A DNA stretch of 64,000 bases, from positions 20,302,115 through 20,366,114 of the forward strand of contig CM119263.1 of NCBI GenBank assembly GCA_051294375.1. The letters are read 5' to 3'. The position numbers and the translations under genes were made by a program. Under the pieces are notes generated by a model. It was given only the letters and a program-made list of their open reading frames with translations. It was not told where the DNA came from and ran no database searches. This DNA is from Paraspadella gotoi. Taxonomy: Eukaryota; Animalia; Chaetognatha. Shown here in pieces: positions 1-64,000 of this stretch. Within the stretch, counting starts at the first letter, position 1, and each line of letters begins with the position of its first letter.

Positions 1-47
<47 letters not shown>

Positions 48-798
48 AAGAGATCACAAATATATCACTTGTCACATGAGGGGAAAAGTTTTATTACTTC
101 TTCCGCCCAATCAATTTTTTAATATATAACCTCTCAATTTCTTTTTGTTCTCTCTTTTCTTGCGACATATGTGGGTTTTTTCTCATTTCNNNNNNNNNNN
201 NNNNNNNNNNNNNNNNNNNNNNNNNNNNNNNNNNNNNNNNNNNNNNNNNNNNNNNNNNNNNNNNNNNNNNNNNNNNNNNNNNNNNNNNNNNNNNNNNNNN
301 NNNNNNNNNNNNNCTCTCTCTCTCCCATTTCTACTCCGCTTCGTTCCTCGCTTCAAAGGACGGCGTTTTTTTTCTTTTCCCTTCAAAGACTTTAACCCAA
401 AAACCGAAGACGATGACGTGAGGCGAGGATTTTGGAGGACTTCTTCGCGCGTGAACGCTGGTCCCGGCGTGAAAACAGCTTTTCCCTCTCCGTCTCTGTC
501 TCTCTCTTCCTCTCTCTTTCTCTCTTCCCCTCTTCTTCGACGAACCGGAAAACCACGAGCGCTGAATACGCGTGGAAAAAAAAAGAGAAAAAAGCCGGGA
601 GGCGTCGGCGTTTTATTATTAAGAGAAAAGTTAAAAAAAAAAAGAAAAGAAAAATAGAAGAAGCGCGTCGGTGATTGGCTGGCTGCCGCGTCGCCCGGCT
701 ACCGGCGATGCGTCGGATTAGCCAATCACGGTTTAGAAATGAAACGCTTCGCCGCCCGGAAACGGAAAAAAAAATCTGAGCAATCCGCTCCGACGACG
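1..798 (+). repeat. Near-identical duplicate of ~5021-5811, interrupted and ended by N-gaps (190-313, 799-823); probably an assembly artefact
   Basis: Positions 41-189 and 314-798 match 5061-5811 except for a few 1-nt indels (ttccgcccaa vs ttccccaa; tggaggac vs tggagac). The gap at 190-313 replaces the (CT)n tract of the second copy. Confidence 0.85.
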
Positions 799-1338
799 NN
801 NNNNNNNNNNNNNNNNNNNNNNNCATCGTTGCATCGTTCATTAGCTCGTTGTCATTGGGGTCACGTACTGTTATGATACGGTTGCATTCTTCAAATTTAA
901 ATTGGTCGGTCGCATTATTGTGAATCGTTCAACGCTTAATATTATTGGGGTCTCGCGTTGCGTCATTCCGAGTCTCAGTCTTAGCTCATGCTCTTCGGCT
1001 TCGTCCATCGCTTTCTGTCCATTGGTTCCAGTTCAATTGAATTTGTCTCATTGCTAATCGCAACAACAATTATTATTTGAAAGGGAAAAGTAGATTTAAA
1101 GTGCAAAGCGACAACAGACTTAGTTACGCCGCCTTGAAAAAATCTCCACACTAACTTTGAGACTGACGATGATGATGAAAATGTTCAAGCTGATAGTTAT
1201 GAGGCGATCGTAACAATGACGACGATGAGCGCTCACGGCTTGCTTGCGTTCTGAGTATTTTTATATACCATGATCCATTAACGACGGGAATCGTCAGCGA
1301 TTTAATTGTTGGTAGGCGCAAGAACGATGTTATAAATT

Positions 1339-1371
<33 letters not shown>

Positions 1372-1376
1372 CCTCT

Positions 1377-1421
<45 letters not shown>

Positions 1422-2484
1422 TTACTCTCTCTTTTCTCTCCTTCTCTCTCTTCTCCTCTCTTCTTATTCTTCTCTTTCTCTCCTCCTACTCTCTCCTCTC
1501 TCATCCATTATCCTTATCTACTATCCTATTGTCTCGCTCAATCTAAGTAATAACAATCTATATCTTTTTCACATTTCTCCTCTATTCTCTCATAATCAGA
1601 ATAACCAAAAAGAACCAAACAAAAAAAAAACAAATAAAGAATGTAGAATGGAAGAAACAAAGAAAGAAGAAACGGTTAGGAAAAAAGAAAGAAAAAAAAA
1701 TAGATAAAATAAAAGAAAGATCGACAATCGCAAGCTGCTCTCTCAAATGGAATCGAAAAAATCGATCGTATATGGAAAACGCGATCACGTGACGAGCGAA
1801 CGATCACCATGTCAACACGACGTCACCGTCGCCGCGCTCCTCACACAGCGTCGGCGTTTTTCTTATTTTCGTTTTTTTTTAAATTATCGGATGTACACGT
1901 TTCATAGTTGAGCGGCCCAAGCACCGCCGCGTCGGCCGTAACGATGAGACTTTCCGATATTTACCAGCGGCAACGCCTTAGCGTTTTTGTTCGGTGATAT
2001 TCCGCACCGTATGTCCGCGTAGTCGTACCATTCGCCGCCAGTGGAAAACCATAAACGGTTTGGCTCATACGGGCAGCGCTGTGATGTCGATGGCCTGCGA
2101 GTGCGGTCCTGGCGGCGTCTCGGCGCCAGTGGCGGCGCCAGCGCAACGCCGAGGTACTGCCGAAGTCGGACGTCAAATTCGGTGACGCATCGACCTCGAG
2201 ACGAGAAAAGCGATTCCCTCGCAGAAAGATAAAAGAGGGAAAGAAAGGAGGAGAGAGGGATGAGAGAAGGGAACTTGTTGTGGTAACGATTGACAGGAAA
2301 TGCTGGATCGTTGAGGTGGATTGGAGTTAGTCTTGAGGAACTGAAGATTATGAAAACAAAGTGGTGTGCGCGTGGATAAGGGAATTCTAAAAGTGATTAG
2401 GATGAGGCGTCATCAGGAACAAGGGAGAAAAAGGAGCGGCTGACCAGAAAGGTTGAATGGTATGAAAAACAATGAAAAAGATGT

Positions 2485-2820
2485 GTGGAGTAAGGAGGAA
2501 TAGGAGTTGACAGCAATTATGAGATGAGTATTGAGAGTGGAGCCAATGATGATGTGAAGTAAGGAGGAATAGTAGTGACAGCAATTATGAGATGAATTAT
2601 TGAGGAGTGGAGCCAATGATGTGTGGAGAGTAAGGAGTGAATAGTAGTGACAGAAATTATGAGATTGAGGTATTAAGGAGTGGAGCCAATGATGTGTGAG
2701 TAAGGCGGGAATAGTAATGACAGCAATTATGAGATGGGTATTGAGAGTGGAGCCAATGGTGTGTGGAGTAAGAGAATACTATGACGCAATTATGAGAGGA
2801 GTATTGAGGAGTGGAGCCAA
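2485..2820. repeat. Degenerate minisatellite, ~65-73 bp unit, ~5 copies
   Basis: Recurring anchors gacagcaattatgagat and gtggagccaa (near 2537, 2607, 2680, 2747, 2811). Confidence 0.85.
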
Positions 2821-2869
2821 AGAACATTTGAGGAAAAAAGTTAGGATTGGTTCGGAAGACCTTAGGAGG

Positions 2870-3255
2870 AGAAAAATTAGAGAGAAAGAAATTTAGGAGT
2901 GGATTGAGTCGTTAAGAAGTGAAAATGTGGAAGAGAAAGAAATTAGGAGTGGAGTGGATGACGTTAAGAGGTGAAAAATGGAGACAAATACATGAGAAAG
3001 AAATTAGGAGTGGAGTGGTGACGTTAGAGGGAAAAAGTGAGACAAAGACATTGAAGAAAGAAATTAGGAGTGGATGGACGTTAAGAGTGAAAAGTGAGGA
3101 GAAAGAAATCATGAGTGGATTGGATGAGTTTAAGAGTGAAAAGTGGCAGGAAAGAAATATGAGTGGAGTGGATGACTTAAGTCGTAAAATGAAGAGAAGA
3201 CATTGAGAAGAAATTAGGAGTGAAGTGGATGACGTTAAGAGGTGAAAAGTGGAGA
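2870..3255. repeat. Degenerate minisatellite, ~50-60 bp unit, ~7 copies
   Basis: Recurring gaaagaaattaggagtgga...gacgttaagag.tgaaaa. Confidence 0.85.
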
Positions 3256-4305
3256 AAGGGTCCGTTCTTCGTTTCAGCTTCTCCGTTACTCACCAATTTT
3301 CAAAGGCGTCTCGCCATGAAATTTATGGTCTGTTTTTGCTAACGGAACTTTACCGTAGCACGTCCCTCAACCGAGGTACGTGGCTTAGCTCAATGGTTGC
3401 CTCATCTCTCCACTTCCTCTCCCTTTGCCTCACCGTCCTCGCCGTCCCTCTTAGCTCTTAACCCTTCTCGCCTCACCTCAATATTCGCCTCCTGCCCAAC
3501 CCGGAGAAAGGAAGGCCGCTTTTTTGGGATCCAGGTTTCCAAGTCGTCGACAACATTTTGAGTTCGAAATTCCTTTGTTCCTTTGTTCGCGAGACTCTTC
3601 TTAAGACTTTTTATGTACACCTCGCGGAGGAAGAAAAATGATTCGCTCCTTTGTTCTCCGATTTTTTTTTCTTTCTTTTTCTTTTAAAACACTTTCACTT
3701 TTTCTAATCGATTTTTTCATTCCTTTTCTAAATTTTTTTCTTCTCTCTTCGCAAGCCAACCCGTCCTACGTCATTAATCTCCATTCACTCATTCTGTCAA
3801 CTCTCATAAACGTTTTTTTTGGCCGCGAAAGTAAATTCATAATATACTAGGAAAAAACCGCCAAATTTAATAAAAGGTTCTTTTAGTCAACATATTTTGG
3901 TGAAATAAACAACGTTCCCTTTAATCAATTTTGAAAGATTTAATATGGTTAATTGCACCTTCAGCATTTAATCACCGATCCTAACTCGTGCAACACTACA
4001 CACAAATTCTCGACGCGCGCGTGAACGCACATGAGCGAAAAAATCCACGGAGCGCTCTGTTCGTCCCATCGGTCGTGCGCGAGCGAGCGTGCGACCAATT
4101 CACAAGGCTCCCCCAACGAATGCGAAACGCGTTTATCTGAAATATTTTCATAATCCGGCAGAGTTTGACGTGGCCCGGTAACGACCCCGCCGATCACCGT
4201 AACGCTCGTCTCCGTACTATAGGCGTTACGCTTGGCGCCGTATTTCGGAACCGGAAACAGAAATTCCCATGTAATTCTTCTCGTCTTTTCCGCTCCGCGC
4301 GCTGC

Positions 4306-4362
<57 letters not shown>

Positions 4363-5025
4363 TATCTAGACGCATCTGCATCCAAAATTGCTCACTTTGC
4401 CGCGCGATGCTCGGCCGCGCTCTCGGCGCATAAAAACGAAAAAAAAAAAAAAAAAAACACAAAAAACAACACAACCCAGAGACGTGGTTTCGGGAAGAGA
4501 ATTTCCAGATTGAAGGAAAAGTGTGAAGGATGTCGGACCGTTGTCTGTCGAAAAATATCTCTAGGAAAAAAACGAAATTGATCGGCCTTTGCACTCTGAG
4601 AGACTTTTCTCTTAGCGAGTTTGCATTGAGAAAGGCGATGCCACGATTGCCACAATTCCACATTGAGAGGAAACAATGAATGAAGCGAAACGTAAAATGG
4701 AAATCTGTTTTCGTCGGGTGACGATCGAGATTTGCCCAAAAAGCCCTCACCTTTTTCCTCGGAGATTGGCAGAGAGATGGAGAGGAAGACCAGGGAGTAA
4801 AATTTGAATTCAGGGACTTTTAAGTTTTTGTGGTGAAAAATCTTGAAATTATTATCAATTGTGTATTTTGAAAAAAATCGATTTTCATTACAATTTGTTA
4901 GCCTCGTCAATACAATTTTAGCAGGCTTGATTAAGAGTAAAGATAAAGAAAAGAAAAGAAGAGAGAGAGAGAGAAGAAGAGAGAGAGAGAGAGGAGAGAG
5001 AGAGAAGGAGAGAGAGAGAGAGAGA

Positions 5026-5067
<42 letters not shown>

Positions 5068-5245
5068 AAGAGATCACAAATATATCACTTGTCACATGAG
5101 GGGAAAAGTTTTATTACTTCTTCCCCAATCAATTTTTAATAAATATAACCTCTCAATTTCTTTTTGTTCTCTCTTTTCTTGCGACATATGTGGGTTTTTT
5201 CTCATTTCACTTTTTATTTCCTGTCCATTGCCTCTCTCTCTCTCT

Positions 5246-5341
<96 letters not shown>

Positions 5342-6287
5342 ATTTCTACTCCGCTTCGTTCCTCGCTTCAAAGGACGGCGTTTTTTTTCTTTTCCCTTCA
5401 AAGACTTTAACCCAAAAACCGAAGACGATGACGTGAGGCGAGGATTTTGGAGACTTCTTCGCGCGTGAACGCTGGTCCCGGCGTGAAAACAGCTTTTCCC
5501 TCTCCGTCTCTGTCTCTCTCTTCCTCTCTCTTTCTCTCTTCCCCTCTTCTTCGACGAACCGGAAAACCACGAGCGCTGAATACGCGTGGAAAAAAAAAGA
5601 GAAAAAAGCCGGGAGGCGTCGGCGTTTTATTATTAAGAGAAAAGTTAAAAAAAAAAGAAAAGAAAAATAGAAGAAGCGCGTCGGTGATTGGCTGGCTGCC
5701 GCGTCGCCCGGCTACCGGCGATGCGTCGGATTAGCCAATCACGGTTTAGAAATGAAACGCTTCGCCGCCCGGAAACGGAAAAAAAAATCTGAGCAATCCG
5801 CTCCGACGACGCTGCCCCCAAAAAAGTGGCCGGCCCCCCAAAGAGCCTTAAAACTAATCAGTAGAACACAATGTGAGCAATCGTCTAGTAGTAGGAGGGA
5901 GAGGGGGGGACCGGGGTGGAGAATTTGACGCCGATTCTGTTGACCGAGAGCGATAAGGAAACCCTTCAAAGAGAAATTTAGTGATAAGCAAATTCTGGGG
6001 GGGGGAAACAATCGGGCCATGAGCCCTATTAAATAATAAATAATTAATAAAAAAAAATTACTATTTTTTTCCACTCTTTTCTGCTGAATTGTTAAAAATC
6101 AAAGAAATGTCACAAGCATCATTAATTTCAAAATGAGACAATATATAAACTATCAGCTAAGTCTCATTAATTACTAATTCTCAACGTCCAATTTTTCCTC
6201 CCTTCAACTCTTTTTTAAATCCCCCCTCATCCATTCTTTCTTTTTTTCCCACCCTCTTCGCTCGAACCTCACCCTTCCTTACCCCAG

Positions 6288-15059
<8,772 letters not shown>

Positions 15060-18000
15060 GAAACAAAAGACTCTCGAAGTCAAACCCCATAGCATGTGTC
15101 GAGAATGGACTGCCAGATCCCGTTGCGCCAAAAAGAAAAAAAAAGTGGCGCGTTGTACCAAAATGAAGCCGATTCAACGAAGAGTATAAATGAGAAAATA
15201 AAGATATGGATAGAAGAAAAAATTTGTAGCTTATTGGCGAGTGTGACGCCGATGATTCGCGCGAACGAAAAAACGAACTTCGAACTTCGTGGTCTTTTTT
15301 GAACTCAGAGCGACGTTGATTTGGACGCGCCAAGCAAACGGTGTCAGATCGCAAATCTGCCAGAAAAACTCAGAAACGACACTTTTGTTTATAAACGAAT
15401 GCTTTTTAAAAATATTTCGCGAAAAATACTCCTATTCATCATATTTCCTTTTCCTTTATAGCAATATCCCGTTAATTATTATCTTGACGGTTAAAAAATA
15501 AGACCTTCATTGTAAGATTATTTCCCTTTAGGTAACACGTTTTCACCAATTTTTGGTCACATTTGCACCGCATTCACATATAGTAATTAGCTCTGCAGAA
15601 CATAAAACACGCATCTATGGTAATTGTCACAGCTGAAGTTCCCGTTTGAGCAAGATAATCAAGTCTCTTTCCTTAGTCGTTTAGTACGTTTTTAAGACCT
15701 TAATTATTGCTATTTAAGATTAATTTTTTTCATATAAAGATGCCGAAAAAAATTCAATACGATAACATATGATATAATTTTAGGCAATAGGAACTATTTT
15801 ACTAACCGACAAAATCAAAATTGTCATATGTGACGTGCAATCAAGTCAAAATTTACTGACATACTCTCAAAGTTTTAAGCAAAGAGATGGAGACTTCAAG
15901 AAAAGCATGAATTAAAAAAAGATGTTGAACATAATTGTGGTGTATTTTTAATCTTTTTTGTTAGAATTTAATGCCATTAAAATAACTGGTGAAAACAACT
16001 AAACATATTTTAACTGAAATTTTGATTTAGCTTTATCTATTTTTAAAGCTTTGCTTTTTTTATTTTGTTGTTAAAAATGCTGAATGTCAAAGTATTTGCA
16101 AGTGTCATCCATATTATACATTTAAAGTATTGTGATTGTGAAATTTAATCTCGTTTGATGGAATAATTGTTATCATCTTAGTTATTCTGAATGAAACATC
16201 CATAAACAGGATTACAACTAAGGAATCAAATGCATGTCTTGCTTGTCAAGCAAAATTTTGATGTGCAAAGTTAAACTCCATTCAAAGCAAACTGATAATA
16301 TTAAAATCTGTCATCGATTGTAGTGGAGGGAGGTTGTTTTGCTGTCTAAGTCAAAACATTTTATTTGGATTTCTGTAAAGATTACTTGCCTTTTTAATTA
16401 TTTGTTCCAGTTTTGGAGCAAAAATACACCGATATTCAAAATACATCATATTGATATGTAAATTCGGATATTATGGCCTTGTGCATGTATAAAAATTGTC
16501 CATAAATTTTCATAATTTTCTTCAAATGGAGGTATAAAACATTGCATGTTTAAAAACTCGTTATGAACTGTGTGAAGCATGTTCATAATAAAATTATTAT
16601 GCACCAACGGCCGATAAAATAATGGTAAAGATATTTTTGAAAGAGATTCATTCTCTTTTATTTATACTTTTTAAACAATATAGATACTTAAAAAAATTAG
16701 GATTGTGGCTGAAAATATGATGATGGATTTTGATGATTTACAGTGTTTCAACATCTTCTTGTTTAATAATGGCAGATAGTAGATAATAAAATAATCCAAA
16801 AAAACTAAGTCATAAAAAGTACATTCTTTGAAAAAACTTGTTGCTTAGCTTATTCATTTTCTCCCAAATTATTAGGATCATATAATGATGTTTTAGAAAT
16901 ATAATGATACGTATCTTATAAATTATTTTTTAAATTCTCCCATTTAAAATGAGGTTTATATAAACGTCTTTGACGTTGCTATTATGACATGTTAATTTTG
17001 AAATAGAAAGTATCGTTTGAATAAAATTTTGAGAGTAAAACTGAAAAAAAAATTATTTTGTTCCATTAATGTTACTAGACAATTTCACTCAAGAAAATTG
17101 TTGTTCTTTCAAAGCTTCCATACTGTATTAACGTATCAAATGGATCCCTCCCTCCAAAACAAGTTTTCTCGTGACTGAGTAGCAAAAGAAAATTCAAATT
17201 TTGACACATTATTTTCCGAATGAATTTTTCAAAAATTGATTGTAATGAACGGTTATTGCAAATATTTACTGATAAATAAATGAGTGTTTTATTTTGAGAT
17301 ATGTTGTTTGACCACGTTACTAATTACAACTCATCCAAAAACAAGATAATTTTCTATGACAATACATCACTATATGGAATGAAAATGTTTTACATTTGTT
17401 ATTTTTTTATTATAGTATTGTCTTCATAATTTTTGGTAATTTTCATCGGAAAACAATGTGTATTGAAATAAATCATTTTTCTAATGATATTCAGTGATGA
17501 TTTTTATACTCATCTTTTATGAAGTGATTCTCATCAAAAGCCATACTTTAAGTGTTAACTTTAAAATTGTATCTGCCTTTAAAGCAGTCTGCAATTAAAT
17601 AATAATTATAACTGGATTGTTGTACTAATATTCATATTGGCTTTTTAACAAAAGAATCATTTTGAGAATGATCTCAATTTAAAATAAAGTACGTGAATGA
17701 TACGAGTTTTTTATGTGGCTCAGTGCTACTACTACTATCAAGCTAATTTAACCCCCCTTCTGTGAAAAGTATACAATTTGATTTACTTGCCGAGTTTTTA
17801 ACATGTTGCAAAATTGCGCAATATGAAACCACAGGTCGACTATTGAAACCCTTGGAAATTTCTATCATTTCGGTGTGTAGGGTTTGTTTACTGTTGGCAG
17901 TGAGGTTTAGTGAATTTAATTTTAAAGTTATCTACGATTTTTTTTGGACTCCGCTTTGTTCACTGTCTCAATTCATTTGTATTGTAAAAAAATATTTATA

Positions 18001-19286
18001 GGAAATTTTATTCACTCTATTGCAGTAAAGCGGAGTCCACATAACTTTCATGGCAAATATTGCTGCAAAAATAAGTTTACTCATATTAACAATTACCTTC
18101 TTGGGTTAACATTATTTCGTTGTAGTGTCAATCATAGACATAGTCTCGTTTATTTTTTATTTGCGAATTTTTTCCCGTCATCTAAAACATGCACTCATTG
18201 GTCCAAATTGGTTAGAATTTTCTATTGCTTTATGAATTAAAACATACTTGTATCTAATAAATTTTTATAACATTAAAATGTCCAATTTGTCCATCTGTGG
18301 GGATCAATCATTTATTCGATCAGTTAGTAAAAGTAAAAGGACTAATTAGCTTTTTGTCTTCCTGCTAACTTATTAAATTATTTAGTAGTTATAGTAATCA
18401 GCTAATTTTCTATTTGCTAAGTGCAGGTGAAAAAATTCTCTTTGATGAAAATTAGTAGGTAAAAGCAGATTTATTTTATTCAATCTTGTTTAAACGACAC
18501 CTACGTAATAAGTGGGAAAACGATTGAAAGAAGAAAAGCTTGAAAAAAGAACTTGCAGTTGGAAGAGATGAAAGAAAATATAAAATAAGCAAATTTAAAC
18601 GTCTTATTTCAAAGGGAAATTGCCTCAAATCAATAACTTTTTTTATCTCCAGAAAAATTTTTTTTCGCCAAGTCGTATTCAAATCTACTCAAGCCTTGCA
18701 ACATAAAATGAAGGTATCAGTAATTATGTATTAAGATTTTAAGAGGGAGGATCACCTTAAGAAATTGTTACACACACACAAAAAGGACTAGACACAAGAG
18801 GGATAAGGGCCATTGCCTGCGAAAATTCTGTGAAAAAAAAATCAATGAGGCCATTTTAAAAAACTTTTTCCTTAAAATTATTAGTTCACACGAAAAACGA
18901 GGGTTCGTGAAATAAAATATTGTAAAATAAGTATTTGGTAAAAGTTGATAGATATATCTAAACTTCTAGGAATATTTTTCTTTTAAATATATGCCCACTG
19001 CTCAGTCCACTGTAAACAAAAAGTCAAAATATCTCATTTTACGTAGTAGTCGTAAATGGGCTTTGGTTCTTAATTTACAAATTAAATCTGAGCAAGAGCG
19101 GCAATTTTGTAACGCTTTTGGGGCATAAAATTTAATGGAATTTGCTTTCTGCTCAATGCTCATTTTTTCCCCGTTCTTCAATGACTAACATAAAATACAA
19201 ATAATTTATAGTAATTATGTCTAGAGAGCGGCACCAAAATCTTTTCATATTTAAAGAGAATTAGTAGATTTCTTAAGTTGATTCAA

Positions 19287-22200
19287 TTAAGTTTGTCGAC
19301 GTCGGGATCGAATATCCGGAAAGAGCATTTGGGCAAAGGCCGATCGAAAGTTTTTGTTGAATACCGTGTAGAGGATTGGGTTGAGCGCGGAGTTGGCGTA
19401 ACCTGGGAGAATGGCGCGAAAAGATGTTTTATATTATATTATTTCATATTATTACCTGCTATTTATTATGAATTTAAAATATCGTAAAAAATCTCAACTG
19501 AAAGCTTAGTGTTTATTTTATCATTGCCCCAAATATTATTAATTTATTTTATAAAATGTATTCACAGTGAGCCAGAAGACATTTGGTGTCAGTATCCGCG
19601 CAAATCTATCAAAAATGGACTTGACGTTGATTTTGAAATAGAAATTCCAAAATAACTGCTCATCTCGAAATTAACATTTTGAGACAATAAATTATAAAAA
19701 TAATTATTATAATAATTTTCTGTCACTGCTGCACATATTAAATTATTGAGACAGGGCAAAATCAACTTATCATGTAGTCAGCTATTACTATACTAATGAT
19801 TATTTTTATATAACAATGCTTGGGCTAATAAAAATAGATAATATATATATAATATAATATAATAAATATATAAATATATAAATATAATAATATAATAAAA
19901 ATAGATAATATATATATATATATATATACTGGGAGTGAATAAACAAGTCTGTGAGAGAGACTTGATTAAAAGCTTGCAGAAACCTGTTATGTTATTATCT
20001 TGCAAGTGTGATGGAGGCCTTAAACCACCAAAGCCTGTCCAAAGTCAGGGACAAGATAGCTTATTTATTAAATGGATGGATAATTTTTATATTGGTTGTA
20101 CCAATTTCATAAAGATGGGTCATTATAATTATATTTATATTATTATATTATATTTATATTATATTTATAATTTTATTATGGTAAATAAGACAAGTACTGA
20201 AGCCAATTGCTATGAACTTAAGTGTTATAAAATGCCTTGGGTGAATGTTAATAGTCCTCAAACTCCTCATGATTGTAACCTAGGCTCAAAAGATGATATA
20301 CTTCATATTGTAATGCATCTGGATCGAATCCTACACATCTACAGTATTTTAGTTATAAGTAAAAATATTATTTGCAGTCATTAGACTTTTCACCCTTATC
20401 CTGTATGGCAGTCAGTTTTTTATAAGCTTATTGTATTGCGCTTTAAGGAAGACTGCATATAGGTCCGATAACCAAAGTTTCAAATATTTTTAATCAATCC
20501 TAGTTAAGAAAAAGGGTCATTCAATTCAACTTCAAAATAGGCCAAAATGGAGTACAAATTCAGAAAGCTGAGCTCCTGGCGATTCCGAAAATGTATTCAC
20601 TTTAAACATTTGATGCATTCTACCCCATTTTATATCGGTTTTAATTATAATATAAAATAAAAGAAACCTATCTGAAGAGTTGCAGGTCAAACGAAAAGGC
20701 TAATCCATCTGATATTTTTTATGAATTTTTTATTACTGAATTAGAAAAATGTAATAGAGAGACATTTTTAAATTTCAACTTGTATCCTTGAAAATGAAAC
20801 GTTTTTAAACTTTAACCCTGAATTCTTTCTAACTGGAACGCGTTTATCAAAATGTCTCTCTATTACATTTTTACAAATGTTTTTAAGATTGCTAATCAAA
20901 TTTTTAATTCAATATTATTGCAGTCGTTTAGGCTGCAACTCTTCAAATTCAGTGTAGATTGATTGTAGCTCGAATTTCTTTACCATCTATTTAACTGAAG
21001 ATTTTGTTCATGACTGGAAAACCAACAGAGTAACGAGATTAATTGTTTAATTCTCCCCTTCTAAACTAACCCATACCCTGTTTTAACTTCTTACCTAGAA
21101 TTTTTTAACAACCAGATTGAAAGACAAATCTTTAAAAAATGTGCTTACCCATTTAACTTAACAATTTTTTTATTTACTCATTTAAAAAAAATGATTAAAA
21201 ACAGATTGTTTACATATAAATAAAAACTTTTTTTTTGTGATTACTGATGATAATAATGTATTTCTCGATATATTAGCTCTAATACATCAATGATTACGTA
21301 TTGTTATGCTGAATGACCTTTCCTTGTAAACGAATCTTTGTAAGGACATTTTATACAAAGATGAACGCACTTTTCCTCCTTTCTGGATATAAAGTGGCGT
21401 GTTTTTTTTTTTTTTGCACTGTAATTTAATTTTCACTTTAGGTGTTGTACAGAATATAATATAATAAAAAAATTAATTAGACCTAAATTTTTAATTTTCA
21501 TGATGACCGAAACTTCGGGCATGATGCACAATATACAGTGGGTAAGGCCACCGACTTACCCAACCAAAAGAAGATGGCTTCCACGAAAGGCGGGGGTTTC
21601 GGGCATAAAGTTACGCAGAGGCCGTTGGTGACGGTGTAGCAGACGAAAAACGGCGTCCAGCAAATTAGAAACGACGCCATGATGACTTCCAGCATCTGCA
21701 TCGCTTTTGCTGAATATTGTAGGAGAGAAGGTGGTCGTTATAAATGGGAAAGGAAAAGGAAAGGAATATAAGGTTAATAGAAATTAATATCACTGATGAG
21801 AATTTCTGATAAATCGCGAATAATTTTTAGCCAAATGTGGATGATAGATGATAGATGCGTTTTTAGTCTTGCGGCCTTTCGAGAAGAGAATGTTGCGTGA
21901 CTTCTACGAATACAATCAGGATTATGAAGAAATAATTTCTTTCTTTTTTTCGTCTCAAATTTGCTCCATAAATTCAATCGCACCACGAATACGTTTTTCT
22001 CTTTTTTATCGGCAAAATGAAAATTAAAACGAATCGTTGAAAAAATCGTGATAATCGACGAAATTGAAAAAAGAATAGAAAGATACGAATGACATCCGTA
22101 ATAATTGATAAAAGCGAATGTCATTTAATTTTTATAAAGCTTGAATTATTAACATAATATTGTCGAATATACCCGACTGACCCAAACTGACACAAACTGA

Positions 22201-22795
22201 ACTAAACAGACCCAAACTGAACGGTCTCCATCTTATCTCACCTTCGTGTTTTCCCGTCTGCGTTTGACTCCGAAAGGCCGCCCGCTTTCCCTCCGCTGAA
22301 TTTTGACTGTGAAAAAAAAGTTTTTTTAAATATCTTTTATAATTTATATTAATCAAATTGTATGAACCAATGATTTAATATTGGTTCTCGTAATAGTAAT
22401 TTTTTTTTCATCTTGGTCGCCAGCAATGAGAGGAGAGGGAGTCGTCTCGCCCCTCTGACAATGTGATGAGCCCACACACGTAGGGCGACCTGTGGGTCAG
22501 GGAAATATTTTCGTCATTTGCCCTGCTTTTCGAAACTTCGGATCCAGTGGTTTAACCAGCCCGTCAATCTTTTGCACGCAACGTTTTAACTACGAGCAGT
22601 GAATTTGGAGATGAAGGTTTGGCCCGATGCATTATCCACCGGATACCTATATTACGTCACGACAGCTTCACTCTCGTGCCATGGACAGTCTCCCGGTCGA
22701 CGAGACCCCGAGGGAACCGAATCGGAATTTAATGGCAGCACTTAAAAAGACAACAACCGAGATCGAGATCATTAAAGAGTAAATTGGGAATACAA

Positions 22796-22826
<31 letters not shown>

Positions 22827-24805
22827 AGAAGAAGAAGAAGAAGAAGAAGAAGAAGAAGAAGAAGAAGAAGAAGAAGAAGAAGAAGAAGAAGAAGAAGCTT
22901 TTGCTCGCCTCCGCTTTTACCCGTCATCTTCTAATGGCACTTAAGCAAACGGAACAAGCGCACCCTCCCATTTTTCTTTCTTTTTTTCTCCCTTTCTTGT
23001 TTCTTTTATTTATGGTTCTTTCATTTTTTCCCTACATGTATTCGTTCCCTGGCGTTAAAAGTCTATTGAACGTGTCATCCCCGAATGAAACTCAATCCTC
23101 GCGGGGGGAAGGGTAACACCCGGTCACACTATTGGGGGTTTCGAGACGAGGGCACGATCCACTTTAACTTTTCAGACTGATTAATTCGTTATGACGCAGT
23201 TTCTTCCTTTCCCAATGTCCAGCGTTGAGGGTCCACTGCAATTGAATCTGCTTTTTACCACTCAGTTCTGTTAATCCTTCCATGACCAATCTCTCCAACT
23301 TTCACCATCCAGAGTCCCTAAGCCCTTCCCTTCCATTCATGCTCCGTTCATTTGACCACATTAAGCCCACGACTAGCGAGCAGGCCCGGCGCCGAAATCA
23401 ATACAAATGGCGGGATTCACTTCGGATCGAATCCGTTAATCTCACTTTTTTCCCATTCGATTCGCGGCTTTGCTTTCTTTTCCATTTACGACTCTGCTTT
23501 GTTTTTTCTAATAGGCCATGACTTCCTTTTCAAACACTCCTATCGGCCATGCTTGGCTGTCGAAACATCCTGATCTTACTTAACGAAAACCCAAGATTTA
23601 TACAGCTAATAAGACAGCTACAGTAGTAGTTTTTCAAGCAATACGGACTGCCTATGACAATGATTTAGCAAATTTTTATCTCATTATTTGGCATGTATGA
23701 TCGGCAATTGAACAAGCACTAATTAAACTTTCATTAGGTATGAACTTTGTTTCTCCATGCAATCTACTGCCAATTTCAAAATAGATATCTATACCAGTTA
23801 ATTTTACCGAATTTTTTGTTGGAATTTTCTTCGCCAAATTTAAACCCAATCTCCGAATCAGTCCGATCGTCTCTTTAAGTTTTTGAGATTATCGTTCTTA
23901 TCCGTCTAAGGAAAATTTCCGGCGAGAGAAGCCAACAAACCAACAAAACTACAATATGTAAAGTGATATTTCGTTTGACATGTATTTTCCGGTATTGAAA
24001 GTAAATTAATAAGTAAATAAATCCGAACCTTGGACTCGTACTCGTACGTAATCTCGGTACAATCGATAACTTTCAAATTTTCTTAAAAACAAATTTTACT
24101 GTTTGTTCCAGAATTACCCTAGTAATTATTGACAATTGTAAAAAGTAAACTCACGAAATCTTTCATGGGTATAATTGACCGAACGGTTCACGTCGCTCTC
24201 GACAGTTAATGCCACAGGCGGTTCATGACCCATCCACTCTCGCCGCTAATGTCAGGTTCGTTGACCTTTTCCACGACTCTGATTGCGAACGGACGCCTGA
24301 GGGCGCGAGTCGTCACCGAGATAAGGGAAACCGGAAATCGGAAGAGAATGACGCCGAGTTGGAAACGACACGTGGGAGACTTTAATTCGGACGACGCCGG
24401 GGAAATGTGACGATAGAAAATGGTGATCTGCCACTTTGAGTTTGTGGCGAATGGCATTTGAGATGTGGTAATGGTAACGTGGTAGAATTACGGGCAGAAT
24501 GGAGAATGGAAGAACGGGCAGAATGGCGCGCTTATTTTTTAAGTCATTTCAATCTTCGACTTTTTACCAAGATATTGTATCGACATTTTATCGAGACTTT
24601 ATCAAGATTTTCCATCATTCTACTTCTAACCCAATTTCTTTTTATTAATTAGCTAAAAAAAGTAAGGTAGAACTTGAGTGAACCCTTTCATTTAGTTTTC
24701 CTTTTCATTTTATCACGAATCAAAAAGAAACGAGAGGCAAGTTCGATGAGCGAAGGATTAGAGATTAAGGAATAACACTGACGTGAAAATGGCGAAAATA
24801 GAAAA

Positions 24806-24854
<49 letters not shown>

Positions 24855-27685
24855 GACGTTCCATTACCAGTCGGTTGTCAAAATGATTCTGCGCTATGAG
24901 GTATGGAGTCGACAAATCTCGGTCAGGCGCTGGCATCCGCGTCTCAATTTTGAGATTCGTGACTGATGACGTCGTCAGCCGCCAACGCCGCCGCCACCAC
25001 CGACATCGCCGGGAAATGCCATTGACTCCGCTCGCTCTCTCTCCGCTCTCTTTCACCACAATCACCACCACCGCCGCCAGGATATGCCATCATCACATTT
25101 GCTATTTTTTTACCCAAAAGACTTGACGCCCTTTTTCTTGCCCACTCCACTCCCCCTACGCTCCTTCCATTCAACTCTCCCTCCCAACAGAGCGTTTTTC
25201 TTTCTTTTCTCCGAAGTCGACAAAATGGCCGTCGAAAATCGAGGTGACGACTTTGAATCGTCAAAAAGATGGCGTTGACGTTGCATGCGGCAACAAACGC
25301 AGTCATTTTGGTTAAGCCGAGGTCAGATCTGTATCGGAATAATAAAATAAACATGAATAATATTACTATTTGAATGTCAAAAATTCTCAATTGACCAATA
25401 AAAAAGCGACTGCCGAGTTTTTCCTCCATTTCGAAAAAGAAAATCCGTAGATGAGTGAAAGAAGTGCTAATGTTGACAGCGAATTCCGCTCCGTCCTAGC
25501 TAGAAAAGAAAAAAAAGAAAAGAAAAGAAAAGAAAAGAAAAGAAAAGAAAAGAAAAGAAAAGGAAAGGAAAGGAAAGGAAAGGAAAGGAAAGGAAAGGAA
25601 AGGAAAGGAAAGGAAAAGAAAAGAAAAGAAAAGAAAAGAAAAGAAAAGAAAAGAAAAGAAAAGAAAAGAAAGAAAGGAAAGGAAAGGAAAGGAACGAAAA
25701 GGAAAAGAAAAGAATTCTCTTCAATGTTTGTCATTACTGACAAATAAGTTATCTTTGCGAACCGAAAAAAAGAAAAAGAAAAAAATAAGACGAAAGGCAT
25801 TGATAATATTTCTCCTTCCAACTAAACGACAACAGTATTTTCACAGGGAAGAACTATTACTACAAAATCTATTTATAATCATCTCGATCTTCCACTTTTC
25901 TGATCGCATCTCGTCTTCTCCGTCGTTTCTTTCGACTGAGTTCATCGTCGCCATCGTCGTCGTCGTCTTCGCCGTAACGATACTGTCTCGCGACTTGATT
26001 GCCAAGGAATCCAAAATGGCGAACATAGGAATATTGATAAGTCAGAGATACAGCATTACTAGTCTTGCTCATTCGACTAGTTCCTTCCGTTTCTTTAAAA
26101 TGTTTTTCTCTCTCTCATCCCCCTCGAGTTGTTTCTCCTCTTCCGGTCGGCGATACTCAGACGCAGACGGCGTCGCCGCTTTTGACTTCGAAAAACATTC
26201 GCCACATTAAGTCGCCATAAAAACCGGCGCCGTTTCCGCCGATATAACGACAGCTGCGTCAGTTCCGACGGGAGCGGTGAAAGGGGCGTCGATATAGTGG
26301 GCTTGGGTGTCGTAAGAAGGTTTCCACATTGTCTTGGGTGTCGTACGTTGTAGAGTCTATTCCCGAGCGCCGAGGGTCGCGCGATCTTGGGTTCGAGCAT
26401 CAGCTGCAGATTGAAAGCCAACCGGCGACGATATTGCGGGCGCTGATTTCGCGACAATTACGGAAAGTCAACGGAAAGCAATGGCCTGCGGTGGATATCG
26501 ACGGCCTGATTTGAAACGCGACAGAAAACGAAATATTTGAATCAATTTGGGCAGCCATTCACTCTCGGCAACGACGCAACGCTCTCCGTTAAATTATCGC
26601 GAAATCACAAATCATTACTTAATGACTCCCCCAACATTCAAACTTCCTCTCCTGTTTTCGCCACGCCCTGACCCTCTCCCCCGCCCGCACCTTACCCTCT
26701 CTTCCCCGGCCTCGTCTTCGCTAATGGCGAGCGAAGCGAACTCACCATCGCGAAAGTCTTAAGCCTGCCTGACGACCACTTGCCTTTCGACCGAAAGAAG
26801 CGGGGATCGGGGAAAGGGGGGTCAGGGAAGGAAATAAAAAGGTTGGGGACTAATGAGGATTATTATAGGTATGAGTATGGAATAGGGATGGGATGCCTCG
26901 GGATGAGTGGGAACATAAAGACAGTGGGTGGGATAGGATGAGGTCACAGGAAGACATGAAGAGAAGGTAAAATATTTGAGATGATAAAGATGAATGGCCA
27001 TCTTTTCCGAAAGCGCCGCATTTTAACTTAAATTTATAATTAAGTTGTTTGTTTTTTTAGGTTTAAAAATTAAGTTAGACTTAGGAGTTAAGGATAGGAA
27101 TTGGGGTTAAAGACTAGAGATTGGAATTAAAGATTAAGGTAAAAATGAAATTAAGGGATTAGACACAGAAATGATATTCTTTCGGATAAAGAAAGAGAGG
27201 AAACCGTCCCGCGAGTTTTGATGCGAGGCGGAAGAGGATGGGAGGATCGATTCAGACGAAGACATTCAAGAAGAATAAATCCAATCGATTTTATTCGATC
27301 AACGGAATGGGGCGCGGCCACCCGCGGCCTCCCGCTTTATTAGATTCAGGAAATCTCCCGCGAAGAGAGAGAGAGAGAGAGAGAATAGTTTTAACCGCGA
27401 GACTTGCTAAAAATTCACTTAGCTGAAAAATTTAATTATGGATTCGTTGAAGGAAACCGTTTGTTGTCTGGCAACTCATTGGGAAGCAAATCAGGGATTG
27501 GCTGAATTACGAGTCGATCGGTTGCTTTAAGTTGGAGCTGAATGGCTGGAGACATTAGCGAGGGACTCGGTCAACCAAACTCGTATGAAACGACTTTGAC
27601 CGAGGATTAGTTTTTATCAAAATGGAAAGACACGCTAAAAAAATATGGATCGGGGGAGAGGAAAAGAGAGAGAAAGATAAAGAAT

Positions 27686-27783
<98 letters not shown>

Positions 27784-29954
27784 GATGATGTTGATGATAT
27801 TGACAGGAAACGAAGCAGATATTTATATACGTATATTTCAAAGATTGATTATACGTTTCTTCTATAATATTGTAGCCCAACTCGATTTCCGTTTTTCGTC
27901 TCATATTTCTTAATTCATTTTCTCATTCAGTCATTCCCTTTGAACTTCATTCCTCACCAACGAAAACGAGGCTCCACTGACGCAGTTCTCGCCGTCCACC
28001 ACGTGACCGAAATGACCATCACTCTTGACTTTGTGACTCCACAAGTCCAGTGAAAAACTCACTTTGTCTCCGTGACGCGTTGCACTGTCTCCGCTTCATT
28101 CTTCTCTCCCTTTAACTTATTCTCTCTCGGTTCTCAGTGACTTTTCTGACGATTACTCAAGATTGATTTCTTTCCTTTGCTATAACTAACCTTAATAGCT
28201 TTTTCGTGGCCTTTTTTCGTTTTATTTTTTATTTACCCGTTTTTATTCATATTCTTCCCAGATCAATAGCGTATTTCTCTATCTTTCTTTACTCCATTTT
28301 AACGAAGCAAACGATGAAGTTGTAAATCAAAACATTACACATTTCTTGATTAAAACGATTAAGTACAAAATGTAAAAAAAGGTATTTTAACGAAAAATGA
28401 CAAAAAGAAATACCCATAAAAACTACCATCACAAACCATCGGATGTCACTTAGTACTAATACCATTAAGAACCCGGACGCAAAAAGACTACTAGGACGAC
28501 GATACTCGGTTGTACCGACTTCATATACATACACCAAATTAGATTAAAATTAAATTATAATTTTCTCTCTTCTTCATTGCGTTAAAAGCCCCTCAGTCTC
28601 GGCATCTACGCGACAAAATTTTATTATCGGAAATTAGGAGGGAAAAAAGCCCCGATTTTCCATCTTTTCCATCTCTCGATTTTTCCCAGCGGGAACCCGT
28701 CACTCGTCACTCGGCTCAAGTGGGTCACGGGAAAACAGGAGACGTGACTCTGGATGAGGAATTTTTGTTTTCTTAGTCTTTTGGTAACGGCATATTACGA
28801 ATGAGTTTCATTAAGAAGATTAGAAAGTAGTTAAGATTATCAGTGATTACGAAGAAGTGGGTCTAAACCACTAACTTTGCTCTTTGGGATGTCCAAAATG
28901 CTTTTAGTTTCGAGAGCTCTGTCTAAATTAAAACAACAACAACGACGACGACGACGATGACCACTATGACCTCCACCACGACCTCGACAACATCCACTGA
29001 CCTTTCCGTCTGAAACGACCACCGAAAGACGTTCTTCTTAGCACCGGGCGCGCTCCCGTTCGGCACCACGTCGGCGCTCCTGGTCTGCCGACTGCCGACG
29101 CGCTCTTCCTCGGCGTCGTCGTCGCCGACGCCGCTGTTGTCGATGGCGTCGACGGAGAAGGTTAATTGGCGCGCGCGTCGATCGCGCCACTTCCGGCGTC
29201 GCTCCATCCCGACTTCGCTGATCTGCGTCGACGAGACTTCGAGATCCACGTGGCGCCGATCCAGATCCGACGCCGGGAGATCGTGCAGCGCGGATTCGGC
29301 GTCGTCGAGCGGTGCGGGCGGCGCCCGGGGCGAAGGGGACGTAGCCCGAGTCGGCGCCGGTCGTCCGAAGGTCGATCCTCGAATTGAGAAGAAGAGAAAT
29401 CGTCGCGGACGAAGCTGAAGGGGGGGGGGTAGGAGAGGGGGGGGGTTGAGATGGGAGAGAGGAAGGAAGTTGGTTTGTGGAAGAAGAATTAAAAGTTGTT
29501 TGTTAATTTTGAAGTCAGATTATTCGACAAACTGTGATTACAGGAAAAAATCCGCCCGTTATTTTTTTTCTTAAATACCTTTTTACCGTTTTATCATACC
29601 TCACGAAACAATAACCAATGCAATATTTCACAAAAATTGTTGACTTGTTTTTTCAATTTCAGAGAAACCAAATATTCGTCGGAAAAAAGATTTGAAAAAA
29701 GAATTCTGACAATTTGGCTGTAAATATTGTAAAAATCATGCTATTGAGGTATTGAAAAATTGTTAAAACATTGTATTTTAATATTTTTTAACTGTAATTT
29801 GACCTTGAGAATACTTAATGAGGAGCCAATATGGCGTTGAGCTTCAACGACGACGAGAGAAATGGAGCGACTGGTTTTCGGTCGGCGATCGGCCATTGAT
29901 TGGTTTCTGCCTCTTTTTCTCGCGCAAGGGTCAAGTTTGGAATTCCCATGAGAG

Positions 29955-29992
<38 letters not shown>

Positions 29993-32900
29993 TCTGGCGA
30001 CCGCAATCAATCCTCGCTCAGTTTCGACATTTTTGGCAAAACGTTTCTGCTGTCTCTTTTTTCCTCTCTTTTTTCTACATACATATCTCTACCTCCTTCT
30101 CTCTCTTTTTCACTTCCTCGTACTCTCGTTAGTAAACGCTAATGCGCGATTTTTATTTTTTTTTATTTTTTTAGTTCAAAATGTTAACTTAGTACATCAC
30201 GAAATCACCTCACGCCATCACTCACGTCATCGCCGTGTCCTGGTTTTCGCCTCAAGTTCACACTTCTGGGGCTCACAACTCACAAATCATTGCGAAGCTC
30301 GTAAACTTTTAAATAGTAGGATAAACATCATAGATCATATTCATAGCAAATCATTAATAAATCCAGTAACAAAGGATCAAAGAGTTAGTTGCTCCATAAT
30401 TCAAACAACGGCGATTTTTAGACTTTCACAATCGGCAACAACTTAAACAACTTAAAAATCCCCGGGGGTGGGAGCGGCAGCTCAGACGGACGCCGAAGAA
30501 GGAAGTGACTTAATAAGACTCTAGAGAAACGTTTGGAGGCGACACCTATGTTGCCGCCTTCGCCTCGGCACAAAGGAACGAGCTCACTCTTCGGCGATTC
30601 AGGATTTCGCGAAGAAAAGAATTCGTAATGGGTGAAAGGAGAAGAAAGAAATCTGGGTTGAAATTGTCCGCGGGTTTCTTTCCCGCCAAATTCTTTTTCC
30701 AGAAGACGATGATGATGACGACGACAACGACAATTACGAAGACGACAAAGAAGAAGACGACGACGTTTGAACCGAGGAAAGACAACCACAATTTAAAGTA
30801 GCATCAGACGAGACAAATCTGTGAATGAAAAAACCCACTTATTTGTCCTCCACAGTTTCTAATCTCTGAGGTCTGAAAATACTTTTAAACGGTCACAGTT
30901 GTGCTCAGAAAGGGAATAAGCAAATGGTCAATAGGCAAGGAATTTAAGAACAGACTACAACAAAAAAAGCCGCTTAGTTTTTCGTCTCTTCGCCATTTCC
31001 GGAGCTGTGAGCAGACTTTGTCACCAGGTGGTCCTCGTCGTTGGAATCTTGGTTCGTATCGACGTCGTCGTTGTCGTCGTCGTCTCCGCCCCATGGGATC
31101 GTCATCTCGCCCCATTAGAGGCCGCCTCCGTCGACGCATTTTGTTTTCACAATTGGCTTCAATGTTTACTCTGCCGTTTTATCTCGTAAACTCGGGGAGA
31201 GCTAATTGATGTGAAGATTTGACGCCCGCGCAGCCGGAGCAAACGAAAGAAGCCATTTGGCGGATGTCATTTCGATCCAGGCTTTGTTAAAACGTATTTT
31301 TTTACGACATGAAATGAAGTGAAAATTGTTAATTTATAATTATTCTATTTTTTACCAAATTTAAACGTTTTGTATTTAACGTATCGGGTCAGGGCTTTTC
31401 TTCTTCATCTCGCCCTCACCTCCTCATTCCTCACCTGGATTCTTCGGGAATTTTGCTCAGCGGTTCGAGATCCACGTGGCAGATGCTCCTCTGTTTTCGC
31501 ATCTTCCAACCGACGCCTCCGTCTCCGCCTTCCGTCGCCGCCGTCGCCGTCTCCGTCGACGCACCATTCATTAGCGGCAGATTTCCGCCGCCGCCGCCGC
31601 CGCCGCGTTTCATGCGCCGCAGCAGCAGATCCTCGTTCAACGAAAACGATCTCATGTCGTTGGAGAGGAATTTCTTGCGTCGATCGCCGAAGCGTTTGTC
31701 CGCGGGGCCGACGGCCCGCTTGGCCGCCGGCGAAGGCTTTTCGGTGGAGACGGAGTTGACGACGTCGTTGGGAAGTCGGGTCGGAGTGGCGACGTCGGCG
31801 TGACGGATGGGAGTGGAAGGATCGAGCAAAGGCGAAGTGTCCGTGAGATTCCCCGCCTTGTCCGGTGAATCGAAAGGCGGTCGTTTTGAGGAGAAAGTGA
31901 TCGATGGGGACACGCCCCCTTTTCCTCCTATTCCATTGATCTTCTCAATCTCTTCCCTTCCTCCCCTATCACCGCCTCCGAACATCAGAGAAAAATTGCG
32001 ACGTAAAAATTTGGGTTTGAGTATCGAGTCTTTGACGTCGTCGAGACTCGTCTCGCTCGAGCAGTGGGAGAGGCGAGTACGGGAAGAACGAGGACGCCTG
32101 GGGATTGGAAAAACGCGACGTCATTGGGTGTAAGTCCTTCGAAAAGAAATATTAAAGGGGCAGAACGTTTTGGTGGTCTCGACGTTTTTGCCCGAACTAA
32201 AAAAACTTAAGCAAGAAAATTTTAGCGGAGTCAAAATGAAACACTTTTTCCCGATGTTCTTTTAAATAACTGAATCGTTAACGATCTTGAAATCTACTTT
32301 TTAATTTCATGGCGGAAAAAATTTTACTCTTTCAATTGATACATAATTCAAGATATCATTTTTCAAATTTAAAAAGTTTAATTTCATAATGGAGTGCAGC
32401 TGCAAAAAAAAATTTATAAATTTTCCATATATTTCGACATAAGTTTCTATGAATCGGTACAACCAATATAAAAATTATCCATTCATTTAATAAATAAGCT
32501 ATCTTGCCCCTGACTTTGGACAGGCTTTGGTGGTTTAAGGCCTCCATCACTCTTACAAGATAATGACATAGCAGGTCCCTGCAAGGTTTCAATCAAGACT
32601 CTCTCACAGTCTTGTTTATTCACTCCCAGAGTACCTGGCTTCCCTATCAATGAAGTGGTATAATATTCAAAGAATGTTTTCAATTGTATGAAAGACCACT
32701 CCCTTAAGTATTAGATCGGGGAATACTTATTGTACTCCGCACTCGCATCAAAATACAAGGAGCTGAATTTTATGAAATCGCGGTACAAACCAATATAAAA
32801 ATTATCCATTCATTTAATAAATAAGCTATCTTGCCCCTGACTTTGACAGGCTTTGGTGGTTTAAGGCCTCCATCACTCTTACAAGATAATGACATAGCAG

Positions 32901-35349
32901 GTCTCTGCAAGGTTTCAATCAAGACTCTCTCACAGTCTCGTTTATTCACTCCCAGAGTACCTGGCTTCCCTATCAATGAAGTGGTATAATATTCAAAGAA
33001 TGTTTTCAATTGTATGAAAAGACCACTCCCTTAAGTATTAGATCGGGAATACTTATTTACTCCGCACTCGCATCAAAAACAAGGAGCTGAATTTTATGAA
33101 ATCGGTACAACCAATATAAAATATTCCATTCATTTAATAAATAAGCTATCTTGCCCCTGACTTTGGACAGGCTTTGGTGGTTTAAGGCCTCCATCACTCT
33201 TACAAGATAATGACATAGCAGGTCCCTGCAAGGTTTTCAATCAAGACTCTCTCCACAGTCTCGTTTATTCACTCCCAGAGTACCTGGCTTCCCTATCAAT
33301 GAAGTGGGTATAATATTCAAAGAATGTTTCAATTGTATGAAAAGACCACTCCCTTAAGTATTAGATCGGGGAATACTTATTGTACTCCGCACTCGCATCA
33401 AAATACAAGGAGCTGAATTTTATGAAATCGCGTACAACCAATATAAAAATTATCCATTCATTTAATAAAATAAGCTATCTTGCCCCTGACTTTGGACAGG
33501 CTTTGGTGGTTTAAGGCCTCCATCACTCTTACAAGATAATGACATAGCAGGTCCCTGCAAGGTTTCAATCAAGACTCTCTCACAGTCTATGTCTATGTCA
33601 TCTTCAGTGGAAGAAAAAGAATTAACAAACAAAACTTTTACAAAGTAAGAAATAGAGAAATAAAGAGAGAGAGACACAATAACAATGAAAAGGCTAAAGA
33701 CTAAATGACCTTAAAGTGGTCAGAAGAACCCAAAAAGGGTTGGCCCCCCACCCCTTCATAAGTCATTAAAGACACAGTTCCACGCGTCAGTTTTCACGTA
33801 GAAACTTATGTCGAAATATATGGAAAATTTATAAATTTTTTTTTTGCACTGCACTCCATTATGAAATTAAACTTTTTAATCATTATACTAACAGTGCATG
33901 AGATGACGTTAAAAGAATTTTTCAAATTTTTTTTCATTAAATACTTTTTCATTAGTTAGTAATCATGTGAAACAACGACAACAAAACATTCATTTTTAAA
34001 CAGCATTTACCCCAAGTTTGTCTGTACTTCGGAAATTGGTTTTCCTCCAAGGTTTGAAAATTTTTTTGTCTCTCTCTCTCTCTCCGTCACAGTCTTTTTC
34101 TTTTCTCTTCTTTTCTCATTTCTTTTTATGACGTATTTGTTCTTTACACCTGCTCATTTTTACCCTTTTTTTCCTTCTTGCCAAGGCGTCGTTAATTCTT
34201 TTTCCCATTTTTTTAACTACTTTATTTATTTCTTTTTAATTATGCACATTAAGTTTTCTCTCTTTTTTCCCCTTTTTCTCTTTCTTTCTCCATCTCTATC
34301 TTTCTTTCCTTCAAGTTCCATGTCACCTCTTGCTCTTTTTTTTCTTTTCTTATTAATAGGCCATAAATTTGTCGGCGACAGAATCGTTTTTTCTTCTTAA
34401 ATCACAATCGATTCATTAAAAACTTAGTGTTTGATCTACCGGCCATTACCTCGTAATTTTTGTTTTTTTTCTTTCATACGCTAAAATTGTTTTTTCTTAT
34501 TTTTCTTCTCTGCTGGTTTTTCCAACTTTTTTCCTTCATGTTATGTTTTCTACGTCTCAATGTCAACTCATATTTCTACTATTTCTTTTTATCGCTCTCC
34601 CCTCAATTATGCTTTCTCTGATACTCTACTTATATGAAATTGGTACAGCCAATATAAAAATTATCCATTCATTTAATAAATAAGCTATCATGCCCCTGAC
34701 TTTGGACAGGCTTTGGTGGTTTAAGGCCTCCATAACTCTTACAAGATAATGACATAGCAGGTCCCTGCAAGCTTTCAATCAAGACTCTCTCACAGTCTCG
34801 TTTATTCACTCCCAGAGTACCTGGCTTCCCTATCAATGAAGTGGTATAATATTCAAAGAATGTTTCAATTGTATGAAATGTTTGAAATGGAACATTCCTT
34901 TTCAAAGCCCTTAAATCGTCCAATCTCCCCCACCTTATTTCTTTGTATTTTTCTCTCTCTACTTCTTTTTCTCATCCCTACTTGTTCGTCTTCTTGAGCA
35001 AATCCTCCCTGAACGCCGCCATCTTTGACGACGCCGGCTCCCGCCTCTCTTTGGCCTCCGACGCCGGGGCGTCGCGCAGAATCGGCGAAACGGCGCCGTT
35101 TTCCTCTTCCTCTTCCTTCTTCCCATCGACGTCGGGCGAGTCGTCTACGTCGGCGTCGAAGGTTTTGGCACGCCCGACGTTCTTGAGGACGCCGCGACGA
35201 CAAGGGCGCGGCTGAGGGGCGGCGGTGGCGGAGGTGGGGTTGTCGAGGCTGTCAACCGGCGGCGGAGAGGGAGTGTCGCCGCCGAAGGGGAAGGCCAGAG
35301 ATTGTCTAGACGATCGGAGGGATGACAGCGATGTTTGAAGGTTTTTGAC

Positions 35350-35430
<81 letters not shown>

Positions 35431-38400
35431 TTATCCCCATCGTCAGTTACCTTGCTCAAAACTGAAACCCCATGAGATTTTTGAATGTCAGTCCGTCCTT
35501 CAAGTTCAGTCACGAAGAAATTGATATCTTTAAATCTTTTTTTTTTTCATCTCTCTCTGTCTTTCTCTGTCTCTTTCTGTCTCTCTTTGTCTCTCTTTAT
35601 AAACTGCCATAAATGTTATTCTTTTCTCTTTTCTCTTTTTTCTCACCTCAAAAAAATGGTTCTGCCAATAATACCAAAATATTACTATATTTAATGATTC
35701 AATAAATTAGGTTATAATGGGTTAATTTTCGGCTACAGTAAATTTATTGGCGTAGTATTAAAGCCACTCCATTATGTATTTTATGTAAGTCTAAAAAATA
35801 ATTTAAATACGTAATATATCATGTAGTATATCTCCCATTGACTGTTCGTAGAGAAGGAAACCTTTGCCGCCATCTTAAAAAAAAATATCGTTCGCAACGC
35901 TCGCGCTCGCATTTACAATTCCCATTCATATTTCCCCAACGGTTTTGACGTTTGATAATTTGCGTGGGAAATAAAAAAAAACAAAAAAAAACAGAAACAT
36001 AAAGTATAAATAAAGGCTCTAAAAAGTTTTTATGATATAGATTTTAAATCAAGGCTGCAGGATCAACCTTTTTTCTTTTTATCGTCACGAGCTCAACGCT
36101 CGACGTGCTGCGCAATTGACAAGATAAGCCGCAACAAAACAATCGAACTTCTGCCATCGAGCACAAAGCCAAAGGACGATTTCCTGCAACGGCCCCGATA
36201 AGCCGGGACGAACGCGATAAAAATCGCCGTCTCGTTTTAACGATGACCAGATGTCGCTCGAGCTCCGCCATTTTGACGCGAGAGAGCGAGGATCAATTGG
36301 ATAAAATCACCGCCTCGTTTTGTTTTTTTTTTATTTTTGTTTTTTGTTTATTTTTTTTCGTTCGCCAGATGGCGTCTTTCGCGATTTCTGTCGCTGGATC
36401 AAGAAGCAAAGCCAGGATCGATTGGATGGAATCCCCCTAGTGCTGGTATAAAGTGACAGATCGATATTTTTTTTCGGTGTTAGGTTAGGATTGATAGAGC
36501 GAGATTGTCACGAAATGACGCAGTGTGAAAAATGTCGAGGTCGAATGAATTCCATTTGTTGCAATACATTAAGCGCTTCCCTGGGCATCTAGAATACATT
36601 GCGCAAGATTAGGAGACTCAAAAAACGTGGCTGTCAAAATCGAAAAGGGGCAGAAATCTCTATTTTTCCTGAATTGCCTTGTTTATTTTTTTGTGTGTGT
36701 GTGGGTGTGTGACTGTTATTTACATCATTTCTCGTTTTCTTTCCTAATCCAAATTGTCTTCAAAGTCACTAACCTACCATTTTCTTTCATCAAACTTTTC
36801 ACCATCATTCGTTTAACTTTTTAACCTCGACTTTTTCCCTTTCCTTTTCTTTTTCTTCTCCTCCCTTCCTCCACTTCAACTTAGTTTTCTCCATCCCTTC
36901 ATCTTCCATTTCGGGATTCGCTCGATGTTTGACCTCAGGCAAACGACGGAGGAACGAATTCCGGATTGCCGACCCTCCCGGCAGCCGGTGATGGAATTTC
37001 GGACCAAAACAACCGGCGGCTGTGTTTCGTCGTCTGCCGGAATTGGCGGCTACCAGCCGACGGCAACCGGATTTCGAAGAGCAGCAATCAACTTTTTACT
37101 CACGTCTCTTATGTACATTAGTATAATGTATACATTGTACACGAAAGATACTTGAATAGAGACGAAGCAAAATATACTTCGAACGGCGAACAAACTTAAT
37201 TAATAAATTTAATTTCACTGTTAGTAAAAAAAAAACATTGCTCAATATTTTCTGGAGATAGTATCTTTGCAAGATTCAATTAAATCTGACTGTGCAATAG
37301 GGTGGAGTGATGAAAATATTGAGCGATAGAAAAATTTTTTTTGCTGCCTTTATATATGTAATAAAAAATAATTAAGCCCATTTTTAAATCAATTTTGCAT
37401 AACAGTATCATTAAATATTTTTTTTATAATAATATCTTTATAAATTCATAAAATTTTAAAATATTTTTTTTAATTTTAATAATAGTTTCGGATTAGCCGG
37501 AGAAAGTTTTGTAATATATGTTTTATGATATTTTTAAGTAAAAGTATCAAAAAATAACTAAAACGTTTCATCATATTTATAATAGTTTCTACTACAGAGT
37601 AAAAGTAAAGAATTTTTAACTTTTTTTCCATTTTAGACGCTGAAGACATTACAATTTTTAGTAACACATTTTATATTTTTGATCTAACTTTTTATGAAGA
37701 ATCAGAATCTTTAAAAAAATTATATTATATTTCGATAAATATATTGTAATTAATAAATGCGATTTTATTCGAATACAACGAGGTTGATTCAGTACAATCA
37801 TCATCAACAAACAAACAAACATAGACGAAGTCTGAGCAAACAAAAAACATTATAAAATAGAGAGAAAAAACAGTTATTTAAATAAAATTAATTAATTAAA
37901 ATTTAAACAATTAAAAATTGTTCTTATGTTGTAAAAAACGGAACAAGTTTCTGAAGAACAGTATTTTTCATTGCATAGATCTTTGAGATAAAGGTTTTCT
38001 AACGATTATTAAAAATTGTAGATAGGTCGTGGTATCCAAACTTACTCTTAAGTTCTCTCACACTTTCGCCAAACAATACAAGCAAAATAGTTTTTGTACT
38101 CCTTAATCATACTATCACATATCTAAATATTCTTGTTTAATGTTTAATGTCTATTCACTTAAATACAATTTATGGTCCACTCTACTGTAGACGTGAAATG
38201 CCACCGCTCAACCTATAAATCTCAGGAGATAAAAACAACACGTTAATCAGATTGTCATTCGTCATCCTTTTTTAAGTCTTTTGTTCTTTTTTATTCAAAA
38301 TGACTCATTTCGAAGGCATGTTTGTAATTGTTTCATGATCTTTGTTTTGATCCTCAATTTTCATAACGGAGGCAGGGGCGCATGGACATTAATGTTAATG

Positions 38401-41292
38401 TTTTCCGAGAACAAGTCACTCTCCTGAAAAAAAAAATACGGAAGAAAAAAACAAAAGCGCTTTGCTTCGGAAGAGTAAGTCAGTCGTTATGAGAAACGCG
38501 ATTCCTTTCCTTCTTCCTTTCATCGTGTCTTTTTCTTTCCTTTCACGTGAGTTTCTTTTTTCGTCGGAATTGGTTGAACTGTGAACACGTCACGTGAATT
38601 AAAACGAAAAAAAACAAACTAATAAATAAATTATTTCTTATTCAACTTCCATACGGACCAACGTTTGATTTTAAGACCATCTTTTCCTTATATTATCGTA
38701 ATTGAACAAAGCGAAAATTCAAATTTCACTGCTTTCATTCTTTGTACTCCTCTTCTTAATGTTTCCTCTTCCACCCTTTTTGCAAACTCGCTCGACTGTT
38801 AACATTTTCTTCTCCTTCCCCACTCCTTGTGTGTCTCTCATCTATTTTAATAATGATGTTCCTTTGTTTTTCTTCTCGTTTTTGTTCTCGTCGGCGTCGC
38901 CATCATCTCCATACTAGTCTTCTTTCATTTTTCTTCGCCCTTGTCCGCTAGGCGTCTTCATTGCTCCTCGTTCAGTTTTGTTTTGTTTTTTTTTTCTTCG
39001 GGGGAGGTGCGGTTTTTTTTTCCGGAGCCGTGCGAAATGATGGAAACGACCACGTCCTGCCTCTGGCAGTTATATTTTACTTGCTTCGGCAGTCATTGTT
39101 AAAGTCCAAAAGAGTTATAGTAAGGAAAAAAGCGATCATAAGCTTTGACCAAGTCGATGAAATTGTGAATAATGAAAGAAGGTTCTAAGACTATGTTCGT
39201 AGTATTAACCCTTAAAATAACAATCAAACTCCTAACCCGCTAATCTTATCGAGCTAGGGTCTTTGCTCCTACTCTACCTAGCCTCACCTCCAATCCTCCT
39301 ATACATTGCTTCAACTCCACCGCTCCATCTCTCTCGTGCTTCACCCCCACTTCTCTTCTACCTTGTCTCTCTCCAACGCCCCCCCCACACCCTCACCCAA
39401 GAAGGCCTATAATTCCTCCATCTCGCGGAGGCGGTTCCGTCGAAGGAGTCGTCGACGGAGGCGAACTTGAGGGTGTTGGCGCGGATGCTGCGGACGAACT
39501 TGGCTTTGGCCTTCAACTTGATGTAGACTTTGGCGTAGACGACGAGGAGTAGTACGAGAGGGACGTAGAAGGATCCCGAGGCCGAGTAGATCACGTAGCC
39601 TGAGGGAAAGGAATGATTGAAAAAGAAATACGGGAAACTGGAAAATATTTGTTTAAAATGTCAATTGAAATCTGTCATCGAAGGAAATGACTAAAATATT
39701 CGGACTGTGCCGTGAGGAGTAGAAGGTGAAGCGCGAACTTCAGGGGCATCTAGTCACTTTAATACTGTGTGTAATAGTGTAATAGTGTAATAGTGAAGAT
39801 ATCTGTTGAGAAAAGGGAGCAGAGAGGGTTGGGGAAATTTGGGTTATCAAGGGAAAAACAATGTGACGTTTTGAGACAGAAGAAAATCAAATTATTTTTA
39901 ATCAATCAGAGATCAAAGAATCAGAACAAACCATTTAATCAATCGGTAAATCGATCGGTCAATCTGATGAATTGAGTACACGCTAAATTACAAAACGAAA
40001 GGGATAAATATACGTTCTACCGTTAACATTATTTCCGTTCTTAACCGGATCCGTTGATGTCATATCGGGTCGTTTGTCAAACTCTAGATTCTGGAATGTT
40101 GTCATAACGCGAGTCATTTATTATTCGCCCGTCGTTTCGATCAAGCCTCAATTTAGGGATCGAGGACGACGACGACGACGACAACGACAACAACAACGAT
40201 GACGAGGCGGGAAAAATACCGCGAAAATCGTTTCAGTGTAAACAAGTTGATGGCGGGAGGAAGCGAGCGTAAAACCGTTGAAACGTGCAAGGAATGATTG
40301 TTTCCTAGCTTTCCAGCTGGAGATACACGATTTAAGAACTGCAGCATTTATTTATTCATTTTTTTTATTTATTCGTATACTCGAGAATAGCATTGAGTTT
40401 TCTTAAAAAAAGCCATTACTTTTAATTTAAAAAAGGTAAAGTATTCCTCGCATCTCTTGGTTGCACAGCTGCAATATTCTCACCCGGTGACAGGTTTTAT
40501 TTTTTCCCCCTTTTTTTTTCTTTTTTAAGAATTTTTTTTCTTTCGGTTTTGTTTTGGATGAATGTACTGCGCAATAGACTTGGTTTTTTCTCTTTACGTT
40601 TTTTCGCGATTTTTTTTTTTATGACGAACTTCTCAATCGTACAGGACCAAGGGGACCTTCTTTATTCTGGATATCGGTTCAAAAATGTTTTATTAGAATA
40701 AAAGGAATGGAATTGTAGGTAATAACAATTCCGACCTGGAGTCTGAAAGAGAACGCACTGCGCAACGTCGGACGAGTTGGAGACGACGTATGAGGGACGA
40801 TCTCGCCAACCGAACAAAGGCGGAACCGTGATCACGATGGACAGGGTCCAAGATCTGAAGCCGAAGAGACAACGGTAAAGGTGTTAATGTTAATGACACA
40901 AATTTAATTACCAGTGACATTTCTGTTCAAATAATTCACATAGAAGATTACCCGCAAATATAACCCAACGCAAGTGTTCCGGATTTTTTGTGCAACAGGT
41001 ATTTCGCTGGATAGTTGGTCGCCATGAAACGATCTGTAACAAATACGTAATTTATATTTTAATTAGGTTTTTTTGACGCCATCTTTTTTTCCCTACATCG
41101 ATCCTCTCTCCTCACCCAGCGCGATGGCCACGATGGCCCAGATGGACGCCGTGCAACAAAGGACGTCAATGGAAAGCCAAAGGTTACAGATGAATTCGCC
41201 AAAGGGCCATCTGCTGAGGACCTCGTTGGCCATCGAGAAAGGGAGGACCGTCAGACTGAGGAGTAGGTCACACATCGCCAAGTTGCCTGAGA

Positions 41293-41373
<81 letters not shown>

Positions 41374-42144
41374 AGAGAGAGAGAGAGAGAGAGACAGAGA
41401 GAGAGATGACGTCCGGAACGTAATTAATCAGTGAAAAAAACAGCATGAGTAAAGGGTTAAATTAGAAAATGGAAATTTCGTGGCACATTTAACTTTCACG
41501 AAATTGGAATTAAAAATTCAATAGGGTACGGAAACTAATTCCGGGTTAAAGGTCCTAAAAGTTTCTTTATTAATACTTTGTATAATGATGGACAAAAAGT
41601 GACGTAGGCATTATATTATATAAACAAAATAAAACATTGAAACATGTATTTATGTATCTTTTTCGAAAGACAAATAATCGAGAGTCTTACCTATAAGATA
41701 ATTTGAAACCGTCTGCAAAACGGGCATTCGCAAGATGGCGACGAAAACGAGAACATTTCCCACGAGTGTCCAAATATTGATAACGGCTGGTTCGGAAAAG
41801 AAAATCAAGATTGGTAAATGGTTGATACTTTTAACATACTGAAAATTTTAATGGCCGATTGCCATTAGACTGATTTGTTTAAATGTAAATCAATTTCTGG
41901 GCTAAAATTTCCTAAGTTCACTGACCTAAAGCAACGCCAACGACGACGGCCCGACTGACGTCCAAATCTTCGACGTCGCTCGAGTTGAAAGTAAAGTTAA
42001 AATCGAGAGTAGAGTTGAAGTTGAAGGAAGAGTTGAGATCGAGAGTTGAGTTTAAATCGAAAGTTGGGTTGATGTCGGAATTTAATGAGTTTAGGCGAAA
42101 AAATTCACCGAACGATGAATTAAAGTCGCCTTTGTTTCCGTTCA
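19287..42144 (-). CDS. Biogenic amine class A GPCR (alpha-type octopamine/tyramine/adrenergic-like), 5'-incomplete, ~750 aa
   Basis: Phase-compatible exons, in transcript order: 42144-41926, 41786-41691 (TM1, LVGNVLV), 41286-41116 (TM2 LAMCDLL; TM3 [11 protein letters not shown] with D3.32), 41033-40952 (DRF), 40854-40736 (TM4, PPLFGW), 39599-39397 (TM5, [15 protein letters not shown]), 35349-34982, 32097-31435, 22306-22242 (ICL3), 21709-21560 (TM6 ICWTPFF; TM7 FFWLG), 19402-19287 ([14 protein letters not shown]). Confidence 0.92.
19929..20113 (+). mobile_element. Dispersed 5'-truncated copy of the ~325-bp ribozyme-bearing repeat (most diverged copy)
   Basis: Reverse-complement match to the 32448-33588 unit. 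Homology ends at ...gtaccaatttcata. Confidence 0.9.
19996..20058 (+). ncRNA. Candidate P5-type twister ribozyme motif; predicted U/A cut between 20021 and 20022
   Basis: UAUCUUG-CAAGUGU-GA-UGG-AGGCCU-UAA-ACC-AC-CAAAG-CCUG-U-CCA-AA-GU-CAGG-GA-CAAGAUA. Confidence 0.6.
20673..20945. mobile_element. Fold-back (MITE-like) element with nested inverted repeats
   Basis: Outer pair tgaagagttgcaggtcaaacga (20673-20694) / tcgtttaggctgcaactcttca (20924-20945). Inner perfect 24-bp pair at 20745-20768 / 20849-20872. Confidence 0.65.
22797..22897. repeat. Compound (GAC)n(GAA)n microsatellite
   Basis: Seen directly. Confidence 0.95.
25502..25712. repeat. (AAAAG)n/(AAAGG)n pentanucleotide purine tract
   Basis: Seen directly. 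Confidence 0.95.
27686..27800. repeat. (GAT)n microsatellite
   Basis: Seen directly. Confidence 0.95.
29002..29414 (-). CDS. Probable additional or alternative ICL3 exon of the GPCR
   Basis: Acceptor ccccccccttcag, donor gtcagt. 413 nt, open only in the phase 0 to phase 2 frame (LRPRRF...HVDLEVSS...WSFQTE). GC-rich like the other ICL3 exons. Confidence 0.55.
32369..32449. repeat. Left arm of an ~81-bp inverted repeat (right arm 33799-33879) enclosing the tandem array
   Basis: ttaaaaagtttaatttcataatggagtgcag...cgacataagtttcta is the reverse complement of 33799-33879, apart from 1-2 indels. Confidence 0.9.
32500..32562 (-). ncRNA. Candidate P5-type twister ribozyme motif, array copy 1; predicted cut between 32537 and 32536
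   Basis: UAUCUUGU-AAGAGU-GA-UGG-AGGCCU-UAA-ACC-AC-CAAAG-CCUG-U-CCA-AA-GU-CAGG-G-GCAAGAUA. P5 and P4 stems and both pseudoknots (UGG/CCA, AC/GU) can pair. Confidence 0.68.
32827..32888 (-). ncRNA. Candidate twister motif, array copy 2 (1-nt deletion in the P4 loop)
   Basis: Same as copy 1, but the forward strand reads ctttgacagg instead of ctttggacagg. This may be a consensus error. Confidence 0.5.
33147..33209 (-). ncRNA. Candidate twister motif, array copy 3
   Basis: Identical to the copy 1 motif. Confidence 0.68.
33476..33538 (-). ncRNA. Candidate twister motif, array copy 4
   Basis: Identical to the copy 1 motif. Confidence 0.68.
34633..34878 (-). mobile_element. Dispersed 5'-truncated copy of the ~325-bp repeat; twister motif at 34686-34748 has the putative catalytic G changed to U
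   Basis: Matches the array unit. The motif reads AAGAGU-UA-UGG instead of AAGAGU-GA-UGG and has a P5 mismatch. Confidence 0.9.
37295..38187. mobile_element. MITE-like non-autonomous DNA element, copy 2 (inverted relative to 11931-12589)
   Basis: Starts caatagggtggagtgatgaaaa and ends ccactctactg. Segmental homology to copy 1, with an extra internal ~230 bp. Confidence 0.7.
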
Positions 42145-43289
42145 CTGAATAGCGTCAAAATCGTGATAAATCATTTTTTTTGTTTATTAAATAAGAAGTT
42201 AGTATTTTTTGTGTTGTAAAAGAAAACCTTTTTGGTATACTCGTGAGCGACTTGCATTTGCATTTCTCTGGCAAGAAACACAAGTAAAAGTAAAACAATT
42301 GTCTTACTTCATTACTTTGCAAATTTGTATTGAAAAGAATGATTATCCCTATTCCCCTTTTCAGCCTCTTTCAATTTGCAGCCCCTAAACTAAAGAATGA
42401 GACTAGGCAGGTTAAATCCCTTTCGGTTTCAGGTCCCTTATAACCGCGTTAGGATAAGAGGCGACGACTAAGTGTCCGACATCGCTAATTCTCGCAAAAG
42501 AGAAACAACGCCTCAGGAATAACGAAGCAGATGTCGCATTTTTTCGCGTAACCATTAGTCACGCGTCACCACGTGCACGGACAGGGTTGAACGTAAAATA
42601 GTTGACAAAGAGAAAAAAAAAAGGCTTCGCCAGAGGAAAGTGACAAAATATTTAACAATTTCATTACGAGACAATTCCCCGCGTATACTCCGAAGCGCGA
42701 AGGCATAAAGGATCCTGTCCATAATTCATTTTCGCGCGAGAGTCTTTTCCGCCAGATTCGCGAAGCCGGAAAAAAGCCAATGGCTTCGGTGAAATGGATA
42801 AAATATTTTTTTCATAAGGTATATCATGACAAAAACATATTAGTCGAGTTAGTAAAATCTTCAAATTGTGATTTTTCTATTCATATTAATATTACCCATA
42901 TTAATAATACACAATAGTAGGTAAGAAACCTATATTTTAAAAGTTATTTTCATGAGGAAGCCAAGGGCCAAAAACAAATCGGAGCAATTGAATAAGAGCT
43001 TTTCCGACATTTATAGAAAGAGAAACAGAAGCAGTCTTTTGAATTGTGACTAATCAAAAGACAAAAGCGGGTTTTATGGTAGTCTTACGCAAAAGCTCAG
43101 CATTTATTTCTTCCTCTTTGCTTTCAAACATGATTCTAACATTAATTTTTTTCATTCTTTTATTTCAGTTATTTCTTTGCGTCTTTATTTTGTCTCCTTT
43201 TTATTAAATGCTTTATCGCAGAGTATTACGTAATCTCTCTTTCTCCCACTCTCTCCCTTTTTCTCTCTTTTTACTTCTAAGTTCTAACT

Positions 43290-43405
<116 letters not shown>

Positions 43406-46400
43406 CATTTCCCTTGCCATTTACTCACGTTTTTACTTCTCTTGATTGCGATATTTCTCATCTTCTTCTTCCTTTTATCCACTTTGGGTTTTTTTCAACT
43501 TATCTTTCCTTTTTATTTTCCCCGCAAACCATTCACGTCTACCTAAGTGTGTAATGGCCTTGTAGTAGTACATTTTTATAACTTTTTTTATTTATTCTTC
43601 TCTTCATTTTTTTTTTCGCTTAGCGTTTTTTCATAAGTTTTTACCTTAGTAAAAAGCTTTATTAGTTTTCTCCTGCAGTGTCTGTACAATCAGTGTACAT
43701 AGAAAATCTCGTTACGTCCAGACCAACTTGATATATTAATTAATGGGCAAAAAAACTCCAAAAACGTCCTTTAAAAAATTGTTTGTATTATCAGATGGAT
43801 TTTTCGATTGTCAAAAACAAAAATGTTTCTCAACCAAAGACAAAAACTCACGAATTTCTAACAGAAATACTGAAATACCAAAAACTTATTTGAGTTTGAA
43901 TGAAATATTTTTATGTCATTTCATCGAGAGACTTCGTAATCCGTATTTTTATCCGACATAAAAATTTATATATCAGTCGAATTTCGATCTTGAAATTTTT
44001 GTCTATCTTAAAAATGCCACGATTCTCATTATTATGGTTTTTATTCCGTCAGCAATGCTAAGATTTACATAAACGCAAATTGCGTCGCAATAAACCTAAG
44101 AATAATTTAGAAAAATAAAGACATTCGTTAGCAAACCATTTTTCAGCTTTCTCTTCATTTTGTTTTAAAAATTGGTTTTTCCAATTAAGCGGGAAAAGGT
44201 TTTTTTTTTCAGGAGAGGAACCGGTTGAGGCTAATCCATAGAGACGGATAAAGGGCGGCATCGGCGGCTTAGGAAATGACGGCGGAGTGGCAACTACGCA
44301 GCGGTGGCGGTGAAAATGAGAAAAGGCCGCGACGATAAAAATATCAGCGGATTCGAAAAACCGGCGACGATGACGTTAAAGCGTCACCTTGACGCCGGAA
44401 AAATGAGGGCGACGCCGATGAGGATGGAGATAATCGTGATTACCGATTTGGAGGTGGCAATGACTTTGTCACGCTAACTTTAAATTCGATGCAAACTTAA
44501 TTTTACTTTACGATTGTAAATCAATGAGGTAATTAAGCTTGTCCTGGTAATCGCAAGGAGTTTCAGCGGTCTAAAGCTCTCACAATTCCAGTCGACAATT
44601 CTAATTTCTTCCTATTTTCCTTACACATTCTCTCCGCCATTCACAGATGAAAGCCTATTTCCCAATCCTGGGATTCCATGGATCTTCCACTGTGTCTTAA
44701 TGTACTTCCCTCTGAAACAGAGCGCATATTTCTCCTCTCCTTCTAGACATCCCTTCCTCTTTTCCTCTAATTCTTCACACCATGTTTCCCTTTATCTCTT
44801 CTCTCCTTTTCTCTTCAAAGCAATTCTCCTTCAAATCATCTTAATTCTTCTTTTACCCTTCCTCTCCTCTCCTCTCTCTCCCTCTTCCTCTTTCAAACCA
44901 TCATTTCGTTTACCTTTTCTATCCTCCGTTTTCTCCTCTTTCAAACCAACCTCTCTTTACCTGATGACTCTAGAGGGGAAATCCAGCTCATTCGCTTTTG
45001 CCACATCAGTATTCGATAACGGGTCGGTTTTGGTTTGAAAAATGTGTCGGTAAGCACTCAGTACCTTGAAGAATCTTCAATGAAGATATACACCACAGTA
45101 ACTCAGAAACGTAATATTTCGTTTTCTTTTTAGATTTTTTGTTGGAAAAAATTGCGGTATATATTGAGTTTTCTGCTCCTAGTTGCCCAAGGTCTTTTTC
45201 CTCTAATTTGAGATGATATTTCCTGTTAATCCACGTTTCACTGAACTTTTAATTCTTCGCGCAGCTGCGTTCCGCTCTCATCTTGTTACGCGAGCCTCAA
45301 TTTTCCCAGAGAAAAATAATTATTTTCGTTTTTAACGCTCGAAATTGCGAATTCTATCTCCCCGTTCCCAATTCCCCAAATCATCATACGTCCCTTTTTT
45401 ATCCGATAAAAAAGATAAAAAAAGAAAAACCCGAAGAAAATTGTATTTTTTTAAAGATAGTTAATCGACGTTGTTCGGCTCTTTGCGTCAGCGCCGATAT
45501 GTGAGACCATATAAACAGCACAGCTTCGCCCGACTCGGGTGTTTCGCTTCCATCGTTTCCAAACAATCGAGGGTGAACGGTTCACGCCTCCGCCATCGAC
45601 ACCGCCTCGGAGAAAATCGTTTGGGACTCTCATTCTCCGCTTCGTCATGAGAGATGAACTTATTGAAGACAACTACTTAAAACCGGCGAAGGAACGTGGT
45701 TGGATACAGAGACTCATAAGAATATCGTGAAAAGCTCGGAGAACTTCTACTACAGTAAACAGGTTGAAAACTGAATAGACTCATTACAGCCGAACGAGAA
45801 CTCTGAAGAATTGCGGTTTTTTTTTTTTGAGACAATTCAATCAGTTCCCTTTTAAGTAAAGCGATACGATCTTACCTCACTTTCCTTCTCTTTCTCTTCC
45901 TTATCTACCTCCCTTTTCAATGTTCATCTTTACGGCCTCTCTCTTTATCTCTGATCGTCCTGTCCCAGCTTTTTATCATCCTCTCATCAGATCGCCCTTT
46001 ATTTTCTCTCTTCCTTTTTCTCCCTCATTTCACGCCTCCTTTTCCTCCATCCCTCCCCTTTTTTTCTTTTTTCTCCATTTTTTCTCCCAACTTCTTTTTC
46101 CCAGGTGGTCCAGAGAATTCCGGTTCTTAACCCCTCTCTATCTTCTGGATAATGTGGACGACCCCTAAATCTTCGAAGCTATTATAGTGAAACTTATCAT
46201 CATTAGTAAAATGTATCGTTTATTCATTAAATCAGTCATTTTTTATTGGTTCATTCTTCTATCGATTCATTCAATAATTTTTTAATTTTATTTTTCTTTT
46301 TATTCTTTTATTATTTTTATTCATTAAAACGTCGGTTTATTTTTTTATATAATTATTCTGACCGATATGTCGCTTATAATCTATTAATTCGCGGTCTATT

Positions 46401-46795
46401 GAATTTTTCTTTCAGTTTCTTACTTCCAATTCTTCCTTTCTCATCTTTTCAAAGGAATTCTGTTTAAAATTCAATTTCTTGCCGAAAAAAAATCGTCGAA
46501 TTTTTCGTCGTCGTCGACGTCTCGCTTCGTCGTCTTCACCGCCGTCTGGCGCCACCTGACGTTAATTCCTTAATGTATCATTAATGCAATCGCGAACAAA
46601 ACGACAGCGAAGACGGCGAAGGCTAACGAGGGAATCACCATTCCATTAGACGAGAGAAAAAAAAAGGTTTTTCCATTCGTTAGAGAGAAAAATTTTTTTT
46701 TTAAAAATGAAAGATTTAACGTAAGAAAAACAACAAAGGGAATCAAAGATCAGAAAAACGAGGGAGAAACAAATATAAACAGAAAACAAAACAAC

Positions 46796-46889
<94 letters not shown>

Positions 46890-47916
46890 AAAGCGAAACG
46901 CGATCGTTTTCGTGCGTCGGAGGTGAAGGAGCGATGGGCGGAGACCGAGAAGAATCTCGGTTACGCGAGAAAGAGGCGATTGTTACGTTTATGTTGACGT
47001 CGTTGTCGTGGTCTCATTGTTGTGGTCTTGTTGTTGTGGTCTTATTGTTGTGGTCCAGTTTACGAGTAGACGTCGACTTCGTATCTACGTAATGATTCTC
47101 TCTCTTCTTCTCGAGATTTGTTTATTTCCTTTGTTTTGCCAGAGAAAATGATGAAAACAAAAAAATGTCTTCGACTCGGATCCCATCCGAGATAATGAGG
47201 TTCCCGCGCTTTTCCCATGGAGGGCGTCTTCCGTTCGACAACTACATTCCTTTTCCTTTATCTTTATTCCACCTCCCGGTCCCCCCTTTTGGGGTCGCCA
47301 TCTTTGTTCGACGGCAACATCATATTTGTTATTTATGTTCCGTTTTTCCGCTCGGCCATCTCACTTTAAATGGCGACCGGTGAAAAGATCTTCCCTCCTC
47401 CACCGACTTCTCTCGCTGTATACCTGTTTACTAGAGTGATGTGAAAATGATTAAATTTTAGAAAATTAAAATTTAGCATATAAAACATGAACATAAAAAC
47501 CAATAAAAATACTTTGGTAAATTTATTTTTAAATTTTATACATTAGTGAGTTCAGTGAGCTATACATATAGGCTAAAATTTCAAATTGCAAATTTTAAAA
47601 TTTTAAGAACGGATTTGGTTTCTTTGCAAAAAGTTGATATAAGAAAGTACAATTCTTTTTTAAAAATTCTTTCATAAAGTTAGTCAAAAATGTAAAAAAA
47701 ATATATTTAAGATACCGATTTCCAATTTCCAGCTTTGTGTTAAGCCTTTCTTTTTGTTGTTTGTTTTAAATTTAAGTGAAACAAAATTCTCTTCACCTTT
47801 GTCCTCAACTTCACCTGTCCTCACATCTAACCACTTTCCTTTCCTCAATTCTTTGTTGGAAACTTTCTCCTTTCTCTCTCTTTCTCTCTCTCTCTCTTTC
47901 TCTCTCTCTCTTTCTC

Positions 47917-47990
<74 letters not shown>

Positions 47991-48840
47991 ACCAATTCAA
48001 TGTTGGTGAAAAAATTATTTGTAGTTTTCAAATGCTGATGAAGGCTCGAAATCTGAGCCAAAACAATCTAAAATAAAACTATATTGTTGTTTCACGAAAA
48101 TTTTGTTTAACTTAAATTTCCAGCTTAAAAATATAGTTTTTTGTAATTTTAACCTACTTAATGACATAATTTTTAAAAAAGATTTATATTTTCTTTTATC
48201 AACTTTTAACGAGGAATCTGAATCTATTCTCAGAATTTAAAAAAAAATATTTTGAAATTTTGACATTATATAATTGTAGTAATATATACAAAATAAGCTG
48301 ACTGGCCTACTATATTTGTAAAAAAAGAAAAATAACTACAGATTAGTATTCACTAATATGATAGCTTTCAAAATATGACTGCTATATTTTGATTCCAAAC
48401 TTTCACTTCACCCTACTGTTTATCTTCTGGGTAAATATTTCATCCAAACACCTTCCCTTCATTTTTCACGATCAACATTTTCTTTTGGTTCCGATTTCTA
48501 AAGATTCTTTGCTTTCTCATCTTCACCGCAGATTATTTGATGCTCTTTTTTTCCCTTCTTCCAGTCTCCATTTTTATCGCCATCTTTTTATATTCGATAA
48601 AGCCGTTCCCAACTTTCTTCACTCCATTGATCACCCATGACACGGTTATATGGCCCCATTTTTACCCGATTCAAGCATTGCGAACAGGCCGGTCGATTTA
48701 TTGCCTTACGTCACTTGTTTATGTTTATGTTTAATGCTGCTAATATTAAAAATCAAAAGTAAGAATCTTAAAACTCATCCTATTACATATATAATTTATA
48801 TATTCATTGTCTTAAATACCAAGCATTTTTATTAAAAGTA

Positions 48841-49132
48841 TAATACTTAAGGTAGTGGTCTTTTCATACAATTGAAACATTCTTTGAAATATTATACCAA
48901 GTTATTGTTAGGGAAGCCAGGTACTCTGGGAGTGTATAAACGAGAGAGTCTTGATTGAAAGCTTGCAGGGACCTGCTATGTCATTATATCTTGTAAGAGT
49001 GATGGAGTCCTTAAACCACCAAAGCCTGTCCAAAGTCAGGGGCAAGATAGATCGATTTCTAAATTGATCAAAAATAATTTAAAATGTGCAAGATATAGCT
49101 TATTCATTAAATGAATGAATAATTTTTATATT
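48841..49132 (+). mobile_element. Dispersed decayed copy of the ~325-bp repeat; twister motif at 48987-49049
   Basis: Matches the unit. The palindrome is altered to AGUCCU. A ~38-bp insertion lies between direct repeats of gcaagata (49042-49049 and 49088-49095). Confidence 0.9.
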
Positions 49133-52100
49133 TTTATATTTTATCACACGCTTGAGATATCCGACTATTCTTCAAAAATGCGCCATTTCAAATGACCATC
49201 GACGCGAAAATCAATTAGTCTCCGTAACTCGAGCCTTTCCTGCCATTAGTAATGGCATTACATCGATAATTATTCTTGATAACGATCATTTTCTTTTCTC
49301 TTTCTAATTTTCTTTTTCCTCTACACTTTTTTTTCCCATTTCCCCCTTTTTTTCTTCGATTATTCTCTATATTTTCCTGACTTTTTTGATATATTAATAA
49401 ATATAAATATAGGTATTAGGTTTATATTGACTATATAAGACATCCGCTCTATCACGATTCTGACGCGAGTGGGCATAATAATCCAAGAGCGAGCGATCTG
49501 TTTCCGCTGTTGACGCCAAATGTCCAGGGATCGAGTCCGTGTCTAGCGATTTATCGGTCACCGGGAGCGAGTGATGCGTCGCGCCAACGTCGACGCTCAT
49601 TTTGTTCCTTCGTCGCCTTGTTTCGTAACCATGGCGACCGAGACGGAAAGAGACGCAGCTGCGACGGCGTTGATGGCGCAGGTCTCGCGGGAAGAGTCAG
49701 ACGATTTTTTTTTAAAAAGAGGAAGAAAGCAATGAGTTTTTTTGAGATGTTTTCCTTGTTATTCGTTTAATCATAATTTTTCTAAAAGTAAAGTTAAAAT
49801 ATCGATGGGGTTTGAGATAAGTTAATCCTGCAAAGACGATTACATCCGGGGATTTTACTTTTCACTGAAATCCGGTTGCGCGTGAAGACGAATTTCTTTT
49901 TCCGACGGGAGAAATGATGCGGAAGTTTCAAAAAGCGATACGTCTGAAATGAATGAGATTATAAACATTTAATATTTGAAAAAAAAATGTTGTGAATCAG
50001 AAATTCATAAAAACCAAATAAAAAAACAAAATTTCATTTCAAAATATTCAATTTATCAGCAGACACCGATGACGTATTTTGCCTCATCATAAGGACTAAT
50101 TTAACGCGTCTGTCTTTTTAGGAACCACATAAATACAAAACTATTAATAAAAAGATCAGCCTGGAATAACATCTTTAATAGTTTTTACCAATTTCAAAAC
50201 TTTTGCCGAAAAAAAATCTAAAAAATCTTCACTTTCACATTTGACGAACAACTTCTAAATAAAGACCAAATATCGTCACACATAAGACCATGAAACGAAA
50301 GGCCTCGAAGGTCGAGGTCAGTCACGAGTTCGACAGGAGTGAAATCCGACGCCGTCCCGAAAATAGCGGGAGTGGCTTGCGTGGCGTGCGTGGCGGAAAC
50401 CAAAGATCGAAGGTTCGAGGTTCAAAGAAAAGTGGGTCGAAAGCGATGGGCGCGCCCTAGCGACCCGAAGTCCAAAGTCCAAACGGATCAATCACGTTTT
50501 CCGGTGGATTCATTTCCGGTTTACTTCCATTTTCCATTTTCGGTGGAAAAAAGACTTGTCTTACTGAAACTTTCTAGACTTTTAGCTCGATTTAGGGAAG
50601 CTGATTCAGAACGTCGGGTTTGAATTCCGAAGGACATATAGGCCTGTAGGCCGGTTGATCGCAGCGAAGCTTTTGAAGGTCGTTATATTCGTTATATTCA
50701 GTGCGCTGCATTACGTTTCAAATCCTCTTATTGTTTTCCGATTTTTACGGAGTAGCAAATCAAGACTAGTGTCGAATTTATCTATTTTATGACATGATGA
50801 ACCTCTCTTCACATTGGCACAATTCCCTTCTACACTGAATATATCATCAACAAGCATATAACTTATAAGTCGCCTTTCGGTGTAATCTGCCATCTGTCGC
50901 TTTCAGCCTTCGGCGTCAAAAAATATTCATCTAATCAGATTCCGTCCGCATCCAAGCCGGTCTCTTTCCTTTCAAGAATTTTCATCGACGCCGAAGTAGC
51001 TTTCATCTCAGCCTTAATAGATTTTGCTTCTGCCGAAACCGCTTCCCGTGTTCTCACCACCGCCATTTGCAATGTTCTCTCATTCCGCGCGTGGCTTTGG
51101 AACCATATTTTTAAAAGTCATTGACCTGCGCCTTCCTCTTGTGGCCTTTTTGCGACACCCGGGCAGCCACGTAGTCGGTCTCAGTGTCCCTCCCTCCACC
51201 GTGGCACCTTTCCCGCTATCCACCAGCCTCGCCCGCTCGTCTCCCCTTCCTTCTTTAATTTTTTGAGTGGAATTTCATCACGAACCTTTCTTTTATATTC
51301 CTTCAACCATGAGGAATATTTGTTTATCATTTCAGAAAATTTATCAACTGTTTACAGAGCGTCGTTCAAGAGAGCTTGAATCAACGACGAAAAACAATGA
51401 CGAAAACGACGACACCGACGAAGGCAAAGACGAAGACAAAAATAAGAATCGCAATCAAATGGGAGTGAAATGAAAGGATCAAATACTGTGGCGAAATTAT
51501 TTGTTATCACAACTTCAGATTTTGCACTCTGGTATAAAAATCGCTGACGGTTTTTATTTTCCAACTCCAAGGAGGCCAGCTTGCTTACTTTCTTAGTTAT
51601 GGGCTCATCAATCGCATAGTCGAATTTCAAAAAAGCATATTTTTTTTTGCATTTGAATAGAACCTTCCTGTTTCTGAAAAAAAATGAAATGTTTGAAAAT
51701 TACGGTTCATCTTACAAATATAGATTTTGGAGTATGTGTCTGAGCAATCACAAATAAAAGCAATTTTCATTCTATAGGTTTTCTAGTTAAAACTTATAGA
51801 AAATAAAATTTTCAGATTTGAAAAATAATTGGAAAAGAAAAATGATCTTGCAAAACCTAGAAATATATTAATAAAAATTTTTTTACATACTCCCAAGACA
51901 TTATACTAAATATCAAAGGTAAAAGAAATTAAAATTTTCGTCTGAATTTTTTTCACAATGAGTTTAAAATTGAATTAACAAATAAGAGAGGAAAAATGTT
52001 GCAAAAGCGCACCAGTTGCAATAATGTGAAGTATTATCAATTTGCTTTATAGGAACATAAACGTTAGGGAATTTTCTAACTTATGAAACAAACAAATATT

Positions 52101-53750
52101 AATCACATTCAAACAGTTAAGAGTTATAACAATTCTTTTCATTTCACTCCTATTTGAAATCCGTGTAAGAAAGTTAACTTAAGAACGTTTAATTATGGTG
52201 AGTCTGTTTAAAGTCTTGCTCGCATAAAATCTAGTCCGATGGCAATGACAGTCTTAAATGTCAATAGATTTTTAATTTCAAACTTAGCACATCGTCGACC
52301 TGTTTGCTACTTTATTAGAAACTCGATTGCGTCGATGTTCATAAACAAATCGACTTTCGTGTTTACACGAGATAGGTTGCAGAGACGACAACGACGAAGA
52401 TGACGACGACGCCAATGACGCCTACGAGGATCAAGGCAAGGCTCATCATAATTCAAACTACTTCCTCAGCTCGTCCCAAAGGCTCTTTATACTGTGGACT
52501 ATTTAGATGATACACTTTAAATGTATTTTGCTTTTTAGCCTAGTATAACGATAAAAAACACTTAATTTTTTTTTCATTTCGATATTTAGCTTTCTTTCTA
52601 TTTTCGTCGGTCGCCAAAACTTTAGTGGAATTCTTTTTTGTATTGTTTAGTTTACAAATGCTAACCAAAGTTTTCTCTCTCTCTCTCGCCGTATAAAAAT
52701 GAACAATTAGTCAATTCAATTCCATTAGCTTTTCTGCTTGCAATAAATCGTTTTTAATCTCGACCAACTCCACTATCTGATCATAATGACAATTATTAAC
52801 TCCGTCGTGTGACTAGTTTTAAATTTTGTTCGTATATATATAGCGATCTTTGTCTTAAAGGGCTTGAGACGATCCACATATTCTGTTGTTAAGAAAAAGA
52901 AATCCTTCGCTTCTTATTTTTCACGCGGATAAAAACTTTTAACGCGGTGACGCCATCTCTCCATCTTTCTTTAGACGCGCCTACTTTTCTGAAGAAATGT
53001 TTAACTTACCCTATACATTCTCGTCCTTTACCCTTCCTTATGTGTTGTGTCACTTTACCGGGACCCCCTCATTCTTTATATCCATCGCACCGACACCCAA
53101 CTTTCTTTCTTTCTTTTTTAAACCTTTTTTTTTTTTCACTTTAGCCAGACCTTATTAATTTTGGGCTCGAATGTCCCTCTCCCCCCCCTTTCCCTTCCCC
53201 AACCTCACGCTCTTGTTTTCAATCTTTTTTTTGGTAATATTCGCGTTTAATTTTCTTTATTTTTTATATTTTATAACGACATTAACAATAAAAATTAACA
53301 TAATAAAATCACAAAAAAGCCTGGGCTTTGGAGTCAATAACTAGATTATGTGATAATGGTATGTAATATTGTATTCGACAAAACTCTTTATGACTATTTA
53401 TTTACTTGACTTGAGCATTGAAACTTTATCAACATTCATATTTTTTTTCCTAAATTCTAACATAAATCTTTAAGGTGTTGACTCAGAAAAGGGTTAAGTC
53501 CCTAATCTCTATCCCCCACTTTCATCAGAAAACCGAAACAAGTTGTCTCCTACCAGGGTTAGGTCGATGCTCTTTTTTTTTCGGGTCCAAATAATCAAAT
53601 AACAGCTTCCGCTTTCATTCATTCCTTTTCCAATACGTGTATCTTTTTTTTTTCTAGTTTTGCCTCGGGCGGTTTTCATCCCCCCATATATGGAACCAAT
53701 GTTTGCACAAGATATTATTTCTACAGCGAAGCCAAATGCGAATTAGAGAG

Positions 53751-53850
<100 letters not shown>

Positions 53851-55206
53851 TGTCACACCGTCGCATTGATTTTGGGGAAAGAAGAAACTTTTTTCTTAGA
53901 TTCTTCTCATGAATAATTTTGAATATTTTTTTTTTTGGAAGAATCAAACGGAGGAATTGAAGGCGTTGATAAATTCAAAGAGGAACGGAAGTTTGTTCGA
54001 TAAAGTCAAGACCTTTTTTCTTTTCTATTTTTCGTCATATTCCTTATACATATAATATATATTCACTGGGAAGTCAGTATCTCAAAAGAAAAAATTGTCA
54101 CCTCAAGAAAAGTATTTCTTTTGTCGCCTCTAAAAATGAGGAGAAAAAAACCGGGGAAAAAGAGATTAAGAAATAAAAGCGGAGAAACTACATAAAACGA
54201 GCTCAACTTCCTACAACCTAATCAATCTGTCACTCGTCGCGCGAAAATTCACCGGGAGAAAAAAAAACCTTTATTTTTCCGGGAAAAAACTCGGTATAGA
54301 ATTGATACTCCATATACGAAATGGGAGTAAAGGAAAAAAAAAAGGAATTTTCAAATAACAAGATGGCGACAAATCTGAAGACTATCTTCTTTTTTTCTTT
54401 CTTTTAATCATCTTATATCGGATTTTAATTCCATTTCCTTTCCTCCGCTTCCCTTCGTCCTCCGATTCACGATTCGTATCTTTTAATCCCTTTTTTTTTA
54501 TCGGTTGAGAGAAATTGTTTCTAGTTGATATAACAAAAAGTGAATTGTTCCTTGATGGTTCACTGTTCGTTGTTAACGTGAATGAAGTGAAAATTTTACG
54601 AAACCTGAATTTAGCGTAGGGAATTTAAAAAACTCAGACGTATCAAAGTTTATTGGAATAATTATATTTTTTATTTTACTTTTTTCTATACTAATTTTTT
54701 TTATGTTATTAGTACTTCTCAAACTCTTTTAATCCTTTTCCCTCAATAAAATTTCTAATTGAAGATAAATTAATTTATCAAAGTTGCCCAGTTAGAGAAA
54801 ATAAAAGTGACATGAAAAAAAGTTGAAAAATTTGGACTATTTTAAAACCTAAAGTAATGTTTAAGTAAAAAATAAATGAAAGAAAAGGAAAGATTAAGAC
54901 AAGCAACGCAAACTAAGAAAAAACCCGGATGTAATAAAGAAAAGTGGGCTTGAATCCGTCGAGAGTCGCTCGATCACCGTTCGTCTTCTTTTGTTGAAAT
55001 TTCCGTTTCAGACGCGACGATTCCATCTCCTTTTTTTTTTTGACGTCGGAGTCGCGATGATAATCATCACAATCAACATCATCTCCAACTCTATCACAAT
55101 CACTATTACCATTATTATGAGTAACCACCTTAGCATCATCGCCTTTGTAACATTGATAGATTGATTTTGATTTACTATGCTCAAAATGTGAAAGCTTAAC
55201 ATGAAA

Positions 55207-55293
<87 letters not shown>

Positions 55294-55659
55294 AGAGAGT
55301 GCGTGTACTATGAAAGTCATGAATATATTTTCCAAGAACAAAGCCGACCGACTTTTCCTACTTTCCTCCCTACTATTCGCCTGTATAACTTATTTGCTAA
55401 CGAAATACGACGGCCTGTTGCCTGCCAACGAGAAGGAATCCGCCTGCCGTGACAAGATTTTCCTGTCCTCTTCTAGCGTCGCTCTTTATATGAAGTATCT
55501 CCCGCGACTTTAAATGATTGATTTCACAAAAGACGAATCTTCTCTCGCTTTTTTCCTTTCTATCTCAACTTAATAATTTGATTTCGAGCCGCTCTCTTCG
55601 TCTTGGCCATATTTTTTTTCTCTTTCAAGCCCACTTTCGCTTGCTTATTTGTCTCGGAA

Positions 55660-55696
<37 letters not shown>

Positions 55697-55697
55697 A

Positions 55698-55748
<51 letters not shown>

Positions 55749-58700
55749 ATAGCTCCCCTTCAAGATAAGTGCTGTTAACTACCATAAGATCGACATTTCA
55801 ATTTTTCTAATTCTATGTTTTTCCAGCTAAAAAGTTCTAAAATAGCTGTGTAACATATGTATTCCCCTAATAAATTCATTATTAGTTATTAGTTATTAAG
55901 TTTTTCGTAGGCTCCTTGCGACAGGTCAAAAAAGCCACAAACTTTATTGACTTGGTAAGGTTCTTTTGTTTTTGAGAAATAATAAATGTTTAAATGTTTT
56001 AAATGTTTTCTCTCCTTCAGCCTTCTTTCGATTTAGCCTTCTAAAATCTTCATAGTAAACGTCGACTTGTCAGAATTTCCGATTGATTGTAAAAGCTTCT
56101 GTCACAAGCGGAGAAATTTGCATATGACAACCTCTTCGCGAGAACGAGACACTTTCAAAAAAAATCAAAACTACAATCGACTACGGAAAAAAAGGGGCAA
56201 TTTAATATTTCTAACCCTCGCCGATGTAAATATTATTATTAAAACAAATGAAACGAACTCAATTAATTCTCACGTTCGACTTGACGATATTTTTTTCTCA
56301 CTTCCGCCGAACGTGCGAAGTAAGAAAACGAGAAATGAACTCGTAAACGGTTTTCCCTCTTTTTCAATCTTAGCCCTTCGATATCGCGGATATTTTATCC
56401 AGAAATGAATCGAGCGATCCGTGGCGAACAAGGACGGAAACCCGATAGAAATCCAAAACAGTTTTGCCCGCACTGCTAATCTGCCGTGAGAGGCAACCGT
56501 ACTCAAAATAGTCTCATAACCTGAGCTGACACTCAACTTTCTATATGGAAAGAAATGTGAACACTTAACAGCCACCATTCTCACCATTACTCATATGGCA
56601 TCTTTGATACGAGGAAATATTCTGCAATTAAAACAAAAACTTAAAATGGAAAAATGCAGGGACTAAAAACAAACTGAATGAATATTTTTTACAAATTTAA
56701 ATACTTTTTTAAAATCTTATCCAACCAACACACCCATTATACGACGTTTAAGCTCCATTTTTTTATTGGTTCCTTTTGGCGTTGCCCGAAGTCCTTGGGT
56801 TCGAGGTTTTGCTTACAATATCTTGGAAGACTTTTCTCATTTCAATGCAACAGGAAACAATAATAGGAGTTCAACTTTTTAATATGACCGTGACTCAAAA
56901 GACCGCAACTCTTATATCTTTAATAACGATTTTTTAAAAAATGTTTATATTTCTGTTTTTTTTCATTTTTGTTTCCATGCGCTCATTGCGCTCTCTATTT
57001 ACAGTAACAGCAACAAAAAAAATACAATGTTATTTCGTTCACGACGCGCGCACCTCTTAATACGATTTCTGTCACGGACTTTATTGGTTTTGACTGGTGA
57101 TAAGCAGTAATTGACGTCCAATTCGATTGCAGCGGACAGCGCGCAACCATTGCAACATCTCAACAGTCTCCGAGACATTCCGTTTCGAGCACGGCCTTCG
57201 ATTTATTCCGTTTTTACCGTAGTTAGTTTCTGATCCATGGACGGTAATACTTTTCACGCCGGGGTGTTTTTAAACCGAGACGAAAGCCCCCGTGAAAAAT
57301 CGAACGTAATTAAGCTGCAGCTTGATAAATGAATCGTGAAAAATCAGCGAATCGTTCTCGCTGTGGAACGTGATTTCATAGCTCAGAAAAACACTTTATG
57401 AATTTTAAGTGGAAAATGATTGAGTTAATTTAAGCACAGGACTTAAATTGCATTTATTTTTCCATTATTCGTACGACGCGAAAGTGTCAGAATCATGCAA
57501 TACGAACCATTAAAAAGTTGGCCACGCCTGAGCCTCTGGCCCCAAGGGATTGGGCTAGGGTCGACCCACGCATAAATTACCATCGCTTCGTCGACAATCT
57601 TCAGTCTTGTCGAAACTCAATTCGACCATACTTAACATGGGAAAAACCTTTTCGCACGGTTTTTGGTTTTATAGTAAATTGTGTAACTAAGTCCGACACC
57701 TAATGAAACTTAATACCGATAAGGAATCCTAAAGGCAAATGTTTTTCCTTCATTGGATTTTCGTTATCAAAATATATACGTATAAAATACTTATTTTATC
57801 TAAAAAGATTGTGGTGTGGATCCTCTCATGAGTATCAAATCTCACTCCGTTAGTCTCGCGATTTTTTGACCTTTGCTTTCAAAGTGAGGAGAAGCAAAGT
57901 ACAAACTTTTACGATATATTTTACGAGGATCTTAAAATATTCTGGTTTTATGCAGATAAGATTAAGCTGCGCAACTTTTTAAAAGAGCGGGGGAAGATAG
58001 AAAGATATAAAATAATATCGATTTTAATTAGAGCAGACGATTGGTTTTCTGTTTTAAATAAACATTAGAAGAAGAAGAAAACGTTTTTGTCTTTTATTAA
58101 GATATTATATATACACAACTTTAATGATTTCTCAAAAAATAGTTAAAACGAAACTTACGTAGGTACGAAAGGGTAATCCAGACATTCGATGATCTATTTT
58201 CTTAATCACCGTCACTCCATCAGACTCACCCTCCCCCCCCCCAAAAAAAAAGAATTCGATTTAAAAACGTTTCGAAAACTAATTAAAAGATTTTAGTTTT
58301 TTCCCGAAAAAAAATAGGAAAATCGAAAAGAAAAATATTTTTTCGTGACCGCGTCAAAGACTGTGAATCGGCAGCGGCGGCGGCGCCGGCCTCGACAGGA
58401 TCCTCTGCAGCGCGGCAGGGAGGGCAGAGCAGCGGCGAAGAACCTCATGTCGACGCGCGCGCAAAAACTGGGACGCGTCGCGCGCCGCGCGGAAGACCTT
58501 AAAAAACCGACGTCGTTATACGATTTGGCGCCGCGACGCGTAGTTTTGATTACGATCGAGTACGGTTGACGTCACGCGGCGGACGCCTTTTAGGTTTACG
58601 CTTAGGTTTTAATAGGTTTTATCTATGAAAATTTGCAAAATTACTTGTTACACTATCTTATATTTTTATATTTTATGAACGTTTTACTATTTGATTTCTT

Positions 58701-59749
58701 TTTTTAAAAATTATTTGCTTATTAATATTATATCTAATAACTCATTTTTCCAAAATTTTTGGGAGGGGTAGGTCAGTGTTGTCTTCTGGAAATAGAGGGA
58801 ACATCTATACAACACAAGGTTAGATTACAATCTGTCCTAGTTTACTAATAGATATCACAAATCATTCCTGTTAGAGGCTGAACAGAAAGGGGTGGGAATG
58901 GATAATTTTTTGAGGGGAGATCAAAGTTATATATAATTTTTTTTAACAATAGGGATAAGACTACCAATGAAGAACATACGGTCGGAAAGAGAGCAATTCG
59001 AATAAAAACCATAGATGATAATGTATTTAGATATAGTTAACATTTCTCATAAAAAATTCAGCAACTAAGTCATGACTCGTGTGCATAATTTTTAGAATCA
59101 CTAAATAAGCAATGGTCACATGTGGCACAATCCTCTTAGCAACACAAGTGCCATCTTCACGGCGCTGCGCAAATCTAGGAAAGAAGCCAAGTCTCTTTCC
59201 ATCGTCGCGAGATTCAAGAGACGTCATTCATGAATTATTGATAACTGGGACGCTTTTAGAATCGCCGCCTCAAGGCTCTAATTGTTCCTCTAAGGCATCG
59301 GGTCGTCGTGCTCGTCTTCGCTGTCAACGAATCGGTCGGCGTTTGTTATACGTTCAATTCACGTCGAGAAAAGTGACGGGATTGTGATCCAAAAGTTTGG
59401 AGCCTCCGCTTCAGGGTATGGCATTGTGCATGTGCAATGTGCGTTGTGCAATGTGCATTTCGCTGGGTATATACTATATATACTACTATATTCGGGGAGG
59501 AACTAGTCGGGAATGCAAAAAAAAAGAGATATGAACCTAAAAATCATTTATAGGTTTCGTGATATAAACCTCTTGTGGGCAAGGTACCTAACAACGGGAC
59601 GTAGCCATGCATAGGAGTGGGCGCCTGCCTCAGGACGAAAAATCAGAACCTGAAACGGTCGAAGTTCGGCCGCGCGAAAAACCATAAACCAGACTGAGTC
59701 GAGATTGGAACTCGCGACTCGACCGTTAGGACCAGATTGTCGCTCCCTC

Positions 59750-59880
59750 TTAAAAATGGCGGCCGCCGTCGGGAGAAGACGTTAAGCGACGGAGTCAAGA
59801 GACGGAGAACGAGAGGGGGAAACTTTTTTTTTACGACGCGGCGCGTGATTACGGTCTGTGGGCGTGGCGGGGAAAGACGT
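59750..59880. promoter_or_regulatory. CpG-rich patch with YY1-like and Sp/KLF-like motifs; possible promoter or enhancer
   Basis: aaaatggcggc at 59753 and gggcgtggcgggg near 59860. Motif match only. Confidence 0.25.
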
Positions 59881-60400
59881 AAACGGAAGGGGAAGTCGTG
59901 AAGAGGATGATACGAAGGGAAGGTGCGTCTTAGCAGAGGCGATGGAAGTGAGAGGACGAAAGGGGGAAAGGGAAAGGGAGGCGGTTATTGGACAATGAAT
60001 AAGTACATCACGTAATGATCGTGATCCTTTAATTAAAACATAAGCGTTGTCGTCCTCAATGTCAACATTTTCTTGGTTCCCGAGGACGCTTTTAAAATCT
60101 ATCGGTGAAATCGGAAGCAAAAACAAATGAGCAGTATTTTTAGAGAAACAAGAGGCATAAAAAGTGAGCGTTCACGCCCTAAATTTTTCATTTCGGCACC
60201 TTTTCAACCCTCTGTCAAGCCTCCACCACACACCTCCAACGTAAAAGCTTTTTTCCCAAAGGAGTAAACACTTTTCTTCTCGAGAAAAAGACTCAAAACA
60301 GACACTTAGTGACTCTTATTGCCGGGAGGGAATCCAGCTTGCAGGACCTTTGCATCATGATAAAAAAAGAGCGCGTGGCCTTTTACTCCTTTTCTTTATC

Positions 60401-60508
<108 letters not shown>

Positions 60509-60631
60509 ATTTCTTGCCAAGGCCATTAAGCATTACACAATCATCTCAATCTCACGTTAATCCCGATCATAATCAAGATCAAGATCCAGATCCAAATTTA
60601 CCTCTCGATCAACCTGCATTTCAAGGTGGTG

Positions 60632-61520
60632 CTCTTCGATGTTTTTGAGAGTGCTGCACAATATGCAGACGACTCAAGCTTGTGGGCTTCATCTAAAGAT
60701 CCACATATAGCAGAAAAGGCTCTCCAACGGACACTTCATAAACTTGAAAGATGGTGCGAAATGTGGTTTTTAGATCTTTGTCCAGATAAATTAACTGTAT
60801 AGTTATTACACGAAGTTTTAATCTTTTTAACTTTTGCGTTAATTTAACATTATTTGGTAGAAAAAATTCCAATGTGTGACAACGTAAAGTTTTTAGGGTG
60901 TATAATTGATAAAAAACTTACTTGGACATTTCACGTTAATGATTTATTTAAAAAAGCAAAATGTAAAATTCTTGCAATCAATAGACTTTCGCGTTTTGTA
61001 ACTGGGAATAATTATCGTTTAGTTCATCAACTATTTAAAGTCTTATAGTTTCTCTATTTTTATACTCATCTCCTTGTTTGCTGTCTGCTGGTAATTATCA
61101 CTGGATGAAATTTGATCGCTTACAATTAAGAGCCATTCGTATTTTTCAAAATTTACCTAGTCATACTCCTACTGCTGCCACATTAGTGCCGCAGGCCAAA
61201 TACCATTATCTGACTATGTTAAAAACTTTGCTGTACGGAGATTGAAAGAATATCCGAGGAAATCACCTATTTGACGATGCTATTAATCATATTAATTCTA
61301 ATACTATTCAGACAAACATTTCACCTATCGAAAACGCTGTTGGATGGGATTATTTACAAAGGAAAAATACATGCTTAAATTGTAAATTGGAAAGATTTCA
61401 TGATGAATGCCTAAATCTCTAGACTTAAATGTAATAAAGTAGCTTTTATGGCCTATTGTTTTATTTTTGTGCCTAAAGCCCCATTGAATAAATTCAAATT
61501 CAAATTCAAAATTCAAATTC
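60632..61520 (+). mobile_element. 5'-truncated, degenerate non-LTR retrotransposon (LINE): RT C-terminus plus 3' tail
   Basis: AQYADDSSLW (YADD at 60662) ...LQRTLHKLERWCEMW; VKFLGCIIDKKLTWTFHV. Frameshifts and stops follow. Ends aataaa plus an (AAATTC)n tail. Confidence 0.9.
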
Positions 61521-63017
61521 TCTCTTCTCTCTAGATAGGCAAGTTACCTGGTCGTTTAAATGTTTTTAAATATTTTTACATTTACTGATAGGAAATGATG
61601 TCAATATTGTTGATGTAACATTTTCAAATCAATCGACTCACGCGTTGAAAATAATCTACAAAAAAATGGTCATTTTCCACGCCCAATTTTTAAAACAAAT
61701 CTGCGTTCATTAAATTTCTTTTTGTTCACTTTAAATTTTTAGCTTCGGCCGAGTGACTTAATTGTAATAAAAAATTGATTTTCTTGATATCTTTTGAACC
61801 AAAAAAATGATAGAATGATTGAACTTGGTATTCATATTAAAGCCATTAATTATGGGGCTCTTTCCATATAATTTTTCTCAAATGTTTCAAAGGATTTTTT
61901 AAAATCTGGATCGGAATCTTAGTCAAAGTATGACAACTTTTGAATTAAATTAAATACACTTGGCCATAATTAAAAAATAAATAAATGTTAGATTCTGAAA
62001 AAGAAAAGATTGAATTATGTTTCTGATATTAACAAAAATTTCTATACTTCAAATGTTTATATAATTACTAAGGATAATGAATTATCATTTATGAAAACAA
62101 AAAATTTAAAAAATTCATGTAGGAACCTTAAAACATATTGATTTAAATATTGAAAATTTAGGAGTTCAACTTTGTTCCGGCTGATTTAAAAAACGGACTG
62201 ACATAGGGCTAAAAGACTGTATTATCAAATTTTTAAATTTTTTGTCATCTTCAGGTGCAAAATTAAAACCTTTTCATAATGCCCTTAGCTATATTAATAT
62301 AACATTTTTTTATTAAAAAAAGCACTACAATCTTTAATAACACGCTAATACATGTAGCTGTATGGTAAAATTGTTTGTTTTTATTTTTTTATTATAATAC
62401 AAGGCCTTTATCAATAAGGGTGTAAATTGCAAAGAAAATGAGTTTTTTCAAGGCTCCATATTGATACTATTAAAATCAATGAATTTTCTTGTTCGGCAAC
62501 GAAATGTACCTAAGACATTGTAGTTTCATTAGCTAATCTTTATTTTTATAATTTAAAGGCATGTTTGGCAAAAACAGTAAGAAACAAAAAATGACAACAA
62601 ATTTTGAGAAAAAAAAATGGATTAATTGCTATTATTTCTTACTATGACGTCAATTTATTTTTTCGTTATGTTCTTGAAAGTTAGGCTAAACCCAACAGAA
62701 TCGGAATCAGTGCATGACCGCTGTATATTTATTTGACTTATACAGTAAATACCGCAAAATAAAAAAAAATGTAAAACGAATTCAGACTAAGCGTCTGTGT
62801 TATTTTCAGTTATTTTTTAGTCAAGACCTTTATGGATTTTCTTTGTTCCGGCGGCGTTGGATAGCCCAAAACACTGCAGTTTCAGAAATCATCCATGGTT
62901 TTGTAATATTTTACTGCGCTACTGGTTGCAAAAATTGCTAGGAACCAAAAATTATCAGAAACCGCTTTCGTTCTTTCGGATTTTTTTTTAAGCGCGGAGC
63001 GACATATCTACTCTCTC

Positions 63018-63062
<45 letters not shown>

Positions 63063-64000
63063 TAATATTGCACTTGTTTCCTCGCTAGGTCGGATAATGT
63101 GACGAAGAATCTATAATCGTAAAATTTTGCCATTTTCTATACGTTTTTCTCGACAATTTAGGTTTAAAAAGCCAAAAAAGGGCGGCATTCATTTAACGTC
63201 TTGAAGGTTGTGACACCAACTTTACAACATCAAGACCGACGCGTTCATTCAACCCGGCTCTCATTTCAGGCGCACATCTATCGCCTCCCAGACTGCGGCG
63301 CTCATTTCTTCATAGTTGCAGCATTCATTTCACGCCTTCTGGACAACTAGAAAACAAGGCGCTTTGTCGCATCGAGTCAAGGGAGACAGGAAAGGTTGAA
63401 GACCCGAGCCTAATCGAGGAATAGGTCCCCCTCGCCTGCATCGCCTTATCGTGGAAGCGAAGCGCAAACGACGGAAACAAATCATCGATTCTCTTCCGAC
63501 TCGTAAATTATAAACTTTGGCGTCTGGAAATATTTTAATAACACGGACGGGGTCGTCAAGAGGAGCGGGGGGTAGAGGGATTGGAAGGGAGGTCGGGGGG
63601 GGGGCGTGAAAGGGATGTATTTTTATTTTATTTATTTATTTTTTTTGGGGGGGGCTCGATTGTTTCGCCCAGAAGATGTTTTCGTTACAAGCGTCGACTT
63701 CAATTTTCTTTTTGCTCGTTTAACAAACAGTCCTTGAACCCGAGACATTCCGAGCACAACCCCTAGGTTGTTAAGACCTAGAGATCTCAATGTCGTTGTT
63801 GTTATTGTTGTTATAGCTAGGTCTTTGCCTTCGCCTCTTAGGGGACATGAAATAAACAATAAAAATAGATAAGAAATCGGATATCGGTCAAGAGTTTTTT
63901 TTTCCATAGAAATTGATAACCCAGAGTGGGAAAATATTTTTCTGGACCACCTTTTGAAGACGAGCGGAATCTCCGCTCGAGGCACTTTTATGGAACGTTA

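What the first reader, a model, noticed from the sequence alone, without database searches (positions are those of the whole stretch)
32448..33588. Tandem ~325-bp repeats each carrying a twister-like ribozyme: candidate twister-based retrozyme
Seen: on the minus strand each unit contains UAUCUUGU-AAGAGU-GA-UGG-AGGCCU-UAA-ACC-AC-CAAAG-CCUG-U-CCA-AA-GU-CAGG-G-GCAAGAUA. Established: the twister core has a U/AA cleavage strand, an opposing GA-NNN strand carrying the general-base G, a 4-bp P4 whose loop is U-NNN-AA-NN, and two pseudoknots. Against the rice twister as I recall it (UAA-CACU-GC-CAAUG-CCGG-UCCCAAGC-CCGG...GAGGG), the differences are compensatory in three pairings: P4 CCGG/CCGG to CCUG/CAGG, 3-bp knot CCC/GGG to CCA/UGG, 2-bp knot GC/GC to AC/GU. 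The ends close as a P5 stem. Known animal non-LTR retrozymes are similar-sized tandem repeats that use hammerheads. Inference: multimeric transcripts self-cleave into ~325-nt monomers that may circularise. Weak points: P2 is only 2-3 bp (ACC vs GAGU) and P1 is minimal.
Basis: partly seen in the sequence, partly recalled or inferred. Interest (0 to 1): 0.93.

Follow-up and report, generated by a model that had tools for sequence, protein, structure and literature searches.

The report
Jumping repeat with paired twister ribozyme
A 326-base non-coding repeat, present in this animal genome both as a short tandem array and as scattered cut-short copies, carries a twister-type RNA fold whose first helix is replaced by a self-complementary six-base stretch, so it is predicted to cut itself only when two copies pair; it is likely a twister-based counterpart of the hammerhead "retrozymes", but cutting and RNA circles are untested.

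Summary
32448-33588 is a 3.5-copy, 326-bp array. Each unit has, on the minus strand, a type-P5 twister-like core (Rfam Twister-P5 25.8 bits, below the gathering score of 37.6). Both catalytic residues, P4, P5 and both pseudoknots fit in 3 of 4 cores. Three more copies lie in the window. Two share the array's 3' end, about 90 nt after the predicted cut; all four loci have different 5' ends and no tail, as Penelope-like insertions do. Five of 24 published Naiad 3' ends read by eye carry the same layout with compensatory changes and palindromic arms. Best reading: a non-autonomous repeat likely moved by a Penelope-like element, with a predicted dimer-dependent twister; a retrozyme-like element without a hammerhead. 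Cleavage, circles and the partner element are untested. I found no twister retrozyme in print. This scan had already noted palindrome-armed twisters in Naiad tails of other genomes.

The parts
32448..33588 (-). Array A: 3.5 head-to-tail units of about 326 bp; 5' end at 33588 (mid-unit), 3' end at 32448
33476..33538 (-). Twister-like core A1 (P5 5' strand, P2, GA, 3-bp knot strand, palindrome, U/AA, P2, 2-bp knot strand, P4-L4, P5 3' strand); predicted cut 33513/33512
33514..33519 (-). Palindrome AGGCCU in place of the P1 hairpin (same position in every core); predicted to form P1 between two cores
33147..33209 (-). Core A2, intact; predicted cut 33184/33183
32827..32888 (-). Core A3, one C missing in L4 (3-bp knot broken, possibly a sequencing error); predicted cut 32863/32862
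32500..32562 (-). Core A4, intact; predicted cut 32537/32536; the element ends 89 nt after the cut
32896..32966 (-). Long hairpin in the unit body, just 5' of the core (shown for one unit); one compensatory A-U to U-A change in copy C
34633..34878 (-). Copy B, 246 bp, 5'-truncated, same 3' end; general-base G changed to U and one P5 mismatch (predicted impaired)
19929..20113 (+). Copy C, 185 bp, 5'-truncated, same 3' end, core intact, 5' junction at a (TA)n tract
48841..49132 (+). Copy D, older; palindrome broken by one change, about 45-bp insertion after P5, 3' end about 20 nt short
32369..32449 (.). 81-bp stretch abutting the array's 3' end, inverted copy of 33799-33879; unexplained
33799..33879 (.). 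Second arm of the 81-bp inverted duplication, 210 bp from the array's 5' end
32098..34981 (-). Inferred 2884-nt GT-AG intron of an aminergic GPCR gene that holds array A and copy B in sense orientation

Best explanation
This is a non-coding, high-copy 326-bp repeat, likely moved by the reverse transcriptase of a Penelope-like element (possibly of the Naiad clade), whose type-P5 twister fold is predicted to cut only when two units pair through the palindrome that replaces P1. Steps: (1) shown: tandem and dispersed copies, a fixed 3' end about 90 nt after the predicted cut, variable 5' ends, no tail. (2) inferred: arrays are transcribed by read-through or from a master locus; array A lies in sense in an inferred GPCR intron. 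(3) predicted: neighbouring cores swap strands, AGGCCU pairs with AGGCCU as a shared 6-bp P1, and each composite core cuts at U/AA, releasing about 326-nt units with 5'-OH and cyclic-phosphate ends. (4) inferred by analogy with hammerhead retrozymes: a host RtcB-type ligase closes units into circles, which a lone core would not re-cut. (5) inferred: the borrowed enzyme starts at a fixed internal site and copies through the cut site for 0.6 to 3.5 rounds into AT-rich targets.
For: Core fits all twister pairings except cis-P1; a natural P5 twister above gathering score has the same AC/GU knot and 3-nt P2 strand (L002 865-923). AGGCCU self-duplex -9.1 kcal/mol, the strongest of 4 perfect 6-nt palindromes in a unit; swapped dimer -30.5 against -10.2 to -17.4 for two twister-folded monomers. 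In a two-core transcript trans-P1 has probability 0.9, P4 0.85 and 0.51, crossed P5 0.79 and 0.35; in one core the cis A-U pair has 0.0001, P4 0.29, P5 0.26 (pseudoknots not modelled). Same design in axolotl and PLE hammerheads: one pair plus a palindromic loop, efficient as dimers (PMC7229834; PMC6765202). 3' ends of A, B, C lie 89, 90 and 90-92 nt after the cut; 5' parts are 76, 156, 93, 172 nt; the best-supported loose end among 1192 contigs of run X9 is this 3' end (38 contigs). The anole PLE starts reverse transcription 85-92 nt after its hammerhead cut (PMC11167929; one example). All four units of A share two substitutions absent from B, C, D, one of them a minority allele in X9, so the array comes from one template. 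5 of 24 Naiad consensus 3' ends viewed carry the same layout with compensatory changes in P2, P4 and both knots and palindromic P1 arms (read by eye). Copy C sits at (TA)n, the Naiad target bias.
Against: No cleavage, transcript or circle data. Rfam score is 11.8 bits below gathering and E 0.32 window-wide. The minimum-energy fold of one core is not the twister fold (-15.0 against -8.7 without knots) and two such folds (-30.0) equal the swapped dimer. The circle is not clearly more stable than shuffles (63-67% paired, z -0.4 to -2.3). The window copies show no compensatory change inside the core, and the core is not clearly spared: 6 substitutions in 189 core positions against 21 in 451 outside for B, C, D, with B losing the general base and D the palindrome. 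No RT was found in 150 reading frames of the window and no genome is held, so the partner is not shown. Only 1 of 4 loci sits at (TA)n. In vitro the anole PLE used uncleaved RNA as its main template, and only 1 of 9 Xenopus retrozyme dimers cleaved (bioRxiv 10.64898/2026.07.22.740005). P1 is reported dispensable or of little effect, so a monomer may cut too.
Confidence: 0.55

Rival explanations
1. A SINE-like, non-autonomous Penelope-type repeat that is copied from uncleaved linear multimers, with arrays growing by unequal crossing-over; the twister is real but is a passenger inherited from the partner's tail, and no circles accumulate.
For: All four loci span the cut site, which an uncleaved template explains as well as a circle. 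Uncleaved RNA was the main substrate of the anole PLE. Li et al. propose local tandem amplification. Circle fold is unremarkable. Summed contig depth in X9 is about ten times lower just beyond the fixed 3' end than inside it (a weak measure).
Against: A loopless palindrome kept in 6 of 7 cores only makes sense if pairing between units matters. The body carries a hairpin with a compensatory change and two G-U to A-U changes.
Confidence: 0.25
2. One reading: every unit holds a minimal twister that cuts well on its own, with AGGCCU as an unpaired or one-pair loop.
For: P1 imperfections did not lower cleavage among natural type-P1 twisters; cleavage without P1 is possible though inefficient (PMC8501958). 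Tertiary contacts are not in the folding model.
Against: Cis closing pair has probability 0.0001 and P4/P5 are mostly misfolded in a lone core. An exact palindrome at this place, and palindromic arms in five Naiad motifs, would be unexplained.
Confidence: 0.12
3. An ordinary satellite or dead repeat whose resemblance to a twister is chance or a decayed remnant that no longer cuts.
For: Below Rfam gathering, E 0.32 window-wide. No covariation inside the core among window copies; damaged cores in 3 of 7.
Against: Descriptor null is about 0.1 hit per 64-kb window and ignores the 8-bp P5. Order, spacing and pairings match natural P5 twisters and Naiad motifs that differ in sequence. Fixed 3' ends and 5' truncation point to retrotransposition, not satellite growth alone.
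Confidence: 0.08

Closest known systems
Metazoan non-LTR retrozymes (Cervera and de la Pena 2020, PMC7229834; Li, Clavereau and Pollet, bioRxiv 10.64898/2026.07.22.740005)
   Same: Tandem units of 150-450 bp, under 50% GC, no ORF, one ribozyme per unit, monomers dispersed and multimers clustered, proposed Penelope-type mobilisation; axolotl HHR_Amex1 has one pair plus a palindromic tetraloop and cuts better as a dimer.
   Different: No hammerhead core on either strand; the ribozyme is a type-P5 twister-like fold. No clear target-site duplication. Circles not shown.
Type-P5 twister ribozyme (Rfam RF02684, clan CL00120)
   Same: Order GA, 3-bp knot strand, P1, N/AA, P2, 2-bp knot strand, 4-bp P4 with 8-nt L4, open P5; whole-model match.
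   Different: 25.8 bits against gathering 37.6; P1 hairpin replaced by a loopless 6-nt palindrome; P2 is 2 bp plus a mismatch; knots are UGG/CCA and AC/GU.
Naiad-clade Penelope-like elements (Craig et al. 2021, PMC8557442)
   Same: 5' truncation, partial tandems, (TA)n bias; five bivalve consensus 3' ends carry an unannotated P5 twister-like motif with the same junction layout, P4 and 2-bp knot identical to ours in two of them, and palindromic P1 arms.
   Different: Ours has no ORF, one palindrome rather than two, no P3, a different 3-bp knot and a shorter stretch after the cut. No sequence link to a host Naiad could be tested.
Twister variants of Schistosoma Perere-3 (RTE clade; Liu et al. 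2021, PMC8501958)
   Same: Twister with a reduced P1 in an animal retroelement.
   Different: There the ribozyme is at the 5' end of a coding element and the cut marks the 5' boundary; here it is permuted, internal, about 90 nt from the 3' end, and 5' ends do not fall at the cut.

Membership tests
Type-P5 twister (RF02684) | Score at or above Rfam gathering threshold | tested here: not met
   25.8 of 37.6 bits
Type-P5 twister (RF02684) | General-base G with following A, and N/AA cleavage strand, in P5 order | tested here: met
   6 of 7 cores in the window; B has U for G
Type-P5 twister (RF02684) | 4-bp P4 with 8-nt L4 and both pseudoknots paired | tested here: met
   6 of 7 cores; A3 lacks one C
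Type-P5 twister (RF02684) | Open-ended P5 helix | tested here: met
   8 bp in the array cores
Type-P5 twister (RF02684) | P2 helix of 3-4 bp | tested here: inconclusive
   2 bp plus a C-A mismatch, or 3 bp with a bulge; same in 3 of 5 Naiad motifs
Type-P5 twister (RF02684) | P1 closed as a hairpin within the molecule | tested here: not met
   No loop; cis pair probability 0.0001, trans P1 0.9
Type-P5 twister (RF02684) | Site-specific self-cleavage at U/A | not testable with these tools
   needs in vitro transcription
Metazoan non-LTR retrozymes | Tandem unit of 150-450 bp, GC under 50%, non-coding | tested here: met
   326 bp, 38-39% GC, longest Met-started frame 45 aa
Metazoan non-LTR retrozymes | Type I hammerhead in each unit | tested here: not met
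   No CUGANGA on either strand; no hammerhead family in Rfam at E up to 10
Metazoan non-LTR retrozymes | Target-site duplication longer than 4 bp, when present | tested here: inconclusive
   None clear at 4 loci; at B the same 7-8 nt at both ends also belong to the element
Metazoan non-LTR retrozymes | Highly self-paired circular monomer | tested here: inconclusive
   63-67% paired, z -0.4, -2.3, -1.1 for 3 monomers
Metazoan non-LTR retrozymes | Abundant linear and circular unit-length RNA | not testable with these tools
   only assembled contigs were available
Non-autonomous Penelope-like (Naiad) element | Fixed internal 3' end, 5' truncation, partial tandem, no poly(A) or simple-repeat tail | tested here: met
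   3 of 4 loci share the 3' end; 4 different 5' ends
Non-autonomous Penelope-like (Naiad) element | (TA)n target bias | tested here: inconclusive
   1 of 4 loci at (TA)n
Non-autonomous Penelope-like (Naiad) element | Inverted 5'-truncated copy of the element at the 5' end (frequent, not obligatory) | tested here: not met
   The inverted duplication at A is of flanking DNA, not of the element
Non-autonomous Penelope-like (Naiad) element | Shared 3' sequence with an autonomous partner in the same genome | not testable with these tools
   No genome held; no RT in 150 frames of the window
RTE 5' twister variants (Perere-3 type) | Cut defines the 5' end, RT ORF downstream | tested here: not met
   5' ends lie 76-172 nt before the cut; no ORF

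The most novel reading that the evidence does not exclude
The first retrozyme built on a twister: a genome-encoded 326-nt circular RNA, derived from or riding on a Naiad element, whose ribozyme is an obligate strand-swapped dimer that cuts multimeric transcripts and leaves the monomeric circle alone. It would show that Penelope-type mobile RNAs converged on the same palindrome-gated dimer switch with two unrelated ribozyme classes.
Probability: 0.35. Interest if true: 0.88.

Novelty: new variant of a known kind. Interest (0 to 1): 0.75.

Why it matters
Animal retrozymes are defined by hammerheads, and Naiads were reported to lack a standard ribozyme. A twister in the same role would show that the element needs the cut, not the ribozyme class. 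It would give animal twisters a second concrete role besides RTE 5' ends. A natural dimer-only twister is a new architecture for the class and answers how a very fast ribozyme can sit in a stable circle or in a host intron. The whole system is 326 nt, so the open question of what ribozymes do for Penelope-like elements becomes directly testable with monomer, dimer and palindrome mutants.

Tried and rejected
No host genome is held. Pattern scans for relatives found none: viral contigs (0 matches), metagenome contigs (10 matches) and prokaryote genomes (12 matches); the 22 matches lacked the P4/P5 pairings by eye and had no similarity to the unit; L003 (seen) also looked like chance. So no covariation test on close relatives from other species was possible. 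Run search: no RNA holder listed; 16 of 18 rows hold part of the stretch; small shares in other organisms and metagenomes were not used as evidence. Runs X11, X14, X15 gave only 1-3 low-depth contigs each and may be carry-over. A per-position variant table from the DNA runs was not obtained, so differential conservation of the core across the family stays open. A hidden hammerhead, a Pol III B box and a coding frame were looked for and not found; the sigma-70 scan is irrelevant to an animal and gave nothing above shuffles. MAFFT misaligned the 5' half of our core against phage twisters, so pairs were parsed per sequence instead. Exact searches of the Naiad supplement for our L4 letters found no twister because those motifs use other knot letters. 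In 19 of 24 Naiad 3' ends shown I saw no twister by eye; 30 of 54 listed Naiad consensus ends were not viewed. Host phylum was not determined (one unnamed GPCR relative). A MITE reading of the 81-bp inverted repeat was set aside because the match stops exactly at the array's end; it was not excluded. Lunse et al. 2017 is not held.
Full report
1. Observation. The window is animal DNA: three minus-strand frames match the rhodopsin-type GPCR family and the best solved relatives are aminergic receptors. The phylum was not determined. Tandem Repeats Finder gives an array at 32448-33588, period 326, 3.5 copies, 96% matches. Differences between units are mostly single-base indels in homopolymers, which may be read errors. 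Rfam reports nothing at gathering level. At E-value level the Twister-P5 model matches 3 of 4 cores end to end at 25.8 bits (gathering 37.6), E 0.0063 on the array and E 0.32 on the whole window, where copies at 20007 and 48998 also match. A descriptor of the twister pairings hit 4 places in the window and 6 places in 60 shuffled windows; it was written after seeing the motif and does not use P5.

2. The fold. Parsed per sequence, the core reads: P5 (8 bp), a short purine joint, P2 strand, GA, UGG, AGGCCU, U/AA, ACC, AC, a 5-nt joint, P4 (4 bp) with an 8-nt loop that supplies CCA and GU to the two knots, then P5. Three natural P5 twisters fetched from viral contigs score 51-60 bits and have the same order; one has the same AC/GU knot after a 3-nt P2 strand. 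In a test of about 2600 natural type-P1 twisters, imperfections in P1 and P2 did not lower cleavage, while knot mismatches and changes of the catalytic G or A did (PMC11662667, sections read). Our core is perfect where that study found sensitivity and imperfect where it found tolerance. That study did not test P5 forms.

3. P1 is a palindrome. In the natural P5 twisters P1 is a hairpin between the 3-bp knot strand and U/AA. Here the same interval is AGGCCU, which has no loop. In a one-core transcript the closing A-U pair has probability 0.0001, and P4 and P5 form with only 0.29 and 0.26. In a two-core transcript the two palindromes pair with probability 0.9, P4 rises to 0.85 and 0.51, and P5 forms crosswise (0.79 and 0.35). 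The six-mer duplex is -9.1 kcal/mol; the other three perfect six-base palindromes of a unit give -3.2 or weaker. The strand-swapped dimer evaluates at -30.5 kcal/mol, against -10.2 to -17.4 for two twister-folded monomers, but equal to two misfolded minimum-energy monomers (-30.0). Pseudoknots are not in these models. The design parallels hammerheads of axolotl retrozymes (one pair capped by a palindromic tetraloop, efficient as dimers; PMC7229834, passages) and of Penelope-like elements (PMC6765202, passages). I noted this reading before the look-ups that returned similar scan notes.

4. A mobile family. Three more copies lie in the window: B 34633-34878 (-), C 19929-20113 (+), D 48841-49132 (+). 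A, B and C end 89, 90 and 90-92 nt after the predicted cut; D ends about 20 nt earlier. The 5' parts before the cut are 76, 156, 93 and 172 nt. There is no tail. In public run X9 (kind uncertain), 1192 contigs lie on 511 bases of the array and the best-supported loose end listed is this same 3' end (38 contigs); two other runs show it too, with 1-2 low-depth contigs. A fixed 3' end with ragged 5' ends is the footprint of target-primed reverse transcription (established). The start lies inside the repeating unit, not at the cut, and every copy spans the cut, so the template was either a ligated circle or an uncleaved multimer. The anole Penelope-like element starts reverse transcription internally, at +111 to +118 of its ORF, with its hammerhead cut at +26, that is 85-92 nt downstream (PMC11167929, parts 1-2 of 4); this is one example and the match in distance may be chance. 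All four units of A share two substitutions absent from B, C and D, so the array descends from one template, by rolling copy, by copying a homogeneous multimer, or by later local expansion. Dispersed copies decay like dead retrocopies: B lost the general-base G, D the palindrome. For B, C, D there are 6 substitutions in 189 core positions and 21 in 451 outside, which does not show selection. A hairpin in the unit body has 1 of 19 pairs changed on both sides and three pairs changed on one side. The circular monomer is 63-67% paired with z of -0.4 to -2.3.

5. Independent covariation. Scan notes pointed to Naiad tails. I read published Naiad consensus sequences by eye (PMC8557442, supplementary File S5). 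Five of 24 3' ends viewed carry a P5 twister-like motif in sense after the ORF: Naiad_Bpla and Naiad_Mphi (record identity seen) and the records preceding Bpla, Mmer and Obim (by file order Mgal, Scon, Mmer). They share our layout: open P5, an AAG joint, a 3-nt P2 strand, GA, knot strand, palindromic arms, N/AA, 3-nt P2 strand, 2-bp knot. Against ours, the first P2 pair is U-A, C-G, G-C or G-U instead of A-U; the third P2 position is a mismatch in 3 of 5, as in ours; the 3-bp knot is GGU/ACC in two (both outer pairs swapped) and has a U-U in three; the 2-bp knot is AC/GU in three and CC/GG in two; P4 equals ours in two and differs by paired changes in three. They have two palindromes and a P3; ours has one palindrome and no P3. 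The paper's main text does not mention twister and says Naiads lack canonical hammerheads and prefer (TA)n. Copy C abuts a (TA)n tract. This supports the fold and suggests kinship; it does not show that a Naiad moves this repeat. No RT was found among 150 of 182 higher-complexity frames scanned.

6. Context. Array A and copy B lie in sense within an inferred 2884-nt GT-AG intron; joining the flanking exons gives one open frame of 341 codons, between GPCR exons for the fifth and sixth helices. Read-through would thus transcribe the array. The unit has no Pol III B box and several U runs. An 81-bp stretch abutting the array's 3' end is an inverted copy of DNA 210 bp beyond its 5' end; I cannot explain it, and an assembly error is possible.

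7. Mechanism. Shown: array, dispersed copies, fixed 3' end, core pairings, palindrome. Predicted: strand-swapped dimer cleavage at U/AA. Inferred by analogy: ligation by an RtcB-type enzyme to circles that a lone core would not re-cut, and copying by a Penelope-type RT from a fixed internal site. My odds: fold is of twister descent 0.9; it cuts 0.75; pairing gates or boosts cutting 0.6; Penelope-type mobilisation 0.75; Naiad in particular 0.5; circles accumulate 0.4. Against: the anole element used uncleaved RNA in vitro; 1 of 9 Xenopus retrozyme dimers cleaved; P1 may be dispensable.

8. Comparison and novelty. It works like a metazoan non-LTR retrozyme but fails the defining hammerhead test, and it fits the twister class but fails the Rfam threshold and the cis-P1 feature, so I file it as a variant and a member of neither. 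Ten full-text searches returned no paper describing a twister-based retrozyme, a dimeric natural twister or a twister in Naiads; I judged most hits from listings and abstract starts only. Twisters are known at RTE 5' ends (PMC8501958, part 1 of 9 and passages; PMC7761336, passages) and in viroid-like circles from metatranscriptomes (bioRxiv 10.1101/2022.07.19.500677, passages). The 2026 retrozyme preprint (parts 1-3 of 5; supplements closed) searched for hammerheads only and has no mention of twister. PMC5680766 and PMC10085705 were seen as passages. Roth et al. 2014 and Lunse et al. 2017 were not read; Roth's list of twisters may hold tandem eukaryotic examples. The scan itself has noted palindrome-armed P5 twisters in Naiad tails in at least 4 other genomes; among the notes shown, none was a stand-alone non-coding tandem array, and no look-alike of this unit was indexed.

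9. Verdict. Observation confirmed; interpretation partly supported and sharpened. New variant of a known kind; interest 0.75.

Noticed in passing
window 32369-32449 and 33799-33879: 81-bp inverted duplication of flanking DNA; one arm abuts the array's 3' end exactly, the other lies 210 bp beyond its 5' end. Insertion by-product, MITE or assembly error.
   Followed up: partly
window about 21500-41460, minus strand: Aminergic GPCR gene in several exons, with long low-complexity exons (31434-32097, 34982-35341, perhaps 28926-29519) that likely encode a very long third intracellular loop.
   Followed up: partly
window 49051-49094: About 45-bp insertion in copy D flanked by an 8-bp direct repeat that includes the 3' strand of P5.
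   Followed up: no
window 1-798 against 5019-5811: Near-identical duplications (96-99.6%) around N runs at the window start, likely assembly artefacts.
   Followed up: no
window 12319-12589 and 37295-37569; 47575-47711 and 48124-48261: Two other diverged repeats (75-78% identity), the second pair inverted and MITE-like.
   Followed up: no
window 2480-3258: Compound minisatellite with periods 70 and about 60.
   Followed up: no
L002 581-638 and 865-923: Two type-P5 twisters 284 bp apart in a viral contig, both above gathering score, the second with an AC/GU knot.
   Followed up: partly
PMC8557442 File S6, start of Chlamys-1_cAtm: The consensus begins with letters that resemble the part of a twister just after its cut, including a canonical L4 loop; possible twister in a Chlamys element.
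   Followed up: no
PMC8557442 File S5, several oyster, hemichordate and pearl-oyster Naiad 3' ends: A different conserved 3' motif without twister features recurs in these Naiads; not analysed.
   Followed up: no
window 10188-10508, plus strand: Weak MATH-domain match (E 0.0003, below cut-off).
   Followed up: no

What the first reader, a model, noticed from the sequence alone, without database searches (positions are those of the whole stretch)
32538..32543. P1 stem replaced by the palindrome AGGCCU: possible dimer-dependent twister
Seen: only six self-complementary bases lie between the GA-UGG strand and the UAA strand. A monomer can therefore form at most one A-U pair capped by GGCC. The palindrome is intact in 6 of 7 copies. 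Established: minimal hammerheads in tandem repeats (newt satellite 2, Penelope-like elements) have a tiny stem III with a palindromic loop and cleave as dimers, and engineered twisters can tolerate loss of P1. Inference: two neighbouring motifs pair AGGCCU:AGGCCU to make a double twister, which would restrict cleavage to tandem transcripts.
Basis: partly seen in the sequence, partly recalled or inferred. Interest (0 to 1): 0.82.

Follow-up and report, generated by a model that had tools for sequence, protein, structure and literature searches.

The report
Twister ribozyme completed by its neighbour
A 326-base repeated element in an animal genome carries a twister-type self-cutting RNA motif whose usual end stem is replaced by a six-letter palindrome, so it likely cuts well only when two neighbouring copies in one transcript pair up, a trick described for hammerhead ribozymes but not found for twisters in our literature searches.

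Summary
Observation confirmed. Seven copies of the motif lie in the window; six keep AGGCCU. The motif is a type-P5 twister (Rfam 25.8 bits, E 0.0066, below the 37.6 cut-off; P1 loop length zero) with catalytic A and G and both pseudoknots intact in five copies. It sits in a non-coding 326-nt element with a fixed 3' end, ragged 5' ends and a 3.5-unit array, i.e. a retrozyme/Penelope-pLTR-like element carrying a twister instead of a hammerhead. Of 39 natural type-P5 twisters fetched, 38 have 14-42-nt P1 linkers and one has 2 nt. Unconstrained folding of a tandem transcript pairs the two palindromes (P 0.92) and frees P4 (0.86-0.95 against 0.06-0.11 for single copies). Against: P1 is dispensable in tested twisters, the swap gains only 2.3 kcal/mol over a high computed barrier, the palindrome could be a collapsed hairpin, and no palindrome covariation could be tested. 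Dimer activation about 0.5; strict dependence about 0.3. No cleavage or expression was shown.

The parts
32538..32543 (-). AGGCCU palindrome in place of the P1 hairpin; predicted to pair with the same word of the next copy
   Evidence: P1 aligned with a zero-length loop; pairing probability 0.92 in a tandem transcript
32544..32548 (-). GAUGG strand: general-base G at 32548; UGG pairs with CCA of loop L4 (pseudoknot T1/PK2, A-U in place of the consensus C-G)
   Evidence: sequence; Rfam alignment; roles from established twister knowledge
32535..32537 (-). UAA strand; predicted cut between U 32537 and A 32536 (general acid)
   Evidence: cut site inferred from the family (PMC8501958 passages)
32525..32534 (-). 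P2 strand ACC, pseudoknot T2/PK1 strand AC (pairs with GU of L4), and C-AAA-G loop
   Evidence: sequence; same 3+2+loop layout in natural type-P5 twisters
32509..32524 (-). P4 hairpin (4 bp) with loop L4
32549..32552 (-). Partner strand of P2 (GAGU): two clean pairs, then a C.A mismatch or a bulged A
   Evidence: 9 of 9 natural twisters with ACC have GGU here
32500..32562 (-). Whole type-P5 motif, closed by an 8-bp P5 stem (32562-32555 with 32507-32500)
32448..33596 (-). Head-to-tail array: one 5'-truncated unit followed by three full units of 321-329 nt, four motifs (palindromes at 33514, 33185, 32864, 32538)
32453..32467 (-). Short hairpin at the fixed 3' end of the element, which ends 89-90 nt after the predicted cut
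   Evidence: perfect 6-bp stem at 20091-20105 in the plus-strand copy
34633..34878 (-). Single 5'-truncated copy; palindrome intact, general-base G changed to U
19929..20111 (+). Single 5'-truncated copy, intact core and palindrome, abutting the window's only long (TA)n run
48841..49050 (+). Single copy with intact core and broken palindrome AGUCCU; its 3' part is interrupted

Best explanation
The motif is a type-P5 twister core inside a non-coding 326-nt repeated element that is likely a retrozyme-like retroelement, and its P1 stem is predicted to form only between neighbouring copies, so tandem transcripts would cut much better than single copies. Shown: the sequence anatomy, the array, the fixed 3' end. 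Computed: when two units are in one RNA, AGGCCU pairs with AGGCCU, the P2 and P5 strands swap partners, and two active-site frames form back to back; a lone copy folds GAUGG onto the P4 arm instead. Inferred: cutting at U^A in successive copies releases a unit-length RNA with 5'-OH and cyclic-phosphate ends, a host ligase closes it, the circle has one palindrome and is therefore protected from re-cutting, and a borrowed reverse transcriptase (Penelope-like by analogy) copies it from a fixed start, giving mostly 5'-truncated single copies and sometimes arrays.
For: Rfam Twister-P5 hit with zero-length P1 loop. Both pseudoknots pair through changes from the consensus (sequence). 38 of 39 natural type-P5 twisters fetched have 14-42-nt linkers, so this one is an outlier. 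Unconstrained tandem fold: palindrome duplex P 0.92, swapped P5 0.83-0.86 against 0.05-0.07 in cis. Swapped frame -113.6 against cis -108.1 kcal/mol; the order holds for 4 of 4 palindromic linkers and reverses for 3 of 3 non-palindromic ones, AGUCCU included. P4 forms with P 0.86-0.95 in three dimers, 0.66-0.81 in the array, 0.06-0.11 in five single AGGCCU copies and 0.06 in the circle. Cost of the active frame: natural controls median 3.95 kcal/mol (n 38), single copies 7.6-8.1, swapped dimer 5.3, cis in a dimer 8.9-9.1. Run X1 holds 1181 contigs of the element with a shared end near 32452 and summed depth falling about 20-fold toward the 5' end. The 3 variants at 1% or more inside the motif all fall at tolerant places: the loop A, the P2 mismatch base, a G.U to A-U change in P5 (post hoc). 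A second, unrelated motif with a 2-nt self-complementary linker exists (L032). Precedent for hammerheads: PMC4209133, PMC7229834.
Against: Natural twisters tolerate P1 defects and P1 is called dispensable (PMC11662667 section 32; PMC6154101), though PMC8501958 calls P1-less cleavage inefficient. One A-U pair with a 4-nt loop is not obviously too short for a monomer (own knowledge). The swapped fold is only 2.3 kcal/mol below two self-folded motifs, with a direct-path barrier of about 34 kcal/mol (upper bound), against 11.7 for a monomer to free P4. The folding omits both pseudoknots and Mg2+. The monomer misfold is not special to the palindrome: 43.5% of all 4096 linkers are as bad or worse. 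Any tandem hairpin with a palindromic loop would favour a swap on paper. No variant at 1% in the palindrome, but the family is too uniform for this to count (3 variants in 63 positions). P2 has a mismatch. No target-site duplication at 4 of 4 loci, no RT or endonuclease in the 150 longest frames scanned, circle not unusually stable (z -1.1).
Confidence: 0.5

Rival explanations
1. It is an active twister that simply lost P1: each copy cuts on its own, the palindrome is the stump of a hairpin whose loop was deleted, and pairing between copies adds little. The element is still a twister retrozyme.
For: P1 dispensable and P1/P2 defects tolerated in about 1950 scored natural twisters; Rfam aligns the six bases as AGG/CCU with no loop; catalytic bases and pseudoknots intact; lower barrier for the monomer; L032 has only two linker bases and forms P4 alone (P 0.83).
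Against: Those tests concerned type-P1 candidates with open ends (sections 9, 31), not a closed 6-nt linker; the monomer's active frame costs more than in 37 of 38 controls; a symmetric loop loss is needed to leave a perfect palindrome.
Confidence: 0.3
2. The motif is a dead or nearly dead twister carried as a passenger in a young repeat that spreads by its 3' end alone.
For: Score below Rfam's cut-off; P2 mismatch; no fewer variants inside the motif than outside (3 in 63 against 6 rows in 106 positions); most copies in X1 appear to be short 3' fragments; depth shows no step at the predicted cut.
Against: All core bases, both pseudoknots, P4 and an 8-bp P5 are kept; the variants avoid constrained positions.
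Confidence: 0.15
3. The element moves as DNA by a rolling-circle (Helitron-like) route, which also gives one fixed end, a terminal hairpin, arrays and no target duplication; the ribozyme only processes transcripts.
For: Fixed end with hairpin and no duplication.
Against: The ends do not read TC...CTRR (recalled Helitron rule); the fixed end is the 3' end of the ribozyme strand, as in Penelope-like insertions (PMC8557442).
Confidence: 0.05

Closest known systems
Type-P5 twister ribozyme (Rfam RF02684)
   Same: Strand order, UAA cut site, GANGG strand, 3-nt P2 strand, P4/L4, both pseudoknots.
   Different: P1 hairpin replaced by a loop-less 6-nt palindrome; third P2 pair mismatched or bulged; lies in an animal repeat; score under the gathering cut-off.
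Metazoan non-LTR retrozymes (Cervera and de la Pena 2020, PMC7229834; bioRxiv 10.64898/2026.07.22.740005)
   Same: Non-coding tandem unit in the 150-450 bp range, GC under 50% (0.38-0.39), one ribozyme per unit, short arrays plus single copies.
   Different: Defined by type I hammerheads; no hammerhead core on either strand here. Circular RNA not shown; circle not predicted to be unusually self-paired.
Dimeric minimal hammerheads of newt/axolotl satellites and Penelope-like pLTRs (PMC4209133, PMC6765202)
   Same: The helix next to the cut site is reduced to a palindrome that can be completed by a tandem neighbour.
   Different: Different ribozyme class; hammerhead helix III holds the substrate strand, twister P1 is reported dispensable.
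Schistosoma T-variant twisters of Perere-3 RTE elements (PMC8501958)
   Same: Natural twisters with weak or absent P1 in a retroelement.
   Different: They are type-P1, sit at the element's 5' end and take their P1 strand from the insertion site; here the motif is permuted, internal, 89-90 nt from the 3' end, with a fixed palindrome.

Membership tests
Twister ribozyme, type P5 | Permuted order P2-GANGG-P1-UAA-P2-T2-P4/L4 with conserved catalytic A and G | tested here: met
   5 of 7 copies match the descriptor
Twister ribozyme, type P5 | Two pseudoknots pair | tested here: met
   CCA/UGG and AC/GU, read from the sequence against the consensus
Twister ribozyme, type P5 | P1 hairpin within one molecule | tested here: not met
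   zero-length loop; 38 of 39 fetched relatives have 14-42 nt
Twister ribozyme, type P5 | Rfam gathering score 37.6 | tested here: not met
   25.8 bits, E 0.0066 for 1301 bases; none at gathering in the window
Twister ribozyme, type P5 | Site-specific self-cleavage | not testable with these tools
   needs in vitro assay
Non-LTR retrozyme | Short non-coding tandem unit with one ribozyme each | tested here: met
   three frames over the unit had no Pfam hit
Non-LTR retrozyme | Type I hammerhead | tested here: not met
   no Rfam hammerhead hit, no core motif
Non-LTR retrozyme | Expressed as linear and circular monomers | tested here: inconclusive
   only assembled contigs of runs of unrecorded type were available
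Penelope-like non-autonomous element | Fixed 3' end, 5' truncation, partial tandem, ribozyme near the 3' end | tested here: met
   3 of 3 loci with an intact end stop at the same place; X1 loose ends and depth slope
Penelope-like non-autonomous element | 3' sequence shared with an RT/GIY-YIG-coding partner | tested here: inconclusive
   no genome held; none in the window; no twister-like match in the Naiad/Chlamys supplement text

The most novel reading that the evidence does not exclude
This is the first obligate double twister: a class of P1-less type-P5 twisters in eukaryotic retroelements (this family and L032) that has converged on the newt-hammerhead trick, so that thousands of single copies and the circular RNA stay uncut while tandem transcripts are processed, and twisters fill the ribozyme slot of a Penelope-like lineage.
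Probability: 0.3. Interest if true: 0.88.

Novelty: new variant of a known kind. Interest (0 to 1): 0.7.

Why it matters
Retrozymes and dimer-activated ribozymes are described for hammerheads. A twister doing the same would show that the circle-forming retroelement strategy, and its copy-number switch, arose in a second ribozyme class, and would mean that hammerhead-only surveys and Rfam cut-offs miss a high-copy family. It would explain how a genome tolerates many sense-strand intronic copies of a fast ribozyme. It also offers a natural tandem-dependent twister for circular-RNA engineering. The test is cheap: three or four short transcripts.

Tried and rejected
No whole genome is held, so copy number, palindrome variation and an autonomous partner could not be surveyed. 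Search for other short-linker type-P5 twisters: 1 of 25 metagenome loci passed the structural filter with a linker of 9 nt or less (L032), 0 of 3 prokaryote-genome loci, 0 of 18, 0 of 120 (36 of 64 parts scanned) and 0 of 41 viral loci. The single metagenome scan used the GAGGG core, so this family's own GAUGG core was not searched there. Exact family word in viral contigs: 0; unit against phages: no match. Sequencing runs: no RNA holder listed; X2 and X3 hold one contig each, X4 and X5 none, no conclusion drawn. Idea that AGGCCU was selected to misfold the monomer: rejected. Idea that a 3-nt P2 strand is a defect: rejected, it is the norm in type P5. Idea that Naiad elements carry twisters: not supported by text search of the PMC8557442 supplement, which misses words broken by line ends. 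No tRNA head, no A or B box (motifs recalled). Earlier findings of the scan: nothing in 3 look-ups. The CHiTA supplement, which lists 2625 twisters including crustacean ones, could not be read and may hold similar motifs; Kosutic 2015 is not held.

Full report
Observation. AGGCCT is at 32538-32543. On the minus strand the motif reads P5 strand, P2 strand, GAUGG, AGGCCU, UAA, ACC, AC, CAAAG, P4 hairpin, P5 strand. Seven copies lie in the window, six with the palindrome and one with AGUCCU. A descriptor finds 5 copies and none in 100 shuffles. One copy lacks a base in L4 (32864, possibly an assembly error, since the array has many homopolymer indels) and one has lost the general-base G (34724).

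What the motif is. Rfam finds nothing at gathering thresholds but gives Twister-P5 at 25.8 bits, E 0.0066, aligning AGG with CCU across a loop of zero bases. Both pseudoknots pair through bases that differ from the consensus. To calibrate, I fetched 207 loci by pattern and filtered them for P2, P4 and both pseudoknots: 39 unique type-P5 motifs, 38 with linkers of 14-42 nt (fold energies -6.0 to -29.2 kcal/mol for the 14 computed) and one with 2 nt. Four of the six patterns asked for short linkers, so the sample is not unbiased, but the bias favours short ones. A 3-nt P2 strand is normal; the 9 relatives with ACC all pair it with GGU, so the window's AGU leaves a mismatch or bulge.

The element. 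The motif sits in a 326-nt unit repeated 3.5 times at 32448-33596, with three single, 5'-shortened copies elsewhere. The three loci with an intact end stop at the same place, 89-90 nt after the predicted cut, just behind a short hairpin; 5' ends all differ; I found no target duplication. Run X1 (type not on record) holds 1181 contigs of it, 50 with a loose end at 32452, and summed depth drops about 20-fold from the 3' to the 5' part (the tool warns that depth is no copy number). This is the layout described for Penelope-like insertions (5' truncation, partial tandems, ribozyme near the 3' end; PMC8557442 passages) and for non-LTR retrozymes (PMC7229834 passages and Discussion; bioRxiv 2026.07.22.740005 parts 1-2 of 5), except that those carry hammerheads. 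Because genomic units do not end at the cut site, the copied template was probably a circle or an uncut multimer (inference). No RT was found in the 150 longest of 219 high-complexity frames. The array and the 34.7-kb copy lie between two exons of an aminergic-type GPCR gene on the same strand, so host transcription would pass through them in the ribozyme's sense (inference).

Can neighbours complete each other? A lone motif folds into a rod in which GAUGG pairs with the P4 arm. In a 487-nt two-motif transcript folded without constraints the palindromes pair (P 0.92), the P5 strands swap and both P4 hairpins are free; the preference survives other palindromes (4 of 4) and reverses without one (3 of 3). 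P4 forms with P 0.06-0.11 in five single AGGCCU copies, 0.20 in the AGUCCU copy, 0.06 in the circle, 0.86-0.95 in three dimers and 0.66-0.81 in the whole array. The active frame costs 7.6-8.1 kcal/mol in single copies, 5.3 in the swapped dimer and a median 3.95 in 38 natural controls. Put differently, one unit plus six redundant bases is an ordinary type-P1 twister whose P5 loop is the spacer.

Results against. The swapped fold lies only 2.3 kcal/mol under two self-folded motifs, and the direct-path barrier is about 34 kcal/mol; this is an upper bound that ignores branch migration, but the first motif folds long before the second is made. The models omit pseudoknots. The monomer's poor fold is not peculiar to AGGCCU. 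In tests of about 1950 natural twisters, P1 and P2 defects did not lower cleavage while pseudoknot and catalytic changes did (PMC11662667 sections 9, 31, 32, 35); P1 is called dispensable (PMC6154101 passages), though inefficient cleavage without it is also stated (PMC8501958). The palindrome may be a collapsed hairpin. In X1 no palindrome variant reaches 1%, but only 3 of 63 motif positions vary at all, so the test has no power; those three fall at tolerant places, which hints, post hoc, at selection on the fold. The circle is not unusually stable (z -1.1).

A second case. L032, a microsatellite-rich 1293-nt metagenome contig unrelated to the unit, holds one type-P5 motif with a 2-nt UA linker, the same bulged P2 pattern and a P5 stem (Rfam 19.9 bits, E 1.8). 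It cuts both ways: two bases cannot close a hairpin, which fits a swapped dimer, but they give almost no pairing energy, which fits a P1-free monomer. It is one weak-scoring sequence from a very large scan.

Literature. Nine answered searches and one for domain-swapped twisters turned up no dimeric or palindromic twister and no twister retrozyme in the listings or in the passages read (also PMC7761336, PMC6765202, PMC10085705, PMC4209133, PMC13725137, bioRxiv 2026.09.16.752053, PMC8457670). Truncated twisters at RTE 5' ends are mentioned. The library lacks most subscription papers, Roth 2014, Kosutic 2015, Lunse 2017 and Forster 1988 were seen only as citations, and the CHiTA supplement was unreadable.

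Verdict. A real twister-type motif in a high-copy retrozyme-like element, with a P1 that can only form between copies. Dimer-boosted cleavage 0.5 (strict dependence 0.3), active P1-less monomer 0.3, inactive passenger 0.15, DNA-based spread 0.05. New variant of a known kind; interest 0.7.

Noticed in passing
window 39361-39660 (-) and 21501-21737 (-): Two exon-like frames of a rhodopsin-family GPCR (weak Pfam 7tm_1 hits; the second matches dopamine, serotonin and octopamine receptors, best E 1.9e-10). Five twister copies lie between them in the gene's sense.
   Followed up: partly
window 19908-19927: The only (TA)n run of 12 nt or more in the window abuts the 5' end of the 19929-20111 copy; (TA)n targets are reported for Naiad Penelope-like elements. 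One locus of four.
   Followed up: partly
L032 342-381 (-): Second type-P5 twister-like motif with a 2-nt linker, bulged P2 and a P5 stem in a eukaryote-like contig, single copy.
   Followed up: partly
L004-L007, L011, L014-L016: Two viral contigs carry runs of type-P5 twisters every few hundred bases, each in front of a ribosome-binding site and start codon.
   Followed up: no
L045 1001-1044 (-): Weak Twister-P5 match (22.5 bits, E 0.4) in a bacterial genome bin with a 9-nt linker holding a 6-nt palindrome; it failed my pseudoknot filter.
   Followed up: partly
window 49050-49132: The 49-kb copy is interrupted just after P5 by about 40 unrelated bases, after which a repeat of the P5 strand and the 3' part resume.
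   Followed up: no
window 1-800 and 5020-5811: A duplication of about 800 bases at 5014-5020 spacing, with the window's two N gaps in or next to the first copy; possibly an assembly artefact.
   Followed up: no
window 10188-10508 (+): Weak Pfam MATH_2 hit (E 0.00034, below cut-off).
   Followed up: no
window 2480-3255: Purine-rich minisatellites with units of 49-70 nt.
   Followed up: no
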